Positions 1 through 64,000 of a stretch of DNA of 64,000 nt are shown here, piece after piece. The translations under genes and the position numbers were made by a program. The notes beneath the pieces were generated by a model. The model made no database searches. It saw only the letters and a list, made by a program, of their open reading frames with translations, and was not told where the DNA came from. The stretch is from contig CAVYQE010000002.1 in NCBI GenBank assembly GCA_963770565.1, forward strand, positions 656,672 through 720,671. Reading direction: 5' to 3'. The stretch comes from an uncultured Actinomycetota bacterium (GTDB lineage: Bacteria; Actinomycetota; Actinomycetes; JAFAQI01). Numbering within the stretch: position 1 is the stretch's first letter; each line of letters opens with the position of its first letter.

Positions 1-231
1 AGGCATGGCGATGCAGGCGACGCCTTTTGCGTCGGTGAACAGCTCATAGCCGGCATTCTCGGCGCGTTGCAGATTGCGATAGCGCCCCATGGCCTTGCGA
101 AGCGCGGTGAGCCCGGAGGTCTTGTGTGCGCCGGCCGGGCGGGATGAGCTGTGGGTGTAGGCCACCGCTGCCCCACCGGACAGCAGCAGGGCGGAGACGG
201 TGAGAGCGGCAATTGCGGTGCGACGAATCAT
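1..231 (-). CDS. Secreted hypothetical protein, N-terminal part (runs off the window start)
   Basis: Reverse translation gives MIRRTAIAALTVSALLLSGGAAVAYTHSS..., a signal-peptide-like N-terminus. GGAGGG lies 4 nt upstream of the ATG at 231. ATGA start/stop overlap with the neighbouring gene. Not in the ORF track because it has no stop inside the window. Confidence 0.4.
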   Translation of the reverse strand, partial: MIRRTAIAALTVSALLLSGGAAVAYTHSSSRPAGAHKTSGLTALRKAMGRYRNLQRAENAGYELFTDAKGVACIAMP

Positions 232-479
232 GATCCCTCCTGCACTTCGAGCACCTGATCGGCCACGAGGCCGTGCGCTTCGCGGTGGACCGCCGATGCG
301 GCCGCGGCGTTCGGCGCCTCGACGAGGCAGAAGACGTTGCCTTCGGCCTCGTTCACCCAGTAGCGCAGGTACTTCACGTCGTAGGCGTCCTGCGTCTGCA
401 GGTCGGCCTGATGAGCCTTGGCAACGTCGTCGACAGTGACACCATCGCCAAGTCGGTGAACATCCATGAACAACGGCAC
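228..479 (-). CDS. DUF4242-family small protein
   Basis: Sequence ...PLFMDVHRLGDGVTVDDVAKAHQADL...YLRYWVNEAEGNVFCLVEAPNAAAASAVHREAHGLVADQVLEV matches my recollection of DUF4242. The 5' end of the track ORF is probably over-extended; GTG/ATG start near 479/467. Confidence 0.55.
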   Translation of the reverse strand: MPLFMDVHRLGDGVTVDDVAKAHQADLQTQDAYDVKYLRYWVNEAEGNVFCLVEAPNAAAASAVHREAHGLVADQVLEVQEGS

Positions 480-662
480 GGGTTCTCCTCCGGTCTGATT
501 GGGACCGGGCAAACGTAGGTTCGGGCGGGTGCCGGGCACATCGGCGTCAGATGCCCAGATTTCACCCCCGGATACCTATAAATCGGCGCCGCCGAGCGCG
601 CGGCGATTCCGCCCGGGCCGGGTCCGTCTCGATCGGCAAAACTCTGCACCCCGAAGCGCTGT

Positions 663-3350
663 TTGCTCGCCTACGATCGCCTCGTGATCGGGGCTGGATG
701 CAGCGCCGCTGCAGGCTCCACATCGAGCGGATCGCGAGGCGGCGTCGTGCTGATCGAGCGAGAGGAGCACCTGGTCGCGCTGCGGCATGCCCATGACGAG
801 GTACGCGGTGGCGAGGACGGGCGGCTCATCCTCGTCGCCGGTGAGGCCGGTGCGGGCAAGAGCGCGCTGGTCCGTGCACTCGCCGAAGAACTGGATCCCG
901 GCACTGCGGTCCTTATCGGCCGTTGCGATGCCCTGTTTACGCCGGCGCCGCTCGGGCCGTTTCTCGACATCGTCAGCGAGCTCGGCAGCGAAGTGCAGGA
1001 ACTCGTCGGCGGAGGCGGCCGGCCCCACGAGGTCACATCCGGGTTGCTCGAGGCACTTGCAGCGAGGCCGTCCGTCCTTGTTCTCGAGGACTTGCATTGG
1101 GCCGACGAGGCCAGCCTCGACGTCCTCCGGATGATGGCCCGCCGCCTCGGTGGGACACCGGTTCTTGTCGTGGCCACCTACCGCGAAGACGAGCTCGGCC
1201 CGACCCATCCGCTCCGGCTGATCCTCGGGGACCTGGCCACCCAGCCCGACGTGACCCGCCTCGCGGTAGGCCCACTGTCGCGCGACGGCGTCGCCCAGCT
1301 GGTCGGTGCTCGCGGGTTGGACGTCGACGAGCTGCATCGCCGCACCGGCGGCAACGCGTTCTTTGTGACCGAGGTCATCGATGCCGGCGCCGGGCCGGTC
1401 CCGCTGACCATTCGCGACACCGTCCTGGCCCGGGTAGCTCGCCTCGACGAACCGGCGCGGGCCGTGCTCGACGCGGTCGCCGTCGTACCGCGGGATTGCG
1501 AATACTGGCTGCTGGAGGCGGTCGTACCAGGCCTCCGCGGACTCGACGAATGCCTAGCGGCGGGCATCCTGTCCGACGCGGGCGAGTCGGTCCGGTTCCG
1601 GCACGAGCTCGCCCGAATCACCGTGCACGACGCCGTGCCGCCGGTGCGCCGGCGCGCGTTGCATCAACTCGTGCTCGAAGCGTTGAGTGCGGCGCCGGCG
1701 CCAGATCCGGCCCGGCTGTCACACCACGCGCACGGGGCCGGCGATGCCCGCGCAACGTTGCGGTTCGCCCCGCAGGCGGCCGAGGCCGCGGCTCGGCACG
1801 GGTCGCACCGCGAGGCGGCCAGGCAGTATGCCCGGGCGATCGACGTTGCCGTGGTCGAGGACCCGTCGCTGCTCGGCGATCTGTACGACGGCCGGGCGTA
1901 CTCGTGCTACTTGACCGGGGACTTCCCCAGCGCGGTCGCCGCTCAACGGCAGGCAGTCGAGCACCACCGCGCGGCTGGCGACCGGCGGCGCCAGGGCGAC
2001 GCGGCCCGCGTGCTGTCCCTGCTGGTTCGGTACGAAGGCGACCTCGACGCCGCCTGGCAGATCGGCTTCGAGGCGGTCGAGGTGCTGAAGGGATTGCCCG
2101 CGAGCCGCGAGGCCGCGCTCGCGTATGCCAACCTGTCGCATCTCGCGACCAACGCTGAGGACGCGGACGCCTCGCGATCGTGGGCCAGCAGGGCACTGGA
2201 CGCCGCGGATCGCGCTGATGACGTCGAGGCGCACATCTACGCTGAGCTCAACCTGGCCAGCCTGGAAGCCCTCACGGGTGATCCGGCGGCATCGGGGCAT
2301 CTCGAGGACCTGCTCGCGCGCGCGAAGCAGAACGAGTTGGAAGAGCAGGCCGGGCGCTGTTACGTGAGCCTGGTCTGGTGGTCCTTCCGCGGCCGCCGGT
2401 ATGCCGAGGCCGACCGGTATGTCGAGGCCGGGCTCGCGTTCTGCGACGAGCGGGGTCTCGACTTGTGGCAGGCATATCTACTGGCCTACCAGGCCCGTTC
2501 GGCGCTCGACCGCGGGCGGTGGGATGACGCGGTCGCTTCTGCGACGACAATCCTGATGAACCCGCGGACCTCGCCGGTGCCACGGTCGTCGGCGCTCGCC
2601 GTTGTCGGGCTGGTGCGGGCGCGACGTGGTGAGCCCGACCCTTGGGCGCCGCTCGACGAGGCGTGGGAGTTGGTTCGTGAGTCGGGTGAACTCCAACGAA
2701 TCGAGCCGGTCGCCCTTGCCCGAGCCGAAGCGCTGTGGCTCGCTGGACGGTCTGACGAGATTCATGCCGCGACCGGCCTCGCCCTCGGCCTGGCGGTCGA
2801 CCGCGGTGTTCCGTGGATCGCGGGCGAGTTCATGCTTTGGCGCCGGCGAGCGGACGCAGCGACCGGCGGACCTGACGACCTTGCCGGAGACCTACCGGAG
2901 CCCTTCCGGAGCGAGCTCGACGGCGAGTGGCGGCGGGCGAGCGACCTGTGGCGAGATCTCGATGCGCCGTACGAGGCAGCGCTCGCCCTGGCGTCGTCCA
3001 CTGGCGAAGCCGACCTCCGGCAGGCTCTTGACGAGCTCCGAACGCTCGGCGCCGAGGCCGCGACGGCGATCACGGTGCGGCGGATGCGTGAACTTGGGTT
3101 GCGCGGGCTCCCGCGCGGACCCTACGCGGCAACAAGGAACAACCCTGCCCAGCTCACAGCTCGCGAGATCGAAACCCTAGGGCTCCTCGCGACCGGGCTT
3201 CGCAACCAGGAGATCGCGACGTCGCTGTTCATTTCGCAGCGCACGGTCGACCACCATGTCGCGGCGATCCTGCGCAAGCTCGACGTCCGCAACCGCGAGG
3301 ACGCGATCAAGAAGGCCGCGGACCTCGGCATTCTCGCCGAGGGCGGATAG
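663..3350 (+). CDS. LAL-type transcriptional regulator: N-terminal AAA ATPase with Walker A ([10 protein letters not shown]), C-terminal LuxR HTH
   Basis: 895-aa ORF. P-loop GEAGAGKS near the N-terminus. C-terminal [45 protein letters not shown] is a LuxR/GerE-type HTH. Exact start uncertain (possibly near 740). Confidence 0.85.
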
Positions 3351-3417
3351 TCGCGATCACACCGCGACCAGCCCTCTCGGCCTGAGACCGAGAAGGCTGT
3401 TCGGGAAGTCAGGGTGG

Positions 3418-3445
3418 CCGGGTCCGACCGCGACCGCGGACCCGG
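3418..3445. terminator. GC-rich hairpin between convergent genes (putative bidirectional terminator)
   Basis: CCGGGTCCG (3418-3426), 10-nt loop, CGGACCCGG (3437-3445). Lies between the LuxR stop (3350) and the stop of the minus gene at 3489. No U-tract. Confidence 0.25.
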
Positions 3446-3488
3446 CAACCCTGTTCGCGCTGCGATGTCGTTCAGCGCGGGCTTGCGG

Positions 3489-3779
3489 CTAGGCAGTGGC
3501 AGGGGCGTGTGCCTGCGCGCGACCGCGAAGCCTGGCGGCGAGCTGCGCGACCACAACGCCGACCAACATCGCAGCCACCGCGATCAGCAGAATCGCCCAC
3601 GCACTGACTCCGGCGTTGGAAACGGTATGCACGACCGTCGGCGCTGAGTTGCCCGACGTGATGGCACGTCGAGCGCCCCGCGGCGGGAACGGGACATCCG
3701 CCAGAGCGATCTGGCTGGGCACCACGATCGCAGCGACCAACGTGGTCAGCAGAGCGGCTGCACGAGTGAAGCGAGACAT
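3489..3779 (-). CDS. Small membrane/secreted hypothetical protein
   Basis: MSRFTRAAALLTTLVAAIVVPSQIALA... N-terminal signal-like helix and a C-terminal TM (AWAILLIAVAAMLVGVVVAQLAA). GGAGG lies 7 nt upstream of the ATG at 3779. Upstream part of the track ORF is low-GC3 and probably non-coding. Confidence 0.4.
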   Translation of the reverse strand: MSRFTRAAALLTTLVAAIVVPSQIALADVPFPPRGARRAITSGNSAPTVVHTVSNAGVSAWAILLIAVAAMLVGVVVAQLAARLRGRAQAHAPATA

Positions 3780-3994
3780 TGCGAACCTCCGAGATAAGGG
3801 CAAACTTGCGGGCAGTCGAAAGCTAAGTCGCCCGCCCATGCGCCCACATCGGTGATGGCTACCTACATTTGCCGGGCCCTTACCCAGATCTCCGCCACGG
3901 CGCTAGCGGTCCACCATCGTGGCTCTCGCAGCAACCCACGGGTTGCGGTATGCCCGACACCGCTGCTCAGCAGTCGACCTTCACACCGAATCTG

Positions 3995-4067
3995 CGCGCT
4001 CGGAGGGATTCGAACCCCCAACCTCTTGATCCGTAGTCAAGTGCTCTATCCGTTGAGCTACGAGCGC
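3995..4067 (-). tRNA. tRNA-Arg (anticodon ACG)
   Basis: Reverse complement GCGCTCGTAGCTCAACGGATAGAGCACTTGACTACGGATCAAGAGGTTGGGGGTTCGAATCCCTCCGAGCGCG folds as a cloverleaf: 7-bp acceptor stem, GGTTCGAATCC T-arm, anticodon loop CTACGGA. CCA not encoded. Confidence 0.9.
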
Positions 4068-4415
4068 TGGGTGCCGACGTACCAGCCGCCGGACAACGAG
4101 CCAGGCTACCGGACTGAGTGCCGGTGTGGCCGAGCCTCAGCGCCGCTCGCTTCGGCGCCGGTCGCTGACCCCTGACTGACTCGCCGAACAGATCCGGCCG
4201 GGCGGTGTCGCGACACCCCGCTGATGATCCTCAACCTGCGCTGTAGGTCGCGACCGTGATCGGATCGCCGACCTCCCGGCCACGTAGGGTGGCGAAGAAA
4301 ACCTTTGCAGATCAAGAAAAAACTTGGTGTTGCTCTTTCAACACAACCAAACACCCCCTACTGTCGTCTGACTAGGCGTACGCACTTCCCCCTTCCGTTC
4401 CGACGAAAGCCTGAT

Positions 4416-5531
4416 ATGCCGCGCAACGAGTTCAACTGGACTCCGGCTGGCCGCTCCAAGGGCCGCGACCTCACCCGTCGCGGCCTGCTTGGTGCCGCCG
4501 CCGTGATCACTGGCGCCGGCATCGCCGACTTCCTGCACCGCTCGGCCACGCACAGCCCGGCGAAGGTGGCCGGCAACACCTCGCCGCAGCTCACCACGCA
4601 CACCGTGACCGGCAACGAGCCCCGCGTCGTACCGAGCAAGCTGTCGCGCTCGCACGCGGCGCCGACGCCCACGAGCCACGGCGACCCGCCCGCGCACCAC
4701 GGCCATGGCCACCACGGCGGCACGGTCCCCGACACGCACGGGCGGCCGGGCGAGATCGACCACCTGCGCACGCTCGATCGAGTTCAACTGCCACCGGCGA
4801 AGACCCGGGTGCGCACCAAGCCGGTTTTCTACATCGATGACCTGATCCACGACGCGCCCAAGCACGCGATCGCGCTCACGGTCGATGATGGCCCCGACCC
4901 CGAATACACCCCGAAGGTGCTCCGGCTGCTCGACAAGTACCGGATGCAGGCCTCGTTCTGCGTCGTCGGCGCGCACGCCGAGGCCTACCCCAAGCTGATT
5001 CGAGACATTCACCGGGCCGGTCATGTAATCGTCAACCACACCTTTACCCATGTGCAGCCGTTCAACCGGCAGTCCGAGAGCCGGATCGTCGGCGAGATCA
5101 CCCGGACTCAGCGCACGCTCGAGAAGGTCGCCAAGGTCACGCCGCAGCTGTTCCGCGCCCCGGGTGGCGCCTGGTCGCCGTTCATCTTCAAGGCGGTCGC
5201 GGCGTACGACCTGATCCCGCTCGACTGGGACGTCGACCCGGTCGACTGGTCGCTGCCGGGCACCCGCAAGATCGAGCGCGCCATGCTCCGAGGCCGGCCG
5301 AACGACATCGTGCTCTGCCACGACGGCGGCGGCAACCGCACCGAGACCGTCCGCGCGCTCCGCCACGTCTTGCCCGAGTGGAAGCACCGCGGCTACATCA
5401 CGATTCCGCTCATCGTGCCGTCGAAGGATCTCAACAACCCGCCGCCATCATCACCGCCGCCCACCCAGAGCCCGATCGTCACACCGTCGACGAACCCCTC
5501 CGACACCACCGGCGCCACACCGAGTCCGTAA
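4416..5531 (+). CDS. Secreted polysaccharide deacetylase (NodB homology domain) with Pro/Thr/Ser-rich C-terminal tail
   Basis: Tat-like RRGLLGAAAVITGAG. NodB motifs TVDDGPDP and HxxxH (NHTFTH). The track ORF starts at 4305, but the first 37 codons are AT-rich and non-coding-like; start taken at ATG 4416. Confidence 0.8.
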   Translation: MPRNEFNWTPAGRSKGRDLTRRGLLGAAAVITGAGIADFLHRSATHSPAKVAGNTSPQLTTHTVTGNEPRVVPSKLSRSHAAPTPTSHGDPPAHHGHGHHGGTVPDTHGRPGEIDHLRTLDRVQLPPAKTRVRTKPVFYIDDLIHDAPKHAIALTVDDGPDPEYTPKVLRLLDKYRMQASFCVVGAHAEAYPKLIRDIHRAGHVIVNHTFTHVQPFNRQSESRIVGEITRTQRTLEKVAKVTPQLFRAPGGAWSPFIFKAVAAYDLIPLDWDVDPVDWSLPGTRKIERAMLRGRPNDIVLCHDGGGNRTETVRALRHVLPEWKHRGYITIPLIVPSKDLNNPPPSSPPPTQSPIVTPSTNPSDTTGATPSP

Positions 5532-5541
5532 CCTTCCGCCT

Positions 5542-8145
5542 GTGGCGGCGGACAGCGACTCCGGCTTCAAGCCGCTTCACGACGATGTCCGCCGCCTCGG
5601 TGCTTTGCTCGGCCAGGTCGTCAGCGAGTTCGGCGGGCCCGATCTGTACGACGACGTCGAACGGCTCCGACGCGCGACCCGCGACGTCCGCCGCGACACC
5701 CCCGGCGCGATCGACCCGCAACAGCTCGTCGACGACCTCGACCTGGCCCAGGCCGAGCGGGTGGCCCGCGCCTTCACGGTCTTGTTCCACCTGGTCAACC
5801 TGGCTGAGGAGCGGCACCGGGTCAGGGTCCTGCGCAGCCGCGACCGCATCACCCTCGCGCCGGCCCGCGACTCGCTCGCCGGGGCGGTCGCTGAGCTGAC
5901 CCCGGACGTCTCCGCGGAAGCGCTCTTGGGCGTCGAGGTCCACCCGGTGCTGACCGCGCACCCGACCGAGGCCCGCCGCCGGGCCGTCGTTACCGCGCTG
6001 CACCGGATCGCCGCGGAGCTCGACCGCTTCGACGACCCGCGGCTCGGCGACAGCGAGCGAGCCGACGCCGACCGCCGGGTCCGCGAGGAGATCTCCACCC
6101 TCTGGCGGACCGCCCTGATCCGGTCAACCCGGCTTGACCCGCTCGATGAGGTCCGGGCCACGATGGCGGTCTTCGACGAGACGCTCTTCCGGCTCGCGCC
6201 GAGCCTCTACCGCGCGACCGCGCGGGCGTTGGGTGGCGACGGCACCGCGCCACCGCGCACCCCGGCGTACCTCGTCCTCGGCTCCTGGGTCGGCGGCGAC
6301 CGCGACGGCAACCCGCACGTCACGGCCGAGGTGACCCGCCAGGCGGTCGAGATCCAGGCCGACCACGTCCTGCGGGCGTTGGAGAACGCCGCAGATCGGA
6401 TCGGGCGCAGCCTCAGCCAGGCCGCCGACATGACCCCGCCAAGTCCGGCCCTCGCGGCCGCGCTCGACGACGACGCGAGGGCGCACCCCAAGGCCACCGC
6501 CGGGGTGGCCAGGGCGGCGGGCGGCCAGCCGCACCGGCAGAAGGTGCTGTTCGCCGCGGCCCGGATCCGCGCGACCCGGTTGCGCGACGTCGACCTCGCC
6601 TATCGTTCGCCCGCCGAACTGCTCGACGACCTCAGGCTCGTACAGGCCTCGCTCGACGCCGCGGGCGCGAGCCGCAGCGCGTACGGCGAGCTGCAGAATC
6701 TCACTTGGCAGGTGGAAACGTTCGGGTTCCACCTCGCCGAGCTCGAGATTCGCCAGCACAGTGAGGTGCACGCGGCCGCGCTGCGCGACCTCGACGCGCA
6801 CGGTGGCGAACCGGCCGAGGACATGACCCGCGAGGTGCTCGAGACGCTGCGCGCAATGGCAGCGCTGCAGGAGCGCTGGGGCGAGCGCGCCTGCCACCGT
6901 TACGTCGTCAGCTTCTGCGCCTCCGCCGCCGACATCGAGGCTGTCCCGCGGCTCGCCAGGCACGCGCTCGGGGAGCGCGTCGACCGGCTCGCGCTCACCG
7001 TCGTACCGCTGTTCGAGACCGGCGAGGACCTGCGGCGCTGCACCAGCATCCTCGATGAATGGGTCGCCGCGAACGGCCGGCCCGAGCAGCTGGAGGTGAT
7101 GCTCGGCTACTCCGACTCCGCCAAGGACGTCGGGCCGCTGTCGGCGAACCTCCTGCTGTACGACGCGCAAGCACGGCTCGCCGACTGGGCCCGGCAGCAC
7201 GGCGTCGCGCTCACGCTCTTCCATGGCCGCGGCGGCTCACTTGGGCGCGGCGGTGGGCCGGTCAACCGTGCGATCCTGGCCCAGCCGCCGGGCAGCGTGG
7301 CCGGCCGGTTCAAGGTGACAGAGCAGGGTGAGGTCGTCTTCGCCCGATACGGCAACCCGCGGATCGCCGAGCGCCACCTCGAACAGGTGACGGCCGCGGT
7401 CCTGCTCGCCGACACTCCGGCGGTCAGCGCGGCAATCTCTCGGGCCGCGGTCCGGTTTGCCGACCTCGGGCGGGTGATGGAGGAAGCCAGCCGGCTCGCA
7501 TACCGCGACCTGGTCGAAACCGACGGCTTCGCCGACTTCTTCGCCCGGGTCAGTCCGCTCGAGGAGCTCTCCGATCTTGCGCTTGGCTCGCGTCCGGCCC
7601 GTCGCGGCGGCGGCTCATCGGGCCGGGGTCGCACGCTCGCCGACCTGCGGGCGATCCCGTGGGTGTTCGCCTGGTCGCAGACCCGCTGCAACCTGACCGG
7701 CTGGTACGGCCTCGGCAGCGGGCTCGCGGCCGCTCCTGACGTCGACGAGTTGCAGACGGCGTACCGGGAATGGCCGCTGTTCACCGCGCTGATCGACAAC
7801 GTCGAGATGTCGCTCGCGAAGACCGACCGGGTCGTCGCCGAGCGCTACCTCGCCCTCGGCGACCGGCCCGACCTCACCGCGCGGATCCTCGCCGAGCTCG
7901 ACCGCACGACCGACCTGGTGCTGACCGTGCTCGGCACCGGCCGGCTGCTCGAACGCCGGCACATCTTGGCGGCGGCGGTCGACCTGCGCAACCCGTACGT
8001 CGACGCGCTCTCGCACCTCCAGCTGCGCGCGCTCCGCGCGCTACGCGGCCATGACTACGCCGACGCGGGCGAGGAGGAGCGGCTGCGCAAGCTGCTTCTG
8101 CTCAGCGTCAACGGCGTCGCGGCCGGCCTGCAGAACACCGGCTAA
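5542..8145 (+). CDS. ppc: Phosphoenolpyruvate carboxylase
   Basis: 867 aa with canonical PEPC motifs VLTAHPTE, GYSDSAKDVG, FHGRGGSLGRGGGP and C-terminal ...NTG. Confidence 0.95.
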   Translation: MAADSDSGFKPLHDDVRRLGALLGQVVSEFGGPDLYDDVERLRRATRDVRRDTPGAIDPQQLVDDLDLAQAERVARAFTVLFHLVNLAEERHRVRVLRSRDRITLAPARDSLAGAVAELTPDVSAEALLGVEVHPVLTAHPTEARRRAVVTALHRIAAELDRFDDPRLGDSERADADRRVREEISTLWRTALIRSTRLDPLDEVRATMAVFDETLFRLAPSLYRATARALGGDGTAPPRTPAYLVLGSWVGGDRDGNPHVTAEVTRQAVEIQADHVLRALENAADRIGRSLSQAADMTPPSPALAAALDDDARAHPKATAGVARAAGGQPHRQKVLFAAARIRATRLRDVDLAYRSPAELLDDLRLVQASLDAAGASRSAYGELQNLTWQVETFGFHLAELEIRQHSEVHAAALRDLDAHGGEPAEDMTREVLETLRAMAALQERWGERACHRYVVSFCASAADIEAVPRLARHALGERVDRLALTVVPLFETGEDLRRCTSILDEWVAANGRPEQLEVMLGYSDSAKDVGPLSANLLLYDAQARLADWARQHGVALTLFHGRGGSLGRGGGPVNRAILAQPPGSVAGRFKVTEQGEVVFARYGNPRIAERHLEQVTAAVLLADTPAVSAAISRAAVRFADLGRVMEEASRLAYRDLVETDGFADFFARVSPLEELSDLALGSRPARRGGGSSGRGRTLADLRAIPWVFAWSQTRCNLTGWYGLGSGLAAAPDVDELQTAYREWPLFTALIDNVEMSLAKTDRVVAERYLALGDRPDLTARILAELDRTTDLVLTVLGTGRLLERRHILAAAVDLRNPYVDALSHLQLRALRALRGHDYADAGEEERLRKLLLLSVNGVAAGLQNTG

Positions 8146-8187
8146 GGGCGGCATCCAACCCGACCGGCCCATCGGGCTGGCGCCGTA

Positions 8188-8272
8188 CCAAGCAATGTCA
8201 CATTGCCCCGGGAAACCCGGGGGCAATGTGACACCACCCCCTCAAAGTGCAGGGCAATGTCACATTGCTTGG
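8188..8272. repeat. Family-1 composite palindromic element, copy A
   Basis: CCAAGCAATGTCACATTGCCCCGGGAAACCCGGGGGCAATGTGACACCACCCCCTCAAAGTGCAGGGCAATGTCACATTGCTTGG. Three GCAATGTSACATTGC-like cores; the outer two form a 22-bp terminal inverted repeat. Sits between the convergent 3' ends of ppc and the 8276..9505 gene. Same element at 28291 and 34916. Confidence 0.8.
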
Positions 8273-8275
8273 CTG

Positions 8276-9505
8276 CTAGCAGGCGGGGACGCGGGGCAGG
8301 GCGTCGGGCCGGCGCAGGGTGGCAACGCCATACCGCACCAGCGGGGCCGAGACCTTGTGCCACGAGCTACCGCCGAGGTTTTCGGCGAGCGGCACAAAGG
8401 GGGTCGGGTGCGCCACACCGCACTCACCGTTGCGCGACCACTGACCCACGGCCGCGCCGCCAGCACTCGACACGCTGATCGCGTTCAGCTGCGAGTCATG
8501 GCCCGGCGAGGCCGCGTGCCCGTTTCGCCACTTTCCGCCGCTGTAGACCAGGACGTACGCCGAGCTCACGGTGCCCGTCTTCGCGCTGCTAGTGCCGGCG
8601 AGGTAGGCATGAGAGCCGGATGCCGACAGGGCCGAGGTCTGCGCGTAATAGCCCGGCGAGGCGACCTTGACCCGTGACCACTTCTTGCCGTTCCAGTGCT
8701 CGGTGAACGGCTGGGGGTGCAGGGTCGTCGTGCCCACCGAGATCGATCCGGCCACCCAGGTGTTCTTCGAGGAGGTGGTCGCGATCCGGTTGACCGACGC
8801 GCCGGACGGCAGCGTGAGCTGCATCACCTTGAACTTGTGACCGTTCCAGAACGTGACCACAACGCCCTTGACGTCAGTGCCGAGGATCCACACGTTCTTC
8901 GCGCTCGAGGTGCTGACCGCGCTGTCGTTGAACCCGGTCTGCTTGGTGTCCTTCAGCACAGCCCACTTGTGACCGTTCCAGTGCGCGATCAACGGGGTCG
9001 ACGTTGGCAGCCCGTCACCGACCGCCCAGGCATTCGACGCCGACGAGGCCGACACCGAGAGGAACTGGCCCTGCCCGATCGAGGTCTTCTCCGGCTTGAA
9101 GCCGCCGCCCGTGGAGTGCTCGATCAGGGTCGTGTCCGATGTACCGCCGAAGACGTCGCCGACGATCCAGGCCGAATGCGGCGATCCGGCCGCGACGTCG
9201 AACAGCTGGTCGCTCGTGACAGGGCTCGGCAGCTTCACGGTCACCTTCGACCAGTGCGAGCCGGATCGGCGCAGCGCGTACGGCGTCGACCCCGCGTTGG
9301 TCGACTGCATGCCAAGGGCGAACGCAGTGGTGGAGTGCGGCGCGACCGACACCGCGCTCAGCGATGCGGTCGTTATCTTGGCATTCGAGTGGGCCGCCGG
9401 GTGGCGGGTGGCACCGGACGCCGCGGAGCCGCTAGCGACCGCAGCCACGACGAGGCCTGACGCGATCGAAACGAGGGCAGCCCGACGGGCCAGCGAAGTC
9501 AGCAT
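8276..9505 (-). CDS. Secreted repeat protein (beta-propeller-like)
   Basis: Signal peptide MLTSLARRAALVSIASGLVVAAVASGSAAS. Roughly 45-50 aa periodic repeats with HWNGHKW / FWNGHKF / EHWNGKKW / NAWAVGD / NVWILGTD / NTWVAGS signatures. Family assignment uncertain. Confidence 0.55.
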   Translation of the reverse strand: MLTSLARRAALVSIASGLVVAAVASGSAASGATRHPAAHSNAKITTASLSAVSVAPHSTTAFALGMQSTNAGSTPYALRRSGSHWSKVTVKLPSPVTSDQLFDVAAGSPHSAWIVGDVFGGTSDTTLIEHSTGGGFKPEKTSIGQGQFLSVSASSASNAWAVGDGLPTSTPLIAHWNGHKWAVLKDTKQTGFNDSAVSTSSAKNVWILGTDVKGVVVTFWNGHKFKVMQLTLPSGASVNRIATTSSKNTWVAGSISVGTTTLHPQPFTEHWNGKKWSRVKVASPGYYAQTSALSASGSHAYLAGTSSAKTGTVSSAYVLVYSGGKWRNGHAASPGHDSQLNAISVSSAGGAAVGQWSRNGECGVAHPTPFVPLAENLGGSSWHKVSAPLVRYGVATLRRPDALPRVPAC

Positions 9506-9612
9506 GCGGAGGACCCTAGTGCAACGCTTAGCGGCCCTGCAGGCGATCCGCCAGACCAGCCCGAATCACCACTCCGCACCGACCTCATGCAGCGTGAAAC
9601 GTGCCGCGTGGG

Positions 9613-9635
9613 CCAAGCAATGTCACATTGCTTGG
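9613..9635. repeat. Solo 23-bp perfect palindrome of family 1 (CCAAGCAATGTCACATTGCTTGG)
   Basis: Equals the left and right terminal inverted repeats of the 85-bp family-1 element fused without the internal part. Lies 110 bp upstream of the start of gene 8276..9505 and 21 bp from the island attR-like repeat. Confidence 0.8.
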
Positions 9636-9653
9636 GCGACGGGGTGGGGCGTG

Positions 9654-9712
9654 GCCGAGGCTCCGGGATTTGAACCCGGGATGGGCGCGAACCCAAACCG
9701 CATTAGCAGTGC
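9654..9712 (-). repeat. Duplicated 3' portion of tRNA-Ser(GCU) (attR-like partial tRNA)
   Basis: 9657..9712 is identical over 56 bp to 26632..26687 (59 bp with one mismatch if extended to 9654/26629). The copy covers the anticodon stem through the T-arm and acceptor 3' strand of the tRNA at 26630..26718, in the same orientation. Confidence 0.85.
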
Positions 9713-10528
9713 TCCGTGAAGCTGTCCGTAGGTGGCCGCCGATGACCACCGATGACCGGCCTGGAAAGCGTTGATGCAGGTCAGGGCCTTGCGCCGGCCC
9801 GCGACGCACTTTGGCGGACAATCGCGGACGCCGCAACGTTGTGCGAGAACTGCAACTGAAACTGCAACTGGTGGCAACCGAGACAGTGACCCAGGCGACG
9901 ACGCCGGATGTGCGTCTGACAGCCCTCTCGTGGGTGAGGATCGAACCCATCGAGCAGGCCCAGGCTAAAGAGTGCCCGTGAACCCGCGCGGGCAGGCTCC
10001 TGACCTGCAACTTCACCGCAGAAGGCAGGATTTGAGCGTGGCTTCCTTACCGACCTGAACCGTGGCGAACATTTCCTGGCAGACGCTGATGCCCTGTGCA
10101 TCGAAATCACAATGGAGGTGCGGCGGCTCAGAACGGCACGCCCGCTCGGTGCGCGGTACGTACGCCGGAGGCTGCGGCGGCCAGCCATCGCTGGACGCCG
10201 CGGCGGAGTCCACGAACCCAGAACATGCCCCCGGGCGCTGGTGGGGCGCTCATGCGAGAGACGAGGTCGAGCATCAGAGGCGGCCTTTGTCGAAGCGGTC
10301 GGGGTCCGATGTGCCGGCCGCCTCGCTGACTCAGCGAGGGACCGCGACAGCCCAACAGTGCGAGTCGTTGACCGCGAGGAGCTCGACTCCGAGCAGGCTT
10401 GAACGCCAGACGGCGCTGCTTCCGCTCCCGCTCCGAGGCCGATGCATCCATCAAGTCCAGCAGATGCCGGTCAGATCAGCAACCGGTTGGGACGCCCGCA
10501 GCCGCGTCCTAACCCGCCCGGTCTCGCC

Positions 10529-12736
10529 TTAGTGCGAGAACCGCACCGTCGGCAGCGCGCGGCGTAGCCACCGCGGGCTGTACCAGGCGTTGTGACCTGT
10601 CAGGCGAAGGATCACAGGCAGGATGATCAACCGGATCGACAACGCGTCAAGGAAGACTGCCACCGCCAGGATGACGCCCATCTCCTTGGGTGCGAGCGGG
10701 CCGGACAGCGCGAATGTGAGAAAGACCGCAACCATGACGCCGGCAGCCGCGACGACTACCCGCCCCGAGGTCCGCAACGCGGTGCGCATCGCGTCGTACG
10801 GGTCGCCGGTCGCGTCGTAGTGCTCACGCGCGGCGGACAGCAAGAACAGCGTGTAGTCCATCGCGACGCCCGAGAGCATCGCTCCGAAGAACAGCGGTGC
10901 CCAGGCGTCCACAAACCCCTGCGGCTGGAAGTGAAGCAGCCCGGACAGGTGGCCGTCCTGGAAGATCAGCCGGGCGACACCGAACGCGGCTGCGATCGAG
11001 GCGAGGTTGGTGATCACACCGGCAAACGCGACAAGCGGGCTACCGAGCGCGACGAGCAGTAGCAGGAACCCGAGCAAGATCAGCAGACCGAAAACCAACG
11101 GCGTGCGTGCGCTGAGGACCTTCTGCAGGTCGTGGTTCTCGGCAGCAGCACCGCCGATCAGCGTGCCGGCCGGGAGCTCGGTACGGATCCGGTCGATGGT
11201 CGCTCCGGTCGTCGCGCTGGAAGCGTCTGTGGTTGGGACCGCAAGAAGCATCTCGTACCCGTGACTGGTGCCGCCTGGCATCACAGCAGCGATGCCTCGA
11301 TCGGCGCGAAGCGCACTGGTTGCCTCGCCGACCGACGAGCTCGGCGCCACGATTTGCAGGGTGCCCGGTGCGCCAGGACCGAACGCGCTCACGACCTGTT
11401 CATAGCCGGCGCGTGCCGACTGGTCCGCGGGCACGATCGCGATACTCGGCATCCCGGTGCGCAGGCCCAGCACGGGCCAGGCGAGCATCGCGAGAAGTGC
11501 GACCACAAACGACGCGGCCAGCCAGGGACGGCGGTGCAGCAGACCGCCCCACCGATGGAGCAGATTCTCCAGGCCGCGCGGGAGATGCGGCTCGTGGAAG
11601 TGTCGCCGTTCGAACGCCTTGATCTGCCTTCGCGCCTCGCCGAACGGGAGTGCTCCATTGTTGATCCGCGGGCCGAGTCGGCCGAGCACGGCGGGCAGCA
11701 GCGTCAGCGTCGCGGCAAGTACGGCGACAACGGCGAGCATGATCCCGAGCGCCATACTGCGGAACGCCGGGCTGGGCACGATCAGCACGGTCGACAGCGA
11801 CACGAGGACGGTCAGGCCGCTGAACGCGACCGCCTTGCCAGCGGTTGCCATCGTCTCGCCGACGGCACCAATCGCGTCGTCGCCACCACGGCGGGCCATC
11901 GCGTGACGAAACCGTACGACGATGAACAAGGCGTAGTCGATGCCGAGCGCAAGTGCAAACATCATGGCGAAGTTCAAGGCCCAGATGCTGATCGGTGCCA
12001 CCCTGGTCGCCACTACGAGAGCTCCCGCGGCGCTCAACAGCCCGACGAGGGTCAACATCAGTGGCAGGCCTGCTGCAACGAGGCTGCCGAAGGCAAGCAC
12101 GAGGACGGCCAGCGTGACCGGCCAGGAAAGGATCTCTGAGCGAATCATCGCCGAGTGATTCACCTTGTTGAAGTCCGACCACAACGCGCTGTCACCGGTG
12201 AGCTCCACTGACACCGACGAACTCGACAGCTTCGACAGGGGACCGGTCAGCGCGTCTGCGGCGCGAACCATGTCATTGGCGCCGGCTGCGGCACCGGCTT
12301 GGATCACCCCGGTCCGGCCATCACGTGAGAGGCTTACACCCGCAGTCGGACCGACCACTGTGCTCACTCGAGGGTCGGCGCGCAAGAGTTTCTCGACGCG
12401 GCTCACTGCCGCTTGAGCGGCCGGGTCCGTCGCGATTGGCCGGGTCGAGTCATGAACGACAACCTGCAGTGCAGTGGCGCTCAAACCGGCGAAGTCGCGG
12501 GCGATCACCGCACGAGCCTGGACCGACTGGCTCCCGTTCGCCTGCCACCCGGCTCCCGCTAAGGACGAGTCCACCTTAGGCGCGAACGCGCCGAAGCCAA
12601 CAAGAACGACCAACCAGCCGAGGAGCACGATCCGGAAGTGAGTGGCAGCCCACACGCCCAGCCGGGCCAGCCACGCCGGGCTCGGTGTCGCTGCGGGGCT
12701 CGGCGGGGTCGTCGCGCGCGGGGCGACGGTTGTCAT
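10529..12736 (-). CDS. MMPL-family (RND superfamily) membrane transporter
   Basis: 735 aa. N-terminal TM followed by a large periplasmic loop, twice-repeated six-TM bundles, typical MmpL architecture. Last gene of the cstB-like/cstR-like operon; AAGGAG RBS at 12741-12746. Confidence 0.85.
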   Translation of the reverse strand: MTTVAPRATTPPSPAATPSPAWLARLGVWAATHFRIVLLGWLVVLVGFGAFAPKVDSSLAGAGWQANGSQSVQARAVIARDFAGLSATALQVVVHDSTRPIATDPAAQAAVSRVEKLLRADPRVSTVVGPTAGVSLSRDGRTGVIQAGAAAGANDMVRAADALTGPLSKLSSSSVSVELTGDSALWSDFNKVNHSAMIRSEILSWPVTLAVLVLAFGSLVAAGLPLMLTLVGLLSAAGALVVATRVAPISIWALNFAMMFALALGIDYALFIVVRFRHAMARRGGDDAIGAVGETMATAGKAVAFSGLTVLVSLSTVLIVPSPAFRSMALGIMLAVVAVLAATLTLLPAVLGRLGPRINNGALPFGEARRQIKAFERRHFHEPHLPRGLENLLHRWGGLLHRRPWLAASFVVALLAMLAWPVLGLRTGMPSIAIVPADQSARAGYEQVVSAFGPGAPGTLQIVAPSSSVGEATSALRADRGIAAVMPGGTSHGYEMLLAVPTTDASSATTGATIDRIRTELPAGTLIGGAAAENHDLQKVLSARTPLVFGLLILLGFLLLLVALGSPLVAFAGVITNLASIAAAFGVARLIFQDGHLSGLLHFQPQGFVDAWAPLFFGAMLSGVAMDYTLFLLSAAREHYDATGDPYDAMRTALRTSGRVVVAAAGVMVAVFLTFALSGPLAPKEMGVILAVAVFLDALSIRLIILPVILRLTGHNAWYSPRWLRRALPTVRFSH

Positions 12737-12803
12737 GGTTCTCCTTACATTGCCCGGTAGGGTATCTGTGATCCACTAACGATCAGCTGCGTATTGAGTC
12801 CGA

Positions 12804-13079
12804 TCAGGCCAAGCTGAGAAAGAGCTTCTCCATCTGGTCCGGGCTCAACGGCTCAACCTCACCCGCGGCGGCCGCCGACATGCACTGCCGCATCCCAGAG
12901 GCGAGCAACTTGTAGCCGGCGCGGTCGAACGCCTTGCTCACCGCGGCCATCTGGGTCACGATGTCGGCGCAGTCCCGGCCGTCCTCGAGCATCCGGATCA
13001 CACCGCCGACCTGTCCCTCGATTCGGCGCAGGCGCTTGACGATCTCGTCGGTCGCGCCGTTGTCGAGCTCCATGTGCAT
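12804..13079 (-). CDS. CsoR/CstR/RcnR-family (DUF156) repressor, CstR-like (two Cys, no metal-ligand His)
   Basis: MHMELDNGATDEIVKRLRRIEGQVGGVIRMLEDGRDCADIVTQMAAVSKAFDRAGYKLLASGMRQCMSAAAAGEVE...: conserved RxxGQxxGxxxM, a first Cys in ...DC.DIV.Q..A and a second Cys 29 residues later; no His four residues before the second Cys. GGAAGGA RBS. The upstream part of the track ORF 12804..13367 is not coding. Confidence 0.85.
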   Translation of the reverse strand: MHMELDNGATDEIVKRLRRIEGQVGGVIRMLEDGRDCADIVTQMAAVSKAFDRAGYKLLASGMRQCMSAAAAGEVEPLSPDQMEKLFLSLA

Positions 13080-13107
13080 TTCCTTCCTCAGCGATGTCGA
13101 TCTGACC

Positions 13108-14484
13108 TCACGTCGCGACCAACTGGCACCACGCCGTGTAGCCACCGAGCAGATCCGAGACGTCACGGGCACCGGCGCGCGCAAGGACGCTCGACGCCAC
13201 GATCGAGCGCCAACCAGTCGCGCAGTACACGAGGATAGGTTTGTCGAGGTCGAGTTCCGCGACCCGGCTCGGCAACTCGGCCAGCGGGATCGCGACGGCG
13301 CCGGAGAGCATGCCAGCGGCACGCTCGGTGGGGTTGCGCAGGTCGACAAGTTGAAGCTCGTCGACATTGTCGATGGCGTTCAGCGCCTCGGCGACGGTCA
13401 ACCGGCTCGAACGCGCAGTCTGTGCCGGGTCGGCACCCAGGAGACCGATCGGGTCGGCGACGTAGCCAATGACGTTGTCGTATCCGATCCGGGCGAGCCG
13501 CATCGCGTCACGTTGCTCCGCGCCGGTGGGACTGAGCAAGATCACCCTCGTTTCGGGTGGGAGCACGGACCCCACCGTCTCCGCGAGCCTGCCCTCGCCG
13601 CTCACGTTGACGGATCCGCTGAGATGCCCGGCGGCGTACTCCCCCGGCTCGCGGGTATCGAGCACGACGGCACCGGTCACCCGTTCTGCCTCGACGGTGG
13701 CCAGGTCCAGCGCCGGAACGGTCCGTGCGCCGTCTAGGCGTTCGTGATCCTGCCGGTTGAGCAGGGCGTTGAAGCCGAAATAGCCGGGTGCCGCCGGTTG
13801 GTCGGCGGTGACGATCGCGACGAACTGGTCCTCGGCCATCGGCCGGCATGCGTAGTTGAGAACTCGCTGCTCACCGATGGTCGACTGGCGCTCGGTCGAG
13901 AGGTTCTTGCCGCAGGCTGAGCCCGCACCGTGGGCAGGGAAAACGCGCACGGAATCGGGCAGACCCATGAGCTTGACCTGCACCGACTGGTACAGCCGGC
14001 GGGCGAGCTCGTCGGCGGTCACTCCCACCGAGGCCAGCAAGTCGGGTCTTCCGACATCGCCGATGAACAGCGCGTCGCCGGTGAGGACGCCCCACGGCAC
14101 CTCGTCAACAGCATGTTCGTAGACCAGCACGCTGATTGATTCCGGGGTGTGGCCTGGAGTCGCCATGATCTCGAGCGTCACGTCGCCGAGGTCGATCCGC
14201 TCACCATCGCGAAGGGCGCGGAACGCGAAGTCCGGCGCCGCCTCCTGACCGAAGCCGATCCAGGCACCCGTCGCAGCGGCGAGCTCCAAGTGCCCCGCGA
14301 CGAAGTCGGCGTGGAAATGGGTGTCGATCACCCCGACGATGGTCAGCCCCGCGCTGGCCGCCTCGGCGAGGTAGTCCTCGACGTCCCGACGCGGGTCGAC
14401 GACGACGGCGTGACGAGACGCCTCGTCAGCGATGAGGTACGACGCCTGCGACAGGCACTCGATGTAGTGCTGCGTAAAGATCAC
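13108..14484 (-). CDS. CstB-like persulfide dioxygenase (MBL fold) fused to two rhodanese domains
   Basis: The N-terminus VIFTQHYIECLSQASYLIADE... aligns with the CstB/ETHE1 start. Metal motif THFHADFVAGH. C-terminal rhodanese with active Cys (VYCATGWRS) preceded by an inactive rhodanese-like domain. GTG start at 14484 with GGAGG 5 nt upstream; the alternative is a leaderless ATG at 14505. Confidence 0.85.
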   Translation of the reverse strand: MIFTQHYIECLSQASYLIADEASRHAVVVDPRRDVEDYLAEAASAGLTIVGVIDTHFHADFVAGHLELAAATGAWIGFGQEAAPDFAFRALRDGERIDLGDVTLEIMATPGHTPESISVLVYEHAVDEVPWGVLTGDALFIGDVGRPDLLASVGVTADELARRLYQSVQVKLMGLPDSVRVFPAHGAGSACGKNLSTERQSTIGEQRVLNYACRPMAEDQFVAIVTADQPAAPGYFGFNALLNRQDHERLDGARTVPALDLATVEAERVTGAVVLDTREPGEYAAGHLSGSVNVSGEGRLAETVGSVLPPETRVILLSPTGAEQRDAMRLARIGYDNVIGYVADPIGLLGADPAQTARSSRLTVAEALNAIDNVDELQLVDLRNPTERAAGMLSGAVAIPLAELPSRVAELDLDKPILVYCATGWRSIVASSVLARAGARDVSDLLGGYTAWCQLVAT

Positions 14485-14503
14485 TTCTGCCTCCGCTGCT
14501 ACC

Positions 14504-14520
14504 ATACCCCGTGAGGTATA
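14504..14520. promoter_or_regulatory. CsoR/CstR-type operator op1 (ATACCCCGTGAGGTATA), 20 bp upstream of the cstB-like start
   Basis: TACCC-N4-AGGTA palindrome (right half-site 4/5). Same family as op2-op6. Overlaps the alternative ATG at 14505. Confidence 0.7.
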
Positions 14521-14745
14521 TGTTGTCGACTCGAAGGAGCTTCTTGTGTGCATGCCCACTACGTGCCGTGATTGCGGCAAGACGACCTGGCGCGGCTGTG
14601 GCCAGCACGTCGACGCCGTCATGGCCGGTGTGCAAACGTCCCAACGCTGCACTTGCCCCCGGTCGACCCGCTCATCGCGGTCAGTGCTGACCCGACTGAT
14701 CGGTCGGACCTCCGCGTAGGCGATGGCGGGCCTCGACGGAGTGTG

Positions 14746-15912
14746 CTACTCGAGCTTGAGCAACGCCATCAGCCGTTCGGCAACCTGACCGCCCGCGTCG
14801 ATCGCGACGTCAACCGCATCGCTCACCCGCAGGTCGTCACGCAGCAACGAGCGGACCTCCGCCATTGTCGTGTCAGCGGCCGCGTTGGGGCGGCCGGCGG
14901 CGGACCGCAGCGCCTCGAGACGATCTGCGGCGCGCACCAGGCACGACCGGTCGTACTGCCAACTCTCAGACCACGGGCGGTCAAGCAACATGGTGCGAAT
15001 GACGCCAGCCGAGTGATCCGCGAGCAGGTCGCGCACTAGCACAAGGTTTCCCACGGACTTCGCCATCTTCACGCCGTCGACATTTACCACTCCGACGCGA
15101 AACCATCGGCGCGCGTAGGGTCGCACTCCGGTCAACGCCTCACCGATCGCCGCCTCGAATGCGTGATGGGGGTAGCGCAGGTCGGCACCGCCGGCGTGGA
15201 TGTCGACGCCCAGCCCGAACGTGCTGAGCACCATCGCAGTGCACCCGGCGTGCCAGCCTGGACGGCCCGGACCCCATGGGCTGTCCCATCGCTGGTCGGC
15301 CCCGGTCGAGGCCTGCCACAAAGCAGCGTCCAGCGGCTGCCGCTTCGCCGGGTCGGCCAGGTTGCCGCCGTACTCCGCGGCGAGCGCGAGCGCATCGGCC
15401 TCGGATAGACCTTCGGACTCGGCGATTCCCGTACCGGGCAGGTAGACGCTGCCCTCGCTGACGTAGGCGGCTCCACTCTCAACGAGGGCCGCCGCGAGCG
15501 CCACCACCTGGCTGATGTGGTGACGAGCGCGAGGCTCGTGATGCGGCCGGGAGACCCGCAGCGCTGCCATGTCAGCATCGAAGTGGTACTGCTGCAGGTA
15601 GGCGAAGGTGTCGTTCGGGGTGCCCGCACGGTCGGCCGCAGCGCTGAGCACGTCGTCGATGTCGGTGACGTTCCGGCAGACGATCGGGGTGGTGCGACTG
15701 TCGGCGAGCACGGCCGTGAGGACGTCGACCCAGACGTACGTCGCGGCGTGACCCAGATGCGTGACGTCGTAGGGGGTGATCCCGCAGACGTAGAGGCGCG
15801 CCCGGTCGATCATGGGCAGCGGCGATCCGGCGATCGACATCGGTTCTGGCGGGGCGGCGGTCGGGTAGACGATCTGCACGCCCCCATGATCCTCCGCGCC
15901 GCGGCGGCTCAT
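14746..15912 (-). CDS. MshC-like cysteine ligase (class I aminoacyl-tRNA-synthetase-like, CysRS paralogue lacking an anticodon-binding domain)
   Basis: HIGH-type motif CGITPYDVTHLGHAATYV and KMSKS-type motif KMAKSVGN. 388 aa. Strong local similarity to my recollection of mycobacterial MshC (FGPGRPGWH..., DMAALRV...). Start overlaps the Nudix stop (ATGA coupling). Confidence 0.75.
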   Translation of the reverse strand: MSRRGAEDHGGVQIVYPTAAPPEPMSIAGSPLPMIDRARLYVCGITPYDVTHLGHAATYVWVDVLTAVLADSRTTPIVCRNVTDIDDVLSAAADRAGTPNDTFAYLQQYHFDADMAALRVSRPHHEPRARHHISQVVALAAALVESGAAYVSEGSVYLPGTGIAESEGLSEADALALAAEYGGNLADPAKRQPLDAALWQASTGADQRWDSPWGPGRPGWHAGCTAMVLSTFGLGVDIHAGGADLRYPHHAFEAAIGEALTGVRPYARRWFRVGVVNVDGVKMAKSVGNLVLVRDLLADHSAGVIRTMLLDRPWSESWQYDRSCLVRAADRLEALRSAAGRPNAAADTTMAEVRSLLRDDLRVSDAVDVAIDAGGQVAERLMALLKLE

Positions 15913-16364
15913 CGACCGGTCGACGTACTTGGTACGGCAGTGAGGAGGAACTCGCGCTGCTCATCGTGCATCAGTGGCGGGAGCTCGCGGAACCAGCCGT
16001 AGGCCCGGGCCGCGTCATCCAGCTCGATCGTCCCGGTCCATTCGGTGACCTTGAAAGCGATGCCCACCGGGCTGTCCAGGTTGTTGTTGTAGTGGCTGGG
16101 GTACTCGATGTACCCGAGGAGCTCGGCGCGATCCACCGATATCCCGAGTTCCCCCCTCGCGACCCGGGCGACCGCGTCGGTCAGCGGCTCTCCGAATCGG
16201 ACCGTGCCGCCCGGCAGGTGCCACAAGCCTCGGCAGGGCTCGGCATCGCGTCTGGTGAGGAGAACCCCGCGCTCGGAGACCAGCACGACTTCCACAGTCA
16301 GCCGGGGAACCTTGCGGTAAATCGTCCAGAACTCCCGCTCGGACAGCGGGTGGTCCACGTCCAT
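15909..16364 (-). CDS. NUDIX hydrolase
   Basis: Nudix box GLWHLPGGTVRFGEPLTDAVARVARGELG. About 151 aa from the ATG at 16364; the longer track ORF would place the operator inside the coding sequence. First gene of a two-gene operon with the MshC-like ligase. Confidence 0.7.
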   Translation of the reverse strand: MDVDHPLSEREFWTIYRKVPRLTVEVVLVSERGVLLTRRDAEPCRGLWHLPGGTVRFGEPLTDAVARVARGELGISVDRAELLGYIEYPSHYNNNLDSPVGIAFKVTEWTGTIELDDAARAYGWFRELPPLMHDEQREFLLTAVPSTSTGR

Positions 16365-16415
16365 CTCATCAGTCAACGCTCGTTCGCCCCTCGCGTAATA
16401 GGGTCTTAGGTCTCT

Positions 16416-16431
16416 ATACCCACAGGGGTAT
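16416..16431. promoter_or_regulatory. CsoR/CstR-type operator op2 (ATACCCACAGGGGTAT) in the divergent nudix / sqr intergenic region
   Basis: Perfect TACCC-N4-GGGTA palindrome. 52 bp upstream of Nudix ATG 16364 and 74 bp upstream of SQR ATG 16505. Confidence 0.8.
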
Positions 16432-16504
16432 CCCTGGTAGACCGGGGGCATCGTGAGGAAAGCCTGCCCGTTGGACGGTTGGCTCGTCCGCCAAGGAGCA
16501 CCTG

Positions 16505-17965
16505 ATGGCTCGTGTCGTTGTCCTCGGCGCTGGGATCTCCGGCCACACCGCCGCACTCCACCTTCGCCGGCTCCTCGCTCGGCGCCACGAGGTCGTCGTC
16601 GTCTCACCGAATGCCGACTACAACTGGATCCCTTCAAACATCTGGGTCGGCGTCGGACGGATGGATGTTGACCAGGTCACCTTCCCGCTTGCGCCCGTGT
16701 ACCGGAGAAAAGGTATCGACTTTCGGCAAGCCCGGGCGGTCGAGCTCTGGCCAGAAGGCGACGACTCGAACGCCCAAGGTGCGGTCGAGATCGAGTACAC
16801 CCTTCCCCATCGGTCCGGCGAGCATGAACGACTCGCCTACGACTTCCTGATCAACGCGACCGGCCCCAAGCTGAACTTTGCGGCGACGCCGGGCCTCGGC
16901 CCGGAAGGAGGACACTCCCTGTCCGTTTGTACGGCACAGCATGCATCGGCCACCGCGGCCAAGTTCGCCGAGGTCATCGCGGCGCTTGAACGCGGCGAGA
17001 CCCGGCGCCTCGTGATCGGGGTAGGCCACGGCACGTGCACGTGCGAGGGCGCCGCTTTCGAGTACGCCTTCAACGTCGAGCACGAGCTACGGTCCCGCGG
17101 CCTCCGCGAGCGCGCCGAGGTGACCTACCTCACCAACGAGCACGAACTCGGTGACTTCGGCGTCGGCGGCATGACGTTCGCGCAGCACGGCTTTCTCACG
17201 ACCAGTCAACTGTGGACGGAGTCGCTGTTCATGGAGCGCGACGTCAAGGCGGTCGTCGGCGCACATGTGCAGCGGGTCGAGCCGGGCAAGTTGTTCTACG
17301 AAACCCTCGACGGCGAGGAGGGCGCGCTGGAGTTCGACTTCGCGATGCTGCTGCCGCCCTTCCGCGGCCAGGATCTCAAGGCGTACGACCACAGGGGCGC
17401 CGACATCACGAGCGAGATGTTTGCCCCGAACGGTTTCCTGAAAGTCGACGCTGACTACAGCCCAAAGCCGTACAACGAGTGGAAGGCGGCAGACTGGCCG
17501 AGGACGTACGTGACTCCGAAGTACCCGAACGTGTTCGGTGTGGGGATCGCATTTGCCCCACCGCACCCGATTTCGAAGCCACGAACCTCACCCGGCGGCA
17601 CCGTGATCTCGCCGGCTCCGCCCCGCACCGGAATGCCGTCAGGGCTGATGGGACGTCAGGTGGCACGCAGCATCGCGGACATGATCAACACCGGCGCGAC
17701 GACGCCCACCCACACTGCGTCGATGGCGGACATGGGTGCGGCCTGTGTGGCATCGGCCGGCGCTGGCTTTCGCAAGGGCACGGCGGCCTCCATGACGATG
17801 TACCCAGTCGTCCCGGACACCGACCGGTTCCCCGGCTACGGCCGCAGCCTCACCGATACGACCGGCGAGCTCGGACTAGCCGGGCACTGGATCAAGCACA
17901 TGCTGCACGTGATGTTCATCTACAAGGCCAAGGGCCGTCCAGGCTGGTCCCTGATCCCGGAGTGA
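16505..17965 (+). CDS. sqr: Sulfide:quinone oxidoreductase (FAD-dependent pyridine nucleotide-disulfide oxidoreductase family)
   Basis: N-terminal Rossmann VVVLGAGISGHTAA; conserved SQR Cys region GTCTCEGAAFEYA; 486 aa. AAGGAG RBS. Confidence 0.85.
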   Translation: MARVVVLGAGISGHTAALHLRRLLARRHEVVVVSPNADYNWIPSNIWVGVGRMDVDQVTFPLAPVYRRKGIDFRQARAVELWPEGDDSNAQGAVEIEYTLPHRSGEHERLAYDFLINATGPKLNFAATPGLGPEGGHSLSVCTAQHASATAAKFAEVIAALERGETRRLVIGVGHGTCTCEGAAFEYAFNVEHELRSRGLRERAEVTYLTNEHELGDFGVGGMTFAQHGFLTTSQLWTESLFMERDVKAVVGAHVQRVEPGKLFYETLDGEEGALEFDFAMLLPPFRGQDLKAYDHRGADITSEMFAPNGFLKVDADYSPKPYNEWKAADWPRTYVTPKYPNVFGVGIAFAPPHPISKPRTSPGGTVISPAPPRTGMPSGLMGRQVARSIADMINTGATTPTHTASMADMGAACVASAGAGFRKGTAASMTMYPVVPDTDRFPGYGRSLTDTTGELGLAGHWIKHMLHVMFIYKAKGRPGWSLIPE

Positions 17966-17973
17966 GGAGCCCG

Positions 17974-18192
17974 ATGACCGAGAACAATGCCGCGGCCTCG
18001 TCCGCGCAGCCCACAGCGGGCGGGTCCGCGACGGATCACGTGCGCGCGGTCGGCGAGGTCGCTGACTCCCTGGCGCCGATGCCGACCAGACGGACGATTC
18101 GGATCCGAACGTTCCTGCCCTATCAGGCGTACCGCTTCGGTGTCATCAACCTCAAGATGCTCAAGGTGACCCGTCGCTCCCAGTCAAGGTGA
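17974..18192 (+). CDS. Small hypothetical protein translationally coupled to sqr
   Basis: 72 aa. GAGGAG lies 5 nt upstream of the ATG at 17974, 8 nt after the sqr stop. No recognisable domain. Confidence 0.4.
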   Translation: MTENNAAASSAQPTAGGSATDHVRAVGEVADSLAPMPTRRTIRIRTFLPYQAYRFGVINLKMLKVTRRSQSR

Positions 18193-18270
18193 GCCTGGCG
18201 ACCCCGGGTCTCGACCTAATGTTCGGACATTTCCTTGACCCGAGCGAGTAAATGTCCGTACATTGAGTGA

Positions 18271-19104
18271 ATGAGGCAGGAGTCACACCCACCGGGCCTG
18301 GCCCGAATCGACCGAACCGGGTCGGTGTCGCTGTGGGCGCAGGTCCGCGCTGATCTGGAGCGACGGCTCGCGGTCGATGAGTTCGACGGTGACTTCCCCG
18401 GCGAACTGGAGCTGACCGCGCAATACGCGGTCAGCCGGCACACCATTCGGGAGGCGTTGCGTCACCTGCGCGCGGAAGGCCTCGTCATCAGTGAGCGCGG
18501 ACGCCGCTCTCGCCTCGCCGACCACGCTGAAATCGAGCAACCGCTCGGCGCGCTCTACAGCCTGTTCGCCTCGGTCGAGGCCGCCGGTCTGGAGCAGCGC
18601 AGCGTCGTCCGCGCCCTTGATCTCCGCGCCGACGGAGTCATCGCGCCGCGACTCGACGTCGAGGAGTCCACCCCACTGCTCTATCTGGAACGGCTCCGTC
18701 TGGCCGGCGAGAAGCCGTTCGCGATGGACCGCGTCTGGCTCCCCGCGTCAGTCGCCGAACCGCTGCTCGACGCGGACTTCACCCACACTGCCCTGTACGA
18801 CGAACTCGCCGCGCGCTGCGGATTCCGCCTGACCGGCGGCCGGGAACACATCCGCGCGGTCCTTCCGACCACGGCCGAACGCAGACTGCTCGAACTCGAC
18901 GACACCACCGCACTGTTCGCGATCGAACGCCTTGGTGAACGGGCCGGCCAGCCAATGGAGTGGCGCCACACCCTGGTCCGTGGCGACCGATTCGCCCTCA
19001 CTGCCGACTTCACCGCCCACACCGGCTACCGGCTCGAGCTGTCCGGCCCCGAACGACAGGCTTCCAACCTCGCGACCGCATCGCAAGGACACGCCCATGG
19101 CTGA
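18271..19104 (+). CDS. GntR-family regulator with UTRA effector domain (HutC/FarR subfamily)
   Basis: N-terminal GntR HTH (...ELELTAQYAVSRHTIREALRHLRAEGLVISERGRRSRLA), C-terminal UTRA-like domain. 277 aa. Embedded in the sqr-rhodanese-tauE gene string. Confidence 0.8.
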   Translation: MRQESHPPGLARIDRTGSVSLWAQVRADLERRLAVDEFDGDFPGELELTAQYAVSRHTIREALRHLRAEGLVISERGRRSRLADHAEIEQPLGALYSLFASVEAAGLEQRSVVRALDLRADGVIAPRLDVEESTPLLYLERLRLAGEKPFAMDRVWLPASVAEPLLDADFTHTALYDELAARCGFRLTGGREHIRAVLPTTAERRLLELDDTTALFAIERLGERAGQPMEWRHTLVRGDRFALTADFTAHTGYRLELSGPERQASNLATASQGHAHG

Positions 19105-19450
19105 CCCCTTCGATCCGCAGACTCGGGTCGACGAAGTCAGCCCGGCCGCAGCGCGGGACCTCGCCGATGCCGGTGCCGTGCTCGTCGATGTCCGTGAGCC
19201 GGACGAATGGGCCGCGGGCCACATCGCCGACGCACAGCACATCCCGCTCGGCGACCTCGACCCTGACCTGTTCGTCGGCGGCCCGCTCGTAGTCGCTGTG
19301 TGCCGCTCGGGGCACCGCTCCGGCACCGCGGCGCTGCGATTGCACGACGCGGGAGTCGACGTCCGCAACATGACGGGCGGAATGAAGGCCTGGCAGGCCG
19401 ACGGCCTGCCCGTCACCCGCGACGACGGCACCACCGGCTCAGTCGCGTGA
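19097..19450 (+). CDS. Single-domain rhodanese sulfurtransferase
   Basis: 117 aa with active-site loop CRSGHRS. Overlaps the gntR stop by 8 nt and the tauE start by 4 nt. Confidence 0.8.
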   Translation: MADPFDPQTRVDEVSPAAARDLADAGAVLVDVREPDEWAAGHIADAQHIPLGDLDPDLFVGGPLVVAVCRSGHRSGTAALRLHDAGVDVRNMTGGMKAWQADGLPVTRDDGTTGSVA

Positions 19451-20370
19451 CGCTCGCCTTGGCACTTCTCCTCGGTGCCGTCATCGGGCTCAGCCTGGGG
19501 GCCCTTGGTGGTGGCGGTTCGATCCTCACCGTCCCGGCGCTCGTGTATGCGCTCGGCGAGAAGGCGTCGGCAGCCACGACCGGCAGCCTGATCATTGTCG
19601 GGATCACCGCGCTCGTTGGTTCCTTCGGCCACGCACGAGCGGGCCGGGTGCGCTGGCGCGCCGGGTTCGGTTTCGGTCTCGCCGGGGTCGCCTCGAGCTC
19701 CCTCGGGACAGCGCTCAACCGTCATATCAACCCGGATGTGCTGCTGCTCGCCTTCGCCGGCCTGGTGGTGATCGCAGCGTCAGGTATGTGGCGTCATGCC
19801 GGGGCTGCCATCGCGGTATCTGGTGATCAGCTCGAGCTTCGCGTCGCCGAGCCTGCTTTGGCGGTGGACGGCTCAAACGCTTCGAGGAGCGCAGCGGTCG
19901 AACTACCCGGCGACCGAGGCATCCGTCCCACACCGGCCAGCCAGCCGGAGGGATCGATCGACTTCCCCGGTGGCTCAACCACCCACGATTCCCTGAGAAC
20001 CGTCCTCAAGGTGGTCGCCGCCGGTCTTATCGTCGGCTTTCTCACCGGGTTCTTCGGTGTTGGCGGCGGCTTCGTCATCGTGCCCGCCCTGGCCCTCGTA
20101 CTCGCCTACCCGATGCCTGAGGCGATCGGAACGTCCCTGCTGATCATCGCCATCAACTCAGCAGCCGCCCTCGGCGAACGAGCCGGCCAACATCAGACAG
20201 TTCATTGGCACGTGATCGCGCCGTTTACGGTCGCGGCTGTTGCCGCCAGCCTCGCCGGCAAGCAGGTCGCCGACCGAGTCGACGGACCAAGGCTGACGCG
20301 CGCCTTCGTCATTCTTCTGATCGCGGTCGCGATCTACACCGCGGTCCGCAGCATCGTCGGCCTCAGCTGA
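19447..20370 (+). CDS. TauE/SafE (DUF81) sulfite/sulfur-compound exporter family membrane protein
   Basis: Duplicated 4-TM halves, each with a glycine-rich motif: LGALGGGGSILTVPAL and FFGVGGGFVIVPAL. GTG start overlapping the rhodanese stop. Confidence 0.8.
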   Translation: MTLALALLLGAVIGLSLGALGGGGSILTVPALVYALGEKASAATTGSLIIVGITALVGSFGHARAGRVRWRAGFGFGLAGVASSSLGTALNRHINPDVLLLAFAGLVVIAASGMWRHAGAAIAVSGDQLELRVAEPALAVDGSNASRSAAVELPGDRGIRPTPASQPEGSIDFPGGSTTHDSLRTVLKVVAAGLIVGFLTGFFGVGGGFVIVPALALVLAYPMPEAIGTSLLIIAINSAAALGERAGQHQTVHWHVIAPFTVAAVAASLAGKQVADRVDGPRLTRAFVILLIAVAIYTAVRSIVGLS

Positions 20371-20495
20371 GCAGACGGGAGACACCTGCTGTCACACGAC
20401 ACGACGGGCAAGGGTGGAGACTTCAACTGGGCACTAGCGGGGACTTCCAACTGGCCATAGTTGGGAATAGACGCCGGGCGAGTGCCGTTGAATCC

Positions 20496-20513
20496 TATAC
20501 CCCTAGGGGTATA
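20496..20513. promoter_or_regulatory. CsoR/CstR-type operator op3 (TATACCCCTAGGGGTATA)
   Basis: Perfect 18-bp palindrome of the form TACCC-N4-GGGTA. 17 bp upstream of the GGAGGAG RBS and ATG 20530 of the DUF2892-like gene. Confidence 0.85.
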
Positions 20514-20529
20514 CTGGAGGAGAAACGCC

Positions 20530-20739
20530 ATGGAACTCGTACGCTTTATGCAGACTTCGATAGGAAGAAGCCTTCGGGCCGTGCTCGGGGTGGTCCTGAT
20601 CGCCGTCGGTGTCGTCCTTGGTGGTGCCTGGCTAGCGCTGGCTGGTATCGGTCTCGTTCCCCTTATCGTCGGATCGGCGGGTCTTTGCCTCATCGCCCCT
20701 CTACTCCACGCTCCGATCCGTGGAGCTCAGAGATCATGA
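20530..20739 (+). CDS. Small two-TM membrane protein, DUF2892/YgaP-C-terminal-like
   Basis: 69 aa: MELVRFMQTSIGRSLRAVLGVVLIAVGVVLGGAWLALAGIGLVPLIVGSAGLCLIAPLL; two hydrophobic helices and a Cys near the second. Strong RBS. This family commonly partners rhodaneses. Confidence 0.45.
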   Translation: MELVRFMQTSIGRSLRAVLGVVLIAVGVVLGGAWLALAGIGLVPLIVGSAGLCLIAPLLHAPIRGAQRS

Positions 20740-20794
20740 GTGAGGCGCGCTCCGATTTCGGCAACTCACACATGACAGTTGACGGGACACGAGC

Positions 20795-21400
20795 GTGACC
20801 ACGCTGGACCGGCAAGGGTGGGATGAGCGGTACCGGGACACCGAGCTGGTGTGGGGCTCTGGCCCCAACCGATTTCTCGTGGACCATGTGACGAACCTGA
20901 CGCCAGGGACTGCGCTGGACGTGGCGTGCGGTGAGGGTCGCAACGCCATCTGGCTTGCGCATCAGGGATGGCGGGTGGTCGGGGTCGACTTCTCGTCCGT
21001 TGGTCTTGACAAGGCGCGAGGGCTGGCAGCGGAGACTGGTGTCACGGCGGAGTGGGTGCAGGGTGACCTCACCACATGGGAGCCACCGAAAAGCTATGAC
21101 CTCGTCGTTGTCATGTACCTGCATTTGCCAGGCGCTGTGCGTCACAGTGTCTTTGCGCGGATGGCAAAGTCGGTGGCACCGGGCGGGACCATGCTCGTGG
21201 TAGGTCATGACATGTTGAACCTCACCGAGGGAACCGGCGGTCCACAGAATGCTGCCGTTCTCTACGGGCCTGAGGACGTTGTCGGCGATATCGGCTCGGT
21301 ACTTGCGATCGAGAGAGCGGAGCGTGTTCACCGGCCGGTCTCCGGTTCGGAGGGCGAGGCGATGGCCATCGACGTCCTGGTTCGCGCTCACCGATCCTGA
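20795..21400 (+). CDS. Class I SAM-dependent methyltransferase (TehB/thiopurine-methyltransferase-like)
   Basis: Motif I LDVACGEGRNAIWLA, motif post-I VVGVDFS. 201 aa. Downstream of op3 in the same orientation. Confidence 0.8.
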   Translation: MTTLDRQGWDERYRDTELVWGSGPNRFLVDHVTNLTPGTALDVACGEGRNAIWLAHQGWRVVGVDFSSVGLDKARGLAAETGVTAEWVQGDLTTWEPPKSYDLVVVMYLHLPGAVRHSVFARMAKSVAPGGTMLVVGHDMLNLTEGTGGPQNAAVLYGPEDVVGDIGSVLAIERAERVHRPVSGSEGEAMAIDVLVRAHRS

Positions 21401-21413
21401 ACCTTTACAGGCC

Positions 21414-22127
21414 TTAGGCGGTGGCAGATGGCGCACGGAGCCACCGCAACCATTCGGTGTCGCCCATTAGGTCCAGCCGGCGCCAGAGCACGGGGTTATC
21501 CGTAGCCTGGCTTGCGTGGAGGGCGATGGCGCGATGCTGAATAGAACGGTCGACATGAAGCACGATGTCGACCTCGTCCTCGCTGCAGCCGGCAAAGCAG
21601 GTGCCGAAGGCGGCGTTGAGGGAATCGGCCACCGAGTCCGGGATCGACCAAGCAATCACAGGCAGATCAAGTAACTCGGCCGCACGCAAGGCTGCTTCTG
21701 TCGCCCGTTGATGGTCGCGGTGTCCCGTGATCCCACCGAGATCGAAGACAAGTAGCCCATGAGCACCAACCGCGTTGACATATCCAACGACATCGTCGAC
21801 CAGGATGTCGAGTTCGATGGAGTCGAGACTTCCATCAGCGTGGTCCAGCAGCCGCACATCGCTGACCGTGAGTGCATCGGCGGCGGCGGCAAGCTCGGCG
21901 ACCCGGACGACACGAAGGTCACCTGACGTCCCGTGCAGGGCTGACGCCTCGCCGTGAGTGAAACTGAGCACGGCGGTCGATGTGCCGGCGGCCGTCAAAC
22001 TAGCGATGACAGCGCCCAAGCCGAAGGACTCGTCGTCGGGGTGGGCGCACACAGCAACTACGGACGGCAGCCCCACAGCATCCAGCGTCATATCGCAATC
22101 TGACGCGCTGGGACGCCGCGCGGTCAT
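21414..22127 (-). CDS. LmbE/PIG-L-family N-acetylglucosaminyl deacetylase (MshB/Mca-like)
   Basis: Signature AHPDDE (VCAHPDDESF) and HxDH (GHRDHQ). 237 aa. Start overlaps the thioredoxin stop (ATGA), so co-transcribed with trx. Confidence 0.8.
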   Translation of the reverse strand: MTARRPSASDCDMTLDAVGLPSVVAVCAHPDDESFGLGAVIASLTAAGTSTAVLSFTHGEASALHGTSGDLRVVRVAELAAAADALTVSDVRLLDHADGSLDSIELDILVDDVVGYVNAVGAHGLLVFDLGGITGHRDHQRATEAALRAAELLDLPVIAWSIPDSVADSLNAAFGTCFAGCSEDEVDIVLHVDRSIQHRAIALHASQATDNPVLWRRLDLMGDTEWLRWLRAPSATA

Positions 22128-22492
22128 GACACGACGTTGGACTTGGCGACGAGGCGGTGGATCTCGTCCATGTCGAGGTCACGCACCTTCCCAATGAGCT
22201 CGTCCAGTGCAGCAGCCGGCAGTGCTCCGGGCTCCCTGTAGACGATCACCTCGTCGCGCAAGATCATGAGGGTCGGGATCGACATGATGCCGAACCCAGA
22301 GGCCATCTCTTGCTCGCCCTCAATGTCCACTTTGGCGAACAAGAGATCCGAGTGAGTTTCAGAGGCCTTCTCGAACACGGGGGCGAATGCCCTGCAGGGT
22401 CCGCACCACGACGCCCAGAAGTCCACCAGCACGATCTCATTGCTGGTCACCACCGTGTCGAAATCCCCTTTGGTAACAGTCACCGTGGCCAC
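22124..22492 (-). CDS. trxA: Thioredoxin
   Basis: WCGPC active site (WASWCGPCRAF). 122 aa. GTG start with GGGAAGGG RBS. op4 lies 18 bp upstream. Confidence 0.9.
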   Translation of the reverse strand: MATVTVTKGDFDTVVTSNEIVLVDFWASWCGPCRAFAPVFEKASETHSDLLFAKVDIEGEQEMASGFGIMSIPTLMILRDEVIVYREPGALPAAALDELIGKVRDLDMDEIHRLVAKSNVVS

Positions 22493-22509
22493 TGGCGCCC
22501 TTCCCTGGG

Positions 22510-22525
22510 TACCCCCTGGGGTATA
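22510..22525. promoter_or_regulatory. CsoR/CstR-type operator op4 (TACCCCCTGGGGTATA) upstream of trx-lmbE
   Basis: TACCC-N4-GGGTA palindrome 18 bp upstream of the trx GTG. Confidence 0.8.
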
Positions 22526-22575
22526 GTCTACAAGGACGGCCCGCCTGGTGTCATTCCCCCTCGCACCACAATGAG

Positions 22576-22588
22576 ATACCCGGGGTAT
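22576..22588. promoter_or_regulatory. Weak/atypical operator-like palindrome op5 (ATACCCGGGGTAT)
   Basis: Half-sites present but the spacer is 1 instead of 4. Lies 51 bp from op4 in the same intergenic region. Could be an auxiliary site or coincidence. Confidence 0.25.
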
Positions 22589-22648
22589 GACCGGGGTGGG
22601 GTCGCGTTGGACCGGTCGCTCGGTGGCGCTGATGGCGTCGTCTTGCTG

Positions 22649-23278
22649 CTATTGCGACGGACTAGCCGGATTCGCGGCCACGCCGAGGGTGAACCAGCTC
22701 CACGGTTTCGGTCCGTTGGCGTAGCGCCGCTCGATCCGCTCGATCACAAAGCCGGCATCGCCGACGAGAGCCGGAGCATCACGTGTGAGGTGGCAACCAT
22801 CTCCCAGTCGGCGCTGCCACGGGTCGAGACGGTATTGCCACCGGGCCACCGAGGCGTCGGGAGAGAGTCCGTGTTCGAGGAAATGGAAGCGGCCTCCCGG
22901 CCGGAGCACCCGGCGGAGTTCGGACAGAACCTTGGTGGGGTCGGCGACGGTGCAGAGCGTGAACGTAGAGAGCGCTGCGTCGCAGCTGGCGTCGTCAAGG
23001 GGGATCGCCTGGCCGTCGAGACCGATGTGCTCGACGGGTGTCCTGCCGGCCATGACCCGCTTCGTAGCCAATCTTCGTGCGAGCGCGGCCGGTTCGACTG
23101 CTAACACCTTCTCCACTTCTGGTGGATAGTGCTCGACGTTGAGACCGGAACCGAATCCGATCTCGACGACCCGGCCAGCGAGTCCCTCCGTCACCTCGGC
23201 GCGCCAGCCTCGCAGAGCGCCCGTGCTACATGCCCGGTCTACCAGGCGGGGAAGGACCTGCTCGCGGTAGAAGCTCAC
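22649..23278 (-). CDS. Class I SAM-dependent methyltransferase (UbiE/Methyltransf_11-like)
   Basis: Motif I VVEIGFGSGLN, motif II/III region PGGRFHFLEH. The first ~240 codons of the track ORF 22649..23998 are Arg/His/Pro-rich wrong-frame sequence. No ATG; GTG start assumed at 23278. Confidence 0.65.
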   Translation of the reverse strand: MSFYREQVLPRLVDRACSTGALRGWRAEVTEGLAGRVVEIGFGSGLNVEHYPPEVEKVLAVEPAALARRLATKRVMAGRTPVEHIGLDGQAIPLDDASCDAALSTFTLCTVADPTKVLSELRRVLRPGGRFHFLEHGLSPDASVARWQYRLDPWQRRLGDGCHLTRDAPALVGDAGFVIERIERRYANGPKPWSWFTLGVAANPASPSQ

Positions 23279-23397
23279 GGTCGCGACGCTACCGGTGCCG
23301 CCGGAGGACAACACCGCTGTGAGTGTCCGTGATCGAGGCGGGCGTCGTTTGGAGACTCCCTTGCGGTTGGCGTAGCGCGGATCTGCGCAACAAACCG

Positions 23398-24084
23398 TCA
23401 AGCGACGCGGATTGCCGCCTCGATCTCGACTCGGGCCAGCTCCTTGGTGCAGAAGAACCAGTCCTCGCACTCGATGCCGTCGATCCCGTCGTCCATGCGC
23501 TCCTTGGCGGTGCCGCATGATCCGGCGGTGGGGACGATGACCCGCTCGCCGGGCTGCCAGTCGGCGGGGGTGGCGACTGAGAAATGGTCGGCGGTCTGCA
23601 GCGCCTTGACCACCCGCAACAGTTCGGGGAAATTGCGCCCGATGCTGAGCGGGTAGTAGATGATCGTCCGGATCACGCCCTCGGGGTCGATGACAAACAC
23701 CGCGCGTACCGCCTTGGTGGAGTCCTCGCCGGGCATGATCATCCCGTACTTGCGGGCCACCTCCATCGTGATGTCCTCGATGAGGGGGAAGGTGACCTCG
23801 ACGTTCTTCATGTCGCGGTAGGTGATCTTGTCCTTGATGGTGCGCAGCCAGGCGATGTGGCTGTAGAGGCCGTCGACCGACAAGCCCACGAGGTCGGTGT
23901 TGTAGGCCGCGAACTGCTCTTGCATCGACGCGAAGGTCATGAACTCGCTGGTACAGACCGGCGTGAAGTCGGCTGGGTGCGAGAACAAGATGACCCACTT
24001 GCCGACGTAGTCGGACGGGAAGTTGATCTCCCCTTGTGTCGTCACGGCGGTAAAGGATGGCGCCGGGTCGCCGATGCGCGGCAT
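23398..24084 (-). CDS. 1-Cys peroxiredoxin (Prx6-like, AhpC/TSA family)
   Basis: Peroxidatic Cys motif FTPVCTSEF; MPRIGDPAPSF N-terminus; 228 aa from ATG 24084. The track extension to 24186 has low GC3. Confidence 0.85.
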   Translation of the reverse strand: MPRIGDPAPSFTAVTTQGEINFPSDYVGKWVILFSHPADFTPVCTSEFMTFASMQEQFAAYNTDLVGLSVDGLYSHIAWLRTIKDKITYRDMKNVEVTFPLIEDITMEVARKYGMIMPGEDSTKAVRAVFVIDPEGVIRTIIYYPLSIGRNFPELLRVVKALQTADHFSVATPADWQPGERVIVPTAGSCGTAKERMDDGIDGIECEDWFFCTKELARVEIEAAIRVA

Positions 24085-24185
24085 CGTCGGGACAAGGGCA
24101 GGCGTCTCAATACTGGTCACGGTGCGGCTTCCTCTGTTCAAATCGTCGGTGGCCCCGCAAAAGGGGGATCTACTATGACCAACCA

Positions 24186-24202
24186 ATACCCATGGGGGTA
24201 TA
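24186..24202. promoter_or_regulatory. CsoR/CstR-type operator op6 (ATACCCATGGGGGTATA) upstream of the peroxiredoxin
   Basis: TACCC-N4-GGGTA palindrome about 100 bp upstream of prx ATG 24084. Confidence 0.7.
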
Positions 24203-24990
24203 TTCCGCGTGATCGCCAGTTCCGTGACGCCCGCATCCGCATCTTTGCCCCCTGCTCGTCCAGCGTTCTACGTGGCGCGGCTCCGCGGCTCTCCCCGCGG
24301 GTCAGCACTGGCTGATCCAGGCGCCCGCGGTGGTGTTCGCGGCCCTTCGTCGGGTCGCGCAGCACGATCCGCTGCTGCTGGCCAACGGGGTCAATCTGGC
24401 CGAAGCTGAGGCCGGCTTCGACGGTTTGAACCCAAGCCCACTCTGGGATAGTGCACCTGTGGTCTGGTCAATGCGGTTCGGCGCAGCGACGGCCAGGATC
24501 CCGTCGTTGAGTCGATCTGCTGCATTCGATGGACACGCGCCGACGCTGCGCGACGGCAGGCGCTGTGGCGCCGTCGTGCTTCTCGTCGTGGCACTAGCGC
24601 TCTTCGTCCGTGACGTTCCTGCGCTTACGACCGACAGCGGCGGTGTTCATCCGGCCGTGAGCCATGCGCAGTTCGTCGCACATGGCGCCCTCGGCGTCGA
24701 CGCCGCCACCCTCACACGCAGCCTGGATCGCGGCGGCGCCCGCTCCGCGGAGCCCGCCGTTCAGGCCGATTCGCTCAGAGAACGCCCGGTCGATGCACCT
24801 TGGGCGAAACTGCCCGCGACCCAATGGGTGCCACCGCCTCGATCGTTGCCAACCGCCCGCGCACGCGCGCCCTGAAGCCGGTCTTCCTCCCTTCGTACTT
24901 AGTCACTGCGGCACTGCACGCGCACCTTCGGCCTTGGTAACGGCCAGCGTCCGCGCGGCCGGTGAATCAACTTCGCAGAAAGGACCGGGC

Positions 24991-25800
24991 GTGTCAGCTA
25001 GCAACACCACATCCCCGACGACAGACAGAATCGCACGTAGCGCAGCTATCTCCGAGCCCGAGCGGAGCCCGACCGGTGTCTCGTCCCGCCTCGCCGCCAT
25101 CCGCCGGGCCGCTCCGGAGGCGCTACTCGTTGTGGCCTTGTACATGGCATACACCGCGACCCGAAATCTCCTCCCGTCAGCACGTCGGAGCGCGATCGCG
25201 CGAGGACTGGCCGTGGAAAGGTTCGAGGGTTCGCTGCACCTTGACCCTGAACGCGCGCTCAACCAATTCGTGGCAAATCACGCCGTGTTGGCGAGCACGT
25301 GTGATTACTACTACGCGGTCGCCCACTTCGCGGTGACCCTCGCGGTGATGATGCTTCTATACCGACGAAGTCGGCCGACGGCACGTCGACTGGCAGCGGC
25401 CTGGTACGTCACCAACCTGCTGGCGCTGCTGGGCTTCTGGCTCTACGCGCTGGCGCCACCCAGGCTCCTTCCCGGCCGCGCATACGTCGACACTGTCGTC
25501 GTGTTCCATACCTGGGGGAGCTGGGGGACGGGTGCGGTGGCGTCGGCCTCGAACCAATACGCCGCGATGCCCAGCCTGCACCTCGCCTGGGCGAGTTGGT
25601 GCACGGTCGGAATCTGGCACCTGACCCGACGCCGCTCGGTGCGACTCCTTGGCGTCGCGTATCCCCTGGCGACGCTGTTCGTCGTGCTCGGCACCGCAAA
25701 CCACTATCTGCTCGACGCCTTCGCGGGGGTCGTGGCGATGGCCATCGGGCTTGCGGTGGTGTGGTACGCACAAGAAACGATGGGGGGCTCGATCGGATGA
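24991..25800 (+). CDS. PAP2-superfamily membrane protein (AUR1/IPC-synthase-like phosphatase fold), island paralogue
   Basis: Motifs NQYAAMPSLHLAWA and ANHYLLD. Paralogous to 36671..37588 (NQYAAMPSLHVGWA, ANHYLLDVVAG). GTG start at 24991 with AAAGGA RBS. Confidence 0.65.
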   Translation: MSASNTTSPTTDRIARSAAISEPERSPTGVSSRLAAIRRAAPEALLVVALYMAYTATRNLLPSARRSAIARGLAVERFEGSLHLDPERALNQFVANHAVLASTCDYYYAVAHFAVTLAVMMLLYRRSRPTARRLAAAWYVTNLLALLGFWLYALAPPRLLPGRAYVDTVVVFHTWGSWGTGAVASASNQYAAMPSLHLAWASWCTVGIWHLTRRRSVRLLGVAYPLATLFVVLGTANHYLLDAFAGVVAMAIGLAVVWYAQETMGGSIG

Positions 25801-25806
25801 GAGGGG

Positions 25807-26235
25807 GTGGGCCGCACTGACGATTTGCCAGGTGTGGTCGGGCCAATGCCCCCGACACACAGACACAGAATCCACGGACCTACCGAAGTGACCGCCCCGC
25901 AGGACACGTCCCAACAAGCGATCAAACCGTTGCCCGGGTGGCGTACCGGCGATCTCTCTTTCCGGGCGCTCGCGCTCGGTTACCTCCTGTTGGCGACTGC
26001 TGTGCTAGCTCTGGCCGCATCCGGCTCGTGGGTGGGCATGGCGGGCGCCGGCCTCGTCACCGCAGGCGAGATCGCCCTCGTCATCGTCTGGTCGGGCGCG
26101 CCGAATGCTGGTCAATTTGCCCGCTCCTCGCGACGGCCAGGCTTACCTCGTGGCGCCAAGCGGTCGCACCGAACTACCGGGTCGGGCGCCGATGCACCTG
26201 ACGATCCGACAAGGGGCGGGTCGAGCCCCACCTGA
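25807..26235 (+). CDS. Hypothetical small membrane protein
   Basis: Two predicted TM helices (LALGYLLLATAVLALAASGSWVGMAGAGLVTAGEIALVIVW). Mixed codon bias; weak support. Confidence 0.25.
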   Translation: MGRTDDLPGVVGPMPPTHRHRIHGPTEVTAPQDTSQQAIKPLPGWRTGDLSFRALALGYLLLATAVLALAASGSWVGMAGAGLVTAGEIALVIVWSGAPNAGQFARSSRRPGLPRGAKRSHRTTGSGADAPDDPTRGGSSPT

Positions 26236-26629
26236 GCGAGTCGCGTCGGAATGTCGCGGCCGTCAGCGTAGGTGGCCGGCACGGGCAGCTCGACGGTCAC
26301 GTTGGCGACGCTCTATGACTACGAGGCGCGGCCGGTCGGACGCACCATTGCGCCGGTGGGTCATCTCATTGCCCGGCCGAGGTTGAGCAGAACCGGCAAA
26401 TTGTCGGTCGACGTCTGCTGCCGGGCGCCTCGCCATGCGGTCGCTGCCGTCGCTTGCCCGGTCTAATAGCGTATAGAGGCGGGGCCGATTCATCGAGTGC
26501 CCGGATCGCTCACGAAACCTCGGATGCCGGTTCCGGATCGGTCCGGGCCGATCAGGTGAAGATGATCTGGCCGCCGGCGGCCTGCAAGCGAGTTACATCA
26601 GTGTGTTCAGCGAAAGCGCAGGTCAGCAG

Positions 26630-26718
26630 CGGAGGCTCCGGGATTTGAACCCGGGATGGGCGCGAACCCAAACCGCATTAGCAGTGCGGCGCCATAGACC
26701 GGACTAGGCGAAGCCTCC
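26630..26718 (-). tRNA. tRNA-Ser (anticodon GCU), type II with long variable arm
   Basis: Reverse complement GGAGGCTTCGCCTAGTCCGGTCTATGGCGCCGCACTGCTAATGCGGTTTGGGTTCGCGCCCATCCCGGGTTCAAATCCCGGAGCCTCCG. Anticodon loop CTGCTAA, long variable arm, T-arm CCGGGTTCAAATCCCGG. Its 3' 56 nt are duplicated at 9657..9712. Confidence 0.9.
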
Positions 26719-26748
26719 TCGCGGCGTTTATCGGCCGCGTCGAAGAGG

Positions 26749-28194
26749 TTATCCCAGCGCGGTTTGCTGGTCCCGCGCCAACAACCGCTTGCCGGGCAGG
26801 CCCAGCGGGTTCCACTCGTCGATCCCTCCGTTGTTGGTCACGAACACCACCCCGCCCGCGGGGTCGGCCGTCATGCCCTCGGCCTGGAGCAGGCCGTCGA
26901 GCCGGGCGGTCGGCACCGGATTCCGCGACCGCAGCGCGGCCGGCGAGTAGTACACGAGGTACGGGTCGTAGTGGAACGGGTTGTCGCTGCGCAGTGCGAC
27001 GTACACGCCGTGCGTCGGATCGCCCGTCACAGACCCCACCTCGAGCGGCAACCGGAGGGTCACACTCGGTGGCTCGTCGATCCGCGTCTGGTAGGTCAGC
27101 ACCCGCCCCCGAGCGATCCAGATCCCGTACGACGGGGCGGGTGCCATCAGGGTCAGGCCGGTCAGCCCGAGGTAGACGAACTGGCCGCTCGGCAGCACGC
27201 GCATGGTGCCGCTGCGGCCCGCGACCAGGACCGAGGTCGCACTGAGCGGGATGACGAACCGCGCGCCTGCGACGGTCGACTCGCGGTCCGCACCAAGCAC
27301 GCCGTCGTGCACCGCCACCACACGGTTGACCGTCGGCTCAGTCAGCCAGGCGAAGTCCTTGGTGAAGGCCATGTCGTCGATCGCGACCGGTGGCGACGAG
27401 CGCAATGTGGTGATGGTGCCAACCGGAGTCACGGTCGCGATCGCGGTGTAGTGGAAGTCGGCCTCATTGTGCCAGGCCCAGACCTTGCCGAAGCCATAGC
27501 TGATGTGGTCGTCGGGCTGCGGCACGCGGTCGCGGCTCTGGATCGCGCCGGTCACCGGATTGCGCCCGACGACGTAGGAAATCGAGCCGCTCCTGGTCGC
27601 CCGGCTCTCGATCGTCCAGATGAGGCCGCCGCCGGTCGTCACCCCGCTCGCGAAGTCGATCAACCGCTTCGGGAACACCGCCTCGGTGACCGGCACAGCC
27701 CTGCGGACATGGTGCGGCTTGGGCGTGCGCGTCGACCCCGACCCGGACGAGCCCGCGGTCACCGCGACTGCAATCACCACCACGGCCGCGACCAACCCGG
27801 TCAGCACGCGGCGCTGTCTCACCAGCCGCAGCCGGCGAGCCAGGATCGCCAGCACCTGGTCGGCACCGAGCATCGCCGGCTCGACGACCACGGTCTCGGT
27901 CGCCTCGTCGACGTGTACGCCGGCTACCCCGACCTCCATCAGCTGGAAGTCGAGCGGCTCCTGCGGCTCCCGAGCCCGGTCGTGCATCCGGCAAGCGCGC
28001 GCCAGCGCCCGGCGTACCAAGGGAGCTGGGTCGTCCTTATCGCGGGCAAACCGCCAGCGCGCGGCGACCCGGGTCAATGCCGAGAGCGCAAGCTCCTGCG
28101 CGGTCCTCGAGTCTGCGTCGTCACAGCGCCGCGCCGCGTCCCGGACGAGATCGGGCCAGCGCTCCCGCACATAAGAGGTCAGCCGCTCGTCCAC
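26749..28194 (-). CDS. Membrane-anchored protein: cytoplasmic sigma-70/ECF-like N-terminus, one TM, large extracytoplasmic domain
   Basis: The N-terminus MDERLTSYVRERWPDLVRDAARRCDD...LALSALTRVAARWRF resembles sigma region 2. TM VLTGLVAAVVVIAVAVTAG. About 300-aa extracellular domain. Family-1 element B lies just upstream. Confidence 0.55.
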   Translation of the reverse strand: MDERLTSYVRERWPDLVRDAARRCDDADSRTAQELALSALTRVAARWRFARDKDDPAPLVRRALARACRMHDRAREPQEPLDFQLMEVGVAGVHVDEATETVVVEPAMLGADQVLAILARRLRLVRQRRVLTGLVAAVVVIAVAVTAGSSGSGSTRTPKPHHVRRAVPVTEAVFPKRLIDFASGVTTGGGLIWTIESRATRSGSISYVVGRNPVTGAIQSRDRVPQPDDHISYGFGKVWAWHNEADFHYTAIATVTPVGTITTLRSSPPVAIDDMAFTKDFAWLTEPTVNRVVAVHDGVLGADRESTVAGARFVIPLSATSVLVAGRSGTMRVLPSGQFVYLGLTGLTLMAPAPSYGIWIARGRVLTYQTRIDEPPSVTLRLPLEVGSVTGDPTHGVYVALRSDNPFHYDPYLVYYSPAALRSRNPVPTARLDGLLQAEGMTADPAGGVVFVTNNGGIDEWNPLGLPGKRLLARDQQTALG

Positions 28195-28290
28195 GCTGTC
28201 CCTCCGCTCCGGACCGGCCGCCTACGGATCAATCGTTTTCGGCCCGAAGTCGGTTCATTCGTACAACCCGACCGCGCCCACGGCAACCGC

Positions 28291-28372
28291 CCAAGCAATG
28301 TCACATCGCCCAGCCCTTTGTGGGGGTGATGTCACGTTGCCCCCACGAAGTGCGGGGCAATGTGACATTGCT
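28291..28372. repeat. Family-1 composite palindromic element, copy B (degenerate)
   Basis: CCAAGCAATGTCACATCGCCCAGCCCTTTGTGGGGGTGATGTCACGTTGCCCCCACGAAGTGCGGGGCAATGTGACATTGCTC. Lies between the stop of 28372..30078 and the start of 26749..28194. Confidence 0.75.
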
Positions 28373-30078
28373 CAGAGCGTGGTGACGTCGAGCTCGCCGT
28401 CCGCGTAGGCCTTGCGGAGTACCTTCTTGTCGAACTTCCCGACGCTGGTCTTCGGCACCGTCTCGATGATCGCCCAGCGCTCCGGCAGCCACCACTTCGC
28501 GACCCGGTCCGACAGCCACGCCCGCACCTCGTCCGGGTCGATCGACTGGCCCTCCATCGGCACCACGCACGCAAGCGGCCGCTCCTGCCAACGATCGTCC
28601 GGTACGCCGACCACGGCCGCCTCGAGGATCGCCGGGTGCGCCATCAGTTCGACCTCGAGCTCGACCGAGGAGATCCACTCGCCGCCCGACTTGATCACGT
28701 CCTTCGAGCGGTCGGTCAGCGTGATGTAACCCTGCGGGTCGATCGTCCCGACGTCTCCGGTCCGCAGCCATCCGTCGTCGAACTTCGCCGGGTCGTCGTC
28801 CTTGTAGTACGCGGCCGTGACCCACGGCCCGCGCACCTCCAGCTCGCCGACCGCCTTGCCGTCGCGCGGCATGATCTGGCCGGCGTCGTCCACGATCCGG
28901 CCCTCGACGCCGAACAGGAACCGGCCGGCCTTCGACTGGTAGTCCCACGCCCGCTCACCCGTGAGGCCGGCCGGCGGTTTCGCCACCGACGCGACCGGCG
29001 AGGTCTCGGTCATCCCCCAACCCTGAATGATCGTGATGCCGAACTCCTGCTCGAACGCACTGATCAACGCCCGCGGCACCGCCGAGCCACCGCACAGCAC
29101 GGCCCGCACCGTCGACAGGTCGTGCCCGGGATTCGCGCGCAGGTATTGCAAGATGTCGTTCCAGATCGTCGGCACCGCCGCCGACACCGTCACCTTCTCG
29201 GCCTCGATCAACCCGACCAGCGGCTCGGCCTGCAGGTGCCGGTCCGGCATGATCAGGTCCGCGCCGGCCATCACGGCGGCGTACGGCGTACCCCATGCGT
29301 TCGCGTGGAACATCGGAACGATCGGCATTGTCCGGTCGTCGGCACCGAGGCCGTTGTTGTTGGCGGTGCTGACCGACATCGAGTGCAACCAGCACGACCG
29401 GTGCGAGTAGGCAACCCCCTTCGGGTTGCCGGTCGTTCCGCTGGTGTAACACATCGCGGCGGCCGATCGCTCGTCGATGTCTTCCGGCCAGTCGAACGAG
29501 CTCGAGGCATCAGCCAGCACGGACTCGTACGACAGGACCTGCTTGCCGGTCTCCTTCAGCGCACTGACATCGCCGTCACCCGTGACCAGCACGGTGTGCA
29601 CCGCCGGCATCTCACCGAGCACCTTCGCGAGCAACGGCACGAGTGAGCAGTCGGCGATGATCACCTGGTCATCGGCGTGATTGGCGATGTAGACGACCTG
29701 CTCGGGGAACAACCGGATGTTCAAGGTGTGCAACACCGCGCCCATCGAGGGGATCGCGAGGTACGCCTCGAAGTGCTCGGCGTTGTTCCACATGAACGTC
29801 CCGACCCGCTGGTCGCCATCGATGCCAAGCGACCGCAAGCCGTTCGCCAGCTGGGCCGCGCGAGTCGCCGTCTCGGCGTACGAACGCCGCCTGCGCACCC
29901 CGCCCTCGCCCAGCGTCACGACCTCGCTGTCGCCGAAGACCTCGGCACCGAAGCGCAGGATCGAGCCGGTCGTGAGCGGAAAGTCCTGCATGGTGCTTCG
30001 CACTCGGGCCCCCAAAGGTCGCTGGCTGGACGCTCGCGCGTGAAGTACGCGCACTGACATTGTGCGGTCAGGCGCCAA
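28372..30078 (-). CDS. Long-chain fatty-acid-CoA ligase / acyl-CoA synthetase (AMP-binding family)
   Basis: AMP-binding signature YTSGTTGNPKGV; 568 aa. Confidence 0.9.
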   Translation of the reverse strand: MAPDRTMSVRVLHARASSQRPLGARVRSTMQDFPLTTGSILRFGAEVFGDSEVVTLGEGGVRRRRSYAETATRAAQLANGLRSLGIDGDQRVGTFMWNNAEHFEAYLAIPSMGAVLHTLNIRLFPEQVVYIANHADDQVIIADCSLVPLLAKVLGEMPAVHTVLVTGDGDVSALKETGKQVLSYESVLADASSSFDWPEDIDERSAAAMCYTSGTTGNPKGVAYSHRSCWLHSMSVSTANNNGLGADDRTMPIVPMFHANAWGTPYAAVMAGADLIMPDRHLQAEPLVGLIEAEKVTVSAAVPTIWNDILQYLRANPGHDLSTVRAVLCGGSAVPRALISAFEQEFGITIIQGWGMTETSPVASVAKPPAGLTGERAWDYQSKAGRFLFGVEGRIVDDAGQIMPRDGKAVGELEVRGPWVTAAYYKDDDPAKFDDGWLRTGDVGTIDPQGYITLTDRSKDVIKSGGEWISSVELEVELMAHPAILEAAVVGVPDDRWQERPLACVVPMEGQSIDPDEVRAWLSDRVAKWWLPERWAIIETVPKTSVGKFDKKVLRKAYADGELDVTTL

Positions 30079-30096
30079 GAAGGGCCAGTAGGCGTT

Positions 30097-31734
30097 CTAG
30101 CGAACGGTGAGCTGCAACCGGTGCGAGTGCCCGGCGCCGTGCCGCTGTGTCGCCGCGACCACGATCCGGTAGACGTCGACGGTCTTGAGCGTCGGCCGGA
30201 AGCGGAAGATGTAGCGGCCATGCGGACCGATCCGGGAGGTCGCCCACACGTGCCACGCGCCGTCGAAGAATCCTTCGCGCTCGACCCGCTGCCCGGCCCG
30301 GAACGGCGCCGCCCGGCCGCCGATCGTGACCATGCTGCCCGACCGCACGGTGGTCGCCGAGATCGAGGCTGCGACCGTCGGCCGGACCACGTAGTTCTCG
30401 AACGCCTCGGATCGCGCGACGCCGGATCCGCCCGGGAAGACCGCCTCGAGCTCCGCATTGCGCTTCGGATGCAGGACCGCCGACGCCAGCCCGTTGCGGT
30501 CGGTCCTCAGCTTGCGGACCCGCACCCAGTTGCGGTCGGGCGCCTCGCGCCGGTAGATCAACACCCGCCGGTTGGGCAATGCGGTGTGGGTGTCCGCGCG
30601 TTGCAGGGTCGCCTGCAGTGGAAGCGCCGTACCGAAGGTGGCTGCCGATTTCACCTTTGCGGCGAGCGTGGTCGGGATCGCGGGGGTGACGGGCGCAGTC
30701 GGTGCAGTGGCCGGACTTGTACCCACGCTGTTGGTCGCGGTAACCGTGAAGGTGTAGGCCTGCGTGGTCGAAAGCCCGGTGACGGTCGCCGACATGGTCG
30801 AGCCACCGACCGTCATGACCTGCCCGCCGGGTGACGTTGTCACTTGGTAGCTGGTCACCGGGCTGGTGCCGGCGTCGCCGGGCATCCACGCAACCGTCAC
30901 CGAAGTGCCGTTGACCACGGTGCGCACCGAAAGCGGTGCAGCCGGAGCCGAGGCAACCCAAGGCGTTGCGACCGTTCCGTTCGACAAGGTCGCCCACGGC
31001 AGGCCGCTCGTGCCGACAAACCTCGACTCGTCGACCCGCCCCACAATTCCCTTGATCCGGGCGGACGACGTGTACTGCCAGAGGTCGGAGACCGGGCCCT
31101 TCCGTACGCCGTACTCAGCCATCCACATCGGGTAGCGCGCCAGCGCCGACGGGTCGTTGATGTCGTTGGTCCAGAACGACGGATAGGTATAGAGCATCGG
31201 CGTCCGGCCGGTCAGCGTGCGCATCTCGAGGAGGAAGTCCTGCGCCCACGTCACGAGCTGGCCGGGGTTGAGGCCACCGGTCACCTCGAGGTCGAGCGCC
31301 GGCGGAAGCGTCCCCGCCACGTTCACCGGTCCGATGGTCTGCGCGAAGAAATTCGCCTGCGCTCGTGCGGTAACACCAACCGGAAGGCCGGGCCGCGCGA
31401 AGTGGTACGAGCCGTGCACCAGGCCGGCCGCAGCCGCATCGGCGTAGTCATTGGAGTAGGGCCCGGCGAAGTAGGGATTGACGTACGACGTGCCCTCGGT
31501 GGCCTTGACGATCGCGAACTCCTTGCCCGCCCTCTTCACCTGCTTCCAGTTGATCGGCTGGCCGTGCGGGTGCGCCTTTGTTGGGTGCGGGTGCTGGTAG
31601 GACGCGACGTCCGGGCCGTCGTACACCTTCCCGGCGGACGCTGAGGACATCGAGCCGGTCGCCACCGGAACCGCGACCGCCGCCACGACGGCGGCGGTGG
31701 TGAACACGCGGACGAGGGTGGCGCGACGGTGCAT
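30097..31734 (-). CDS. Secreted GH25 lysozyme (muramidase) with fibronectin type III and C-terminal Ig-like domains
   Basis: Signal peptide MHRRATLVRVFTTAAVVAAVAVPVATGS. GH25 region (DVASYQ..., GKEFAIVKATEGTSYVNPYF..., YPMWMAEYG). FN3 segment TSYQVTTSPGG...YTFTVTATNSVGTSPAT. Confidence 0.8.
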   Translation of the reverse strand: MHRRATLVRVFTTAAVVAAVAVPVATGSMSSASAGKVYDGPDVASYQHPHPTKAHPHGQPINWKQVKRAGKEFAIVKATEGTSYVNPYFAGPYSNDYADAAAAGLVHGSYHFARPGLPVGVTARAQANFFAQTIGPVNVAGTLPPALDLEVTGGLNPGQLVTWAQDFLLEMRTLTGRTPMLYTYPSFWTNDINDPSALARYPMWMAEYGVRKGPVSDLWQYTSSARIKGIVGRVDESRFVGTSGLPWATLSNGTVATPWVASAPAAPLSVRTVVNGTSVTVAWMPGDAGTSPVTSYQVTTSPGGQVMTVGGSTMSATVTGLSTTQAYTFTVTATNSVGTSPATAPTAPVTPAIPTTLAAKVKSAATFGTALPLQATLQRADTHTALPNRRVLIYRREAPDRNWVRVRKLRTDRNGLASAVLHPKRNAELEAVFPGGSGVARSEAFENYVVRPTVAASISATTVRSGSMVTIGGRAAPFRAGQRVEREGFFDGAWHVWATSRIGPHGRYIFRFRPTLKTVDVYRIVVAATQRHGAGHSHRLQLTVR

Positions 31735-31908
31735 CAGGCTTTCTCCGACCGTGGGGACGAGGCGGGAGCATGCGGCTTTGTCACACGCTCTCCTGTTTGT
31801 ACGGCACCCCAGCCACACCACTTAACCGGATGGACCAAGGTCATCTCCAGAACTATTAGGTCTGCAAAACAGTTTGATTGTACGAAGCAATTGTTGTACC
31901 GTGTTCGG

Positions 31909-34895
<2,987 letters not shown>

Positions 34896-34915
34896 ACCCA
34901 GGACCGTAACAAGGA

Positions 34916-35000
34916 CCAAGCAATGTCACATTGCCCCCCACTCCGTGGGGGCAATGTGACACCACCCCAGGAAAGACCGGGGCAATGTGACATTGCTTGG
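34916..35000. repeat. Family-1 composite palindromic element, copy C
   Basis: CCAAGCAATGTCACATTGCCCCCCACTCCGTGGGGGCAATGTGACACCACCCCAGGAAAGACCGGGGCAATGTGACATTGCTTGG. Its 22-bp termini are exact reverse complements of each other. Lies between the ptsI stop (35006) and the hydrolase start (34895). Confidence 0.85.
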
Positions 35001-35005
35001 CAGGG

Positions 35006-36667
35006 TCAGACGGCGGGGTCGAGAGCGGCTCGGACCCTGGCTCGCGCCTCGGACGGCCCGTCGGCCGAGACCGCGGCGGCCGCGAAGCCGACGCAGTCGT
35101 CGTAGCTGTGCCGGGCCAGCGTCATCCGCACGTCCGCGAGCGCCCGCGGCGTCATCGACAACGCCGCCGCGCCAAGCCCGACCAGCACCAGCGCCAGCAG
35201 CGGATCGCTCGGTGCCTCACCACACACCGTCACCGGTCGGCCCGCCATCGCGCCGGCGCGGAGCACGGTCGCGACCAGGTCGAGGAAGGCCGGCTGCCAC
35301 GGGTCGAGCAGGTCGGAGAGCTCGCTGTCGGCCCGATCCGTCGCGAAGGTGTACTGCGCGAGGTCGTTGCTTCCGATCGAGACGAAGTCGACCACCCGCA
35401 GCAGATCGCCGGCCCGAAGCGCCGCGGCCGGCACCTCGACCATCACCCCCGTCGTCGTGACGCCGGCCTCGTGCGCCTGCGCGGCGAACCACGCCGCCTC
35501 CGCCGCGGTCGCGACCATCGGCGCCATGACCCGCACCTGCGCCGCGGACCCGCGCGCGGCACTCGCGATCGCGGTCAGCTGGTCTGTGAGCAGCTCGGGG
35601 TGCCGGCGCGCGACCCGCAGCCCGCGGACCCCGAGCGCCGGGTTCGACTGCTCCCCCAACCGCACGTACGACGCCGGCTTGTCGGCCCCGATGTCGAGCG
35701 TCCGGACCGTGACCTGCCGTGCCGGGAAGGCGTCGAACACCTCCCGGTATGCCGCTGACTGCTCGGCCACGCTCGGCGGTTCGATCCGGTCGAGGAAGGC
35801 GAACTCGGTGCGGAACACCCCGACCCCTTCGGCGCCCGCCTCGATCGCGTCAGCGACGTCGAGGCTGCTGCCGACCGCGGCCATCAGCTGCACGGGGCGG
35901 CCGTCGCGGGTGCGCCCGGGACCGCGACTGGTCGCGACCGATCCGGCCGGGGCCGACTCGGCCCCGCGGTTCGCCGCGCCGAGGGCGGCCTGGTCCGGGT
36001 CGGCAGTCACCTGGCCCGCGGAACCGTCCACGAGCACCCGCTGCCCACTGCGCAGCGAGGCCACCCCCGGACAGCCGACCACCGCCGGGATGCCCAGCGA
36101 CTTGGCCAGCACGGCGGTGTGGCTGGTCGGCCCGCCGCGCTCGGTGACGATCGCGAGCACCTGCTGCGGGTCGAGGCCGGCGGTCACCGCCGGCGACAGG
36201 TCGCGCGCCACCAGCACGTACGGCGAACCGGTGTCCGGGATGCCGGGCGGCGGCTCACCCAACAAGCGGGCGACGACGCGGTCGCGGATGTCGTCGAGCT
36301 CCACCCGGTCCGGCACCGCGCGCATCGGGTCCGCCGCGCGCATGTCCCGGTAGGCGCTGAAGCCCTCCCAAGCGGCTCGGGGCGCCGCCCGGCCGGAGCT
36401 GACGAGCTGGGTCACCAGGGACGCGAGCGAGGGGTCGCGCGAGATCCTGGCCTGCCGGACGAGGACCGCGCCGGAGGCGCCGGCCCGCTGCGCGAGCGCC
36501 TCGAGCTCACCGCCGACCGCGTCGAGCGCGTCAGCGGCCCGGTCGGCCTCCACGTCGATGTCGATCGGCGCCCCGTCCCGCGGCGGGAGCACCGGGCCGT
36601 GCACGCGCGCGACCGGTCCGGCCGCGACGCCCGCGCTGACGCCGATGCCGGAGTAGGTGGACGGCAA
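35006..36667 (-). CDS. ptsI: Phosphoenolpyruvate-protein phosphotransferase (PTS enzyme I)
   Basis: PEP-utilising enzyme signature ...VSIGSNDLAQYTFA...; 553 aa. Confidence 0.85.
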   Translation of the reverse strand: MPSTYSGIGVSAGVAAGPVARVHGPVLPPRDGAPIDIDVEADRAADALDAVGGELEALAQRAGASGAVLVRQARISRDPSLASLVTQLVSSGRAAPRAAWEGFSAYRDMRAADPMRAVPDRVELDDIRDRVVARLLGEPPPGIPDTGSPYVLVARDLSPAVTAGLDPQQVLAIVTERGGPTSHTAVLAKSLGIPAVVGCPGVASLRSGQRVLVDGSAGQVTADPDQAALGAANRGAESAPAGSVATSRGPGRTRDGRPVQLMAAVGSSLDVADAIEAGAEGVGVFRTEFAFLDRIEPPSVAEQSAAYREVFDAFPARQVTVRTLDIGADKPASYVRLGEQSNPALGVRGLRVARRHPELLTDQLTAIASAARGSAAQVRVMAPMVATAAEAAWFAAQAHEAGVTTTGVMVEVPAAALRAGDLLRVVDFVSIGSNDLAQYTFATDRADSELSDLLDPWQPAFLDLVATVLRAGAMAGRPVTVCGEAPSDPLLALVLVGLGAAALSMTPRALADVRMTLARHSYDDCVGFAAAAVSADGPSEARARVRAALDPAV

Positions 36668-36670
36668 GGG

Positions 36671-37588
36671 TCAGCCCGGCGCAGCGGGTGGCGGAGGCGC
36701 CGGACCCACCTTCAACAACCGACGCGACCACCAGCCGATGTGACTGAACAGGCGGGCGAGGATCACACCGACACCCACGACGGCGAACCCAGCGACGACG
36801 TCCAGCAGGTAGTGGTTCGCGGTGGCGATCACATCGACCGAGAGCACGAACGGGTATGCCACGCCGAGATAGCGGGTGATCCGGTGCTTGCCGAACCGCA
36901 GGAGCTGCCAGCCCGACCAGACCGCCCAGCCGACGTGCAGCGAGGGCATCGCGGCGTACTGATTGGTGTCCTTGCCGAAGCCGCGCGGCGCGCTCGCCGC
37001 CTTCCCCCACCAGCCGTAATGGGAGTAGCGCGCCATCGTGTCGATGAACCCCGGCAGGAGCCGGGGCGGCGCGATCGGCAGCAGGCTGAAGCCGACCAGG
37101 CCCACGATCGTCGTGAACATCAGGACGGTGCGCGCGCTGGTGTAAGCGGGACCGTGCCGCCGCCACAGCCAGATCAGGACCAGCGGCGTCACGAGGTAGT
37201 GCAAGGTCGCGTACATGTAGTCCGCCGGCACCGCCAGCAGGACATGCGGCGAGACCGCGTGGTTGAGCCAGTGCTCGGGCGCGATCTTGAGCCGTTGCTC
37301 GAACCGGAGCAGCTGGGCGCCGTGCGAAACCGCACCGACGTGGTCGCCCTCGACGAAATACCGCGTGACGTCGTAGAGCGAATAGACCGCGCCGATCAGC
37401 ACGATCTCGTGGAAGCCGCGAATCGCCATCCAGGCCCTGCGGTGAGCCTGCAGATTGTCGATCCAGCCGCCGAGCCGGCTCCGGGTGTGCTCTGCGGTGG
37501 CGGCGCTGGTGACGAAGTCGAGGCGCTGCTCAGTCACAGAGCTCTCCCCTCGCCGCTTGCCACGCCGCCGTATGAGCCAGTTTGTCAC
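36671..37588 (-). CDS. PAP2-superfamily membrane protein, chromosomal paralogue of 24991..25800
   Basis: NQYAAMPSLHVGWAVW and ATANHYLLDVVAG; 305 aa; Pro-rich C-terminus. Confidence 0.7.
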   Translation of the reverse strand: MTNWLIRRRGKRRGESSVTEQRLDFVTSAATAEHTRSRLGGWIDNLQAHRRAWMAIRGFHEIVLIGAVYSLYDVTRYFVEGDHVGAVSHGAQLLRFEQRLKIAPEHWLNHAVSPHVLLAVPADYMYATLHYLVTPLVLIWLWRRHGPAYTSARTVLMFTTIVGLVGFSLLPIAPPRLLPGFIDTMARYSHYGWWGKAASAPRGFGKDTNQYAAMPSLHVGWAVWSGWQLLRFGKHRITRYLGVAYPFVLSVDVIATANHYLLDVVAGFAVVGVGVILARLFSHIGWWSRRLLKVGPAPPPPAAPG

Positions 37589-37701
37589 GCTGAACGGAGT
37601 CTTCCCCAGGTAGCGTCAGCCGACCCCTGTGCTATTCCACGCGACCCTAGACCGCGCTCCGGGGAGGCTGTCCAGCGGAAATTCTGGATCGGTTGCCGAC
37701 T

Positions 37702-38015
37702 TCAGCCGGTCTTGGCGGATTTGGCGGACGAGGCCGGGCTCGTACCGACGGAGTTGGTCGCGGTTACCGACAGGTAATAAGTCGAATGGCGCTTCAGGCC
37801 GGCCACCGTCACCGTCAGCTTGGACGGTTTGACGTGCTGCGTCTTCACCTTCTCCAGCGTGCACTTCTTGTGGTGAGGCTTGCAGCGGGACACCGTCAGC
37901 AGATAGCTCGTGATCGTCGCGTCGCCGGCGCCGACCCCGAGACCGGACCGAGGCACGACAGCCCGGCGATCGCAAGGATCGCGATCACGCTGCTGCCGGG
38001 CCAAGGCCGGCGCAT
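37702..38015 (-). pseudogene. Frameshifted small secreted FN3-domain gene
   Basis: ATG at 38015 opens a signal peptide MRRPWPGSSVIAILAIAGLSCLGPVSG that terminates after 44 codons. An FN3 segment (...TVTVAGLKRHSTYYLSVTATNSVGTSPAS...) continues in the +1 frame to 37702. The FN3 is similar to that of the GH25 lysozyme. Confidence 0.35.
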
Positions 38016-38018
38016 CGG

Positions 38019-39455
38019 CTAGCTCTTGACCTTGAGCGAGTGCCCCGATGAGTAGCCGAACATCACGTAGCCGGCGTGGTCGTCGGCCATCGCGCGGTAT
38101 TTGAACGTGCCGACCGCGCTTCCCTTGATCGTGAAGGAGAACGCGCCGCTGGATGACTCCTTGGTCGAGGCGACGTTGTACCAGCGGCCCTTCCGCTCGA
38201 CCTGCAGCCAGACCTTGCGGCCCTTCGCGGCCTTGCTGACCTTGCCCTTGCCGGTGACCTTGTGGCCCTTCTTGATGCTCGACTTCGACAACGAGAACGA
38301 CACGCTCTGGGGGGCAAGCACCGGGTATCCACGGGCGTCGGTCGAGCCGCCCGCCCCGACGCCGAATACGAGCCCACTGCCGTTCGCGTCGAGACCGGCG
38401 TTGAAGGTCGTGTCCTTGATCGCGTTGCCCAGGTCGGTCGGGTGGGTCCAGTGCGTGCCCTTCGTCGTGGAGACCTCGAGCAGGTGGTAGATCGGAGCGA
38501 CAAACTCGGATTCGAAGAACAGGTGGGTGACGCCCGAGGAGTCACGATCGATCGTCGCCCACAGGCCGAGCGTGCTGCCTTTGTAGCCCGGCACGGTGTG
38601 CGCCGAGCCGAAGCTCGAGCCGTTGAAGAAGCGAAGCAGGATGTGGTTCTTCCCCTTGGTCTGGATGGTCAAGAGCGCTTTGCCGGACATCCCGAGCAGC
38701 TCCTCGTGCGGGAAACTCGCGACCGACGAGTACGACGACGGCGAGTTGAAGTCCATGCCCGACGGTGCGTACTGGACCTTCGTCGTGTCGTCCGAACCGA
38801 GGATGTCGTCTGCGACGAGCAACCCGCTCTGGTAGGTGCCGAGCGCCTCGGTTGTCGGCTCGGTTGCCTCGACCGTCGCCGGGCCGGCCGACGGGGAGCT
38901 CGCGTTGTCGGGGATGCTCTCGATCTCGGTCCCGAACGTCGGCGAGGCGCCGACGAAGACGATGTTGCCTCCGATTCGGACCGCGGCATTGACATCGATC
39001 GCGCTGACCTTCACACCCGGTCCGAACGCATGTCCGCCATCGGTCGAGGTGTACAGGACATCGCCGTTCGGGTCGGCGTCGCAGCAGGCAGCCTGAAGGA
39101 CGACGACGGTGTCCGAGGACAACGCGAAGACCTGCGTGACGTCGAAGATGTCATTCGTGCCGACTGGAGCGAGCTTCACATCGCTCGTGCAGGAGTGGCC
39201 ACCTCGGGCGAGCACGCACACCCTCGCCGCGCCCTGGTGATTCTTGGTCGCGACGCCGTAGGCCACGACAAGGTCGCCGTTAGCGAGGATGGCGACGTTG
39301 CCGGCCGTCTCCGACGAGCCGATCTTGAACGGCTTCAGCTCAGGCTGCGGCTCGCCCTTGATCCCCTTGGCGTGGGCCGAGGCCGCGCCGGACATCAGCG
39401 GTACGACGCAGAGCACGCCGGCGGCGAGAGCGATGAGGGGTCGTCGTGTGCGCAT
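38019..39455 (-). CDS. Secreted protein with C-terminal Ig-like domain; possibly a longer membrane-anchored HTH-XRE protein (start 39749)
   Basis: Signal peptide MRTRRPLIALAAGVLCVVPLMSGAASAHA with AAGGGAG RBS at ATG 39455. The same frame stays open upstream and encodes an XRE-type HTH (LRAFRDRLGVGQAQLAHQVLGSFATVKRWEAGRHR). C-terminal ~90 aa resemble the C-termini of 30097..31734 and 41560..42834. Confidence 0.55.
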   Translation of the reverse strand: MRTRRPLIALAAGVLCVVPLMSGAASAHAKGIKGEPQPELKPFKIGSSETAGNVAILANGDLVVAYGVATKNHQGAARVCVLARGGHSCTSDVKLAPVGTNDIFDVTQVFALSSDTVVVLQAACCDADPNGDVLYTSTDGGHAFGPGVKVSAIDVNAAVRIGGNIVFVGASPTFGTEIESIPDNASSPSAGPATVEATEPTTEALGTYQSGLLVADDILGSDDTTKVQYAPSGMDFNSPSSYSSVASFPHEELLGMSGKALLTIQTKGKNHILLRFFNGSSFGSAHTVPGYKGSTLGLWATIDRDSSGVTHLFFESEFVAPIYHLLEVSTTKGTHWTHPTDLGNAIKDTTFNAGLDANGSGLVFGVGAGGSTDARGYPVLAPQSVSFSLSKSSIKKGHKVTGKGKVSKAAKGRKVWLQVERKGRWYNVASTKESSSGAFSFTIKGSAVGTFKYRAMADDHAGYVMFGYSSGHSLKVKS

Positions 39456-39802
39456 CTTGGGACTCCCTTTGTGTGCGGCCGTGAGGCCGGCCGCCGATCT
39501 GCGGTGCCGGCCGGCTTCCCACCGCTTGACGGTGGCGAAGGAGCCCAGCACCTGGTGGGCGAGCTGTGCCTGGCCGACCCCAAGGCGATCACGGAACGCC
39601 CGAAGCCGGTTGGCCTGCTCGCTGTGGAGCGGTTCAACGGCATGCAGCCGCCGCGGCACCGTGGCTCCTGTCTCGACCCGCGGACACATCTGCGCCGAGC
39701 CGCACCCCCGGATTGTTATAGCACCCCGGACCGGGGTGGCGCCGCGCAACCGTCGCGCCCGTCGGGCCGTCGGGCCGTCACGTCGGGATTAGCCTCTGGC
39801 GC

Positions 39803-40741
39803 ATGACCTTACGGATATTCACCGAGCCTCAGCAGGGGGCGTCGTACGACCAACTCCTTGCCGTTGCGACGACGGCGGAGGAGTGCGACTTCGGCGCGTT
39901 CTTCCGCTCGGACCACGTGCTCAAGATGGGTTCAGTCACCGGACTACCGGGCGCCACGGACGCATGGATCACCCTCGCCGGCCTGGCCCGCGACACCGCC
40001 TCGATCCGGCTCGGAACTCTGGTCACGCCGGTGACCTTCCGCCAACTCGGGATGTTCGTGGTCGCCGCGGCTCAGGTCGACCAGATGAGCGGCGGCCGGG
40101 TCGAGGTCGGCCTCGGCGCCGGTTGGTACGACGCGGAACACCGCGCCTTCGGCATACCGTTCCCGCCGATCGGAGCGCGCTACGACCTGCTCGAGGACCA
40201 GCTGACGATCCTGCACGGCGCGTGGACCGCGCCGGCCGGGACCACCTTCGACCACGAGGGCTTCACCTGCGGAGTGTCGATCAACCCCGACACGGTCCGG
40301 CCGGCGCAGCGCCCCCATCCGCCGATCGTGCTCGGCGGCCGCGGCCAGCAGCGCTCGGCCCGGCTCGCGGTCGCCTACGCCGACGAATACAACACTGCGT
40401 TCGTTCCGGTGGAGACGATGCGCGAGGTCCACGACCGGGTTCGTCAGGCTTGCGATGCGTCCGGGCGCGATCCCGACTCGCTCGTGTATTCGGTCGGGCA
40501 GGTCTTGTGCTGCGGCGAGGACGAAGCCGAGATCAAGCGGCGGGCGAAGGCGATCGGCCGCGACGTCGCCGAGCTCCGCGAGAACGGCCTCGCCGGCACA
40601 CCGGCTGAGGTCCTCGACAAGATCGGCACGTTCGCCGATGCCGGCGCCGAGCGCTTCTACCTTCAGGTGCTCGACCTGAGCGACCTCGACCACCTGCGGC
40701 TGGTCGCCGAGCAGGTCATGCCACACGCGCCGGGCCGCTGA
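39803..40741 (+). CDS. LLM-class F420-dependent oxidoreductase (luciferase-like monooxygenase family)
   Basis: Typical TIGR03560-like N-terminus MTLRIFTEPQQGASYDQLLAVA...FFRSDHVL...; 312 aa. Confidence 0.85.
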   Translation: MTLRIFTEPQQGASYDQLLAVATTAEECDFGAFFRSDHVLKMGSVTGLPGATDAWITLAGLARDTASIRLGTLVTPVTFRQLGMFVVAAAQVDQMSGGRVEVGLGAGWYDAEHRAFGIPFPPIGARYDLLEDQLTILHGAWTAPAGTTFDHEGFTCGVSINPDTVRPAQRPHPPIVLGGRGQQRSARLAVAYADEYNTAFVPVETMREVHDRVRQACDASGRDPDSLVYSVGQVLCCGEDEAEIKRRAKAIGRDVAELRENGLAGTPAEVLDKIGTFADAGAERFYLQVLDLSDLDHLRLVAEQVMPHAPGR

Positions 40742-40748
40742 GCCTCGC

Positions 40749-41489
40749 TCAGCTGAAGAGTTCGCCGAGCGGGCAGGTCGGCACCGCGATCCAGCCTTCG
40801 GTCGCGGCCGCGACCGCCTGCTCCGGATCCGGCGTCGTGACCCGGCCGAGCGCAGCGGCCCGCGCGATGAACGCGCACAGGACCGCGTCCAGCGCGTCGT
40901 CGGAGCGGCTGCATAGCGCTGCCTCCGCTGCGCCGAGCCGAAGGCCGGGTGCCGCGCCGAGTAAGTCTCGGATCAGCTCGTCGCGGGTGGCCGCGCTGCC
41001 GGCCCCTTTGTAGCGCGGCCGGTAGAGCCCCCATTGTCGCAACGCAGCGGCCGGGTAGGACTCGACCACCAGGCCGGAGCCTGCTCGGTCGACCGGGCAG
41101 CCGGCGTCGGCGAGCGCTGAGAGGAGGCCGGCGGCGCGCATCGCGGCGTGACCGATCAGGTCGGCCGAGACGCTGAGTGGTCTGATCCCGAACTGAGCGA
41201 TCACGGCGAGGTCGGTCGTGCGGTAGGCGAGCCGGCGACGAGCGGCCAAGTCGGTCGGCGGGATCGGCTGGCCGGCGCGATGGGCGTTCAGGAACTCGAC
41301 GAACGGCTCCGGCCAGCCGAGTGGGCAGTCGATCCCTACCTTCTCGGCGTCGCCGAGTGCCGCGACGATTTGCTCGTCGGTCTGCCCGACCACGAGCCGC
41401 TCGACCTCAGCCGAGCCGTCGCGCCAGGTGATCGCGGCAAGCGCCGTACGACGCGGCTCGGCCGCGAGGTCAACGCCGACCGTTCGCAC
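40749..41489 (-). CDS. DUF429-family protein (RNase H-like fold)
   Basis: MRTVGVDLAAEP...GIDCPLGWP... matches the DUF429 pattern; 246 aa. Confidence 0.65.
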   Translation of the reverse strand: MRTVGVDLAAEPRRTALAAITWRDGSAEVERLVVGQTDEQIVAALGDAEKVGIDCPLGWPEPFVEFLNAHRAGQPIPPTDLAARRRLAYRTTDLAVIAQFGIRPLSVSADLIGHAAMRAAGLLSALADAGCPVDRAGSGLVVESYPAAALRQWGLYRPRYKGAGSAATRDELIRDLLGAAPGLRLGAAEAALCSRSDDALDAVLCAFIARAAALGRVTTPDPEQAVAAATEGWIAVPTCPLGELFS

Positions 41490-41559
41490 CGCGCCATCGT
41501 CGCAGCGCCCGGGCGCTTACGGGTTCGGGCCGGACCGGAACGTCAGGCTCAAGCGTCAC

Positions 41560-42834
41560 TCAGCAGGCGAAGGTCTTCGTGGCCTGGCCGGCGAGGTGGG
41601 TCGGGTCGCCCGGATAGCGCGCGACGATCCGGCACTTGCCGGCCGACTGGCGCCTGAAGGTGGCCGACAGCTTGCTGCTGTGGCTCAGGACCTTGTGCAG
41701 CGCGGAGACCTTGCGGAACTTGCCACCCCGCTTACGCAGCAGCGTCACCACCGCGTGCCGGCCGGCCCGGCTCGGCTTGACGGTCGCCGAGACGGTCAGA
41801 CTGGCCGCGGTCTTCGTCACGTTCGCGGACACAGCGGTGCCCAGGACCTTGTGCGTGATCGGTGGGCTCAGTCCGCCACTGCCGTCGACGACCTGCAAGG
41901 TCACGGTGTAGGTCCGCACCCGCGACGGCGATGCGGGATAGACGTGCTTCACCTTCGGGGTCATCGTGGTTGCGGTCTTGCCATCGCCGAACGTCCACTT
42001 CCACTTCGCGATCTGCCCGCCCGGACTTGCCGCCGACGACCCCGATCCGTTGAAGCTCGCGGTCGATCCGGACAGCGACTGGCTGAACTTCGCCGTCGGT
42101 GGGAACAACGCGAGGTTGAGCGACACCGTGGCCGACTCGGAAACCGCCTTGGGCTCACCGGGCAGGACGTCGTCGACCTCGGTCGAGTATTCGACCGCGA
42201 GCTCGATCTCGTCGTCGGCGGGCAGAGTGAACGACTCCGCCCAGCCCTGCGAATGCGGCTTGGTCGGCGTGCACTCACCACTGAACACGTGGAAGTGCCG
42301 GTGGATGGTCGAGCCGATGAGGTCGACCGTCACCGATGCGCACGAGTCGTTGGGGTCGGTGTTGGTCGCCTGGATGAAACCACTGAAAAACACCGGCACG
42401 GGCACCGTGGTCGTGAGGTCGACGCTGAACGAGCCGTCGGAGTCTGCGTCCGGCACCGCCGGGCCGTTCCCGGTCGCGGTCGCGTGCGAGGTCGACGTAC
42501 CGTCCATCGCGATGTCGTTGATCGGGCTGATCGGGAACGGCGGCTGACCAGAGGTCTCGAGGCTGGACGCCTGGCTGATGAACGCCTGCGCCGTCCCCTC
42601 TTGCGCCGAGGAGGCCTTAGGCGCACGGTGCGTCCCGAAGGTCAGGAAGTTGTCACCGGATACGTCGTCCTGCGCCTGATGGTTGTCGTCGGCGAACTGG
42701 AAGTAGTCGAGATCGGCTGAGTCACTCTCGACCTGCACCGGCGGGTCCGGCGCCGCCATCGCCGGGATGGCCGAGAGCGCGGGCAGGCACAACCCCGCCG
42801 CAAGCAGAATCGCGATCCTTCGACGTCCGCGCAT
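41560..42834 (-). CDS. Secreted PKD-domain protein
   Basis: Signal peptide MRGRRRIAILLAAGLCLPALSAIPAMA. PKD motif WKWTFGDGKTATTMTPKVKHVYPASPSRVRTYTVTLQVVDGSG. C-terminal Ig-like domain shared with other secreted proteins in the window. Confidence 0.75.
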   Translation of the reverse strand: MRGRRRIAILLAAGLCLPALSAIPAMAAPDPPVQVESDSADLDYFQFADDNHQAQDDVSGDNFLTFGTHRAPKASSAQEGTAQAFISQASSLETSGQPPFPISPINDIAMDGTSTSHATATGNGPAVPDADSDGSFSVDLTTTVPVPVFFSGFIQATNTDPNDSCASVTVDLIGSTIHRHFHVFSGECTPTKPHSQGWAESFTLPADDEIELAVEYSTEVDDVLPGEPKAVSESATVSLNLALFPPTAKFSQSLSGSTASFNGSGSSAASPGGQIAKWKWTFGDGKTATTMTPKVKHVYPASPSRVRTYTVTLQVVDGSGGLSPPITHKVLGTAVSANVTKTAASLTVSATVKPSRAGRHAVVTLLRKRGGKFRKVSALHKVLSHSSKLSATFRRQSAGKCRIVARYPGDPTHLAGQATKTFAC

Positions 42835-42936
42835 ACCGGCCCCTCACCTAGGACCGAGCCCCCCGGCTCGCTGCGGGCAGGATAACCGCGCGGGGACCAA
42901 GACGCACTACGTTCACTCAGATCACCCGGTGCCCGA

Positions 42937-42997
42937 GTTGATCATGGCGATCCGAGCGGTCTGGCTAACGAAACGCGCGCTTTTCGCCATGATCAAC
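42937..42997. repeat. Family-2 palindromic element, copy D1 (61 bp)
   Basis: GTTGATCATGGCGATCCGAGC...GCGCTTTTCGCCATGATCAAC: 13-bp terminal inverted repeats GTTGATCATGGCG / CGCCATGATCAAC. Lies about 100 bp upstream of the PKD-protein start. Second copy at 45820..45880. Confidence 0.75.
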
Positions 42998-43007
42998 TCG
43001 TCGTGGG

Positions 43008-43388
43008 CTAGCGGCCTTCGAGCCAGCCGCCGAACGACATCACCGACCAGCCTCCGACCGGTGTCTGCGGCGTCAGCGGCTCGGGCGGGGTCATCGGCGT
43101 CTCAGGCGTCATCGGGGTGATCGGCCGGACCGGCGGCGTCGGGGTCACCGGGATCGCGGTGCCTTCCGGCTTCTGATCCGACCCCCACGCGACCACGCAG
43201 CCCTGCCGGTCCAGACAGGTGGTTCCGTCGACCGGGCCGCACCAGCGATCGCCTTCGACCGACCAGGCGTTGCCGTCCACGACGTAGGCCACCCAGTGCA
43301 TCGTCGGATCCCAGATGTCGGCCGTGGTCGGGTCGTACCAACCCACGAGATTCGCGCCAGCGTCGTACAACGCCCTCATGGCCTGCAC
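43008..43388 (-). CDS. Hypothetical protein with Pro/Thr-rich C-terminus
   Basis: Good GC3 bias but no recognisable domain and no signal peptide. MRALYDAGANLVGWYDPTTADIWDP... Confidence 0.3.
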   Translation of the reverse strand: MQAMRALYDAGANLVGWYDPTTADIWDPTMHWVAYVVDGNAWSVEGDRWCGPVDGTTCLDRQGCVVAWGSDQKPEGTAIPVTPTPPVRPITPMTPETPMTPPEPLTPQTPVGGWSVMSFGGWLEGR

Positions 43389-43401
43389 CCTAGACGACGC
43401 G

Positions 43402-44496
43402 TTACCCGGCGCTTCCGGACTTGAGGTACGGCGTTAAGTCGAGTCCGCCGGCGGCGAGGATGTGACCGTTCGCGACGTCTTGGCACCCCCGGGCGCGATA
43501 CCAGAGATCGACGTCCGGCCCGGCGGGGTAGTGGAAGGCCACGATATCGATCGAGCCGTCGTCCATCGGGCAATAGAACACGGCGCCATCGATGTGCCCG
43601 AGCCGGATCTGCAATGCCTGCCGCGACAGTCGCGCCGCGCTGCCGGTCGACAGGACGATGCGTCGGGCCAGGCTCAACCGCGCCTTCGCGTTGAGTCCGC
43701 CGTACTCGCAGATCACAGCCGAGCTCGGGCGGGCCGACGGGAGCAGCGCCTGGTCGAGCCCTGGGCCCGGGTTGGTGACCCCGACGTCGCCCTGGTCGCT
43801 GCGCGGGCATCCGCCGGACACTGTGACCCGCAGTCTCGGGCCGGTCGCGATGTCGCGCACTGGTCGCGGGTCGATCCAGTTGCCCTCGCCATCAGCTCGG
43901 ATGATCGTTCCGCCTCGGACCGTCGCGAGACCGACGTCGAGCTGCAACTCCTGGGCGTATGAGCGGTCGGGCTCGTTCCAAGCCATTCCCTCAGTGGTGA
44001 TGCCGCCGGTCACCGTTCCGCCACTCGACGTACCGCTCTGTTCGAGACCGGCCGGCGGGTGCGCCTTGAGATAGGCGAATACGGTCGCCATCGGCATCGT
44101 CGTCCGCCAGAAGCGATGCCGGTCGACCAACGACGACCCCTGTGGGATGCCCACCGCGGGTCCCGCCAACTGCCGTTGCGGGCCCTTGATCGGCGTGATG
44201 CCGGACGGCAACCGCGCGAGGCGGAGCAACCGGGCCGCCTCCTTGCGGGTCGCCGCCCGGTTCTGCGCGGCGGTCGCCGTCGAGATCGGTTGAGTCGAGG
44301 CCTCGGCGCTGGCGGAGGGGCCGGTCGACGATCCGGGCGGCACACCCTCAGCGCCCGACGACCCGGCCGTGCACCCCACGCAGGCCAAGACGGTCGCCGC
44401 AGCGGCCACGCCGAGACTCAGCCTCACAGCACTTGGACGCGGCGGAGCATCACTCGGTTCCCACTGGCGGGCCTTTCTCAGTATCGGCCGGTGCAC
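43402..44496 (-). CDS. Secreted/lipoprotein-like hypothetical protein
   Basis: N-terminal hydrophobic segment LGVAAAATVLACVGCTAGSSG followed by a Ser/Thr/Ala-rich linker; 364 aa. Confidence 0.5.
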   Translation of the reverse strand: MHRPILRKARQWEPSDAPPRPSAVRLSLGVAAAATVLACVGCTAGSSGAEGVPPGSSTGPSASAEASTQPISTATAAQNRAATRKEAARLLRLARLPSGITPIKGPQRQLAGPAVGIPQGSSLVDRHRFWRTTMPMATVFAYLKAHPPAGLEQSGTSSGGTVTGGITTEGMAWNEPDRSYAQELQLDVGLATVRGGTIIRADGEGNWIDPRPVRDIATGPRLRVTVSGGCPRSDQGDVGVTNPGPGLDQALLPSARPSSAVICEYGGLNAKARLSLARRIVLSTGSAARLSRQALQIRLGHIDGAVFYCPMDDGSIDIVAFHYPAGPDVDLWYRARGCQDVANGHILAAGGLDLTPYLKSGSAG

Positions 44497-44501
44497 GAGT
44501 C

Positions 44502-45680
44502 TTACGGCGTTGCGCCGGCCGCCGTGGCGATCACGCCGACCAGTCCGGCAGCGATAAGTGTGAGCACGAGGTTGCGTCGCAACGGGATCAGCGCGACCGC
44601 CGCCGCCGCGAGCACGCCGTATTGCCAGGGCTGGGTCAGGGCGCGCGCGAGTGGCACCGCCGAGCCGAGGATGGCACCGATCGCGGCGGGTCCGGCGCCT
44701 TCGAGGAAGGCGCGGGCACGCTTGTCGTTACGAACCCGGCCGAAGCGGTCGGCGCCGAGCAGGACGAAGCCGAACGACGGCGCGAAGGCGACGAGGGCAG
44801 CAAGGAGTCCGCCGCCGCCGACGGCTGCGGCGTACCCGACCACGGCAACGGTCTGCACCACCGGGCCGGGAGTGATCTGGCCGAGCGCGACGGCGTTGAG
44901 AAACTGCCCGCCGCTCATCCAGTGGTAGTGGCTCACCGCGTCGGCCTGCATCAGCGGGATGATCACGAAGCCGCCGCCGTACGACAGCGCACCGACTTTG
45001 AACGCCACCCAGCACAGGCTGAGCAAGGCTCCGCTCCCGACCGCGCCGGCAACAAACGGCAACGGCGCGATCGCGAGGGTGCGCGCCGACGGTGAGACGG
45101 CCCGCCGCGCGACGATCTCGATGAGACCGCACGCAAGAAGCACGACGACCAGCCAGGGACCGACCGTCGCGGCCGCGACGCCGCCGGCGACGAGGTAGCC
45201 GATCCAGCGAACCCGGTGACTGCGCCGGGCCCAGCTGGACGGGATCAAACCGGTGCCCGCCTGTACGGCGACGGCCGCAACCGCTGCCCCGGTTCCGGCG
45301 CCGGCCCCGAGAACCCAGCGAGGTGGCGAGCCGGACAGGAACAGCGCGCCAAGGGCGAGGATCACCACCAGCCCCGGGACGATGAACGCGGCACCGCCGA
45401 CAAGTGCGCCCACTCGCCCGCGCAGCCGCCACGCGCAGTAGATCGCGAGCTGGGTCGAGGCCGGTCCCGGCAACAGGTTGCAGGTTGCAATCGCGTCCTC
45501 GAAATCCGCGGCGTCGATCCAGCCTCGTCGGTCGACACAGAGCTGTCTCAGCAGCTTGATGTGAGTGGGCGGCCCGCCGAACCCGATGCACCCGATCCGG
45601 CCCCACTCGCGAGCGACCGTGAGCAGTGCCGGCGCGGCAGCAGTCCCGCCATCGACGAGCTCGCGTTCACTCACCGGCAC
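44502..45680 (-). CDS. chrA: Chromate ion transporter (CHR family)
   Basis: Duplicated CHR halves with GFGGP..H and FKVGALSYGGGFVIIPLM motifs. The track start (45716) would overlap tRNA-Ser(UGA) by 25 nt; start moved to an in-frame GTG near 45674-45680. Confidence 0.8.
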   Translation of the reverse strand: MPVSERELVDGGTAAAPALLTVAREWGRIGCIGFGGPPTHIKLLRQLCVDRRGWIDAADFEDAIATCNLLPGPASTQLAIYCAWRLRGRVGALVGGAAFIVPGLVVILALGALFLSGSPPRWVLGAGAGTGAAVAAVAVQAGTGLIPSSWARRSHRVRWIGYLVAGGVAAATVGPWLVVVLLACGLIEIVARRAVSPSARTLAIAPLPFVAGAVGSGALLSLCWVAFKVGALSYGGGFVIIPLMQADAVSHYHWMSGGQFLNAVALGQITPGPVVQTVAVVGYAAAVGGGGLLAALVAFAPSFGFVLLGADRFGRVRNDKRARAFLEGAGPAAIGAILGSAVPLARALTQPWQYGVLAAAAVALIPLRRNLVLTLIAAGLVGVIATAAGATP

Positions 45681-45691
45681 CGTCGCATTTG

Positions 45692-45780
45692 CGGAGGGCG
45701 TGGGATTCGAACCCACGATGACGCTTCCGCGCCATAGCGGTTTTCAAGACCGCCGCCATCGGCCACTAGGCGAGCCCTCC
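45692..45780 (-). tRNA. tRNA-Ser (anticodon UGA), type II
   Basis: Reverse complement GGAGGGCTCGCCTAGTGGCCGATGGCGGCGGTCTTGAAAACCGCTATGGCGCGGAAGCGTCATCGTGGGTTCGAATCCCACGCCCTCCG. Anticodon loop CTTGAAA, long variable arm. Confidence 0.85.
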
Positions 45781-45819
45781 GAGTCGTGAGGCTACGGGAT
45801 CGAGCTCAGGTCCACCCGG

Positions 45820-45880
45820 GTTGATCATGGCGATCCGAGCCGATTTTGGATCGGAGACCGCGCTCTTCGCCATGATCAAC
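45820..45880. repeat. Family-2 palindromic element, copy D2 (61 bp)
   Basis: GTTGATCATGGCGATCCGAGCCGATTTTGGATCGGAGACCGCGCTCTTCGCCATGATCAAC. Same termini and length as D1 with a different centre (internal CCGAT/ATCGG sub-palindrome). Lies 40 bp upstream of the tRNA-Ser(UGA) 5' end and abuts the corA stop. Confidence 0.75.
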
Positions 45881-46883
45881 GTGTCCCGATGTCTCCCTCT
45901 GGTGGCTGCCGACGAAACCACGCGAGCAAAATCACGCACGGAACGACGAGACCACCGAATCCGAGAACGGCGAACTCCCGCACGCTGTCCATGTGGCCGA
46001 CCAGCCACCCGAAGTTCTGCCCGAAGAAGCCGGTGACGAACGTCAGTGGCAGGAACACGGTGGCGATCTTCGTGAGCTGCTCCATGGACGCGTTCTGCCG
46101 GACGCTGACCCGGGTCTGCTCGACCGAGACCACGGCGATGTTCGCTTCGAGGATCGTGGTCAGCAGGTCGCGCTGCGCAGCGACCTCCTCGTTGATCAGC
46201 AGCAGGTGGTCATGGACGTCGCGGAAGTACGGCACCAGCTCGGTCTCGCGAACGGCGCGCTCATTGATCGAAAGCACGGCGAGCAGCGGGTGCACTGCCC
46301 GGTAGAAGTCGGTCACCTCGCGGCGCAGGAAGTAGATCCGCTCGGTGGGAGCGACGGTGCCTGAGAAGACGGTGGCCTCGACCTGCTCGATGTCGCGTTC
46401 CAGCTCGGCAACGACGGGCGCGTAGCCGTCGACGATCTGATCGAGGATGGCCCACAGCGCGGAGTAGGGCCCGACCTCGAGCAGTTCGGGGCGTTGTTCG
46501 AGTCGTTGCCGTGCATCTCGCAACTCGGACGCGACTCCCTGGCGGACGGTGATCACGAAGCTGGGGCCGATGAACACGCTGATCTCGCCGAAGTCGACTT
46601 CCTCGCGCTCATCGTCGTAACGTGCCGTGCGCAGGATTACCAGATGCACACCGCCGTCGTACGGCTCAACCTTCGGCCGTAGATGCAGCGACTGCGCGTC
46701 CTCGACCGCGAGTTCGTGCAGGCCGAAGCTCTCGCTCACCAACGCAAGCTCGTCGGCGGAGGGCTCGAACAGGCCTAGCCAGACGAACCCTCCGTCGCGA
46801 CACCGCTGGGCCGCCTCTTCGAGGGACATCGGCGGGCTCTCTTGGCGACGCCCGTCACGGTAGTGAGCACAGTCGATGATCAT
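45876..46883 (-). CDS. corA: CorA-family magnesium/cobalt transporter
   Basis: Two C-terminal TM helices with a GxN-type loop (FFGQNFGW); soluble N-terminal domain; 335 aa. Confidence 0.8.
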   Translation of the reverse strand: MIIDCAHYRDGRRQESPPMSLEEAAQRCRDGGFVWLGLFEPSADELALVSESFGLHELAVEDAQSLHLRPKVEPYDGGVHLVILRTARYDDEREEVDFGEISVFIGPSFVITVRQGVASELRDARQRLEQRPELLEVGPYSALWAILDQIVDGYAPVVAELERDIEQVEATVFSGTVAPTERIYFLRREVTDFYRAVHPLLAVLSINERAVRETELVPYFRDVHDHLLLINEEVAAQRDLLTTILEANIAVVSVEQTRVSVRQNASMEQLTKIATVFLPLTFVTGFFGQNFGWLVGHMDSVREFAVLGFGGLVVPCVILLAWFRRQPPEGDIGTR

Positions 46884-47113
46884 GGCAAACCGCCCCGGTG
46901 TAGCAGCGTGGATCCGTCCCGCTGATCGTCCCCCATGAGCGGCCCGGCTCCTAGCTCGGGAATCGGTCGCCCGTCAGGGTCGAGTCAGGGCGCCGGCGTA
47001 GCCCTGGACGGGCACCGAGAACAAGTTCACTCGGTTTCTGACTACCCATCAGAAAGATTGGGCAGTACGTTCCCATGAGAACAGGTTCTCGTTTTCGAGA
47101 CGACGGAGGATCT

Positions 47114-47590
47114 ATGCGGATCAGCAAGTTCATGGCGGTCGGCGCCGCCGGATGCGCCATCACGGCCGCGCTCACGATTCCTGCTGCCGCCGGCCCCGCC
47201 CATCACGCCGCCAAGCCGGCCGCGGCCACGCCGGCCAGGACGAAGCAGTTCCCCTCCACGCTGACCCCCCACACGGTCAAGCCGGGCACACACATGGTGC
47301 TCAAGGGCCACGGCGCGAAGAAGAGCACGTCCTACAGCTGCGTCTTCGTCGTGATCAAGGGCTCCGACTACGCGATCGGTCCGATCAAGAACATCAAGTC
47401 GACGAAGTCCGGCAAGGTCACCTGCAAGCTGACGTTCCAGCCCTACAAGGCGTCTGACTTCGCCAACGGCAAGACCCACCACTGCCCGTTGACCGCGAAG
47501 GACAAGAAGGCGCACTGGAGGTGCGGGGTCGCGGTCTCGACGATCGACAAGTCATCCGCGACGATCCAGTACTTCACGGCCAAGAAGTAA
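47114..47590 (+). CDS. Small secreted Lys-rich hypothetical protein
   Basis: Signal peptide MRISKFMAVGAAGCAITAALTIPAAAG. GGAGGA RBS. 158 aa, four Cys, unusually Lys-rich for this genome. Confidence 0.5.
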   Translation: MRISKFMAVGAAGCAITAALTIPAAAGPAHHAAKPAAATPARTKQFPSTLTPHTVKPGTHMVLKGHGAKKSTSYSCVFVVIKGSDYAIGPIKNIKSTKSGKVTCKLTFQPYKASDFANGKTHHCPLTAKDKKAHWRCGVAVSTIDKSSATIQYFTAKK

Positions 47591-47611
47591 GGACCGGCGA
47601 TCCCGCCTCGA

Positions 47612-48154
47612 TCACCCCGATCGAGGCGGGATCCAATCTTCGGCCAGCAAACCCATGACGAGCTCGTCCACGAACGCGCCACTGACCCAGGCCGAGGCCC
47701 TCAGCGTGCCTTCCGGCACGAAACCTGAGTTGCGCGCGGCTGCGATCATCGCCGCATTGTCGGCAAGTGTGTCGACCTGCAACCGGTGCAGCCCGCGAAC
47801 CACGAACCCGTAGTGGCACATCACCGCGACGACGTCGGCGCCGTATCCCTTACCGCGGCAGGCCGACAGCAATGACACCCCGACGTGCGCACAGCGATTG
47901 AAGGTGTCGATCCCCCAGAGCAACGCGTCACCGGCGATCTCGTCGTCGGCCAGCGTCACGACCGTGAAGGTCGCGGTGTCGCCCGGCCGGGACTCCACGG
48001 CGTACGGCGACGCACCTGAGTCCACCGAGATCGGCCGCCAGGGCCGCGAGTCGGCGCGAGACCTGGTCACCACGTCGTCATAGAGGGCGGCATGCAGGAT
48101 CGGGACGTCGGACGTTTGGCGGGCCCGCAGCCCGACCAGCTCTCCGTGCAACAT
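47612..48154 (-). CDS. GNAT-family N-acetyltransferase
   Basis: Acetyl-CoA binding region ...HVGVSLLSACRGKGYGADVVAVMCHYGF...; about 180 aa. The first ~290 codons of the track ORF 47612..49021 are wrong-frame. Confidence 0.75.
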   Translation of the reverse strand: MLHGELVGLRARQTSDVPILHAALYDDVVTRSRADSRPWRPISVDSGASPYAVESRPGDTATFTVVTLADDEIAGDALLWGIDTFNRCAHVGVSLLSACRGKGYGADVVAVMCHYGFVVRGLHRLQVDTLADNAAMIAAARNSGFVPEGTLRASAWVSGAFVDELVMGLLAEDWIPPRSG

Positions 48155-48193
48155 CGCTGTCGCTCCTGCCCTCGGGTGTGATGAGAATGCGGC

Positions 48194-50224
48194 GTGCATC
48201 TTCCCACTCGAAGGATCCTCGCCGCCCTCGCGCTCGCCACCGCGGCCACCGTCGCCGCGGCGCCGGCCGGTGCCGCCCATCCCAGTACGGCGGCAAAACC
48301 CGCGCCCACGACGCTCACGGTCGGCTCGCTGTCGGTGCATCGGTGCAAGCTCGCGCTCGGTGTCCGCCTGACCTACTGCGGGTCGCTGAAGGTGCCACTC
48401 GACTACAACTCGGCCAAGGACGGCCTGATCACGGTCGGCTTCGGCTGGATCCCGGCCGCGAATCCCGGCACCGGCGAGATGCCGCGCACGATCGTCGCCG
48501 AGGAAGGCGGCCCGGGCTACCCGTCGACCGGCACCGCGCCTGACTACGTCGCGATGATCGGCAACAAGCTGCTCGACCACAACAACCTGCTGCTCGTCGA
48601 TGAGCGCGGCACCGGCCGCTCCACCCCGATCGACTGCAAGGCGATGGAGCACCTTTACATCGTCACGACCACGCCCGCGTTCCTGCACACCGTTCACCAG
48701 TGCGGCGAGTCGCTCAACCACCGGTTCCCGCGCGCCGGCGGTGGGTTCGTCCACGCATCCGACCTGTTCACGACCGCGAACGGCGCGCGCGACTTGGTCG
48801 AGGTGCTGAAGGCGCTCAAGACCGGTCCGGTCGACCTGTACGGCGACTCCTACGGGACCTACTTCGCCCAGTCGTTCCTGTCCCGCTTCCCGACCATGTT
48901 GCGGTCGGTCACCCTCGACTCGGCGTACGAAGCGCGCGACCTGAGTCCCTGGTATCACTCGACCCTGACGACCGCGCGGCGCGCGTTCGACATTGCGTGC
49001 AACCGCAGCGCGGCCTGCCACAGCGCCGCACCGGGCAAGTCATGGAAGCGGATCGCGAAGCTGGCAAGGCTCCTGCGCGCCCACCCCTTCAGCGGCACGG
49101 CACCCGGGGTGGACGCAACCGACGTACCGGTCACGATGACCATCACGTCGCTGGTCAACATCGTCAACGACGCCGGGTATGACTTCGACCCCTACCGCCA
49201 GCTCGACGCAGCGGTCCGTGCCTACCTCGACCACCGCGACGGCACGCCGCTGCTGCGGCTCTACGCGCAGGACATCGGGTACGACTACAGCGACTACAAC
49301 GCGACCGCGACCTACTACTCCGACGGCCAGTACTTCGCGGTCGGCTGCTCGGACTATCCGCAGCTGTTCGACATGCGCGCGACGCCCACCACGCGCAAGG
49401 CGCAGTTTGCAAAGGCTGAGAGCCACTATCCGGCGCATGCCTTCGCGCCGTTCACGGTGAAGGAGTGGGTCGCGGTCAACCCGTTCACCGAGACCTACCA
49501 CGCCTGCACGGCCTGGCCGAAGACGATCCATCGCGCCGACCCGCCGGTGCCGGCCCACGTCTCGATGGACGCGACCCACGTGCCGGTGCTCATCCTCAAC
49601 GGAGCGCTCGACTCGCTGACGCCGGCTGCCGGCGGCGCCCACATCCACCGCCAGATCGGCTCGGCGTCACGATCGATCGTGACCGCCAACACCGTTCACC
49701 TGGTCGCGCTCGATGATCGCTACGGCTGCGGCGCAAGCCTGTATCGCCGGTTCATCACCGCGCCGAGCACCCTGCACTCACTCAACGCCGCCTGTGCCAA
49801 ACAGGTGCCGGCAGTTCAAACGGTCGGCAACTTCCCGCTCACCGTCGCGGCAGCTGCGCCGGCCCACGGCCCGGGTGCTCGACTGATGCGGCAACGCGCC
49901 GCGGTTGCGCTCGAGGCGGCCGGCGACGCGGCGATTCGGTGGAACTACGTCGACGGAAACCGCGACGTGGGGCTTCGGGGCGGGAAGATCCGCTACCACG
50001 CCGCGCCCGGTACGTCGTACACGGCGGTGCTGGATCAGGTTCGCTGGACGGAGGACTCGACCGTGTCGGGTCACGTGACGTTCTCACCCAACGCGCTGTC
50101 TGCGAAGGGGACGGTCATCATCACCGGACCCAGCGGTGAACCGCTGCGCTGCCGTCTGCAATGGCACGGCTCCACCGCAACCCTCATCGTCGGTGGCCGC
50201 ATCCTGCACGCACCATCGCCCTAG
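48194..50224 (+). CDS. Secreted alpha/beta hydrolase, tripeptidyl-aminopeptidase (S33) family
   Basis: Signal peptide MHLPTRRILAALALATAATVAAAPAGA. Oxyanion GGPGYPS; nucleophile elbow LYGDSYGTYFA; 676 aa. Confidence 0.8.
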   Translation: MHLPTRRILAALALATAATVAAAPAGAAHPSTAAKPAPTTLTVGSLSVHRCKLALGVRLTYCGSLKVPLDYNSAKDGLITVGFGWIPAANPGTGEMPRTIVAEEGGPGYPSTGTAPDYVAMIGNKLLDHNNLLLVDERGTGRSTPIDCKAMEHLYIVTTTPAFLHTVHQCGESLNHRFPRAGGGFVHASDLFTTANGARDLVEVLKALKTGPVDLYGDSYGTYFAQSFLSRFPTMLRSVTLDSAYEARDLSPWYHSTLTTARRAFDIACNRSAACHSAAPGKSWKRIAKLARLLRAHPFSGTAPGVDATDVPVTMTITSLVNIVNDAGYDFDPYRQLDAAVRAYLDHRDGTPLLRLYAQDIGYDYSDYNATATYYSDGQYFAVGCSDYPQLFDMRATPTTRKAQFAKAESHYPAHAFAPFTVKEWVAVNPFTETYHACTAWPKTIHRADPPVPAHVSMDATHVPVLILNGALDSLTPAAGGAHIHRQIGSASRSIVTANTVHLVALDDRYGCGASLYRRFITAPSTLHSLNAACAKQVPAVQTVGNFPLTVAAAAPAHGPGARLMRQRAAVALEAAGDAAIRWNYVDGNRDVGLRGGKIRYHAAPGTSYTAVLDQVRWTEDSTVSGHVTFSPNALSAKGTVIITGPSGEPLRCRLQWHGSTATLIVGGRILHAPSP

Positions 50225-50361
50225 GAGACTGCTGAACAACGCCGTCCGTCGCGAGCGACGATCCGATCCGGGCGGCGCGCAGCAGGACAGCGCGTTGTTC
50301 GGCAGCCTCCTAGCGCTCAGCCTGCTACGACGCCGCAACGTGGCCGAATCGTGACCGCAAC

Positions 50362-51408
50362 GTGCTGTCGCAAGCCTGCGTCGACGTTAGTTTCAGGCAA
50401 CCGGATTCGTCGGAGGGTGTCGCGATCAGCCGCAGGCATCTCGTAGTCGTCGCTGGTATGGCGGCGGCCGTACTCTCGGCATGTGGTGGCTCCGGTTCCG
50501 CTGCTGTCTCACCGCAGCCCAGCGCCGCAACCCCGAGTGCCAGCAGCACGTCGAGCCCGGCTTCGGCCAGCCGGTACATCGAGGCGACCGTTCACATCGG
50601 CGCTCAGCCGTGCGCGGTGGAAGGTGGCTACGGCTCGATCTGGGTGAGCGTCTACGGCGCGAACAGAGAACTGCGGATCGACCCCGCCACTCACAAGCTG
50701 CTAGCAAGTTTTCATACCGGCAAGGCGCCGTGCGGCATCGCAGTGGGTGCCGGCTCGGTCTGGGTGGAGAACTACCTAGGAAACTCGGTGACCCGGATCG
50801 ACCCGCGCACGAACAAGGTGTCAGCGACGATCCGAACCGGGATTGCGCCATACGACGTGACCTATCTGGCCGGCGCCGCGTGGGTGACGAACTACTCCGA
50901 TGACACGGTCACCCGCATCGATGCAGCCAGCAACCGGACCACCACCATCAGGGTCGGATCACAACCGACCGGAATCGCTCCAGCCGGCGGCGCAGTGTGG
51001 GTGACCAACAAGACGGACGGCACAATCTCGCGCATCACGCCGAGCACCTTGACGGTGCGAACGACGAAACTCGGTGAATCACCGAGTTGGACCGCCTGGG
51101 GCGGAGGTCGGCTGTGGGTGTCAGACGCCGGTTCGATCGATCAGGTCGACCTCGCCACCGGCAGGTTGTCCCACCAGACCGCGCTCGGCGGTCAGGCCAA
51201 TGACGGAGACATTTCGGACGGCCACGTGTGGGTGAGCGACTCGTCCGGAACCTTGCATGAGGTGGACGCAGCCACTGGCAAGGTGCAGGGGTCGTGGCCA
51301 CTCGGCCTGAACAACCCGTTCGTCCTCGCGGCTTACGCCGGCCGCTTATGGGTGGTCGACTTCAAGGGCACCGACCTCGAAGAGATCGACCCGGCCGGAT
51401 TGACCTGA
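50362..51408 (+). CDS. YVTN-family beta-propeller repeat lipoprotein
   Basis: Lipobox-like LSAC. Seven or eight ~40-aa repeats with the pattern G..P.GIA..G..VWV.N...(T/S)V(T/S)RID. Confidence 0.75.
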   Translation: MLSQACVDVSFRQPDSSEGVAISRRHLVVVAGMAAAVLSACGGSGSAAVSPQPSAATPSASSTSSPASASRYIEATVHIGAQPCAVEGGYGSIWVSVYGANRELRIDPATHKLLASFHTGKAPCGIAVGAGSVWVENYLGNSVTRIDPRTNKVSATIRTGIAPYDVTYLAGAAWVTNYSDDTVTRIDAASNRTTTIRVGSQPTGIAPAGGAVWVTNKTDGTISRITPSTLTVRTTKLGESPSWTAWGGGRLWVSDAGSIDQVDLATGRLSHQTALGGQANDGDISDGHVWVSDSSGTLHEVDAATGKVQGSWPLGLNNPFVLAAYAGRLWVVDFKGTDLEEIDPAGLT

Positions 51409-51675
51409 CCAGGACAACCACCACGGTCGGTGGCAACACCCTGCATGCGCCCGCGCCCTAATCGGGCAGCGAGGGCGATGCAGGGCGGGCCAGCAACGCA
51501 GAGTTGTTATCGGCTGCTACGGCGCGTACGCCGGTAGCAACGGACGACCGCGTTGTCGCGGTCGCGCTTGGCCTGCTCGCGCAACTCATGCGTGCGTGCG
51601 GCAGCTGCCGCTGCCATCACACTTGCGTGCATCGTCTGTCACCTCCTTCACGTTTCTCGTCGGGCATCTCTAGTC

Positions 51676-52449
51676 CTACCGAACACCTACGACAGCCGCG
51701 TCGGTGTAGCCGCGCCACACCAGTCCGGCCTCGACGAACCCGGCTTCTCGCAGTGCCGCGACATGCCACGCCGAGGACATCGTCGACTCGGTGTGTCCCG
51801 AACCGCCGCGGTCGGCGAATCGGGCGTCACGTGCGGCCACGGCATCGGCCAACGCCGGCTCGGTGCGCAACCGTACCCACCAGCCGTCCCAGTCGGTCGC
51901 CCCCGGCACCAATTGGGCCTGCTCCTGCCGCTTCTCAGTCAACGCTGAAAGGGCTCCGGATAATCCGGTCAGACCCTCGTCCGGCATATGGTCGGCGTTG
52001 GCGAAGATCCCGCCCTGGCGAAGCACCGAGGCGGCCTCGGCATACACCCCGGCCACCCGCTCCGGCGTCAGCCAGTGGAGCGCGGTCGCGGTAAGCACCG
52101 CGTCGAACTCCGCGTCGTCGCCGAGCGCCTGCCGCCAGTCCCGGGAGGCGAGATCAGCGGTCAGGACCTGCGCCCGCTCGTCGCCCTCAAAGGTGCCCGC
52201 GGCGATCGCCAACAGGGCAGCATCGACGTCGAGGACGACCGAAGTCGCCTTCGGGAACCGGTCCAGCGCCCGGATCGTGATCGAACCGGTGCCGCCGGCC
52301 AGGTCGAGGATCCGCGGCTCATTGCCCACGGTCGCCTCGACCGCGTCGAGGATGGCGGCGAACCGCTCCTCGCGGTCGGGAAGATAGGTCATCTGCTGGC
52401 TGTCCCACTCCTGCTGGAGGGCGTTCCAGTCCACGTTTGACCTCCTCAT
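51676..52449 (-). CDS. Class I SAM-dependent methyltransferase
   Basis: Motif I ILDLAGGTGSITIRAL; 257 aa. Confidence 0.8.
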   Translation of the reverse strand: MRRSNVDWNALQQEWDSQQMTYLPDREERFAAILDAVEATVGNEPRILDLAGGTGSITIRALDRFPKATSVVLDVDAALLAIAAGTFEGDERAQVLTADLASRDWRQALGDDAEFDAVLTATALHWLTPERVAGVYAEAASVLRQGGIFANADHMPDEGLTGLSGALSALTEKRQEQAQLVPGATDWDGWWVRLRTEPALADAVAARDARFADRGGSGHTESTMSSAWHVAALREAGFVEAGLVWRGYTDAAVVGVR

Positions 52450-52533
52450 ACAGTCATCTTCGGCACGAAGTCCGGTAATAGTTAGCGTTCCTTGTTAGCA
52501 CTTACTCTACCTGAGTGTGAGTAATATGTACAC

Positions 52534-53055
52534 ATGGACTTTGGTCATTACGCCGAACGAGCGGCCGACCTGGCGAATGCCGACCTCAGCACGGTCGAGA
52601 CCCTGCAGTCCTACCTGGACGACCGGGACTGGCTCAGCCAGCGCGTGACCGACGCCGATCTGCGTCCGCTGCGCCGGTTCACCAGCGAGCTCAGCGTCGT
52701 GATCGACGACTCGGCCGCGGGCGACGAGGTCGCCGTGGTCGACCATCTGAACGCCCTGCTCGAGCAGCACCCAGTGCGGCCCCGGATCTCCGGGCACGAC
52801 TCCGAGGACTGGCACCTACACGTGAACGACCGCAACGACGCGGTCGCGGCGATCCTGATCGGCGAGGCGCTGCTCGGGATGACCCTGGCGGTCACCGAGG
52901 TGGGCGCCGACCGGTTCGGCCGTTGCGCCGATCCGACCTGCCGTGGCGCGTTCTTCGACGGCACGGCCAACCACTCCAAGCGCTTCTGCTCCTCGCGCTG
53001 CGCCACCCGCACCAACGTCGCGGCCTACCGGTCGCGGCGGGCCCCGTCGGCTTGA
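52534..53055 (+). CDS. ABATE-domain protein with C-terminal CGNR zinc finger
   Basis: CGNR motif FGRCADPTCRGAFFDGTANHSKRFCSSRC; 173 aa. Confidence 0.8.
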   Translation: MDFGHYAERAADLANADLSTVETLQSYLDDRDWLSQRVTDADLRPLRRFTSELSVVIDDSAAGDEVAVVDHLNALLEQHPVRPRISGHDSEDWHLHVNDRNDAVAAILIGEALLGMTLAVTEVGADRFGRCADPTCRGAFFDGTANHSKRFCSSRCATRTNVAAYRSRRAPSA

Positions 53056-53140
53056 CCGGACCGGCCGGCAGCTCGCCGGGCAAGTCGGGAATGTACGGCG
53101 TCCGAACCGTGTCGTTGCAAGGTGAAACGATAGGGAGGAC

Positions 53141-56100
53141 GTGACCGTTCAACCCGCTCTCCCCGCAACCGCAGACGGCGACCGCAGCGCCGGCTGGCTG
53201 CGGCTGATCTGGAGCTTCGTCGGGCCGGCCAAGCGGCTGCTGCTGGTCAGCTTCGGCGCGGCGCTGCTCACCACCGCGATCATCACCGCGACGCCCCTAG
53301 TGTCCGCCATCATTGTCGACCGCGGTCTCGACCCGCACCACAAGAGCGTGACCGGCTGGCTGGCGGTTCTGTTCGCGCTCGGCGTGCTGCGGTTCTTCGC
53401 GACCCGGGCCCGGCGCTGGCGGGCCGGCCGGGTCAGCTACGACGTACAGTTCCGGCTCCGCACCCGGCTCTACGAGCACCTGGTCGCGCTCGACCCGAGC
53501 GCGCTCGACCGGCTGCGGACCGGGCAGATGGTGTCGCGGGCGAGCGCCGACCTGACCCTCGTCCAGCAGTTCCTGGCATGGGGGCCGCAGGTCGTGGCCA
53601 ACGCGCTACAGCTGGTCGCCAGCATCGTCGCGATGCTCTTCCTGTCCTGGCCGATCGGCCTGGTCGCGCTCGTCACGGTGCCGCTGACCACCTTCATCGG
53701 GATGAAGTCGCGGGCCGGTGTCTTCGCCGCCAGCTGGGACGCCCAGCAGCGCGAGGCCGAGCTCACCAACGGCGTCGAGGAGGCGGTCACCGGTGTCCGG
53801 GTGGTCAAGGGCTTCGGCCAGGAAGCCGCCGAGACCCAGCGGGTCATGGGCGCGGTCCGAAGCATGTACGCCGGCCGGATGCGGGCCGCCCGCCAGCGCG
53901 CGTCGTTCACCTCGACCCTGCAGAGTGTGCCCGCGCTCGGTCAGTTCGGGGTGCTGCTGATCGGCGGCTATCTCGCCCTGCACCACCGGCTCTCGCTCGG
54001 TGACTTCCTGGCCTGTACGACCTACCTCGTCCAGCTCGCCGCACCGGCCCGGATGATCGGCGCGGTCATGGCGCTCGGGCAGCAGGCCCGCGCCGCCGTC
54101 GAGCGGCTGGTCTCGGTGCTCGACACCTCCGCCACGCTGACCGAGTCGCCGACCGCCCGTTCCTTGCCGGCTGGACCGGGTGCGGTCAGCTTCGGCGACG
54201 TGTCGTTCCGCTACTCGGCGGACGGGCCGCTCGTCCTCGACGGTCTCGACTTCGAGCTCGCTCCGGGCGAGGTGGTCGCTGTGGTCGGGCCGTCTGGCTC
54301 GGGCAAGTCGAGCCTGGCCATGTTGCTCCCTCGCTTCTACGACGCGACTGCGGGAGCGGTGCGCATCGACGGCCTCGACGTCCGCGACGTGACCTTCGAC
54401 TCCTTGCGCTCCCGGGTCGGGATGGCGTTCGAGGAGGCATTCCTCTTCTCCGACACGATCCGGGCCAACATCGCCTACGGCAGACCGGACGCCACCGAGG
54501 CCGATGTGCTCGCCGCGGCCGCGGCCGCACAAGCAGCGGAGTTCATCACCGAGCTTCCGGACGGGTACGACACGATCGTCGGCGAGCGCGGGCTGACCCT
54601 TTCCGGCGGCCAGCGGCAGCGGATCGCGCTGGCCCGGCTGCTGCTCGCCGACCCGGAGATCGCCATCCTCGACGACGCGACGAGTGCGGTCGATGCGGCG
54701 GTCGAGGCCGACATCCACGCCGAGCTCCGCCGGTGGAACACCGACCGCACGATCTTGCTGATCGCACACCGCGAGTCGACCGCTCGGCTCGCCGACCGCG
54801 TGGTCCTGCTCGAAGCCGGCCGGATCACGGCGAGTGGCACCCACGACGAGCTGATCGCCGCCAGCCCGCGCTATCGCGAGCTGCTCGAAGCCGCTCCGGT
54901 CAGCAGCCCGCTGCTCAGCCCGGTCACCAGCCGGGCCGACACCCCGCGTCGGCGCGGCGTACAGGCATCTGCCCCGCGCGGCGGACGTCCCGGAGCGGTC
55001 GGCCGGTTCGGTGCGACCTCGGGCGCGGCGAACCGCTGGATCGGACTGATGGCGCCGAGCGCCAACCTGCAGGCCCAGCTCGACGCTTTGCCGCCAACCG
55101 TCGACGAGCTTCCGGACGGGCTGATCGAGGAGGCGGCTGAGGACCAGGCGCCCCTGACCCTGCGACGACTGCTTCATCGCCAGCGAGTAGTCCTCGCCGT
55201 CAGCCTCGCCCTGGTCGTCGCCGACGCGCTCGCGACCCTGGCCCAACCGGAGCTGATCCGGCTCGGCGTCGACAACGGCGTCGCGCGCAACTCGCTGCAC
55301 GCGCTCTTGTTGGTGTCGTTGGGCTTCGCGGTGGTGTCGCTGTTCGACTGGTGGGTGATGTGGGCCGGCGCGATCACCACCGGCCAGGGCAGTGAGCGGC
55401 TGCTCGCGGCGCTTCGGGTCCGGGTCTTCGCCCAGCTGCAGCGGCTCGGGATGGACTTCTACGAGTCCGAGCTGACCGGCCGGATCCTGACCCGGGTCAC
55501 CAGCGACGTCGACACCCTGTCGAGCCTGGTGCAGAACGGCCTGCTCAACGCGGTCGTATCGATGGCAACCCTGGTCGGGATCGCCGTCCTTCTGCTGGCC
55601 ACCGACCTGCGGCTCGGGCTGGCCGCGATGTCGGTCCTGCCGGTGATGGTGGTCCTGACGATCTGGTACCAGAAGCGCTCGACCGTCGCCTACGACCGGC
55701 AACGGGACACGATCGCGACCGTCAACGCGTCGTTCGCAGAGTCCCTCGCCGGCGTCCGGGTCACTCAGGTGCACAACCGTGAGCGCGTCGACATCGCCAA
55801 CTACACCGAGCTCGGCCAGGCGAACTGTGACGCGGGCCTGCGCGCCCTTTCGATCCAGATCTGGTACGTCGCATCGACCGAGCTCATGCAGCAGTTCGCG
55901 ACCGCGCTGGTGCTGACGTTGGGGATCGGGCGGCTGCGCAACGATCCGGGTTTCGCCGGCGTACTGATCGCGTTCGTGCTCTACCTCACGCTGTTCTTCG
56001 CGCCGATCCAGCAGCTCTCGCAGGTCTTCGACTCCTACCAGCAGGCCAGGGCGGGGATGCGAAAGCTCCGGACCCTGCTCAACGAGCCGATCGCGACCCC

Positions 56101-56878
56101 GACCGCTGCCGAGCCGGTCGACGTCGGTGACCTCGACGGCGAGCTGCGGTTCGAGAACGTGCACTACCGCTATCGCCGGGCCAGCACCGAGGCGCTGCGC
56201 GGCGTCGACCTCGTGATCCCGGCCGGCGAGCGGGTTGCGCTCGTCGGCCGCACCGGCGCCGGCAAGAGCACGCTGATGAAGCTCGCCGCGCGCTTCCACG
56301 ACCCGACCGAAGGGCGGGTGCTGGTCGACGGCCACGACCTGCGTGACCTCGACCCGACGGCGTACCGGCAGCAGCTGGGCTACGTGCCGCAGGAGCCGTT
56401 CCTCTTCACCGGGACGATCCGCGACAACGTCGGCTACGGCCGGCCGGACGCGACCGATGCCGAGGTCGAGCAGGTCTGCCGCGAGGTCGGGCTCGCGACC
56501 TGGGTCGACACGCTGCCCGACCGCTACGACACCGAGCTCACCGAGCGCGGCCGCTCGTTGTCGGCCGGCCAGCGCCAACTGGTCTGCCTGGCCCGCGCGT
56601 TGCTCGTCGACCCGGCGATCCTGCTGCTCGACGAGGCAACCGCGACCCTCGACCTGTCCGCAGAGGCGGTCGTCACCCGCGCCATCGATGTAGTGGCCCG
56701 GGGCCGTACGACGATGGTGATCGCGCACCGGTTGCAGACCGCGCGGACCGCGGATCGGATCCTCGTGGTGGACGCCGGACTGGTCGTCGAGGACGGCACT
56801 CACGACGAGCTGATCGCGGCTGGCGGCTTCTACGGCAGAATGTGGAACGCCTTCACCGCCGCGTCGCGCGTGGCCTGA
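53141..56878 (+). CDS. Fused ABC exporter (TMD-NBD-TMD-NBD in one 1245-aa polypeptide)
   Basis: Two Walker A motifs (GPSGSGKSS, GRTGAGKST), two ABC signatures (LSGGQRQR, LSAGQRQL) and two six-helix TMDs joined by a Pro/Arg/Ala-rich linker. Confidence 0.9.
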   Translation: MTVQPALPATADGDRSAGWLRLIWSFVGPAKRLLLVSFGAALLTTAIITATPLVSAIIVDRGLDPHHKSVTGWLAVLFALGVLRFFATRARRWRAGRVSYDVQFRLRTRLYEHLVALDPSALDRLRTGQMVSRASADLTLVQQFLAWGPQVVANALQLVASIVAMLFLSWPIGLVALVTVPLTTFIGMKSRAGVFAASWDAQQREAELTNGVEEAVTGVRVVKGFGQEAAETQRVMGAVRSMYAGRMRAARQRASFTSTLQSVPALGQFGVLLIGGYLALHHRLSLGDFLACTTYLVQLAAPARMIGAVMALGQQARAAVERLVSVLDTSATLTESPTARSLPAGPGAVSFGDVSFRYSADGPLVLDGLDFELAPGEVVAVVGPSGSGKSSLAMLLPRFYDATAGAVRIDGLDVRDVTFDSLRSRVGMAFEEAFLFSDTIRANIAYGRPDATEADVLAAAAAAQAAEFITELPDGYDTIVGERGLTLSGGQRQRIALARLLLADPEIAILDDATSAVDAAVEADIHAELRRWNTDRTILLIAHRESTARLADRVVLLEAGRITASGTHDELIAASPRYRELLEAAPVSSPLLSPVTSRADTPRRRGVQASAPRGGRPGAVGRFGATSGAANRWIGLMAPSANLQAQLDALPPTVDELPDGLIEEAAEDQAPLTLRRLLHRQRVVLAVSLALVVADALATLAQPELIRLGVDNGVARNSLHALLLVSLGFAVVSLFDWWVMWAGAITTGQGSERLLAALRVRVFAQLQRLGMDFYESELTGRILTRVTSDVDTLSSLVQNGLLNAVVSMATLVGIAVLLLATDLRLGLAAMSVLPVMVVLTIWYQKRSTVAYDRQRDTIATVNASFAESLAGVRVTQVHNRERVDIANYTELGQANCDAGLRALSIQIWYVASTELMQQFATALVLTLGIGRLRNDPGFAGVLIAFVLYLTLFFAPIQQLSQVFDSYQQARAGMRKLRTLLNEPIATPTAAEPVDVGDLDGELRFENVHYRYRRASTEALRGVDLVIPAGERVALVGRTGAGKSTLMKLAARFHDPTEGRVLVDGHDLRDLDPTAYRQQLGYVPQEPFLFTGTIRDNVGYGRPDATDAEVEQVCREVGLATWVDTLPDRYDTELTERGRSLSAGQRQLVCLARALLVDPAILLLDEATATLDLSAEAVVTRAIDVVARGRTTMVIAHRLQTARTADRILVVDAGLVVEDGTHDELIAAGGFYGRMWNAFTAASRVA

Positions 56879-56917
56879 GGGATCGCCGTTGCATCTTCCG
56901 TCCTGGAAAGGCAGACC

Positions 56918-57859
56918 ATGCCGCTCGACCCGCAGATCGCCGGAATCCTCGCCCTGCTCGAGCAGATGGGCGCGCCATCGGTAGCGAGCGGCACGCCGGA
57001 GCAGGCCCGCGCGCTCTTCCGGGCCTCGACGGTCGGCTTGCGCGACCCCGCGTCGAACGCGGTCGTTCGCTCGGTCGAGGACTCCACCATCCCTGGGCCG
57101 GTCGGCGACATCCCGATTCGGACCTACCGCCCCGAGGTCGACGGTCCGACCCCGACGATCGCCTTCTTCCACGGCGGCGGGTTCGTGATCGGCGACATCG
57201 AGACCCACGACGACCAGGCCCGTTTGCTCTGCCGCGATGTCGGCATCGTCGTGGTCAGTGTCGACTACCGACTGGCGCCGGAGAACAAGTTCCCGGCCGG
57301 GTTTGAGGACTGCCTGGCCGCGACGCGTTGGGTGAGTGACCACGTCGGTGAGCTCGGCGGCGACCCCGCCCGGATCGTGGTGGGCGGCGACAGCGCGGGC
57401 GGCAACCTCGCGGCCGCGGTTGCGCTCGCGGTCAGGGACACCGGCCCACGGCTGGCCGCCCAGTTCCTGATCTATCCCGGCGTGGACTTCGTCGAGGACG
57501 CCGACTATCCGTCGCGGGTGGAGAACGCCGAGGGTTACTACCTGACCGCGGAGGAGATGACGTGGTTCGGCAACCACTACATCGACCCGTCAACCGACCT
57601 CAACGACCCGCGTGCCTCGCCGATCCGCGCCGCCGACTTGTCCGGGGTCGCGCCCGCAGTGATCGGTACGGCGGAGTACGACCCGCTTCGCGACGAGGGC
57701 GAGGCCTACGCCAAAGCGCTCGCCGATGCCGGCGTCGACGTCAGGTTGCAGCGCTACGACGGCATGATCCACGGCTTCTACGGCCTCGGCGTACACAGCG
57801 CGGCCGCAGCTGCCGCGGTCACAGACCTGAACCGCACCCTGCGTGACCTCCTGAGCTAA
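56918..57859 (+). CDS. Alpha/beta hydrolase, hormone-sensitive-lipase-like esterase/lipase
   Basis: HGGGF oxyanion motif and GDSAGGNLA nucleophile elbow; 313 aa. Confidence 0.85.
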   Translation: MPLDPQIAGILALLEQMGAPSVASGTPEQARALFRASTVGLRDPASNAVVRSVEDSTIPGPVGDIPIRTYRPEVDGPTPTIAFFHGGGFVIGDIETHDDQARLLCRDVGIVVVSVDYRLAPENKFPAGFEDCLAATRWVSDHVGELGGDPARIVVGGDSAGGNLAAAVALAVRDTGPRLAAQFLIYPGVDFVEDADYPSRVENAEGYYLTAEEMTWFGNHYIDPSTDLNDPRASPIRAADLSGVAPAVIGTAEYDPLRDEGEAYAKALADAGVDVRLQRYDGMIHGFYGLGVHSAAAAAAVTDLNRTLRDLLS

Positions 57860-57861
57860 CC

Positions 57862-58947
57862 GTGGACACTGAGCAACCTTTTGGCGATCACGCCGAGCGA
57901 GCCGCTCGCACCTTCGGTGCCGCAGCCGACCACTACACGCTGGCGACGCTGGGGTTCTGGGACCGGTTCGGGTCCGCGACCGTGTCGCGGCTGCCGCTGG
58001 CCCCAGGGATGGCCGTGCTCGATCTCTGCTGCGGCGCCGGAGCATCGGCAATACCCGCTGCGCATGCAGTGGGACCAGGAGGGCGGGTGCTCGGTGTCGA
58101 TCTCGCGGCGCCGCTCCTGGATCTCGCCCAGGCCAGAGCCGCTCGCGAAGGGCTGTCCAATCTCGAGTTCCGGTGTGGCGATGCCACCCGGACCGGACTG
58201 CCGGACGGCAGCTTCGATGCCGTGGTGTGCGTCTTCGGCGTGTTCTTCGCGCCGGACATGACGGGGTTCGTCCAGCAGATGTGGCGGCTGGTGCGGCCCG
58301 GCGGCGTTCTCGCGGTCACCACCTGGGGTCCTGGCTTGTTCGAGCCCGCCAACAGCTGCTTCTGGAGTTGCGTCGGTGCGCTCGAGCCCAGGTTGTACAA
58401 GACGTTCAACCCGTGGGACCAGATCACCACCCCTGCGGCGCTGGCCGACCTGCTCGCTCGAGCCGGCGTGCCCACACCTGCCGTAACGGCCGAAGCGGGC
58501 CGCCACGAGTTGGATCACCCGGACCACTTCTGGGACATCGTGCTCGGGTCCGGCTTCCGGGCCACCGTCGATGCCCTCAGCGCGGATCAGCGCGACCAGG
58601 TCCGGGCGAACCTGCTCGCCGAGCTTCGTTCACGTGAGGTCACTGTCGTACGAACCGATGTCGTCTTCGGCACCGCCACCCGCTCACCACGCCGGAACGC
58701 ACCCTCCGCGGCCCCCGCAAGGCCGGTCGGTGAAGCTAAGCGCTACATCGCGCTGCGCCGGCGCAGCTTGTCCAGGCGCACCCGCATCGCGTCCAGCGGG
58801 CGCTTCGCCCAGGCGTACTCGGTCGCGAGGACGGCAAGACCGCCGACGATCACCAGCAGCCCAGGACCGGGCAGCACCAGCATCGCGGCGCCGACGAGCA
58901 GCAGCGAGACGCCGACCACGGTAATAGCAGTACGACGAAGGACCTGA
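57862..58947 (+). CDS. Class I SAM-dependent methyltransferase with an aberrant Arg/Ala-rich C-terminal extension
   Basis: Motif I LDLCCGAGASAIPAA. No stop until 58947, so the ORF overlaps the convergent TerC gene by 205 nt. The tail is low-complexity and may reflect a lost stop or frameshift. Confidence 0.65.
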   Translation: MDTEQPFGDHAERAARTFGAAADHYTLATLGFWDRFGSATVSRLPLAPGMAVLDLCCGAGASAIPAAHAVGPGGRVLGVDLAAPLLDLAQARAAREGLSNLEFRCGDATRTGLPDGSFDAVVCVFGVFFAPDMTGFVQQMWRLVRPGGVLAVTTWGPGLFEPANSCFWSCVGALEPRLYKTFNPWDQITTPAALADLLARAGVPTPAVTAEAGRHELDHPDHFWDIVLGSGFRATVDALSADQRDQVRANLLAELRSREVTVVRTDVVFGTATRSPRRNAPSAAPARPVGEAKRYIALRRRSLSRRTRIASSGRFAQAYSVARTARPPTITSSPGPGSTSIAAPTSSSETPTTVIAVRRRT

Positions 58948-59738
58948 CGCATCGTGATTCCTCTCTCGTCGATCAGCGACGCGCCGATCGAGCCAGCCAG
59001 GCAGGCCGCGACCGCGGCCGGCGAGACCCACGACGGAACGTGGGTGAAGTGCTCCACGGCAAGGTCGGCGCCGATCGCGACGAGCAGAATGCCGATCCCG
59101 GCCCGCAGGTAGCGGAACCGCGCCATCGCGCCGGCGAGGACGACGTACAGCGATCGCAGGCCGAGCACCGCGAAGACGTTGGCCGCGATGATCGGGAACG
59201 GTCTCGTCGTGATCGCGAACGCGGCCAGGATCGAGTCGGCGGCGAACGCGAGGTCGACGATGACGATCGTGAGCAGGGTCGCGGCCAGAACGTTTCGGCG
59301 CAGCCGCTCCGGCATCCACCGTGACGGCCCGGTCGTGCCGGGCTCCCTCTCCGCTCGCATCATCTGCACGCCGCTCGCGACCAGTACGACGGCGAACCCG
59401 AGCAGCACCGCGTGGACCGCGCCCACCAGCGCAAGGCCTGCGGTGATGAAGACGATCCGCAGCACCAACGCGCCGAGCAGCCCGCCGGTCAGTGCCTTTC
59501 GTTCGGCCCGGATCGGCAACGCCGCGGCGCCGAGAACCGCGGCGAACATCGCCACGTTGTCGAGCGACAGCGCCTTCTCGAGCGCGAGGACCGAGAGGTA
59601 GGAGGTCGCGTCCGATCCGCCGCTGACCGCCCAGACGACCGGCGCGAAGGCCAGCCCGAGCAGCGTCCAGCCGAGGGAGGCCGCGAGTGCCCTGCGGGTA
59701 GTGGGTGGCAAGAGGACCGTTTCCCTCCGGTGCTGCAC
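58743..59738 (-). CDS. terC: TerC-family integral membrane protein
   Basis: TerC motifs ...LSLDNVAMFAAVL... and repeated TM helices; 331 aa. Confidence 0.8.
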   Translation of the reverse strand: MQHRRETVLLPPTTRRALAASLGWTLLGLAFAPVVWAVSGGSDATSYLSVLALEKALSLDNVAMFAAVLGAAALPIRAERKALTGGLLGALVLRIVFITAGLALVGAVHAVLLGFAVVLVASGVQMMRAEREPGTTGPSRWMPERLRRNVLAATLLTIVIVDLAFAADSILAAFAITTRPFPIIAANVFAVLGLRSLYVVLAGAMARFRYLRAGIGILLVAIGADLAVEHFTHVPSWVSPAAVAACLAGSIGASLIDERGITMRQVLRRTAITVVGVSLLLVGAAMLVLPGPGLLVIVGGLAVLATEYAWAKRPLDAMRVRLDKLRRRSAM

Positions 59739-59915
59739 CAGGCAGCTTCCGAAGGTCTCTTCCGCTCAGCCGAACTGAGCCGGTACGCCGGGCCCGGACA
59801 CCGAGCCGTACTGACGACGCAACCGCGGAGGAATACTCCCCTTCACGCTCGAGGCTAGCCGGCTCACCTGAGTGTCACCTGTGTGCGCCTTCAGCTCTGC
59901 GGCCGGCTCGCGCAA

Positions 59916-59971
59916 CCCCACCGATGGGCCATCGGTGGGGCTATTGCCCCACCAATGGGCCATGCGTGTGG
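59916..59971. promoter_or_regulatory. Tandem 25-bp palindromes (CCCCACCGATGGGCCATCGGTGGGG, then a degenerate copy) upstream of terC
   Basis: First copy is a perfect inverted repeat (12-bp arms) at 59916..59940. Second copy CCCCACCAATGGGCCATGCGTGTGG at 59947..59971. Lies about 180 bp upstream of the terC start and just after the phosphotransferase stop. Confidence 0.35.
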
Positions 59972-60002
59972 CACCGATGTCGGCCAGTTCTCGGTGGGAC
60001 GC

Positions 60003-60995
60003 TCACCCGGCAAGGAACCCGCGGGCGCGGTCGGCGATGTGCTCGGCGAGGTCCTCGAGCGGGTCGAGCCGCTCGACGGCGGTCGCCCAGGCCACCCGAC
60101 CATGGGCCGCCGACCAGCAGTCGAGCGTCAACGGGCGGGCCCTGATCGCGTCGGGCAATCGTTCGAGCTCGGCGGGCGTGAGGTCGACATGCCGCCGGTA
60201 GTACTCCAGGACCGCATCGACGAGCGCGAGGTTATGGGCACCGGCGGCGTAGAGCAGGAAACCAATAGACCACAGTCGCGGTCCGCGCCCGGAACCGACC
60301 CAGTCGACGATGGTCAGGCCACCCTCGGGAGATCGGATCGCGTTGACGGGAACGAAGTCCGGATGGACGAAACCGTACGGAAGGTCGCCGTAGTCGTCCA
60401 AGGCCCGAAGCTCGTCGCCGAGCGTCTGCCGGGCAGCAGGGTCGCCGTCGGCGTTCTCGACCATCGACAACGCGGCCGCGATCTCGTCGCGAACGGTGCC
60501 CTGCGGGACGAGGTGGTGCCAGCCGCCGCCCGGCGGCATCGTCGTGGCTGCGCGCGCGTTCAACGCCCCGAGCAGGCCGCCCAACCCGGCGAACACCCGC
60601 CGAGTCGGTGGTGCGTGCGCACCCGGCACGAACTCGGTGACCAGGACCGGGTGATCGTCGAAGACGCTGACCGGCTCATCGTGGGCAAGGCGTTCCGCCG
60701 GGAACGGAGTGGCCGCTAGCCGGCGGAGCGTCTCGGCCGTGCTCGACACAGCCTCGACCGCTTCCGGCGGGAATCGCCGCGCAACCCATGACGGGCCATC
60801 GACCCGGAACACCTCGTGATCAAGCTCGACGAGACGCTCGACGGGTACGCCGTACCGATCGGCGAGATGAGCCGCCAACCCGTCCACGCTGAAAGTGTCG
60901 CAGTCGGCAGGCGGAACAATCGGTCGTGTACCTCGGAAGGTCAGCTCTGCCGATCCGAACCTGGATGACCGGAACCCTGGCCTACCGTCACACAT
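60003..60995 (-). CDS. Aminoglycoside-phosphotransferase-fold kinase (APH/choline-kinase family)
   Basis: Brenner motif region HPDFVPVNAI and DWVGSG; about 330 aa from ATG 60995. The upstream 150 codons of the track ORF are low-complexity. Confidence 0.7.
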   Translation of the reverse strand: MCDGRPGFRSSRFGSAELTFRGTRPIVPPADCDTFSVDGLAAHLADRYGVPVERLVELDHEVFRVDGPSWVARRFPPEAVEAVSSTAETLRRLAATPFPAERLAHDEPVSVFDDHPVLVTEFVPGAHAPPTRRVFAGLGGLLGALNARAATTMPPGGGWHHLVPQGTVRDEIAAALSMVENADGDPAARQTLGDELRALDDYGDLPYGFVHPDFVPVNAIRSPEGGLTIVDWVGSGRGPRLWSIGFLLYAAGAHNLALVDAVLEYYRRHVDLTPAELERLPDAIRARPLTLDCWSAAHGRVAWATAVERLDPLEDLAEHIADRARGFLAG

Positions 60996-61076
60996 TCTGG
61001 GACCACGACGTGGCCGGCTTGCGCGACCGTCAGTGACCCAATCACGGTGGTGGCTGAGCCGCCGTAGGCTTCGCTC

Positions 61077-61538
61077 GTGTTCGCGTTCCCGGCGTTCGGA
61101 GCCTTCTTCGTCTTCTTCGGGCTGATCTGGCTCGCGGGAGTCGGTGGGTTCATCCTCGGCATCTGCGCGCTGATCAGTGTCGGGCGCACCCCGACCGAAT
61201 GGTTCGGGCCGTGGTGGGACAACACCAAGCAGATCTGGATGATCGGGATCGCGGTCGGCTTCGTCATACCGTTCGGCACCTTGGTCGCCGGCTACCTGTG
61301 GTTCCACTCCGGCCGGGCCCCGCTGCGGGCGGGCTACGGCGTCGCGGCTCGGCCGTTCTGGGCCGGCCCGCCGAGGCCGGTGCCCCCACCACCGCCACCG
61401 GGGTGGCCCGGCTACAACCCGGGGCCGTACGCCCAACCGCCGCAGCAACCGCCGCCGCCGGCGCCGGCCCAGTCTCCGGGCCCGCCCCAGCCGCCGGCAC
61501 CACCCGACCCGATCGCCCCCACCCCACCTCCGGTCTGA
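61077..61538 (+). CDS. Membrane protein with proline-rich C-terminal tail
   Basis: Four predicted TM helices, then PPRPVPPPPPPGWPGYNPGPYAQPPQQPPPPAPA...; 153 aa. Confidence 0.5.
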   Translation: MFAFPAFGAFFVFFGLIWLAGVGGFILGICALISVGRTPTEWFGPWWDNTKQIWMIGIAVGFVIPFGTLVAGYLWFHSGRAPLRAGYGVAARPFWAGPPRPVPPPPPPGWPGYNPGPYAQPPQQPPPPAPAQSPGPPQPPAPPDPIAPTPPPV

Positions 61539-61572
61539 AGCCGGGTCGTCTCAGAGCGACGCGGTCGCTACG

Positions 61573-62562
61573 GTGGCCAGCATGTACGCCGTCGAGTGTC
61601 AGGGACACGGCGACGTCGACGTCCTGCGCTGGGAGGCCGTCGACGACCCGAGCCCCGCTCCCGGCGAGGTGCTGGTCGACGTCGTCGCGAGCGCGGTCAA
61701 CCGGGCCGACCTGTCGCAGCGGATGGGCTTCTACCCGCCACCGACCGGGATCACCGAGGTGCTCGGGCTCGAGTGCAGCGGCCGGGTCAGCGCGCTCGGC
61801 AACGGCGTCATCGGATGGTCATTGGGTGACGAGGTCTGCGCGCTGCTGGCGGGCGGCGGACAGGCGGAGAAGGCGGTCGCGCCGGCCGGGCAGTGCATGC
61901 CGCTTCCAGCCGGCGTCGACCTGGCGACCGCCGGTGCGCTGCCCGAGGTCGCCTGCACGGTCTGGTCGAACCTGGTCCTGATCGCCGAACTCCGCGCCGG
62001 CGAGGTGCTGCTCGTCCACGGCGGCGCCAGCGGCATCGGCACGTTCGCGATCCAGGTCGGCAAGGCGCTCGGCGCCACCGTGATCGTCACTGCCGGCAGC
62101 CCTGAGAAGCTCGAGCGTTGCCGGGCGCTCGGTGCCGACCGCGCGATCAACTACCACGACGAGGACTTCGTCGCGGCGGTCCAGGACGAGACCGCCGGCC
62201 ATGGCGCCGATGTCGTGCTCGACATCATGGGAGCGGCCTACCTCGAGCGAAACCTGAAGGTGCTCGCGTCGGGCGGCCGGCTGGTCTGCATCGGCATGCA
62301 GGGCGGCACCCGGGCCGAGCTCGACCTCGGCGCCCTGATGCGCAAGCGCGGCACGGTCCACGCCACCTCGCTGCGCACCCGCCCGTTGGCCGAGAAGGCC
62401 TCGATCTGCCGAGCGGTGGTCGAGGGCCTGTGGCCGCTGATCGCCGACGGGCAGGTGGTGCCCGTCATCGGCGCGTCGTACCCGATGGATCGGATCGCTG
62501 AGGCGCACACCCTGGTCGCCGAAAGCGGACATATCGGAAAAGTACTGCTGACCGTCCCATGA
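61573..62562 (+). CDS. NAD(P)H:quinone oxidoreductase, zinc-type alcohol dehydrogenase superfamily (Qor-like)
   Basis: GroES-like N-terminus; Rossmann LVHGGASGIGTFAIQ; 329 aa. Confidence 0.85.
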   Translation: MASMYAVECQGHGDVDVLRWEAVDDPSPAPGEVLVDVVASAVNRADLSQRMGFYPPPTGITEVLGLECSGRVSALGNGVIGWSLGDEVCALLAGGGQAEKAVAPAGQCMPLPAGVDLATAGALPEVACTVWSNLVLIAELRAGEVLLVHGGASGIGTFAIQVGKALGATVIVTAGSPEKLERCRALGADRAINYHDEDFVAAVQDETAGHGADVVLDIMGAAYLERNLKVLASGGRLVCIGMQGGTRAELDLGALMRKRGTVHATSLRTRPLAEKASICRAVVEGLWPLIADGQVVPVIGASYPMDRIAEAHTLVAESGHIGKVLLTVP

Positions 62563-63107
62563 ATGAGGACCAACCATCGGACGAGGTGGTCCGTCTTAGC
62601 AGCGTGGATGTTGCGGTGCTCGGTGCCTGGGAGGCTGCGGAAGTGGATGCGGCGCAGCCTGCTGACGCCCTGTTCCGCCTCCACTACGCCCCGCTCGCCG
62701 GCTGGTGCCGACGGATGGTCGGCGACGAGGAGGCCGCCCATGACATCGCGGCCGAGGCATTCGTCCGCCTCCTCGGCCGTTGGACGACCGTTACCGACCC
62801 GCGCGCCTATCTCTATACGACCGCGCTGAACCTGGTCCGCGACCGCTGGCGCCGCAGTGAGCGGGAGCGAGTGGCGCTGCGCAAGACCGTCATGACGATG
62901 ACGACGGCTGCCGCGCCCGCGCCCGAGTTGCGGATGGTGGTCGCGAGCCTGCCGAAGCGGCTACAGCAGGTCGTGGTGCTTCACTACTTCGCCGACATGT
63001 CCGTTGACGCGGTCGCGCACGCCCTCGGGGTCGCGCCGGGCACCGTCAAGCGCGACCTGTACGACGCTCGCGCCAAGCTCCACGTCCTGCTGGAGGGGAC
63101 GCAGTGA
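62559..63107 (+). CDS. ECF-subfamily RNA polymerase sigma factor
   Basis: Region 2 (LFRLHYAPLAGWCRRMVGDEEAAHDIAAEAFVRL) and region 4 HTH (LPKRLQQVVVLHYFADMSVDAVAHALGVAPGTVKRDLYDARAKL); 182 aa. Confidence 0.85.
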   Translation: MNEDQPSDEVVRLSSVDVAVLGAWEAAEVDAAQPADALFRLHYAPLAGWCRRMVGDEEAAHDIAAEAFVRLLGRWTTVTDPRAYLYTTALNLVRDRWRRSERERVALRKTVMTMTTAAAPAPELRMVVASLPKRLQQVVVLHYFADMSVDAVAHALGVAPGTVKRDLYDARAKLHVLLEGTQ

Positions 63108-64000
63108 GCACGCCCCGCGACGAGTTCGACATCGACGCGCTGCTGAGGCAGGCGACCGAGCGCCTCGCGCCGCCCGATGGCAGCTGGGAGTTGATCAGCC
63201 GTCGGGCCCGGCGCCGTAAGTGGGCGAAGGCCAGCGTCGCCGTCACGGCCGGCGTGATCGTGCTGGCGGGCGCCGTGCCTGCGGTCATTGCGGTGCGCCA
63301 CAACGGCGGGGAGCAGAGCGTCGCCATCGGCAAGAGCCCGACCCCGCCGACCCAACAGCGCCACCATCACGCGAGCACCCAGCCGGTGCCGACCGTCAGC
63401 ACACCGTCGACGTCGCCAAGCGCGACTGCTCCGACCTCGCTCGCCGGCTTCGTCCCGGACTCGTTGACCTTCGTCTCAAAGACGGACGGATATCTTTGGG
63501 GCACGCTGCCCGGGTCGCACGCCGGCGTCGTCGCGCACACTGAGGACGGCGGCCAAACCTGGACCGGCATGCAGGCCCCGCCCGTAATGGACTCCGCAAG
63601 CGCCGACGGCATCGCCGGCGACGATCAGATCCGGTTCGGCAACGGCGAGGTCGGCTTCGTCTACGGCGCCGTCTACTACGTCACGACCGATGGCGGGCAG
63701 AGTTGGCACCAGTACGCCGCGCCCGGCTACATCGACGACCTCGAGACGGTCCACCAGCAGGTATGGGCCCTGGTAAGGCCGTCTCAACTGTCGCGGACTG
63801 TGGAGTTGTACTCAGCGACGACGGCAGACCCGACCCTTCGGCGGGTCACCTCGGTCACGCTTGCGCCCAGCACGCCGGGCGCTGACTCGATCGCGATCAA
63901 TGGCGGACTCGGCACCGAGGTCAGCGTCAGCGTCATCGCCGGCAAGTCGTCGTTCTGGTTCTCGCCCAACGGCGCCACCTGGAAACGGCGCACGGATCCT
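63104..64000 (+). CDS. Putative anti-sigma factor partner: cytoplasmic N-terminus, one TM, extracellular BNR/Asp-box-like domain; runs off the window end
   Basis: GTG at 63104 overlaps the sigma stop. TM ASVAVTAGVIVLAGAVPAVIAV. Extracellular repeats TEDGGQTWTG and TTDGGQSWHQ (S/T-x-D-G-G-x-T/S-W). Not in the track because it has no stop. Confidence 0.5.
   Translation, partial: MSTPRDEFDIDALLRQATERLAPPDGSWELISRRARRRKWAKASVAVTAGVIVLAGAVPAVIAVRHNGGEQSVAIGKSPTPPTQQRHHHASTQPVPTVSTPSTSPSATAPTSLAGFVPDSLTFVSKTDGYLWGTLPGSHAGVVAHTEDGGQTWTGMQAPPVMDSASADGIAGDDQIRFGNGEVGFVYGAVYYVTTDGGQSWHQYAAPGYIDDLETVHQQVWALVRPSQLSRTVELYSATTADPTLRRVTSVTLAPSTPGADSIAINGGLGTEVSVSVIAGKSSFWFSPNGATWKRRTDP

Follow-up and report, generated by a model that had tools for sequence, protein, structure and literature searches.

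Five palindromes in the 64-kb window (the whole stretch of DNA analysed) are most probably, at roughly 80%, operators of an island-encoded CstR-type repressor of the CsoR/DUF156 family that senses persulfide. All five lie inside a 17-kb genomic island, as a preliminary description of the window had claimed; a 59-nt direct repeat that copies the tRNA-Ser(gct) 3' end marks its two boundaries (Table 1), and the two copies are 98% identical. The regulator type, the operator and the mechanism are already published, which makes the system far less unusual than that description implied.

Table 1. Operators, island boundaries and genes, in window coordinates; scores are from the operator weight matrix.
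Feature	Position	Strand	Sequence or assignment	Context	Score (bits)
op1	14504..14519		ATACCCCGTGAGGTAT	between PDO-Rhd/cstR/MMPL operon (-) and small Cys-rich gene (+)	20
op2	16416..16431		ATACCCACAGGGGTAT	between NUDIX/MshC-like (-) and SQR/s72 (+)	25
op3	20497..20512		ATACCCCTAGGGGTAT	upstream of YgaP-like TM gene and MT1 (+)	30
op4	22509..22524		GTACCCCCTGGGGTAT	upstream of thioredoxin/PIG-L (-)	24
op6	24186..24201		ATACCCATGGGGGTAT	upstream of 1-Cys peroxiredoxin (-)	27
Weak, decayed operator	12750..12765		ATACCCTACCGGGCAA (as read on the minus strand)	between cstR and MMPL	6.8
Left island boundary	9654..9712		59-nt copy of tRNA-Ser 3' part	repeat family D1	
tRNA-Ser(gct)	26629..26718	-		its 3' 59 nt (26629-26687) are the right-hand repeat	
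MMPL-family transporter	10529..12736	-	Pfam MMPL 3.8e-63	last gene of op1 operon	
cstR, CsoR-family repressor	12804..13079	-	PF02583, Pfam 85 bits	ORF of 91 aa	
PDO-Rhd, CstB-like persulfide dioxygenase fused to rhodanese domains	13108..14484	-	Pfam Lactamase_B and two Rhodanese stretches		
sCys, small Cys-rich protein	14546..14719	+		57 aa from GTG 14546	
NUDIX hydrolase (15909-16364), MshC/CysRS-like ligase (14746-15912)	14746..16364	-	Pfam	4-nt overlap	
SQR, sulfide:quinone oxidoreductase (16505-17965), conserved small ORF s72 (17974-18192)	16505..18192	+			
GntR/UTRA regulator, rhodanese, TauE sulfite exporter	18271..20370	+	Pfam	overlapping genes	
YgaP-like TM protein, DUF2892 (20530-20739), MT1 (20795-21400)	20530..21400	+	Pfam		
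Thioredoxin, Trx (22124-22492), PIG-L/LmbE-type deacetylase (21414-22127)	21414..22492	-	Pfam	4-nt overlap	
1-Cys peroxiredoxin, Prx (23398-24129), methyltransferase MT2 (about 22649-23281)	22649..24129	-	Pfam		

Probable operator palindromes and their promoters

The exact palindrome TACCC-N4-GGGTA occurs four times in the window (at 16417, 20498, 22510 and 24187) against 0.01 expected, and none of 100 shuffled sequences reaches four matches. Allowing one mismatch gives six matches (0.51 expected), adding 14505 (op1, TACCCCGTGAGGTA) and 12751 (TGCCCGGTAGGGTA). The wider 16-bp form, ATACC-N6-GGTAT, is exact at op1, op2, op3 and op6 and has one mismatch at op4; at up to one mismatch it is found at these five sites only in the 64 kb (0.24 expected), and the consensus of the five is aTACCCC-nn-GGGGTAt. 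Scanned over the 64-kb window of the source genome, a weight matrix based on 137 homologous sites found elsewhere, in other genomes, sets the five operators (20–30 bits) clear of position 12751 (6.8 bits) and of every other position (at most -1.5 bits). The five strong operators originally listed are thereby upheld, four as exact matches and op1 with one mismatch, and, since the matrix and mismatch scans isolate these five, so is the statement that no such motif occurs elsewhere in the window. Two weak sites had also been listed, of which one survives: 12751, though decayed, is homologous to a genuine operator, the counterpart at the same place in the related locus L082 being a better site (ATACCCTACCGTGTAT, 15 bits). 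The other, at 22577, was rejected, as it reads TACCC-N1-GGGTA, with the wrong spacing, and lacks support.

Each operator lies upstream of a gene start, with 17–74 bp between core and start codon. Of five promoter-like sites between 12.5 and 24.6 kb, four overlap operators. op1 falls within the spacer of a promoter-like TCGACA-17-TATGGT on the minus strand (14529-14501), a geometry shared by L082, where TTGACA is followed by ATACCCCACCAGGTAT and then TATGGT. Its core is 20 bp from the PDO-Rhd start and 27 bp from that of the small Cys-rich gene. A divergent pair had been assigned to op2, whose core is 52 bp from NUDIX and 74 bp from SQR; op1 likewise serves such a pair. A simple promoter scan found no consensus promoter at op2; in 48 of the related loci, SQR homologues are preceded by an equivalent operator at a distance of 28–79 bp. 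The op3 core, 18 bp from the YgaP-like gene, is inside a promoter-like TTGAAT-16-TATACT (20488-20515), and op4, with its core 17 bp from the Trx start, lies directly downstream of the -10 element of ATGACA-18-TAGACT (22554-22525, minus strand). At op6, 57 bp from the Prx start, the sole overlapping promoter-like site (ATGACC-18-TATATT, 24175-24204) faces rightwards, away from Prx. The GntR-rhodanese-TauE unit has a promoter-like TTGACC-18-TACATT of its own at 18235-18264, and AATGT-N4-ACATT palindromes, kept in L082, lie upstream of GntR at 18218-18231 and 18251-18264; in addition to this promoter, the unit may be served by read-through from op2.

Predicted target genes and their conservation

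In 80 related actinobacterial loci (1.31 Mb), TACCC and GGGTA are separated by four nucleotides 137 times and by each other spacing from 0 to 12 only 0–3 times, while control palindromes occur 0–4 times. With the matrix cutoff set at 12 bits, 159 sites are found in real and none in shuffled sequence. Conservation extends across the phylum, and of the 127 operator clusters detected in other genomes, 117 are followed within 300 bp by an island-gene homologue. The SQR promoters of Acidimicrobiia carry the operator in the -35/-10 spacer, as cTTGA[TACCCC..GGGGTA]T-N4-TAnnnT, and some promoters in relatives carry two sites.

Because the related loci were gathered via SQR, there is a bias in which families can show up among them. 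Operator-headed runs include 62 of 82 related copies of SQR, 39 of 48 of CstR, 36 of 48 of sCys, all 20 of MT1, 15 of 17 of Trx, 9 of 12 of PIG-L, 8 of 9 of TauE and 8 of 13 of YgaP; an operator stands directly ahead of MMPL in 19 of its 21 copies, and s72 follows SQR in 58 copies. The association is weak for Prx (1/5) and MT2 (3/8), and no operator-headed copy was found among the relatives for GntR (0/8), NUDIX (0/10) or the MshC-like ligase (0/3). These five families are rarely or never operator-headed elsewhere, so this part of the regulon, once described as 'expanded', is drawn from the present window; operator control of NUDIX/MshC-like and of Prx/MT2 is not conserved in relatives. The description holds in terms of size: the predicted regulon is unusually large, with up to seven transcription units under five operators and more genes than in studied cases, against four genes at three promoters, and no SQR, in Streptomyces coelicolor.

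PDB matches of PDO-Rhd are 3tp9 (5.6e-85), 3r2u (6e-58; listed only as a metallo-beta-lactamase family protein, which we take to be S. aureus CstB) and BpPRF (8e-28), and those of SQR are the SQR structures 3hyv (1e-37) and 3sx6 (4.7e-37). The MshC/CysRS-like ligase scores below the NCBIfam cutoffs of both MshC (271 versus 485 bits) and CysS (252 versus 340 bits) and is therefore a paralogue of both. Likewise, the PIG-L deacetylase is under the NCBIfam cutoffs of BshB, MshB and Mca, while Prx exceeds that of the peroxiredoxin PRK13189 (329 versus 211 bits). MT1 is a TPMT/TehB-like SAM methyltransferase. The sCys family, with 48 copies in the related loci, has the motif MC-x4-C-x2-C-x7-C-G-x-H-x13-C-x-C, in which six Cys and one His are invariant. 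It has no match in Pfam, NCBIfam or PHROG, and the AlphaFold2 model (pLDDT about 80 over residues 1–40) gave no significant fold match in the PDB.

The repressor and its probable signal

As previously reported, the window contains a single CsoR-family ORF, cstR, and no second CsoR gene is present in the 64 kb. Its likely true start is ATG 13073, preceded by a ribosome-binding site read from the sequence (GAGGAAGG, 8 nt ahead); this yields 89 aa, and a database record holds an 89-aa protein that is 100% identical. The gene sits in the op1 operon with PDO-Rhd and MMPL, and the repressor is therefore predicted to be autoregulated, in agreement with the initial proposal.

The product has Cys37 and Cys66, and Gly62 replaces the copper-ligand His. 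Homologues beside related clusters have Cys at the two sensing positions in 49 of 49 and 48 of 48 cases, and Gly, Ser or Asn at the copper-ligand position in 47 of 49. Judged by these residues, the Cys pair with Gly at the His position is the fingerprint of a persulfide sensor (CstR) and not of the copper type, which supports the CstR/CsoR-type regulon first suggested. The genes around it, for SQR, the CstB-like PDO-Rhd, rhodanese and TauE, point the same way. The two-Cys S. coelicolor ScCsoR (SCO0620) binds ATACC-N6-GGTAT, autoregulates and is released by polysulfide (PMC7533328), and actinomycete x-C-x-C CsoR proteins constitute SSN cluster 3, candidate persulfide sensors (Fakhoury et al. 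2021, PMC8643695). The present analysis shows the motif with its statistics, promoter placement and conservation, as well as the residues at the sensing positions; DNA binding by the island repressor and the identity of its inducer we infer from the CstR and ScCsoR proteins already characterised.

The same repressor and operators could instead answer thiol-oxidative or electrophile stress in general (H2O2, disulfide stress, nitroxyl, selenite or tellurite) rather than sulfane sulfur in particular, to which we give a small chance. Thioredoxin, 1-Cys peroxiredoxin and TehB/TPMT-like methyltransferases in the regulon would fit such a signal; tetrathionate, a disulfide-inducing electrophile, also reacts with cluster-10 CstRs (PMC8643695), and nitroxyl intersects with sulfide homeostasis via reactive sulfur species in S. 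aureus, as outlined in PMC5480029. However, the conserved gene core under the operator comprises SQR, PDO-Rhd, rhodanese and TauE, that is, the sulfide-to-sulfite pathway, the Prx association is found in just one of five related copies, and it is polysulfide to which ScCsoR responds.

It is very improbable that the sites belong to a copper sensor of the CsoR/RicR type, whether its gene lies here or in another part of the genome, and that the island is a copper-stress regulon. The Mycobacterium tuberculosis ricR promoter carries TACCCCGCTGGGTA, with a core identical to TACCC-N4-GGGTA (PMC3944814), so the RicR motif had been given correctly. Since RicR, a copper sensor, shares the palindrome, the signal cannot be read from the DNA motif by itself, and a CsoR paralogue of the copper type, encoded outside the window, could also bind the island sites. 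The best PDB sequence matches of the repressor are Cu-CsoRs, the cluster-10 chain 7mq1 reaching only E 4.9e-10, and a homologous module on Rhodococcus pBD2 adjoins metal-resistance genes. The best NCBIfam match is likewise the RicR model, but at 55.8 bits it is far under the cutoff of 175. Moreover, the His ligand is missing here and present in only 1 of 49 homologues, the 64-kb window contains no copA/copZ (P-type ATPase, CopZ) signature, and all regulated products are sulfur- or thiol-related. RicR, also of the CsoR family, has the palindrome in several separate promoters including its own (PMC3944814), a multi-promoter arrangement like that on the island; it differs in sensing Cu(I) via x-C-H-C and in controlling lpqS, mymT, socAB, mmcO and Rv2963.

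That the palindromes are non-regulatory (GC-rich inverted repeats arisen by chance, stems of terminators or island-mobility repeats) is barely credible: short, hairpin-capable and island-confined as they are, they far exceed chance expectation, keep the N4 spacing strictly across 80 genomes, hold a fixed place relative to -35/-10 elements and start codons, and lie upstream, not downstream, of genes, with none of the predicted terminator-like sites between 12.5 and 24.6 kb coinciding with an operator.

Proposed circuit and comparison with known systems

With its Cys pair reduced, the CstR-type repressor would occupy the operators, and because these overlap or abut -35/-10 elements, its binding is proposed to block RNA polymerase. 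SQR would oxidise sulfide to sulfane sulfur (persulfides, polysulfides), by which Cys37 would be persulfidated, cross-linked to Cys66' of the adjacent protomer, or both; the modified repressor would come off the DNA, jointly de-repressing all units. Expression would then proceed from op1 to PDO-Rhd, cstR and MMPL one way and to sCys the other, and elsewhere to SQR and s72 (and perhaps on into GntR-rhodanese-TauE by read-through), to the YgaP-like gene and MT1, to Trx and PIG-L and, in this genome, also to NUDIX/MshC-like and to Prx, perhaps together with MT2. The net outcome would be conversion of H2S to sulfite or thiosulfate followed by export, with thiol redox capacity reinforced.

Compared by features, ScCsoR shares with the island repressor the actinobacterial CsoR family, two Cys and the absence of the copper His. 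The circuits have in common an operator of the same spacing over the promoter, autoregulation, and PDO, rhodanese and TauE targets. The island adds SQR, MMPL, Trx, PIG-L, methyltransferases and the small Cys-rich protein, as well as, in this genome, NUDIX/MshC-like and Prx, and is carried at tRNA-Ser.

The S. aureus cst operon has the order cstR-cstA-cstB-sqr, with a divergent tauE. Its CstR is an x-C-x-C persulfide sensor of SSN cluster 4, from Firmicutes (PMC8643695), and SQR, a CstB-type PDO-Rhd, TauE and a sulfurtransferase make up the same pathway as on the island. In contrast, cst is a single locus and has none of the island's additional thiol-redox, MMPL or methyltransferase units (composition in part from PMC8643695), and the island is without the multidomain CstA. 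The CstRs of Streptococcus mitis, S. pneumoniae and Enterococcus faecalis (SSN cluster 10) are persulfide-sensing CsoR-family tetramers, as predicted here, and the S. mitis operator is a similar GC-rich inverted repeat, ATATACCCTTATGGGGTATAT (PMC8643695); relative to TACCC/GGGTA, however, the cluster-10 core has N5 rather than N4, and only rhdA, coaP and rhdB are regulated.

A smaller, plasmid-borne module on Rhodococcus erythropolis pBD2 (NC_005073.1) is annotated as MMPL, YgaP-like TM protein, DUF302, TauE, 'metal-sensitive transcriptional regulator' and MBL-fold hydrolase; SQR, Trx and PIG-L are all absent from the stretch examined. Its MMPL gene is preceded by two strong operators, 20 bp apart and scoring about 23 bits each, and a weaker one precedes the regulator.

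Probable operators and promoter geometry of the island

The island carries a strictly spaced palindrome located on core promoter elements. Across the phylum the palindrome adjoins the same set of gene families, and it is found together with an x-C-x-C CsoR-family gene that itself lies in one of the controlled operons. By analogy with characterised systems, we assign a probability of about 0.8 to the reading that the five strong sites (op1, op2, op3, op4 and op6) are operators of this island repressor, CstR, which would act by promoter occlusion and be released by sulfane sulfur.

The exact sequence TACCC-N4-GGGTA occurs four times in the 64-kb window (at 16417, 20498, 22510 and 24187), compared with 0.01 occurrences expected from dinucleotide-preserving shuffles, and permitting one mismatch adds op1 (14505) and a site at 12751. 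The 16-bp inverted repeat ATACC-N6-GGTAT, present in five promoters including that of the cstR operon, is exact at op1, op2, op3 and op6 and has one mismatch at op4; no further fit with up to one mismatch was found in the window. A weight matrix derived from homologous sites in other genomes (consensus aTACCCC-nn-GGGGTAt) scores the five operators at 20–30 bits, the 12751 site at 6.8 bits and all remaining window positions at −1.5 bits or below. Because the motif and matrix scans agree, the operator coordinates and sequences of the preliminary description are correct, as is its statement that the motif occurs nowhere else in the 64 kb. The gaps between operator core and start codon are 17–74 bp, and divergent gene pairs flank both op1 and op2.

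Features of the island, with gene assignments based on Pfam and NCBIfam, and sigma-70-like promoter sites
Feature	Position	Strand	Basis, sequence or remark
MMPL transporter	10529-12736	-	Pfam/NCBIfam
CsoR-family repressor cstR	12804-13079	-	Pfam/NCBIfam
MBL-fold and double-rhodanese protein (PDO-Rhd)	13108-14484	-	Pfam/NCBIfam
op1	between PDO-Rhd (-) and sCys (+)		
sCys, small Cys-rich ORF	14546-14719	+	
MshC/CysRS-like ligase	14746-15912	-	Pfam/NCBIfam
NUDIX	15909-16364	-	Pfam/NCBIfam
op2	between NUDIX (-) and SQR (+)		
Sulfide:quinone oxidoreductase (SQR)	16505-17965	+	Pfam/NCBIfam
s72, 72-aa ORF	17974-18192	+	
GntR/UTRA, rhodanese, TauE	18271-20370	+	Pfam/NCBIfam
op3	between TauE unit and YgaP-like gene		
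YgaP-like TM protein	20530-20739	+	Pfam/NCBIfam
MT1, TPMT/TehB-like methyltransferase	20795-21400	+	Pfam/NCBIfam
PIG-L deacetylase	21414-22127	-	Pfam/NCBIfam
Thioredoxin (Trx)	22124-22492	-	Pfam/NCBIfam
op4	between Trx (-) and MT2 (-)		
MT2, second methyltransferase	about 22649-23281	-	Pfam/NCBIfam
Prx, 1-Cys peroxiredoxin	23398-24129	-	Pfam/NCBIfam
op6	beyond Prx (-), right end of gene map		
op1 promoter-like site		-	TCGACA-17-TATGGT
op3 promoter-like site		+	TTGAAT-16-TATACT
op4 promoter-like site		-	ATGACA-18-TAGACT; operator directly downstream of -10
op6 promoter-like site		+	ATGACC-18-TATATT; directed away from Prx
Fifth promoter-like site, overlapping none of the five operators			TTGACC-18-TACATT; GntR gene's own promoter

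Five sigma-70-like sites were detected in 12.5–24.6 kb, compared with 1.3 expected, and four of them overlap operators; the same scan found no consensus promoter at op2. The rightward site at op6 leads into approximately 790 bp (24202-24990), extending to the likely PAP2 start (GTG 24992). No conserved coding signal was detected in 24200-25000, where tblastx against all related loci returned noise only, and the stretch could contain an RNA, a long leader or the remains of a gene.

Two AATGT-N4-ACATT palindromes, at 18218-18231 (AATGTTCGGACATT) and 18251-18264 (AATGTCCGTACATT), lie upstream of the GntR/UTRA gene. They flank or overlap that gene's promoter-like site, and the second is kept in the close relative L082. 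The GntR regulator itself probably binds these palindromes as its operators, adding a second control layer over rhodanese and TauE.

Conservation of the operators in related loci

A scan of a genome collection with the SQR protein yielded 80 related loci with SQR identities of 63–83% (the best relative among GTDB representatives being 83% identical), belonging to Nocardioides, Dermatophilaceae, Nanopelagicales, Pengzhenrongella, Cellulomonas and Acidimicrobiia. The exact N4 motif occurs 137 times in the 1.31 Mb of these loci, compared with 0–3 times for each other spacing from N0 to N12 and 0–4 times for six control palindromes, and the matrix at a 12-bit threshold finds 159 sites against none in shuffled sequence. 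In 48 of the 80 loci SQR is preceded by an operator at a distance of 28–79 bp, most often 40 bp. This operator–SQR arrangement is shared by Pengzhenrongella and Nocardioides, which are cultivable relatives (L015, L021). In Acidimicrobiia the SQR promoters read cTTGA[TACCCC..GGGGTA]T-N4-TAnnnT, and the operator therefore fills the −35/−10 spacer.

Of 127 operator clusters, 117 are found upstream of an island-gene homologue at a distance of no more than 300 bp. Placement in an operator-headed run, that is, a co-directional gene run with an operator at its front, is conserved for SQR (62/82), s72 (41/58), CstR (39/48), sCys (36/48), MMPL (19/21), MT1 (20/20), Trx (15/17), PIG-L (9/12), TauE (8/9), the YgaP-like gene (8/13), PDO-Rhd (6/12) and rhodanese (18/39), and is not conserved for NUDIX (0/10), the MshC-like ligase (0/3), GntR (0/8), Prx (1/5) and MT2 (3/8); these counts are biased, since the loci were ascertained through SQR. 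The expanded regulon proposed in the preliminary description is a fair reading, with up to seven predicted transcription units. Two of these, the NUDIX/MshC-like unit to the left of op2 and the Prx unit at op6, draw their support from the window itself, because their genes are not conserved under the operator in relatives. In Acidimicrobiia (L042, L055, L060 and L080) a GntR, MshC-like and NUDIX run is divergent from PDO-Rhd and has no CstR operator.

In L082, CstR is 87% identical to that of the island, and the contig carries PDO-Rhd, CstR, MMPL, GntR, Rhd and TauE, followed by other genes of which PAP2 is the last. Its op1 equivalent, ATACCCCACCAGGTAT, is flanked by TTGACA and TATGGT, corresponding to TCGACA, op1 and TATGGT in the window. 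L082 also clarifies one of two weak sites initially counted beside the strong operators: because it has a 15-bit site at the equivalent position between cstR and MMPL, the 12751 site is interpreted as a decaying operator, not a chance match. The other, 22577 (TACCC-N1-GGGTA), was rejected as an operator, its N1 spacing occurring once in the related loci. This operator-like palindrome (22577-22587, TACCCGGGGTA) is 54 bp from op4 and may have arisen from an operator by deletion, or by chance.

MMPL promoters of Acidimicrobiia have two operators approximately 32–33 bp apart (L042, L051, L054, L055, L063, L064 and others), recalling the two sites of the S. coelicolor Scpdo promoter (PMC7533328). 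Two or three tandem operators are present in many related promoters, elsewhere 20–48 bp apart (including L001, L019, L020, L066 and L073). Such tandem arrangements suggest cooperative or multi-tetramer binding. On the annotated Rhodococcus erythropolis plasmid pBD2 (L083, NC_005073.1 118207-130656), tandem operators of approximately 23 bits each, 20 bp apart, accompany a run of MMPL, YgaP-like, DUF302, TauE, CsoR-like regulator and MBL hydrolase genes. Next to the pBD2 run are P-type ATPase genes and genes for cadmium resistance. When the whole island was compared with plasmids by Megablast, the matches were partial only, to MMPL and MBL genes at 71–75% identity.

Tentatively, and at slightly less than even odds, the island is a sample of a CstR regulon that is modular, spreads horizontally and extends throughout the Actinomycetota (Actinomycetes and Acidimicrobiia). 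Each cassette of this regulon would have its own operator, and the core would reach well beyond SQR, PDO and TauE to include an exporter of the MMPL family, a TPMT/TehB-like methyltransferase (possibly for sulfide or thiol methylation), the Trx/PIG-L pair, s72, which always follows SQR, and sCys. On this reading, bacterial handling of reactive sulfur would gain three new, as yet uncharacterised components in sCys, s72 and MMPL. A literature search found no description of a wider actinobacterial CstR regulon.

Repressor type and predicted signal

The repressor matches PF02583 with 85.1 bits (cutoff 22.8) over residues 11–73 of 91, and CsoR, InrS and FrmR chains in the PDB match it at 6e-12 to 2e-4. 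It is the only CsoR-family product found by an ORF search of the 64-kb window, as first described. Cys37 and Cys66 align with the N-terminal and C-terminal copper-ligand cysteines of solved CsoRs, and Gly62, four residues before the C-terminal cysteine, occupies the ligand-histidine position. Among 49 homologues encoded beside related clusters, both cysteines are invariant (49/49 and 48/48) and the histidine position is G in 32, S in 13, N in 2 and H in 1 (G/S/N in 47/49). A wider set of 1179 homologues (E ≤ 1e-10) is named only as 'metal-sensitive' or 'FrmR family' regulators. The position of the ribosome-binding site and an 89-aa database protein 100% identical to the repressor suggest that the true cstR start is ATG 13073. 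The Cys37/Cys66 numbering shared with ScCsoR was set aside as evidence, the likely 89-aa protein having Cys35/Cys64.

The neighbourhood of cstR comprises SQR, PDO/CstB, rhodanese and TauE, as in the 80 related loci. The island SQR matches solved sulfide:quinone reductases (1e-37), and PDO-Rhd matches PDB entries 3tp9 (5.6e-85) and 3r2u (6e-58), the latter presumably S. aureus CstB, and the PDO-rhodanese fusion BpPRF (8e-28). The x-C-x-C fingerprint is assigned to persulfide sensors by Fakhoury et al. (PMC8643695), and the approximately 3,000 proteins of actinomycete cluster 3 (ScCsoR, Rv1766) are described there as largely uncharacterised. Our literature search gave no functional study of Rv1766. 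To our knowledge, ScCsoR of S. coelicolor is the sole characterised actinobacterial CstR. The island system agrees with CstR in every feature testable from sequence, and its repressor is a predicted persulfide sensor.

As in ScCsoR (PMC7533328) and cluster-10 CstRs (PMC8643695), the reduced repressor would bind the operators and occlude RNA polymerase until sulfane sulfur made by SQR modifies its cysteines. The modified repressor would then leave the DNA, inducing the operator-headed set, and autoregulation of cstR would provide feedback. The same repressor might instead respond to a broader thiol-oxidative signal, as hinted at by the Trx, Prx and TehB-like genes; however, the core that relatives keep is the sulfide pathway, and we consider this unlikely. 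A copper-sensing CsoR/RicR regulon is highly improbable. The DNA motif alone cannot separate a copper from a persulfide sensor, because RicR uses the identical motif (PMC3944814), but the repressor lacks the ligand histidine, and both the target genes, which are not of the RicR-regulon type, and the lack of cop genes speak against copper: neither a DKTGT P-type ATPase motif nor a CopZ-like ORF was found in the 64-kb window. The repressor also falls below the NCBIfam cutoffs for RicR (NF052430, 55.8 bits versus 175), FrmR (34.2 versus 133) and RcnR (23.1 versus 138). That the palindromes are non-regulatory is barely credible, being contradicted by their spacing, placement and conservation.

The island system is thus predicted to work as ScCsoR/CstR does, and it resembles the RicR regulon in its multi-promoter layout but not in its signal. 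Its scale of up to seven transcription units differs from the three promoters of S. coelicolor and from the single operons of Firmicutes CstR. Gene content varies among all CstR regulons known to us. Sensor type, operator and logic are already published and no principle is changed; such operators beside such genes are what specialists would expect. The locus and its 80 relatives provide a testable regulon model for cluster 3, with a sharp operator consensus and defined promoter geometry, which ranks conserved against lineage-specific targets, flags unannotated small proteins and the MMPL transporter as candidates in sulfide/persulfide detoxification, and has CstR-type systems moving on islands and plasmids.

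Small proteins, ligase and island boundaries

The sCys protein has the motif MC-x4-C-x2-C-x7-CG-x-H-x13-C-x-C, in which six cysteines and one histidine are invariant, and is present in 48 copies in related loci, about half of them directly operator-headed. Homologues place its start at GTG 14546, not ATG 14552; those in databases are all labelled 'hypothetical protein', and no match was found in Pfam (E ≤ 10), NCBIfam or PHROGs. Its AlphaFold2 model (pLDDT 72) comprises a β-hairpin and a helix. Foldseek found no PDB match at E ≤ 0.001, and the top 26 matches, which include several small zinc fingers, are all above E 3. The s72 ORF, directly after SQR and kept in 58 related loci, has the C-terminal motif APxPT..T.R.R....Q..RF...N.KM..M..K.H and no family match; it may encode an SQR partner peptide. 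The ligase is as distant from MshC as from CysRS and scores under both NCBIfam cutoffs, and its role could be either low-molecular-weight thiol supply or CysRS-like persulfide chemistry.

Direct repeats of 59 nt, 98% identical and located at 9654-9712 and 26629-26687, copy the 3′ part of tRNA-Ser(gct) (26629-26718) and enclose a segment of approximately 17 kb that contains all operators. ORFs at either end gave no integrase or recombinase match in Pfam or PHROGs. The GC content is 63–67% at 16–26 kb versus 66–75% elsewhere, a small difference with overlapping ranges. The segment has the appearance of an ancient island that has lost its mobility. In several related loci (L008, L051, L066 and L080), a tRNA-Ser gene lies approximately 0.2–4 kb downstream of SQR.

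Just outside the island, a 409-aa ORF (8276-9505, minus strand) has no integrase match and no other match in Pfam or PHROGs; it encodes a hydrophobic, signal-like N-terminal stretch and W/G-rich repeats. This ORF is flanked by three copies (8188-8206, 8250-8268 and 9613-9631) of a 19-nt element with the palindrome GCAATGT-C-ACATTGC.

Follow-up and report, generated by a model that had tools for sequence, protein, structure and literature searches.

In the S. aureus cst operon and the E. faecalis CstR regulon, a two-cysteine CsoR-family repressor and GC-rich pseudo-palindromes control the genes for SQR, persulfide dioxygenase-rhodanese, TauE and rhodanese. We know of no described cst/CstR regulon that includes thioredoxin, peroxiredoxin, MshC-like ligase, PIG-L deacetylase or Nudix genes. 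Our literature search found no SAM methyltransferase in described cst/SQR clusters or CstR regulons, in agreement with a previous sequence-only reading of the locus analysed here, which held that small-molecule methyltransferases are absent from described cst/SQR clusters. Actinomycetota H2S/methanethiol S-methyltransferases were described in 2025, with no regulator, operator or gene neighbourhood given; H2S, methanethiol and H2O2 induce their transcription, and the enzymes shield E. coli from the same compounds (PMC12904073). Two of them are MddM1 (210 aa) and MddM2 (204 aa), the latter with a signal peptide and a TM helix (PMC12904073). The description of MddH connects it with neither sulfur genes nor a regulator (PMC11445057).

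We analysed a 64-kb stretch of DNA (the window) from an uncultured Acidimicrobiales bacterium. Its sulfide oxidation cluster, at 12.8-24.2 kb, resembles the cst/CstR systems in gene content (SQR, a persulfide-dioxygenase/rhodanese fusion, TauE, rhodanese and a two-cysteine CsoR-family repressor), and related loci also share with those systems a CoA-disulfide-reductase/rhodanese fusion (CoADR-rhodanese) of the CoA-persulfide-reductase type. Unlike in the described systems, at least five predicted operators serve the regulon here. The two SAM methyltransferase genes noticed in the sequence-only reading, MT1 and MT2, are both present as open reading frames and match different Pfam families. We propose that they encode effectors of a CstR-type regulon that senses persulfide and that, upon derepression by sulfide, these enzymes S-methylate H2S or small thiols, a role that we consider moderately probable from the sequence analyses presented below.

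Predicted operators and the genes behind them

The putative operator is a 16-bp palindrome, ATACCC-N4-GGGTAT, with four exact copies in the 64 kb (Table 1). Its core, TACCC-N4-GGGTA, had no match in any of 20 dinucleotide shuffles of the window. A further copy, with one mismatch, lies at 14505. All copies are intergenic and each precedes an operon of the cluster; matching operators are found ahead of SQR, the persulfide-dioxygenase/rhodanese-repressor operon and the thioredoxin-deacetylase operon. The site at 16417 shows that the same predicted switch would govern the sulfide oxidation genes.

Table 1. Features of the window discussed in the text.
Feature	Position	Strand	Basis and remarks
CsoR-family repressor, CstR type, presumed regulator	12804..13079	-	Pfam PF02583, 5.7e-24
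Putative operator	16417..16430	.	TACCCACAGGGGTA; between divergent Nudix/MshC-like ligase operon (-) and SQR (+)
Putative operator op3	20498..20511	.	TACCCCTAGGGGTA; extended form ATACCCCTAGGGGTAT; DUF2892 start codon 19 nt downstream
Small membrane protein, 69 aa, YgaP-like TM/DUF2892	20530..20739	+	Pfam PF11127, 27.2 bits (cut-off 25.3)
MT1, class I SAM methyltransferase, TPMT/TehB/Slr1183-like, 201 aa	20795..21400	+	Pfam Methyltransf_25, 1.9e-19; GTG start
PIG-L family deacetylase, 237 aa	21414..22127	-	Pfam PF02585, 3.2e-23; below the NCBIfam cut-offs for BshB, MshB and Mca
Thioredoxin, 122 aa, WCGPC	22124..22492	-	TIGR01068, 102 bits (cut-off 96.8)
Putative operator	22510..22523	.	TACCCCCTGGGGTA; thioredoxin start 18 nt downstream
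MT2, class I SAM methyltransferase, UbiE/Methyltransf_11 type, 209 aa	22649..23278	-	Pfam Methyltransf_11, 3.3e-17; GTG start
1-Cys peroxiredoxin	23398..24120	-	Pfam AhpC-TSA and 1-cysPrx_C; NCBIfam PRK13189, 329 bits (cut-off 211)
Putative operator op6	24187..24200	.	TACCCATGGGGGTA; about 65 nt 5' of peroxiredoxin start

MT1 and MT2 each lie downstream of a predicted operator of this form. As the sequence-only reading described, MT1 follows op3 and the DUF2892 gene, which is the first behind that site, and MT2 follows the peroxiredoxin gene, the first behind op6, at a distance of 119 nt. For the peroxiredoxin we place the start at a GTG codon (24120) preceded by an AGGAAG ribosome-binding site, with an ATG at 24087 as the alternative. 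A promoter-like hexamer pair overlaps op3 (20488-20515, +). The operator at 22510 lies 126 nt beyond the MT2 stop codon and immediately 3' of promoter-like hexamers on the minus strand (22554-22525); the thioredoxin gene is the first behind it and the PIG-L gene, convergent with MT1, is the second. Co-transcription of DUF2892 with MT1 and of peroxiredoxin with MT2 is plausible, as no intrinsic terminator is predicted in the 55-nt DUF2892-MT1 gap and neither a terminator nor a promoter in the peroxiredoxin-MT2 gap.

The repressor is encoded by the single CsoR-family gene of the window. Its two cysteines have a spacing of 29 residues, and, going by the residue numbers of Mtb CsoR and S. aureus CstR, a glycine takes the place of the ligand histidine of Cu(I)-sensing CsoR. 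A motif scan found no P-type ATPase or CopZ within the window. This cysteine pair without the copper histidine, together with the lack of copper genes in the window, supports a CstR-type regulon.

Conservation of the two methyltransferase loci

Of 80 metagenomic MT1 loci (50-78% identity), 28 have exact operators, with 57 sites in all, versus none when the same loci were shuffled. Nineteen sites lie no more than 400 nt ahead of MT1, and eight of these are at -46 to -65; the motif also precedes MT1 homologs in L001, L004, L013, L019, L034 and L041. The search pattern did not cover the A and T that flank the operator core; 61 of 70 sites keep them. Among the 29 MT1 loci with at least 1 kb of sequence on each side, an operator occurs within 3 kb in 15, a CsoR-family gene in 12 and thioredoxin in 10. 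The recurrent neighbours are all sulfur enzymes: SQR, CoADR-rhodanese (adjoining MT1 in eight loci), rhodanese, a class V aminotransferase and TauE. The DUF2892-MT1 pair is kept in L013 (83% identity) and L093 (76%).

For MT2 the picture is weaker: 13 of 80 loci have operators and 67 do not. Loci at 53-57% identity show no gene of the window's cluster; sites there comprise two with one mismatch and one exact, the latter without cluster genes nearby. The group without operators and cluster genes covers all Nocardia, Rhodococcus and Nocardioides homologs, and homologs of 39-45% identity are carried by replicons of Sinorhizobium, Burkholderia and Methylocystis. MT2 is found within 6 kb of MT1 in L013, L019, L027, L034, L041, L128 and L159, and an operator-MT1-Nudix-MT2 operon is present in L004 and L096 (60%, 61% and 76% identity). 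In L017 and L036, MT2 has a nearby operator-like site of its own, with one mismatch in each case.

MT1 is thus a tightly coupled member of the regulon. MT2 has a looser link; it occurs widely and was brought into the regulon by some Acidimicrobiales only. The assignment of both genes to a CstR-type regulon in the sequence-only reading therefore holds for MT1, whose association with the operator is kept in many genomes, and less well for MT2, most homologs of which lack a sulfur context.

Proposed role and alternatives

MT1, with homologs in 6931 clusters, combines a TPMT-type N-terminus with a TehB-type CGxGRN motif. It passes the Pfam cut-offs for TPMT (39.8 versus 26 bits, over the N-terminal 75 residues only) and TehB (33.7 versus 20.4 bits) and falls under every NCBIfam equivalog cut-off, those of TehB included (42-44 versus 218-303 bits). 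In the structural comparison suggested in the sequence-only reading, made with an AF2 model (pLDDT 93), TehB structures rank with the best Foldseek hits (TM ~0.73), at 16-20% identity, and the closest solved relative is the uncharacterised Slr1183 (phmmer 2.7e-27; Foldseek 8.6e-17; 31% identity). The structural neighbours include TehB and halide/thiol methyltransferases, and several (Rv0560c, NmbA, Ecm18 and TehB) act on N or C atoms or on tellurite. We count these activities, and the lack of an assigned function for Slr1183, against a sulfide/thiol substrate. On balance, we regard MT1 as a candidate H2S/small-thiol (chalcogenide) S-methyltransferase.

MT2 shares with MT1 the Rossmann core alone (16% identity over 104 profile columns). 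It matches Pfam Ubie_methyltran (34.3 versus 20.1 bits), scores far under the PmtA and UbiE equivalog cut-offs of NCBIfam and carries invariant EIGFGSGLN, E62 and DGCHLTR motifs in the homolog alignment (AF2 model pLDDT 90). MT2 and human METTL7B share 35% identity over 178 aa, which we treat as no more than a lead, and DGCHLTR resembles the DGCxLTRE motif of METTL7A/B. We regard MT2 as a candidate MddH/TMT1-like thiol S-methyltransferase.

In the proposed mechanism, sulfide would be oxidised to sulfane sulfur, which would cross-link the two cysteines of the repressor, release it from the operators and derepress DUF2892-MT1 and peroxiredoxin-MT2. The cytosolic MT1 and MT2 would then use SAM to S-methylate HS-, methanethiol or other small thiols, with small persulfides as possible extra substrates. 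The products, methanethiol and dimethylsulfide, would be uncharged, less reactive and membrane-permeant, so that sulfide might be disposed of without oxygen or quinone, in parallel to SQR and persulfide dioxygenase. Beside a CoA-persulfide-reductase-type enzyme, MT1 could use up the H2S which that enzyme releases. Methylation of sulfide or thiols to volatile forms, as suggested in the sequence-only reading, appears to be the best-supported reading in our analysis, and fits the MddH, MddM1/MddM2 and TMT1 literature (PMC11445057, PMC12904073).

The sequence-only reading also considered the thiol made by the ligase/deacetylase module as a substrate. In this alternative, MT1 and MT2 may act on a low-molecular-weight thiol that the co-regulated MshC-like cysteine ligase, PIG-L deacetylase and Nudix hydrolase make or recycle, or on a conjugate or the persulfide of that thiol; the reaction could be an N-methylation, as by NmbA on bacillithiol, or the thiol persulfide could be S-methylated. 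A separate predicted operator (16417) precedes the ligase-Nudix operon, the Nudix gene stands between MT1 and MT2 in L004 and L096, and NmbA (9ri2) is among the structural neighbours of MT1, although that similarity is limited to the SAM-binding core. MT1 and PIG-L genes are adjacent on one strand in six loci (L027, L034, L041, L095, L143 and L162) and convergent in the window, L013 and L093, and this frequent co-operonic arrangement may indicate such a thiol, or conjugates of it, as the substrate. However, PIG-L occurs in only four and Nudix in one of the 29 well-flanked MT1 loci, about half of which have the operator and CsoR-family genes with no ligase or deacetylase nearby. The alternative would also presuppose that this organism makes such a thiol. 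MddM1, TbMddM2 and MddH leave CoA, cysteine and glutathione unmethylated (PMC12904073). We consider this alternative unlikely.

Slightly less probable still is that MT1 alone belongs to the regulon and that MT2 is a general-purpose methylase (of lipids, quinones or xenobiotics, for example) between two CstR-controlled operons. The many MT2 loci without operator or cluster genes and the homologs on the replicons named above would fit, as would the 119-nt gap to the peroxiredoxin gene, which in the closest relative, L013, is replaced by an IS-like fragment. The best solved match of MT2, 8ys9, is a phosphatidylethanolamine N-methyltransferase, but the match is confined to the SAM core (profile positions 34-159; 25% identity by Foldseek) and leaves out the conserved C-terminal DGCHLTR region. 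The low PmtA and UbiE scores, the MT1-Nudix-MT2 operons directly behind an operator, the operator-like sites and repeated proximity to MT1 described above, and the peroxiredoxin-MT2 gap with no predicted terminator or promoter also argue against a bystander.

S. aureus CstR forms mixed seleno- and tellurotrisulfides, and bacterial TPMT makes dimethylselenide. MT1 could accordingly be imagined as a TehB/bacterial-TPMT-type detoxifier of selenide or of selenite- or tellurite-derived adducts, controlled by CstR because the repressor reacts with selenium and tellurium oxyanions too, and its Pfam scores and TehB-like fold point that way, but the low equivalog scores and sequence identities, and recurrent neighbours that include no tellurite or selenite resistance genes, make this improbable; as soft chalcogenide nucleophiles behave alike, its chemistry overlaps that of our main proposal, and the two differ in substrate range rather than in kind.

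Comparison with known methyltransferases

MT1 has the compact ~200-aa fold of TPMT, TehB, the plant HOL and TMT1 enzymes and Slr1183. TPMT, TehB and the plant halide-thiol enzymes methylate soft nucleophiles (HS-, thiols, SCN-, halides and Se/Te species). With TPMT, MT1 has in common an N-terminal W-x-x-R-Y ... W ... PN-x-F-L segment, and its SAM motif is CGEGRN where TehB has GCGNGRN; it differs from both in a family-specific invariant loop, N-L-x-E-G-x-G-G-P-Q. NmbA of Chlorobaculum tepidum, a small class I bacillithiol N-methyltransferase, aligns over residues 37-132 (23-24% identity, TM ~0.6). The frequent BshB/MshB-like PIG-L neighbour of MT1 recalls the low-molecular-weight-thiol substrate of NmbA, but the tightest partners of MT1 are the operator and the repressor rather than genes of thiol biosynthesis.

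By published description, MddH is, like MT2, a cytosolic UbiE-type (COG2226) class I enzyme of ~205 aa with a GxGxG motif and no N-terminal membrane helix, whereas human TMT1A/TMT1B (METTL7A/B) are membrane-anchored eukaryotic enzymes. At the end of strand beta-2, Glu62 of MT2 corresponds to Glu63 in MddH and Asp98 in TMT1 (PMC11445057). Some Acidimicrobiales have MT2 within a CstR-type cluster, whereas MddH was reported without such a link.

MddM1 and MddM2, again compared by their published description, come from the same phylum as MT1 and MT2 and are similar in size, and each pair comprises one UbiG-type (COG2227) and one UbiE-type (COG2226) enzyme per genome; JGI product names place MT1 homologs in COG2227 and MT2 homologs in COG2226. 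MT2 lacks the signal peptide and TM helix of MddM2. It probably belongs to a different clade, as the MT2-family protein of N. brasiliensis is K0ESA9 and the MddM2 homolog is K0ER09 (PMC12904073). The published induction by H2S, methanethiol and H2O2 fits a thiol-based repressor that controls thioredoxin and peroxiredoxin genes. H2S-inducible enzymes of Actinomycetota that methylate H2S and methanethiol have been published before, so the chemistry is no novelty; the proposed role, if true, would tie this known sulfur-gas chemistry to a sulfide-stress sensor with no earlier link to it.

Gene content, operators and repressor of the cluster

We lean towards reading the two methyltransferases of this cluster, a TPMT/TehB-like enzyme (MT1) and a UbiE-type enzyme (MT2), as S-methyltransferases of HS- and small thiols in a CstR-type sulfide response, CstR being a two-cysteine, persulfide-sensing repressor of the CsoR family. 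Open reading frames and domain matches locate both genes exactly where the sequence-only reading had placed them.

Annotated features of the window (positions in nucleotides; bit scores against curated cut-offs where given)
Feature	Position	Strand	Remark
MMPL transporter	10529-12736	-	
CsoR-family repressor	12804-13079	-	
Metallo-beta-lactamase/double-rhodanese fusion, persulfide-dioxygenase type	13108-~14508	-	
MshC-like cysteine ligase	14746-15912	-	271 bits vs MshC cut-off 485
Nudix hydrolase	15909-16352	-	
SQR-like flavoprotein	16505-17965	+	
GntR/UTRA regulator	18271-19104	+	
Rhodanese	~19097-19450	+	
TauE	~19450-20370	+	
DUF2892 protein	20530-20739	+	
MT1	20795-21400	+	
PIG-L deacetylase	21414-22127	-	under BshB, MshB and Mca cut-offs
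Thioredoxin	22124-22492	-	
MT2	22649-23278	-	
1-Cys peroxiredoxin	23398-24120	-	

The palindromic core TACCC-N4-GGGTA occurs in four exact copies in the window (16417, 20498, 22510 and 24187) and in a fifth copy with one mismatch (14505); none was found in 20 dinucleotide shuffles of the window. All copies are intergenic and each precedes an operon. The operator at 20498 (op3) ends 19 nt before the start codon of the DUF2892 gene, with DUF2892 and MT1 behind it, the 22510 site lies 18 nt from the thioredoxin start, and the operator at 24187 (op6) lies about 65 nt from the start of the peroxiredoxin gene, behind which MT2 follows. No terminator was predicted in the DUF2892-MT1 gap (55 nt) or in the peroxiredoxin-MT2 gap (119 nt), and the placement of MT2 behind op6 depends on co-transcription across the latter. 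Sigma-70-like hexamers coincide in part with op3 and directly adjoin the 22510 site. They are consensus matches only and were given no weight, since at op3 the predicted -10 element would place the ribosome-binding site almost at the start of the transcript.

The window encodes one CsoR-family protein (PF02583, 5.7e-24), which has two cysteines 29 residues apart and a glycine in place of the Cu(I)-ligand histidine of CsoR. M. tuberculosis CsoR (Cys36/Cys65) and S. aureus CstR (Cys31/Cys60) have the same cysteine spacing. Genes for SQR, the metallo-beta-lactamase-rhodanese fusion, rhodanese and TauE are its neighbours. GC-rich pseudo-palindromes are the usual sites of CsoR-family repressors (PMC10318464). 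Taken together, the cysteine pair without the histidine, the operators and the gene content support the prediction of a CstR-type, sulfane-sulfur-sensing regulon. A motif scan of the 64 kb detected no P-type ATPase or CopZ motif, and we rejected a copper-sensing CsoR regulon, given a repressor that lacks the ligand histidine and a window that lacks copper genes.

Several further features surround these sites. Between the stop codon of MT2 and the operator at 22510 there is a further palindrome, ATACCCCGGGTAT (22576-22588), whose half-sites TACCC/GGGTA have a spacer of 1 nt, not 4. The MMPL gene of the window is preceded, at its start (12736), only by the degenerate site TGCCCGGTAGGGTA (12751-12764, two mismatches), and in other genomic and metagenomic loci with MT1 or MT2 homologs an MMPL gene repeatedly adjoins operators and MT1 or MT2 (L001 at 7900-7945; L019, L035, L118 and L159). 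Promoter-like hexamers on the + strand (24175-24204) also overlap op6 and point rightwards, into about 900 nt (24200-25100) without a convincing gene, followed by a PAP2_3 membrane protein (ORF 24664-25800; Pfam match from ~25.2 kb). Possibly op6 controls transcription in both directions.

The GntR/UTRA regulator lies mid-cluster, immediately 5' of the rhodanese and TauE genes, and since no CstR-type operator stands in front of it, a second control layer is possible. The MshC-like ligase and Nudix genes form one operon with its own operator at 16417, and thioredoxin followed by PIG-L lies behind another. The ligase, Nudix and PIG-L genes look like a sulfide-inducible branch that makes or recycles a low-molecular-weight thiol.

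The closest public relative of the window is locus L013 (contig CAWESO010000018.1), from an uncultured Acidimicrobiales MAG, where MT1, MT2, DUF2892, thioredoxin and PIG-L deacetylase are 83-90% identical at the protein level and the local gene order is the same. Upstream of MT2, an IS-like fragment (5700-5880) takes the place of the peroxiredoxin gene, and the remaining arrangement is kept. The GC content of the window is 66-72%, with a dip at 20-24 kb: the methyltransferase-bearing segment (20000-24000) has 63-64% GC against 67-72% elsewhere, and its third-position GC bias is weaker. The low GC of this segment and the IS-like fragment in L013 suggest recent rearrangement or acquisition.

Operators beside MT1 and MT2 homologs in other genomes

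Operators are conserved upstream of MT1, and of MT2 in some lineages; the statistics refer to loci of MT1 or MT2 homologs. A metagenome scan listed 80 further MT1 loci (50-78% identity; 0.40 Mb), 28 of which contain exact operators, 57 sites in total against 0 in 20 shuffles. Nineteen of these sites precede the MT1 start by no more than 400 nt, and eight are at -46 to -65. Among the 29 MT1 loci flanked by 1 kb or more on each side, an operator was found within 3 kb in 15, a CsoR-family gene in 12, a thioredoxin homolog in 10 and a PIG-L homolog in 4. Fusions of CoA-disulfide reductase and rhodanese (CoADR-rhodanese) stand beside MT1 in 8 loci and class V aminotransferases in 11. Across 70 distinct sites, the outer bases A (-1) and T (+14), both outside the searched core, are kept in 61, which argues that the sites are real and that the operator is a 16-bp palindrome, ATACCC-N4-GGGTAT.

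Two loci illustrate the arrangement. L004 is a MAG contig whose MT1 is 60% identical to that of the window; there, an MT1-Nudix-MT2 operon, with Nudix and MT2 products 61% and 76% identical to the window copies, is preceded at 13-26 nt by an exact operator. Downstream of the operon are a second operator and a CoADR-rhodanese fusion, and two CsoR-family genes are nearby. L001 (77% identity) has two operators between MT1 and a divergent MMPL gene, with DsbA-DUF2892, an SQR-like gene, DsrC, a DsrE-like gene and TauE as neighbours. Uncultured Acidimicrobiales account for many of the peat, permafrost and soil contigs that matched. The conservation of operator and partner genes indicates that MT1 is a core regulon member in many lineages, and from these sequence patterns its regulon membership, taken alone, is highly probable.

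A module of MT1, CoADR-rhodanese fusion, CsoR-family repressor and class V aminotransferase (cysteine-desulfurase-like) recurs in L096, L100, L101, L114-L116, L121 and L123, and also in L004 and L019, with fusions 81-100% identical among loci and one operator per transcription unit. MT1 and PIG-L adjoin on the same strand, in either order, in the unrelated contigs L027, L034, L041, L095, L143 and L162, the first three of which have a divergent Nudix gene beside MT1/PIG-L. This suggests a functional tie between MT1 and PIG-L beyond co-regulation.

The frequency of MT1/PIG-L operons speaks for another substrate, namely a low-molecular-weight thiol from the co-regulated ligase, deacetylase and Nudix genes, a reading that we regard as rather unlikely. 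Methylation of sulfide or small thiols, the reading we prefer, fits a recurrent neighbour of MT1, a CoA-persulfide-reductase-type enzyme that would liberate H2S.

The link of MT2 to the regulon is looser. Our genome scan considered the best 80 MT2 loci, of 53-91% identity (lowest in Nocardia, Rhodococcus and Nocardioides), and none of these 80 holds a verified enzyme. Exact operators are present in 13 of the 80, with 23 sites where shuffles gave 0.05. Almost every operator-bearing locus comes from an Acidimicrobiales-type MAG at 60% identity or above, the exception being one 56% locus that has an exact site and no cluster genes nearby. Neither an exact operator nor window cluster genes within 6 kb were found with the MT2 homologs of Nocardia, Rhodococcus, Nocardioides, Marmoricola and Pseudonocardia, among which L088 has a single one-mismatch match; in two further contexts operator and cluster genes are likewise absent. 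MT2 shares one operon with MT1 in L004 and L096, stands directly beside it in L128, and lies within 6 kb of it in L013, L019, L027, L034, L041 and L159. These mixed contexts suggest a widespread enzyme that some Acidimicrobiales placed beside the MT1 regulon. The earlier proposal that both genes belong to a CstR-type regulon is thus supported strongly for MT1, through its conserved upstream operators, and moderately for MT2, given the 13 of 80 loci and the 119-nt gap. That MT2 has a function unrelated to sulfide, its position in the cluster being accidental, we consider unlikely.

Distant MT2 homologs occur on plasmids. Locus L173 on a Vreelandella (Halomonas) sulfidaeris plasmid (AP019515.1, 200040-214648), a record annotated almost entirely as hypothetical, carries a homolog of 42.6% identity, frameshifted in the record. 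A persulfide-dioxygenase-type metallo-beta-lactamase and two membrane proteins of YeeE/YedE type are encoded ~2 kb away from it, and mer genes lie at a distance of ~7 kb. The locus hints at sulfide genes as possible neighbours of MT2/MddH-like genes in Gammaproteobacteria too. Full-length homologs of 42-45% identity are kept on Sinorhizobium symbiotic megaplasmids (S. meliloti 1021 pSymA, NC_003037.1, 156812-157411, and 56 other replicons), where many records omit them from the plasmid gene table.

Families and folds of the two methyltransferases

Both proteins are class I SAM methyltransferases by their fold, glycine-rich motif and acidic end of strand 2, and their AF2 models (pLDDT 93 for MT1, 90 for MT2) show alternating strands and helices. 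MT1 (201 aa) matches Methyltransf_25 of Pfam at 1.9e-19, and MT2 (209 aa) matches Methyltransf_11 at 3.3e-17 and the UbiE/COQ5 family more weakly. A profile-profile comparison aligned just a 104-column Rossmann core at 16% identity, which indicates two different families. As both score under every curated NCBIfam equivalog cut-off, neither is a true TehB, UbiE/MenG, ArsM or PmtA.

MT1 had been described as TehB/TPMT-like, which stands at the level of Pfam: it passes the cut-offs of TPMT (PF05724; 39.8 bits, cut-off 26) and of the looser TehB model (33.7 bits, cut-off 20.4). The TPMT alignment is N-terminal only, covering residues 5-75 (model positions 2-79 of 218), and the TehB equivalog cut-offs are missed (NF008992, 44.3 vs 303 bits; NF008405, 42.6 vs 218; TIGR00477, 36 vs 219.5), which rules out a true TehB. 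Identity to TehB structures is 16-20%, and TehB/TPMT-like action on selenium or tellurium species is very unlikely. Plant thiol/halide methyltransferases match MT1 at about 1e-9. Among solved proteins, Slr1183 of Synechocystis is the closest (31% identity; phmmer 2.7e-27, Foldseek 8.6e-17); its structure comes from structural genomics, and a literature search returned no functional paper on it. Rv0560c, TehB, Ecm18, the bacillithiol N-methyltransferase NmbA and halide/thiol methyltransferases are further structural neighbours of the AF2 model (Foldseek). The alignment combines a TPMT-like N-terminus (WDERY ... ELVW ... PNRFL), a TehB-like CGEGRN motif and an invariant, family-specific NL-EG-GGPQ loop; the SAM-site residues are ACGEG, and D65 is invariant. 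The family comprises 6931 clusters (90% identity) at E <= 1e-10, many from Acidimicrobiales MAGs, and 330 clusters (50% identity) at E <= 1e-30. MT1 may represent a further, uncharacterised S-methyltransferase-like family.

The MT2 model has no close relative among the solved structures compared. Its best match, the phosphatidylethanolamine N-methyltransferase 8ys9, covers only the SAM core (profile positions 34-159, 25% identity; Foldseek) and leaves the conserved C-terminal motif outside the alignment. With this core-only alignment and 19.1 bits against 390 for NF045882, a PmtA phospholipid N-methyltransferase was rejected, as was a UbiE/MenG quinone C-methyltransferase (TIGR01934, 39.9 vs 158 bits; NF001241, 37.3 vs 327). 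E. coli UbiE aligns with MT2 over a stretch of only 54 residues (BLASTP). Invariant residues include EIGFGSGLN (GFGSG), Glu62 at the end of strand 2 and a C-terminal block, W-Q-x-R-x-x-P-x-Q ... D-G-C-H-L-T-R; the N-terminus forms two amphipathic helices without a hydrophobic segment. The DGCHLTR block presumably resembles that of human METTL7A/B (TMT1A/B), and what we take to be the METTL7B sequence is 35% identical to MT2 over 178 residues (BLASTP), a similarity that serves as a lead only. At least 7986 clusters (90% identity) belong to the MT2 family at E <= 1e-10, many from Acidimicrobiales MAGs.

Proposed role and comparison with known systems

In the proposed mechanism, sulfane sulfur would cross-link the repressor cysteines and release the protein from its operators, so that MT1 and MT2 would be produced alongside SQR, persulfide dioxygenase, thioredoxin and peroxiredoxin. 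The two enzymes would then methylate HS-, methanethiol, other small thiols and possibly persulfides with SAM, giving volatile, less reactive products that would leave the cell without a transporter.

Such chemistry is plausible, and published precedent in the same phylum makes it less novel. MddH (2024; PMC11445057) and MddM1/MddM2 (2025; PMC12904073) are class I enzymes of ~205-210 aa, cytosolic or membrane-associated, that convert H2S to methanethiol and methanethiol to DMS and accept short alkyl thiols (PMC11445057, PMC12904073), CoA, cysteine and glutathione not being substrates (PMC12904073). Expression of MddM1 (UbiG-type) and MddM2 (UbiE-type) rises with H2S, methanethiol, methionine and H2O2, and both enzymes make E. 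coli more tolerant of these stresses; in Actinomycetota genomes, MddM1 is predicted in 51%, MddA in 22%, MddH in 4.6% and MddM2 in 1.2% (PMC12904073). Neither paper names a regulator (PMC11445057, PMC12904073), and that on MddH reports no obvious link to sulfur genes (PMC11445057).

MddM1 homologs are defined by E <= 1e-30 to M. poriferae MddM1 PP661493 (PMC12904073). Compared with it by description only, MT1 has 201 vs 210 aa, is cytosolic, and has homologs under the JGI name COG2227. MddH is defined by more than 45% identity to the H. alimentaria protein, a COG2226 UbiE-type assignment and no N-terminal hooked helix; its identity to TMT1A/B is 31-34%, their N-terminal helix is absent from it, and Glu63 takes the place of their Asp98 (PMC11445057). 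MT2 resembles it, again by description only, in the COG2226 name of its homologs, the lack of an N-terminal extension and the invariant Glu62 (Glu63 in MddH). MddM2, known from M. poriferae and T. bispora (D6Y5L2), has a predicted signal peptide and TM helix (PMC12904073), which have no counterpart in MT2. In N. brasiliensis ATCC 700358, the one genome compared, the MT2-family protein is UniRef100_K0ESA9 and the MddM2 homolog of Table S6 is K0ER09, so MT2 probably does not belong to the MddM2 orthogroup. Cluster look-ups of MT1 and MT2 relatives shared no accession with the tables of these papers (including Tables S5 and S6).

It is possible, if doubtful, that MT1 founds a new sulfide/persulfide S-methyltransferase family, TPMT/TehB/Slr1183-like and distinct from MddA, MddH, MddM1/2 and TMT1, that it is wired directly to CstR in Acidimicrobiia and other peat and soil Actinomycetota, and that with MT2, thioredoxin, PIG-L deacetylase and Nudix it makes up a branch of reactive-sulfur detoxification that works by methylation. 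On this view, peat and soil would release methanethiol and DMS as a regulated response to sulfide stress.

A direct cis-regulatory coupling of S-methyltransferase-like enzymes to a persulfide sensor, as predicted here, appears to be new, and a search of the literature on CstR or persulfide repressors combined with methyltransferases returned nothing relevant. The operator together with MT1 provides a genomic marker predicting sulfide-inducible methanethiol/DMS production, including in uncultured Acidimicrobiales. Research on MddA, MddH and MddM1/2 has so far centred on their production of DMS, a climate-active gas, and the persulfide-sensing regulons of CstR, SqrR and BigR have, to our knowledge, been described as oxidation and efflux systems with no methylation step. 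Operators that prove functional would join these two fields: sulfide methylation would become a controlled part of how the cell responds to sulfide stress, with its repressor, its 16-bp operator and a set of partner genes defined and open to testing.

Follow-up and report, generated by a model that had tools for sequence, protein, structure and literature searches.

Two minus-strand genes, encoding a thioredoxin and a protein of the LmbE/PIG-L type, stand in tandem in the 64-kb window (the whole stretch of DNA that we analysed; Table 1). The thioredoxin scored 90.6 bits against PF00085 (Pfam) and 102.1 bits against TIGR01068 (NCBIfam; cut-off 96.8); its stop codon and the LmbE start codon share the letters ATGA, and because of this sharing we regard the two genes as translationally coupled. 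The same 4-nt overlap is also present in the closest relative, locus L002. An operator, op4, lies 17 nt upstream of the thioredoxin GTG, between that gene and a promoter-like site that is a consensus match (one site, against 0.3 expected in shuffles). With both open reading frames, the overlap, the promoter-like site and the operator all located, the op4-trx-lmbE operon described in an earlier, sequence-only reading is borne out, and this anatomy supports trx-lmbE being a real operon behind a CsoR/CstR-type operator. A TPMT/TehB-like methyltransferase gene runs towards lmbE on the other strand, the two ending 13 nt apart.

Table 1 Features of the trx-lmbE operon and its surroundings, by position in the window
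Feature	Position	Strand	Description
CsoR-family repressor, CstR type	12804..13079	minus	PF02583, 82.6 bits
Operator op1	14505..14518	.	between PDO-rhodanese gene and small Cys-rich ORF
Short CysRS-like ligase	14746..15912	minus	CysRS catalytic domain; same island as trx-lmbE
Operator op2	16417..16430	.	between Nudix/MshC-like operon and SQR operon
Operator op3	20498..20511	.	upstream of DUF2892 gene and TPMT/TehB-like methyltransferase
TPMT/TehB-like SAM methyltransferase	20795..21400	plus	TPMT 39.8 bits, TehB 33.7 bits (Pfam)
LmbE/PIG-L-type gene	21414..22127	minus	237 aa, ATG start
ATGA overlap, thioredoxin stop/LmbE start	22124..22127	minus	direct sequence reading
Thioredoxin gene	22124..22492	minus	122 aa, GTG start, WCGPC active site; first in operon
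Operator op4, GTACCCCCTGGGGTAT	22509..22524 (core TACC-N6-GGTA 22510-22523)	.	GTACC-N6-GGTAT, abuts -10 hexamer
Promoter-like site of trx-lmbE	22525..22554	minus	-35 ATGACA, 18-nt spacer, -10 TAGACT
Operator op5	24187..24200	.	upstream of 1-Cys peroxiredoxin and second methyltransferase

Profile matches identified a CsoR-family repressor, SQR, PDO (persulfide dioxygenase)-rhodanese, rhodanese and TauE in the island around the operon, and the regulon in the window amounts to five operators and roughly a dozen genes. All five exact TACC-N6-GGTA sites of the window are intergenic and fall inside this one 10-kb sulfide-oxidation island, while the looser pattern TACC-N2-8-GGTA has nine matches in the 64 kb where 0.83 are expected; since nine were reached in none of 100 shuffles and the five exact sites are intergenic in the island, the observation exceeds chance. 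The stretch TACCCGGGGTA at 22577-22587 was left out of the operator set for its non-canonical N3 spacing. On sequence comparison, the op4 motif matches ATACC-N6-GGTAT, the site type of ScCsoR, the sulfane-sulfur sensor of S. coelicolor, as defined by EMSA (PMC7533328), and the S. mitis cst operator resembles it (PMC8643695).

The repressor, which we presume to bind op4, has two Cys residues, and Gly takes the place of the Cu-ligand His expected four residues ahead of the second one; the protein fell short of the RicR, FrmR and RcnR model cut-offs. An x-C-x-C as opposed to an x-C-H-C arrangement is the criterion for CstR versus the Cu-sensing type (PMC8643695), and this feature, together with the sulfide-oxidation genes of the island, agrees with the prediction that a sulfide-responsive regulator acts at op4. 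That op4 serves a copper-sensing CsoR, or that trx-lmbE is an unrelated passenger with no link to sulfide, is hardly credible: operators of CsoR and RicR do share the ATACC-N6-GGTAT form (PMC7533328), but the repressor has no Cu-ligand His, CopA and CopZ are missing from the island, which has SQR, PDO, rhodanese and TauE instead, and the association with sulfur genes recurs in 80 genomes, also under ArsR-rhodanese regulators. The ScCsoR circuit (SCO0618-0621) and the S. aureus cst operon share with the window a two-Cys CsoR-family repressor, the ATACC-N6-GGTAT operator, PDO-rhodanese, rhodanese and TauE (PMC7533328; PMC8643695). The papers that we consulted on these two circuits mention no LmbE-type enzyme, methyltransferase, dedicated thioredoxin or peroxiredoxin, whereas the regulon in the window has all of them.

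The LmbE-fold protein and its relatives

The LmbE protein is a member of the PIG-L superfamily (PF02585, 83.1 bits against a Pfam cut-off of 28.2), and the AHPDDE/HxDH motifs noted earlier are present, with the zinc and catalytic residues intact (AHPDDE at H29-E33; H136-R-D138-H139). Each of H29, D31, D32, E60, R75, D98, H136, D138 and H139 is kept in at least 95% of 71 orthologues. An AF2 model (pLDDT 85, pTM 0.85) predicts an LmbE fold, and the 42 best Foldseek matches in the PDB were all LmbE-fold enzymes (TM 0.59-0.70); Foldseek cannot pick the subfamily, because all LmbE-fold enzymes score between TM 0.6 and 0.7. Fold, metal ligands and catalytic residues are thus those of a zinc amidohydrolase, and the chemistry would presumably follow suit.

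The identification of this protein as MshB or Mca does not hold. At 237 aa it scored 32.3 bits against the NCBIfam model for MshB (TIGR03445; cut-off 224.35) and 25.9 bits against that for Mca (TIGR03446; cut-off 277.15), the latter alignment covering residues 23-99 only. Mca (M. tuberculosis Rv1082), which is longer at about 290 aa, and the LmbE of lincomycin biosynthesis share its fold and AHPDDE/HxDH zinc site, and differ in that the LmbE of the window is predicted to be regulated by a persulfide sensor. BshB1 (TIGR04001, 40.1 bits against 182.5) and BshB2 (TIGR04000, 43.8 against 195.25) were rejected likewise; they have the fold and approximate size in common with our protein and are bacillithiol deacetylases, BshB2 being also a conjugate amidase. 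To our knowledge, bacillithiol is not an actinobacterial thiol.

Closest in structure is MshB (Rv1170; PDB 1Q74, 4EWL), the top Foldseek match at TM 0.69 and 23-25% identity. Its zinc ligands are shared, and the equivalents of its E47, R68, D95, H144, D146 and H147 are conserved in the subfamily; the catalytic Tyr142 of its GGYGHPDH motif, however, aligns with Thr134, a position that is Thr in 63 and Ser in 8 of the 71 orthologues, and the C-terminal part of the LmbE protein is shorter and different. In sequence, the best match among solved structures is LnmX of the leinamycin cluster (PDB 5BMO; 6e-9 from the single LmbE sequence), which is similar in length at 246 aa but only about 23% identical, and which belongs to a natural-product cluster. 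The family profile scores LnmX at 74 bits, chitobiose deacetylases at 61 and MshB at 54. We know of no function for LnmX.

These comparisons bear on whether the protein could be a stress-inducible MshB isozyme, a GlcNAc-Ins deacetylase that would boost mycothiol as the thiol acceptor of SQR and PDO. Such a role would suit the structural match, the retained MshB residues and the distribution of the subfamily, most of whose members are in Actinomycetota, mostly in mycothiol-producing taxa. We nevertheless judge it quite unlikely, given the low MshB model score, a length about 60 aa short of MshB, the replacement of Tyr142 in every orthologue and the rank of MshB below LnmX and chitobiose deacetylases; moreover, the subfamily never adjoins mycothiol biosynthesis genes, its partners being methyltransferases, a PLP enzyme, OsmC and DUF302. 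When about 45 ORFs of the window were run against Pfam or NCBIfam, none came out as a canonical msh gene. The protein belongs to a discrete and so far unnamed LmbE/PIG-L subfamily of 254 representatives (at E<=1e-30), many of which JGI pipelines label 'N-acetylglucosamine malate deacetylase 2', and sequence alone does not separate a GlcNAc-type deacetylase from a conjugate amidase.

Genomic company of the subfamily

We surveyed the subfamily in 80 genome loci, mostly from Actinomycetota, and in the window's own contig, 81 in all, choosing neighbour ORFs by conservation and clustering neighbours within 5 kb de novo. Within 10 kb of the LmbE orthologue we found CstR in 35 of the 81 loci, rhodanese in 33, a thioredoxin of 54-67% identity in 32, PDO in 30, SQR or an SQR-like protein in 30, a TPMT-like methyltransferase in 21 and TauE in 18. 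The methyltransferase is among the commonest operon partners, and its gene is directly downstream of LmbE in at least six loci. De novo clustering within 5 kb added DUF302 (23 loci), DsrE (11), a 580-aa class-V PLP enzyme (11), ArsR-rhodanese (10) and DsrC/TusE (8). As its neighbours include both CstR and ArsR-rhodanese, the subfamily is under two types of persulfide sensor. In about 15 of the 80 loci the sulfur genes that we looked for were absent within 10 kb, and only in Acidimicrobiales-like genomes, at some 10 loci, do trx and lmbE stand side by side.

The operator is part of this association. TACC-N6-GGTA occurred 143 times in the LmbE loci, against 11.2 in shuffles, and 0 times in 130 kb of control loci, mostly actinobacterial. 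Across the 80 loci, the 1 kb upstream of LmbE held 41 sites, or 5.3 per 10 kb compared with about 0.9 elsewhere, and in 19 loci LmbE itself had an operator upstream at a distance below 250 nt. Domain fusions recur as well: LmbE-DUF302 (at least 9 members), LmbE-OsmC (13) and OsmC-LmbE (2), Aminotran_5-LmbE (2 full-length members) and LmbE-methyltransferase fusions in both domain orders. Neither the neighbour nor the fusion survey turned up any MshA- or MshD-type partner. In actinobacteria, the LmbE subfamily is a conserved part of the gene clusters for reactive-sulfur stress; we found nothing relevant in the literature that treats LmbE/PIG-L proteins together with CstR, sulfide or persulfide.

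A few members come from bins labelled Dormiibacterota or Chloroflexi, labels that may be binning errors, and because of these few a mycothiol substrate is not assured; we found no information in the literature on mycothiol in Dormibacterota. The substrate might have nothing to do with mycothiol (N-acetylated cysteine or some other acylated sulfur metabolite would be examples), or the chemistry might be other than deacetylation, as in GalB. The fusions to DUF302, OsmC, Aminotran_5 and methyltransferases, partners with which such an enzyme would act, are in keeping with this, as is a superfamily that holds both the hydratase GalB and LnmX of the persulfide-containing leinamycin pathway. Weighing against it, the equivalents of Arg68 and Asp95, which bind GlcNAc in MshB, are conserved, and most members are in Actinomycetota, those outside being of doubtful label; we think it unlikely.

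The subfamily extends to mycobacteria. The best 120 matches of a search with the M. szulgai orthologue included M. riyadhense, M. haemophilum and M. botniense, and M. tuberculosis was absent from those 120. A link to M. tuberculosis Rv0323c, a putative third LmbE paralogue adjoining an ArsR-rhodanese regulator, is a tentative lead; the papers found on Rv0323c give no function.

The short CysRS-like ligase

The island that holds trx-lmbE also encodes a ligase that had been called MshC-like. It resembles MshC in keeping the CysRS catalytic domain without an anticodon-binding domain. As a canonical MshC it was rejected, scoring 271.5 bits against TIGR03447 (cut-off 485.1), and as CysS likewise (252.4 bits; cut-off 340); its homologues score similarly against the MshC and cysS models. 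Its proposed partnership with LmbE is not conserved: only 2 of the 81 loci have a CysRS-like gene at 10 kb or less from LmbE. In one of these lineage loci, L002, a CstR-controlled rhodanese-TauE pair is followed, 223 nt downstream, by a short CysRS-like gene, and the ligases of the two loci share only 50% identity. Ligase homologues of 57-66% identity were examined in six genomic contexts, which contained no LmbE, CstR, SQR or operator and no sulfur genes, and a metagenome scan with the ligase returned only 5 short contigs, none informative.

The sequence-only reading had joined these parts into a loop, in which an Mca-like amidase frees GlcN-Ins, a CstR-controlled MshC-like ligase re-ligates cysteine to it, and thioredoxin is the reductant. 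That the two genes share an operator-marked island, that L002 repeats the proximity of ligase and CstR control, that the ligase has the domain make-up of MshC, and that a mycothiol pathway has been reported in Acidimicrobium (PMC4255298) all speak for it. The shortfall of both proteins against the Mca and MshC models, the rarity of the linkage, the six ligase contexts devoid of LmbE, CstR, SQR and operator, the divergence of the two lineage copies and the lack of MshA- or MshD-type fusions or neighbours speak against it, and we consider the loop improbable: a speculative and, at best, lineage-specific possibility.

Proposed mechanism and significance

The reading that we favour, and hold to be probable, is that trx-lmbE answers to the island's CstR-type persulfide sensor and pairs a thioredoxin reductant with a zinc amidohydrolase of the reactive-sulfur-stress subfamily. 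Judging by the anatomy of the operon and by characterised relatives, the repressor would occupy the GTACC-N6-GGTAT operator abutting the -10 hexamer until sulfane sulfur derived from sulfide modified both of its cysteines and released it. Both genes would then be switched on along with those for SQR, PDO-rhodanese, rhodanese, TauE, the 1-Cys peroxiredoxin and two SAM methyltransferases, and the thioredoxin would be the regulon's own disulfide and persulfide reductant.

More tentatively, and with the odds against us, we suggest that LmbE processes conjugates and is not engaged in mycothiol synthesis, cutting the amide in a sulfur-laden adduct of a low-molecular-weight thiol. Candidate adducts are mycothiol-type or N-acetylcysteinyl persulfide, polysulfide and S-methyl species, and the sulfur-bearing fragment could pass to the co-travelling methyltransferases, PLP enzyme and exporters; such a job would be independent of the adjoining CysRS-like ligase. 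To this extent the Mca-like role proposed earlier survives in part: the protein is no Mca orthologue, and the processing of a thiol conjugate would accord with its conserved company, as neighbours and in fusions, of SAM methyltransferases and a class-V PLP enzyme. The lincomycin route runs from an LmbE amidase through a PLP C-S lyase to a SAM S-methyltransferase, and these enzyme classes, PLP enzyme and SAM methyltransferase, are neighbours or fusion partners of the subfamily.

A bolder extension, which we rate as unlikely, makes LmbE the missing hydrolytic step in a hitherto undescribed actinobacterial route for disposing of thiol-bound sulfane sulfur, leading from amidase through PLP enzyme to S-methylation. 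The amidase would cleave the persulfide or polysulfide of a low-molecular-weight, mycothiol-type thiol, the class-V PLP enzyme would handle the cysteinyl fragment carrying the sulfur, and TPMT-like methyltransferases would S-methylate that sulfur to volatile or exportable products, with DUF302, OsmC, peroxiredoxin and thioredoxin in accessory redox roles; in this Acidimicrobiales lineage, remaking the thiol would fall to the short CysRS-like ligase.

Persulfide-sensing regulons such as cst have been described with SQR, PDO, sulfurtransferases and an exporter. To these our analysis adds an uncharacterised family of zinc amidohydrolases that recurs under persulfide sensors of two kinds and forms fusions with DUF302, OsmC, a PLP enzyme and methyltransferases; a conserved reactive-sulfur-stress amidohydrolase is the best reading of the LmbE protein, and its regeneration loop with the ligase is speculative. 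Because some orthologues come from bacteria that can be cultured, with Amycolatopsis marina, Kribbella sindirgiensis, Intrasporangium calvum, Prescottella equi and Mycobacterium szulgai as candidate hosts, the substrate question is directly testable. If the substrate is a mycothiol-derived sulfur adduct, turnover of low-molecular-weight thiols would be tied to actinobacterial sulfide detoxification, a link that, if true, would extend to mycobacteria and antibiotic producers; the answer would also offer a first functional handle on DUF302.

The thioredoxin-LmbE operon and its operator

The sequence-only reading had placed a thioredoxin and an LmbE-like deacetylase together behind op4, one of the island's CstR-type operators, and this observation was confirmed: both ORFs are present, the LmbE start overlaps the thioredoxin stop in an ATGA, and the operator directly follows a promoter-like site, 17 nt before the thioredoxin start codon. 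Exact TACC-N6-GGTA occurs five times in the window (14505, 16417, 20498, 22510 and 24187), always between genes and always inside one 10-kb stretch; the looser pattern TACC-N2-8-GGTA has 9 matches against 0.83 expected. Farther upstream, 54 nt from op4 and between the stop codon of the methyltransferase gene and the trx promoter, is a shorter palindrome with N3 spacing, TACCCGGGGTA; it may be a second, degenerate site for the repressor or have arisen by chance.

The operator motif is that of the ATACC-N6-GGTAT site which EMSA established as the target of ScCsoR, the sulfane-sulfur sensor of Streptomyces coelicolor (PMC7533328), and is also similar to the S. mitis cst operator. The island's CsoR-family repressor has two cysteines, with Gly at the position of the ligand His of Cu-sensing CsoR, and its cysteine pattern is the x-C-x-C signature that marks CstR proteins as persulfide sensors (PMC8643695). 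Because this signature coincides with a ScCsoR-type, cst-like operator, we infer, with good support, that a persulfide sensor regulates trx-lmbE; the sulfide-responsive control proposed for the pair remains plausible.

Features of the sulfide-oxidation island (12.8 to 24.2 kb of the window) and its flank
Feature	Coordinates	Strand	Remarks
CsoR-family repressor	12804-13079		PF02583
Persulfide dioxygenase (PDO)			two rhodanese domains
Small Cys-rich ORF	14552-14719	+	MPTTCRDCGKTTWRGCGQHVD...CTCP...; no Pfam match; divergent from PDO gene across op1
Short CysRS-like ligase	14746-15912	-	388 aa, without anticodon-binding domain
Nudix hydrolase	15909-16364	-	overlapped by ligase gene; behind op2
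SQR (sulfide oxidation)			
60-aa ORF	17987-18169	+	directly 3' of SQR; no family match
GntR/UTRA regulator	18271-19104	+	embedded in SQR-rhodanese-TauE operon
Rhodanese and TauE			
DUF2892 (YgaP-like) membrane protein			precedes TPMT/TehB-like methyltransferase
TPMT/TehB-like SAM methyltransferase	20795-21400	+	
PIG-L/LmbE protein	21414..22127	-	237 aa; AHPDDE and H136-R-D-H139; PF02585 83.1 bits
ATGA overlap	22124-22127		
Thioredoxin	22124..22492	-	122 aa, GTG start, WCGPC site; PF00085 90.6 bits; TIGR01068 102.1 bits (cut-off 96.8)
op4	22509-22524		GTACCCCCTGGGGTAT
Promoter-like site	22554-22525	-	-35 ATGACA, -10 TAGACT; 5' of thioredoxin
Shorter palindrome	22577-22587		
1-Cys peroxiredoxin			precedes second methyltransferase
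Second SAM methyltransferase	22649-23278	-	
PAP2_3-family membrane protein	24664-25800	+	directly flanks island
tRNA-Ser	26629-26718		just past island
PAP2_3-family membrane protein	36671-37588	-	

Each of the two SAM methyltransferases stands behind its own CstR-type operator, which suggests that S-, Se- or Te-methylation is part of the response. The GntR/UTRA regulator, whose homologues (51-66% identical) again lie near PDO or SQR in three related loci (L023, L062, L064), may be a second regulatory layer. In 9 related loci a homologue of the small Cys-rich ORF adjoins a CstR or thioredoxin gene (neighbour cluster C11), and a 72-aa gene is called on Logan contig L001 where the window has the 60-aa ORF. 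GC content is 0.63-0.64 over the LmbE/thioredoxin/methyltransferase segment (20000-24000) versus about 0.69 in the flanks, and GC3 about 0.7 versus about 0.9; together with the nearby tRNA-Ser gene this may be the mark of horizontally acquired DNA.

Identity of the LmbE-like protein

An AF2 model of the LmbE-like protein (pLDDT 85, pTM 0.85) had no PDB matches other than LmbE-fold enzymes. Of these, MshB came first (TM 0.69, 23-25% identity), followed at TM 0.59-0.70 by chitobiose deacetylases, teicoplanin deacetylases, LnmX, BshB, TT1542 and the hydratase GalB. The predicted LmbE fold carries an intact metal site; when 71 orthologues are aligned, at least 95% keep each of H29, D31, D32, H136, D138 and H139, the residues of the zinc site and of catalysis, as well as each counterpart of Glu47, Arg68 and Asp95 in MshB. 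In contrast, the position equivalent to the catalytic Tyr142 of MshB is always Thr or Ser, and the alignment has no conserved cysteine.

The protein misses every curated NCBIfam equivalog cut-off tried: BshB2 (43.8 bits against 195), BshB1 (40.1 against 182), MshB (32.3 against 224) and Mca (25.9 against 277), refuting membership in MshB or Mca. A profile of the subfamily scored LnmX at 74 bits, chitobiose deacetylases at 61, MshB at 54 and BshB at 32. Among 1.84 billion representatives it found 254 proteins at E<=1e-30 as against 4695 at E<=1e-10, indicating a discrete subfamily in a large superfamily, whose members are named in their sources only 'PIG-L family deacetylase' or by pipeline labels.

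Conserved neighbours, operators and fusions

We recovered 80 genome loci carrying an LmbE orthologue, mostly from Acidimicrobiales and Actinomycetes (among them Mycobacterium szulgai, Amycolatopsis, Prescottella/Rhodococcus, Streptomyces, Kribbella, Actinoplanes and Intrasporangium), with a few from bins labelled Dormiibacterota or Chloroflexi. Adding the window's contig, we found within 10 kb of LmbE a CstR gene in 35 of 81 loci, rhodanese in 33, thioredoxin in 32, PDO in 30, SQR or an SQR-like gene in 30, a TPMT-like methyltransferase in 21 and TauE in 18. Unbiased clustering of the conserved ORFs up to 5 kb away, with names taken from Pfam, gave DUF302 (L013, L030, L038, L067 and others) and thioredoxin as joint commonest neighbours (23 loci each), and further DsrE and a 580-aa class-V PLP enzyme (11 each), ArsR-rhodanese regulators (10), DsrC/TusE (8) and DrsE_2 (6); DUF302 is absent from the window. 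The PLP enzyme, roughly 580 aa long, is cysteine desulfurase/selenocysteine lyase-like with a long C-terminal extension, and adjoins the subfamily in L006, L008, L050, L061, L065 and L075. Four operon forms recur: Trx-DUF302-LmbE, with or without a following methyltransferase and with CstR divergent; ArsR-rhodanese-DsrE-SQR-like-LmbE; LmbE-methyltransferase-DUF302; and, in mycobacteria, Prx-LmbE.

Across the LmbE loci the operator motif was counted 143 times, versus 11.2 in shuffles. It has a sharp maximum in the first 1 kb upstream of LmbE (41 sites; 5.3 per 10 kb versus about 0.9 elsewhere) and lies within 250 nt of the gene itself in 19 loci; 130 kb of mostly actinobacterial control loci held no operator site and only one PDO-like gene. 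Domain fusions recur across independent samples: LmbE-DUF302 (363 aa, at least 9 members, such as P0373 and P0537), LmbE-OsmC (386 aa, 13 members), OsmC-LmbE (390 aa, 2 members), Aminotran_5-LmbE (794/798 aa, the class-V PLP enzyme; P0376, P0515), and LmbE with methyltransferase in both orders. Taken together, neighbours, operators and fusions show the subfamily to be a conserved part of reactive-sulfur-stress clusters, which are controlled by two types of regulator, and tie it functionally to methyltransferases, DUF302, the PLP enzyme and Cys-based peroxidases.

The CysRS-like ligase and a possible role for LmbE

A regeneration loop, in which the MshC-like ligase rebuilds what LmbE cleaves, found no comparative support. 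Because a CysRS-like gene lies within 10 kb of LmbE in only 2 of 81 loci, and LmbE, CstR and SQR are absent from six genomic contexts of ligase homologues (one with a PDO-like gene 5 kb off), the pairing is lineage-specific at best. Apart from the window, only its closest relative, L002, has a short CysRS-like gene near the island; this copy, 50% identical and also non-canonical, is separated by 223 nt from the rhodanese-TauE pair upstream of it, which is under CstR control. The ligase scores 271.5 bits on the MshC model (cut-off 485) and 252.4 on CysS (cut-off 340); homologues 57-66% identical, from Pseudonocardiaceae, Streptosporangiaceae and others, score in the same way on both models; their NCBI annotation reads 'class I tRNA ligase family protein' or 'cysteine--tRNA ligase'. 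The family is widespread, its proteins are about 375 aa long, and its contexts elsewhere are unrelated.

In the proposed mechanism, a CstR-type repressor would block the trx-lmbE promoter and be freed by sulfane sulfur; thioredoxin would be the regulon's reductant for disulfides and persulfides, and the LmbE-type enzyme would cut an amide bond in a thiol-derived metabolite. Mycothiol is plausible in the source organism, since its pathway is reported for Acidimicrobium ferrooxidans, the sole case among non-actinomycete actinobacteria (PMC4255298), and enzymes that depend on mycothiol have been described from marine Acidimicrobiales (PMC4337565); no canonical msh genes were among roughly 45 ORFs scanned in the window, and the substrate may instead be a non-mycothiol compound. 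With methyltransferases, the class-V PLP enzyme and exporters as partners, not MshA/MshC/MshD, a conjugate-processing (Mca-like) role is favoured, at modest probability, over a biosynthetic (MshB-like) one. The earlier interpretation is therefore partly supported: an Mca-like way of working is plausible from the partners, whereas Mca membership fell. We did not find the subfamily's conserved place in persulfide regulons in the searchable literature; this place is a moderately interesting extension of an already known type of system, and one that is easy to test.
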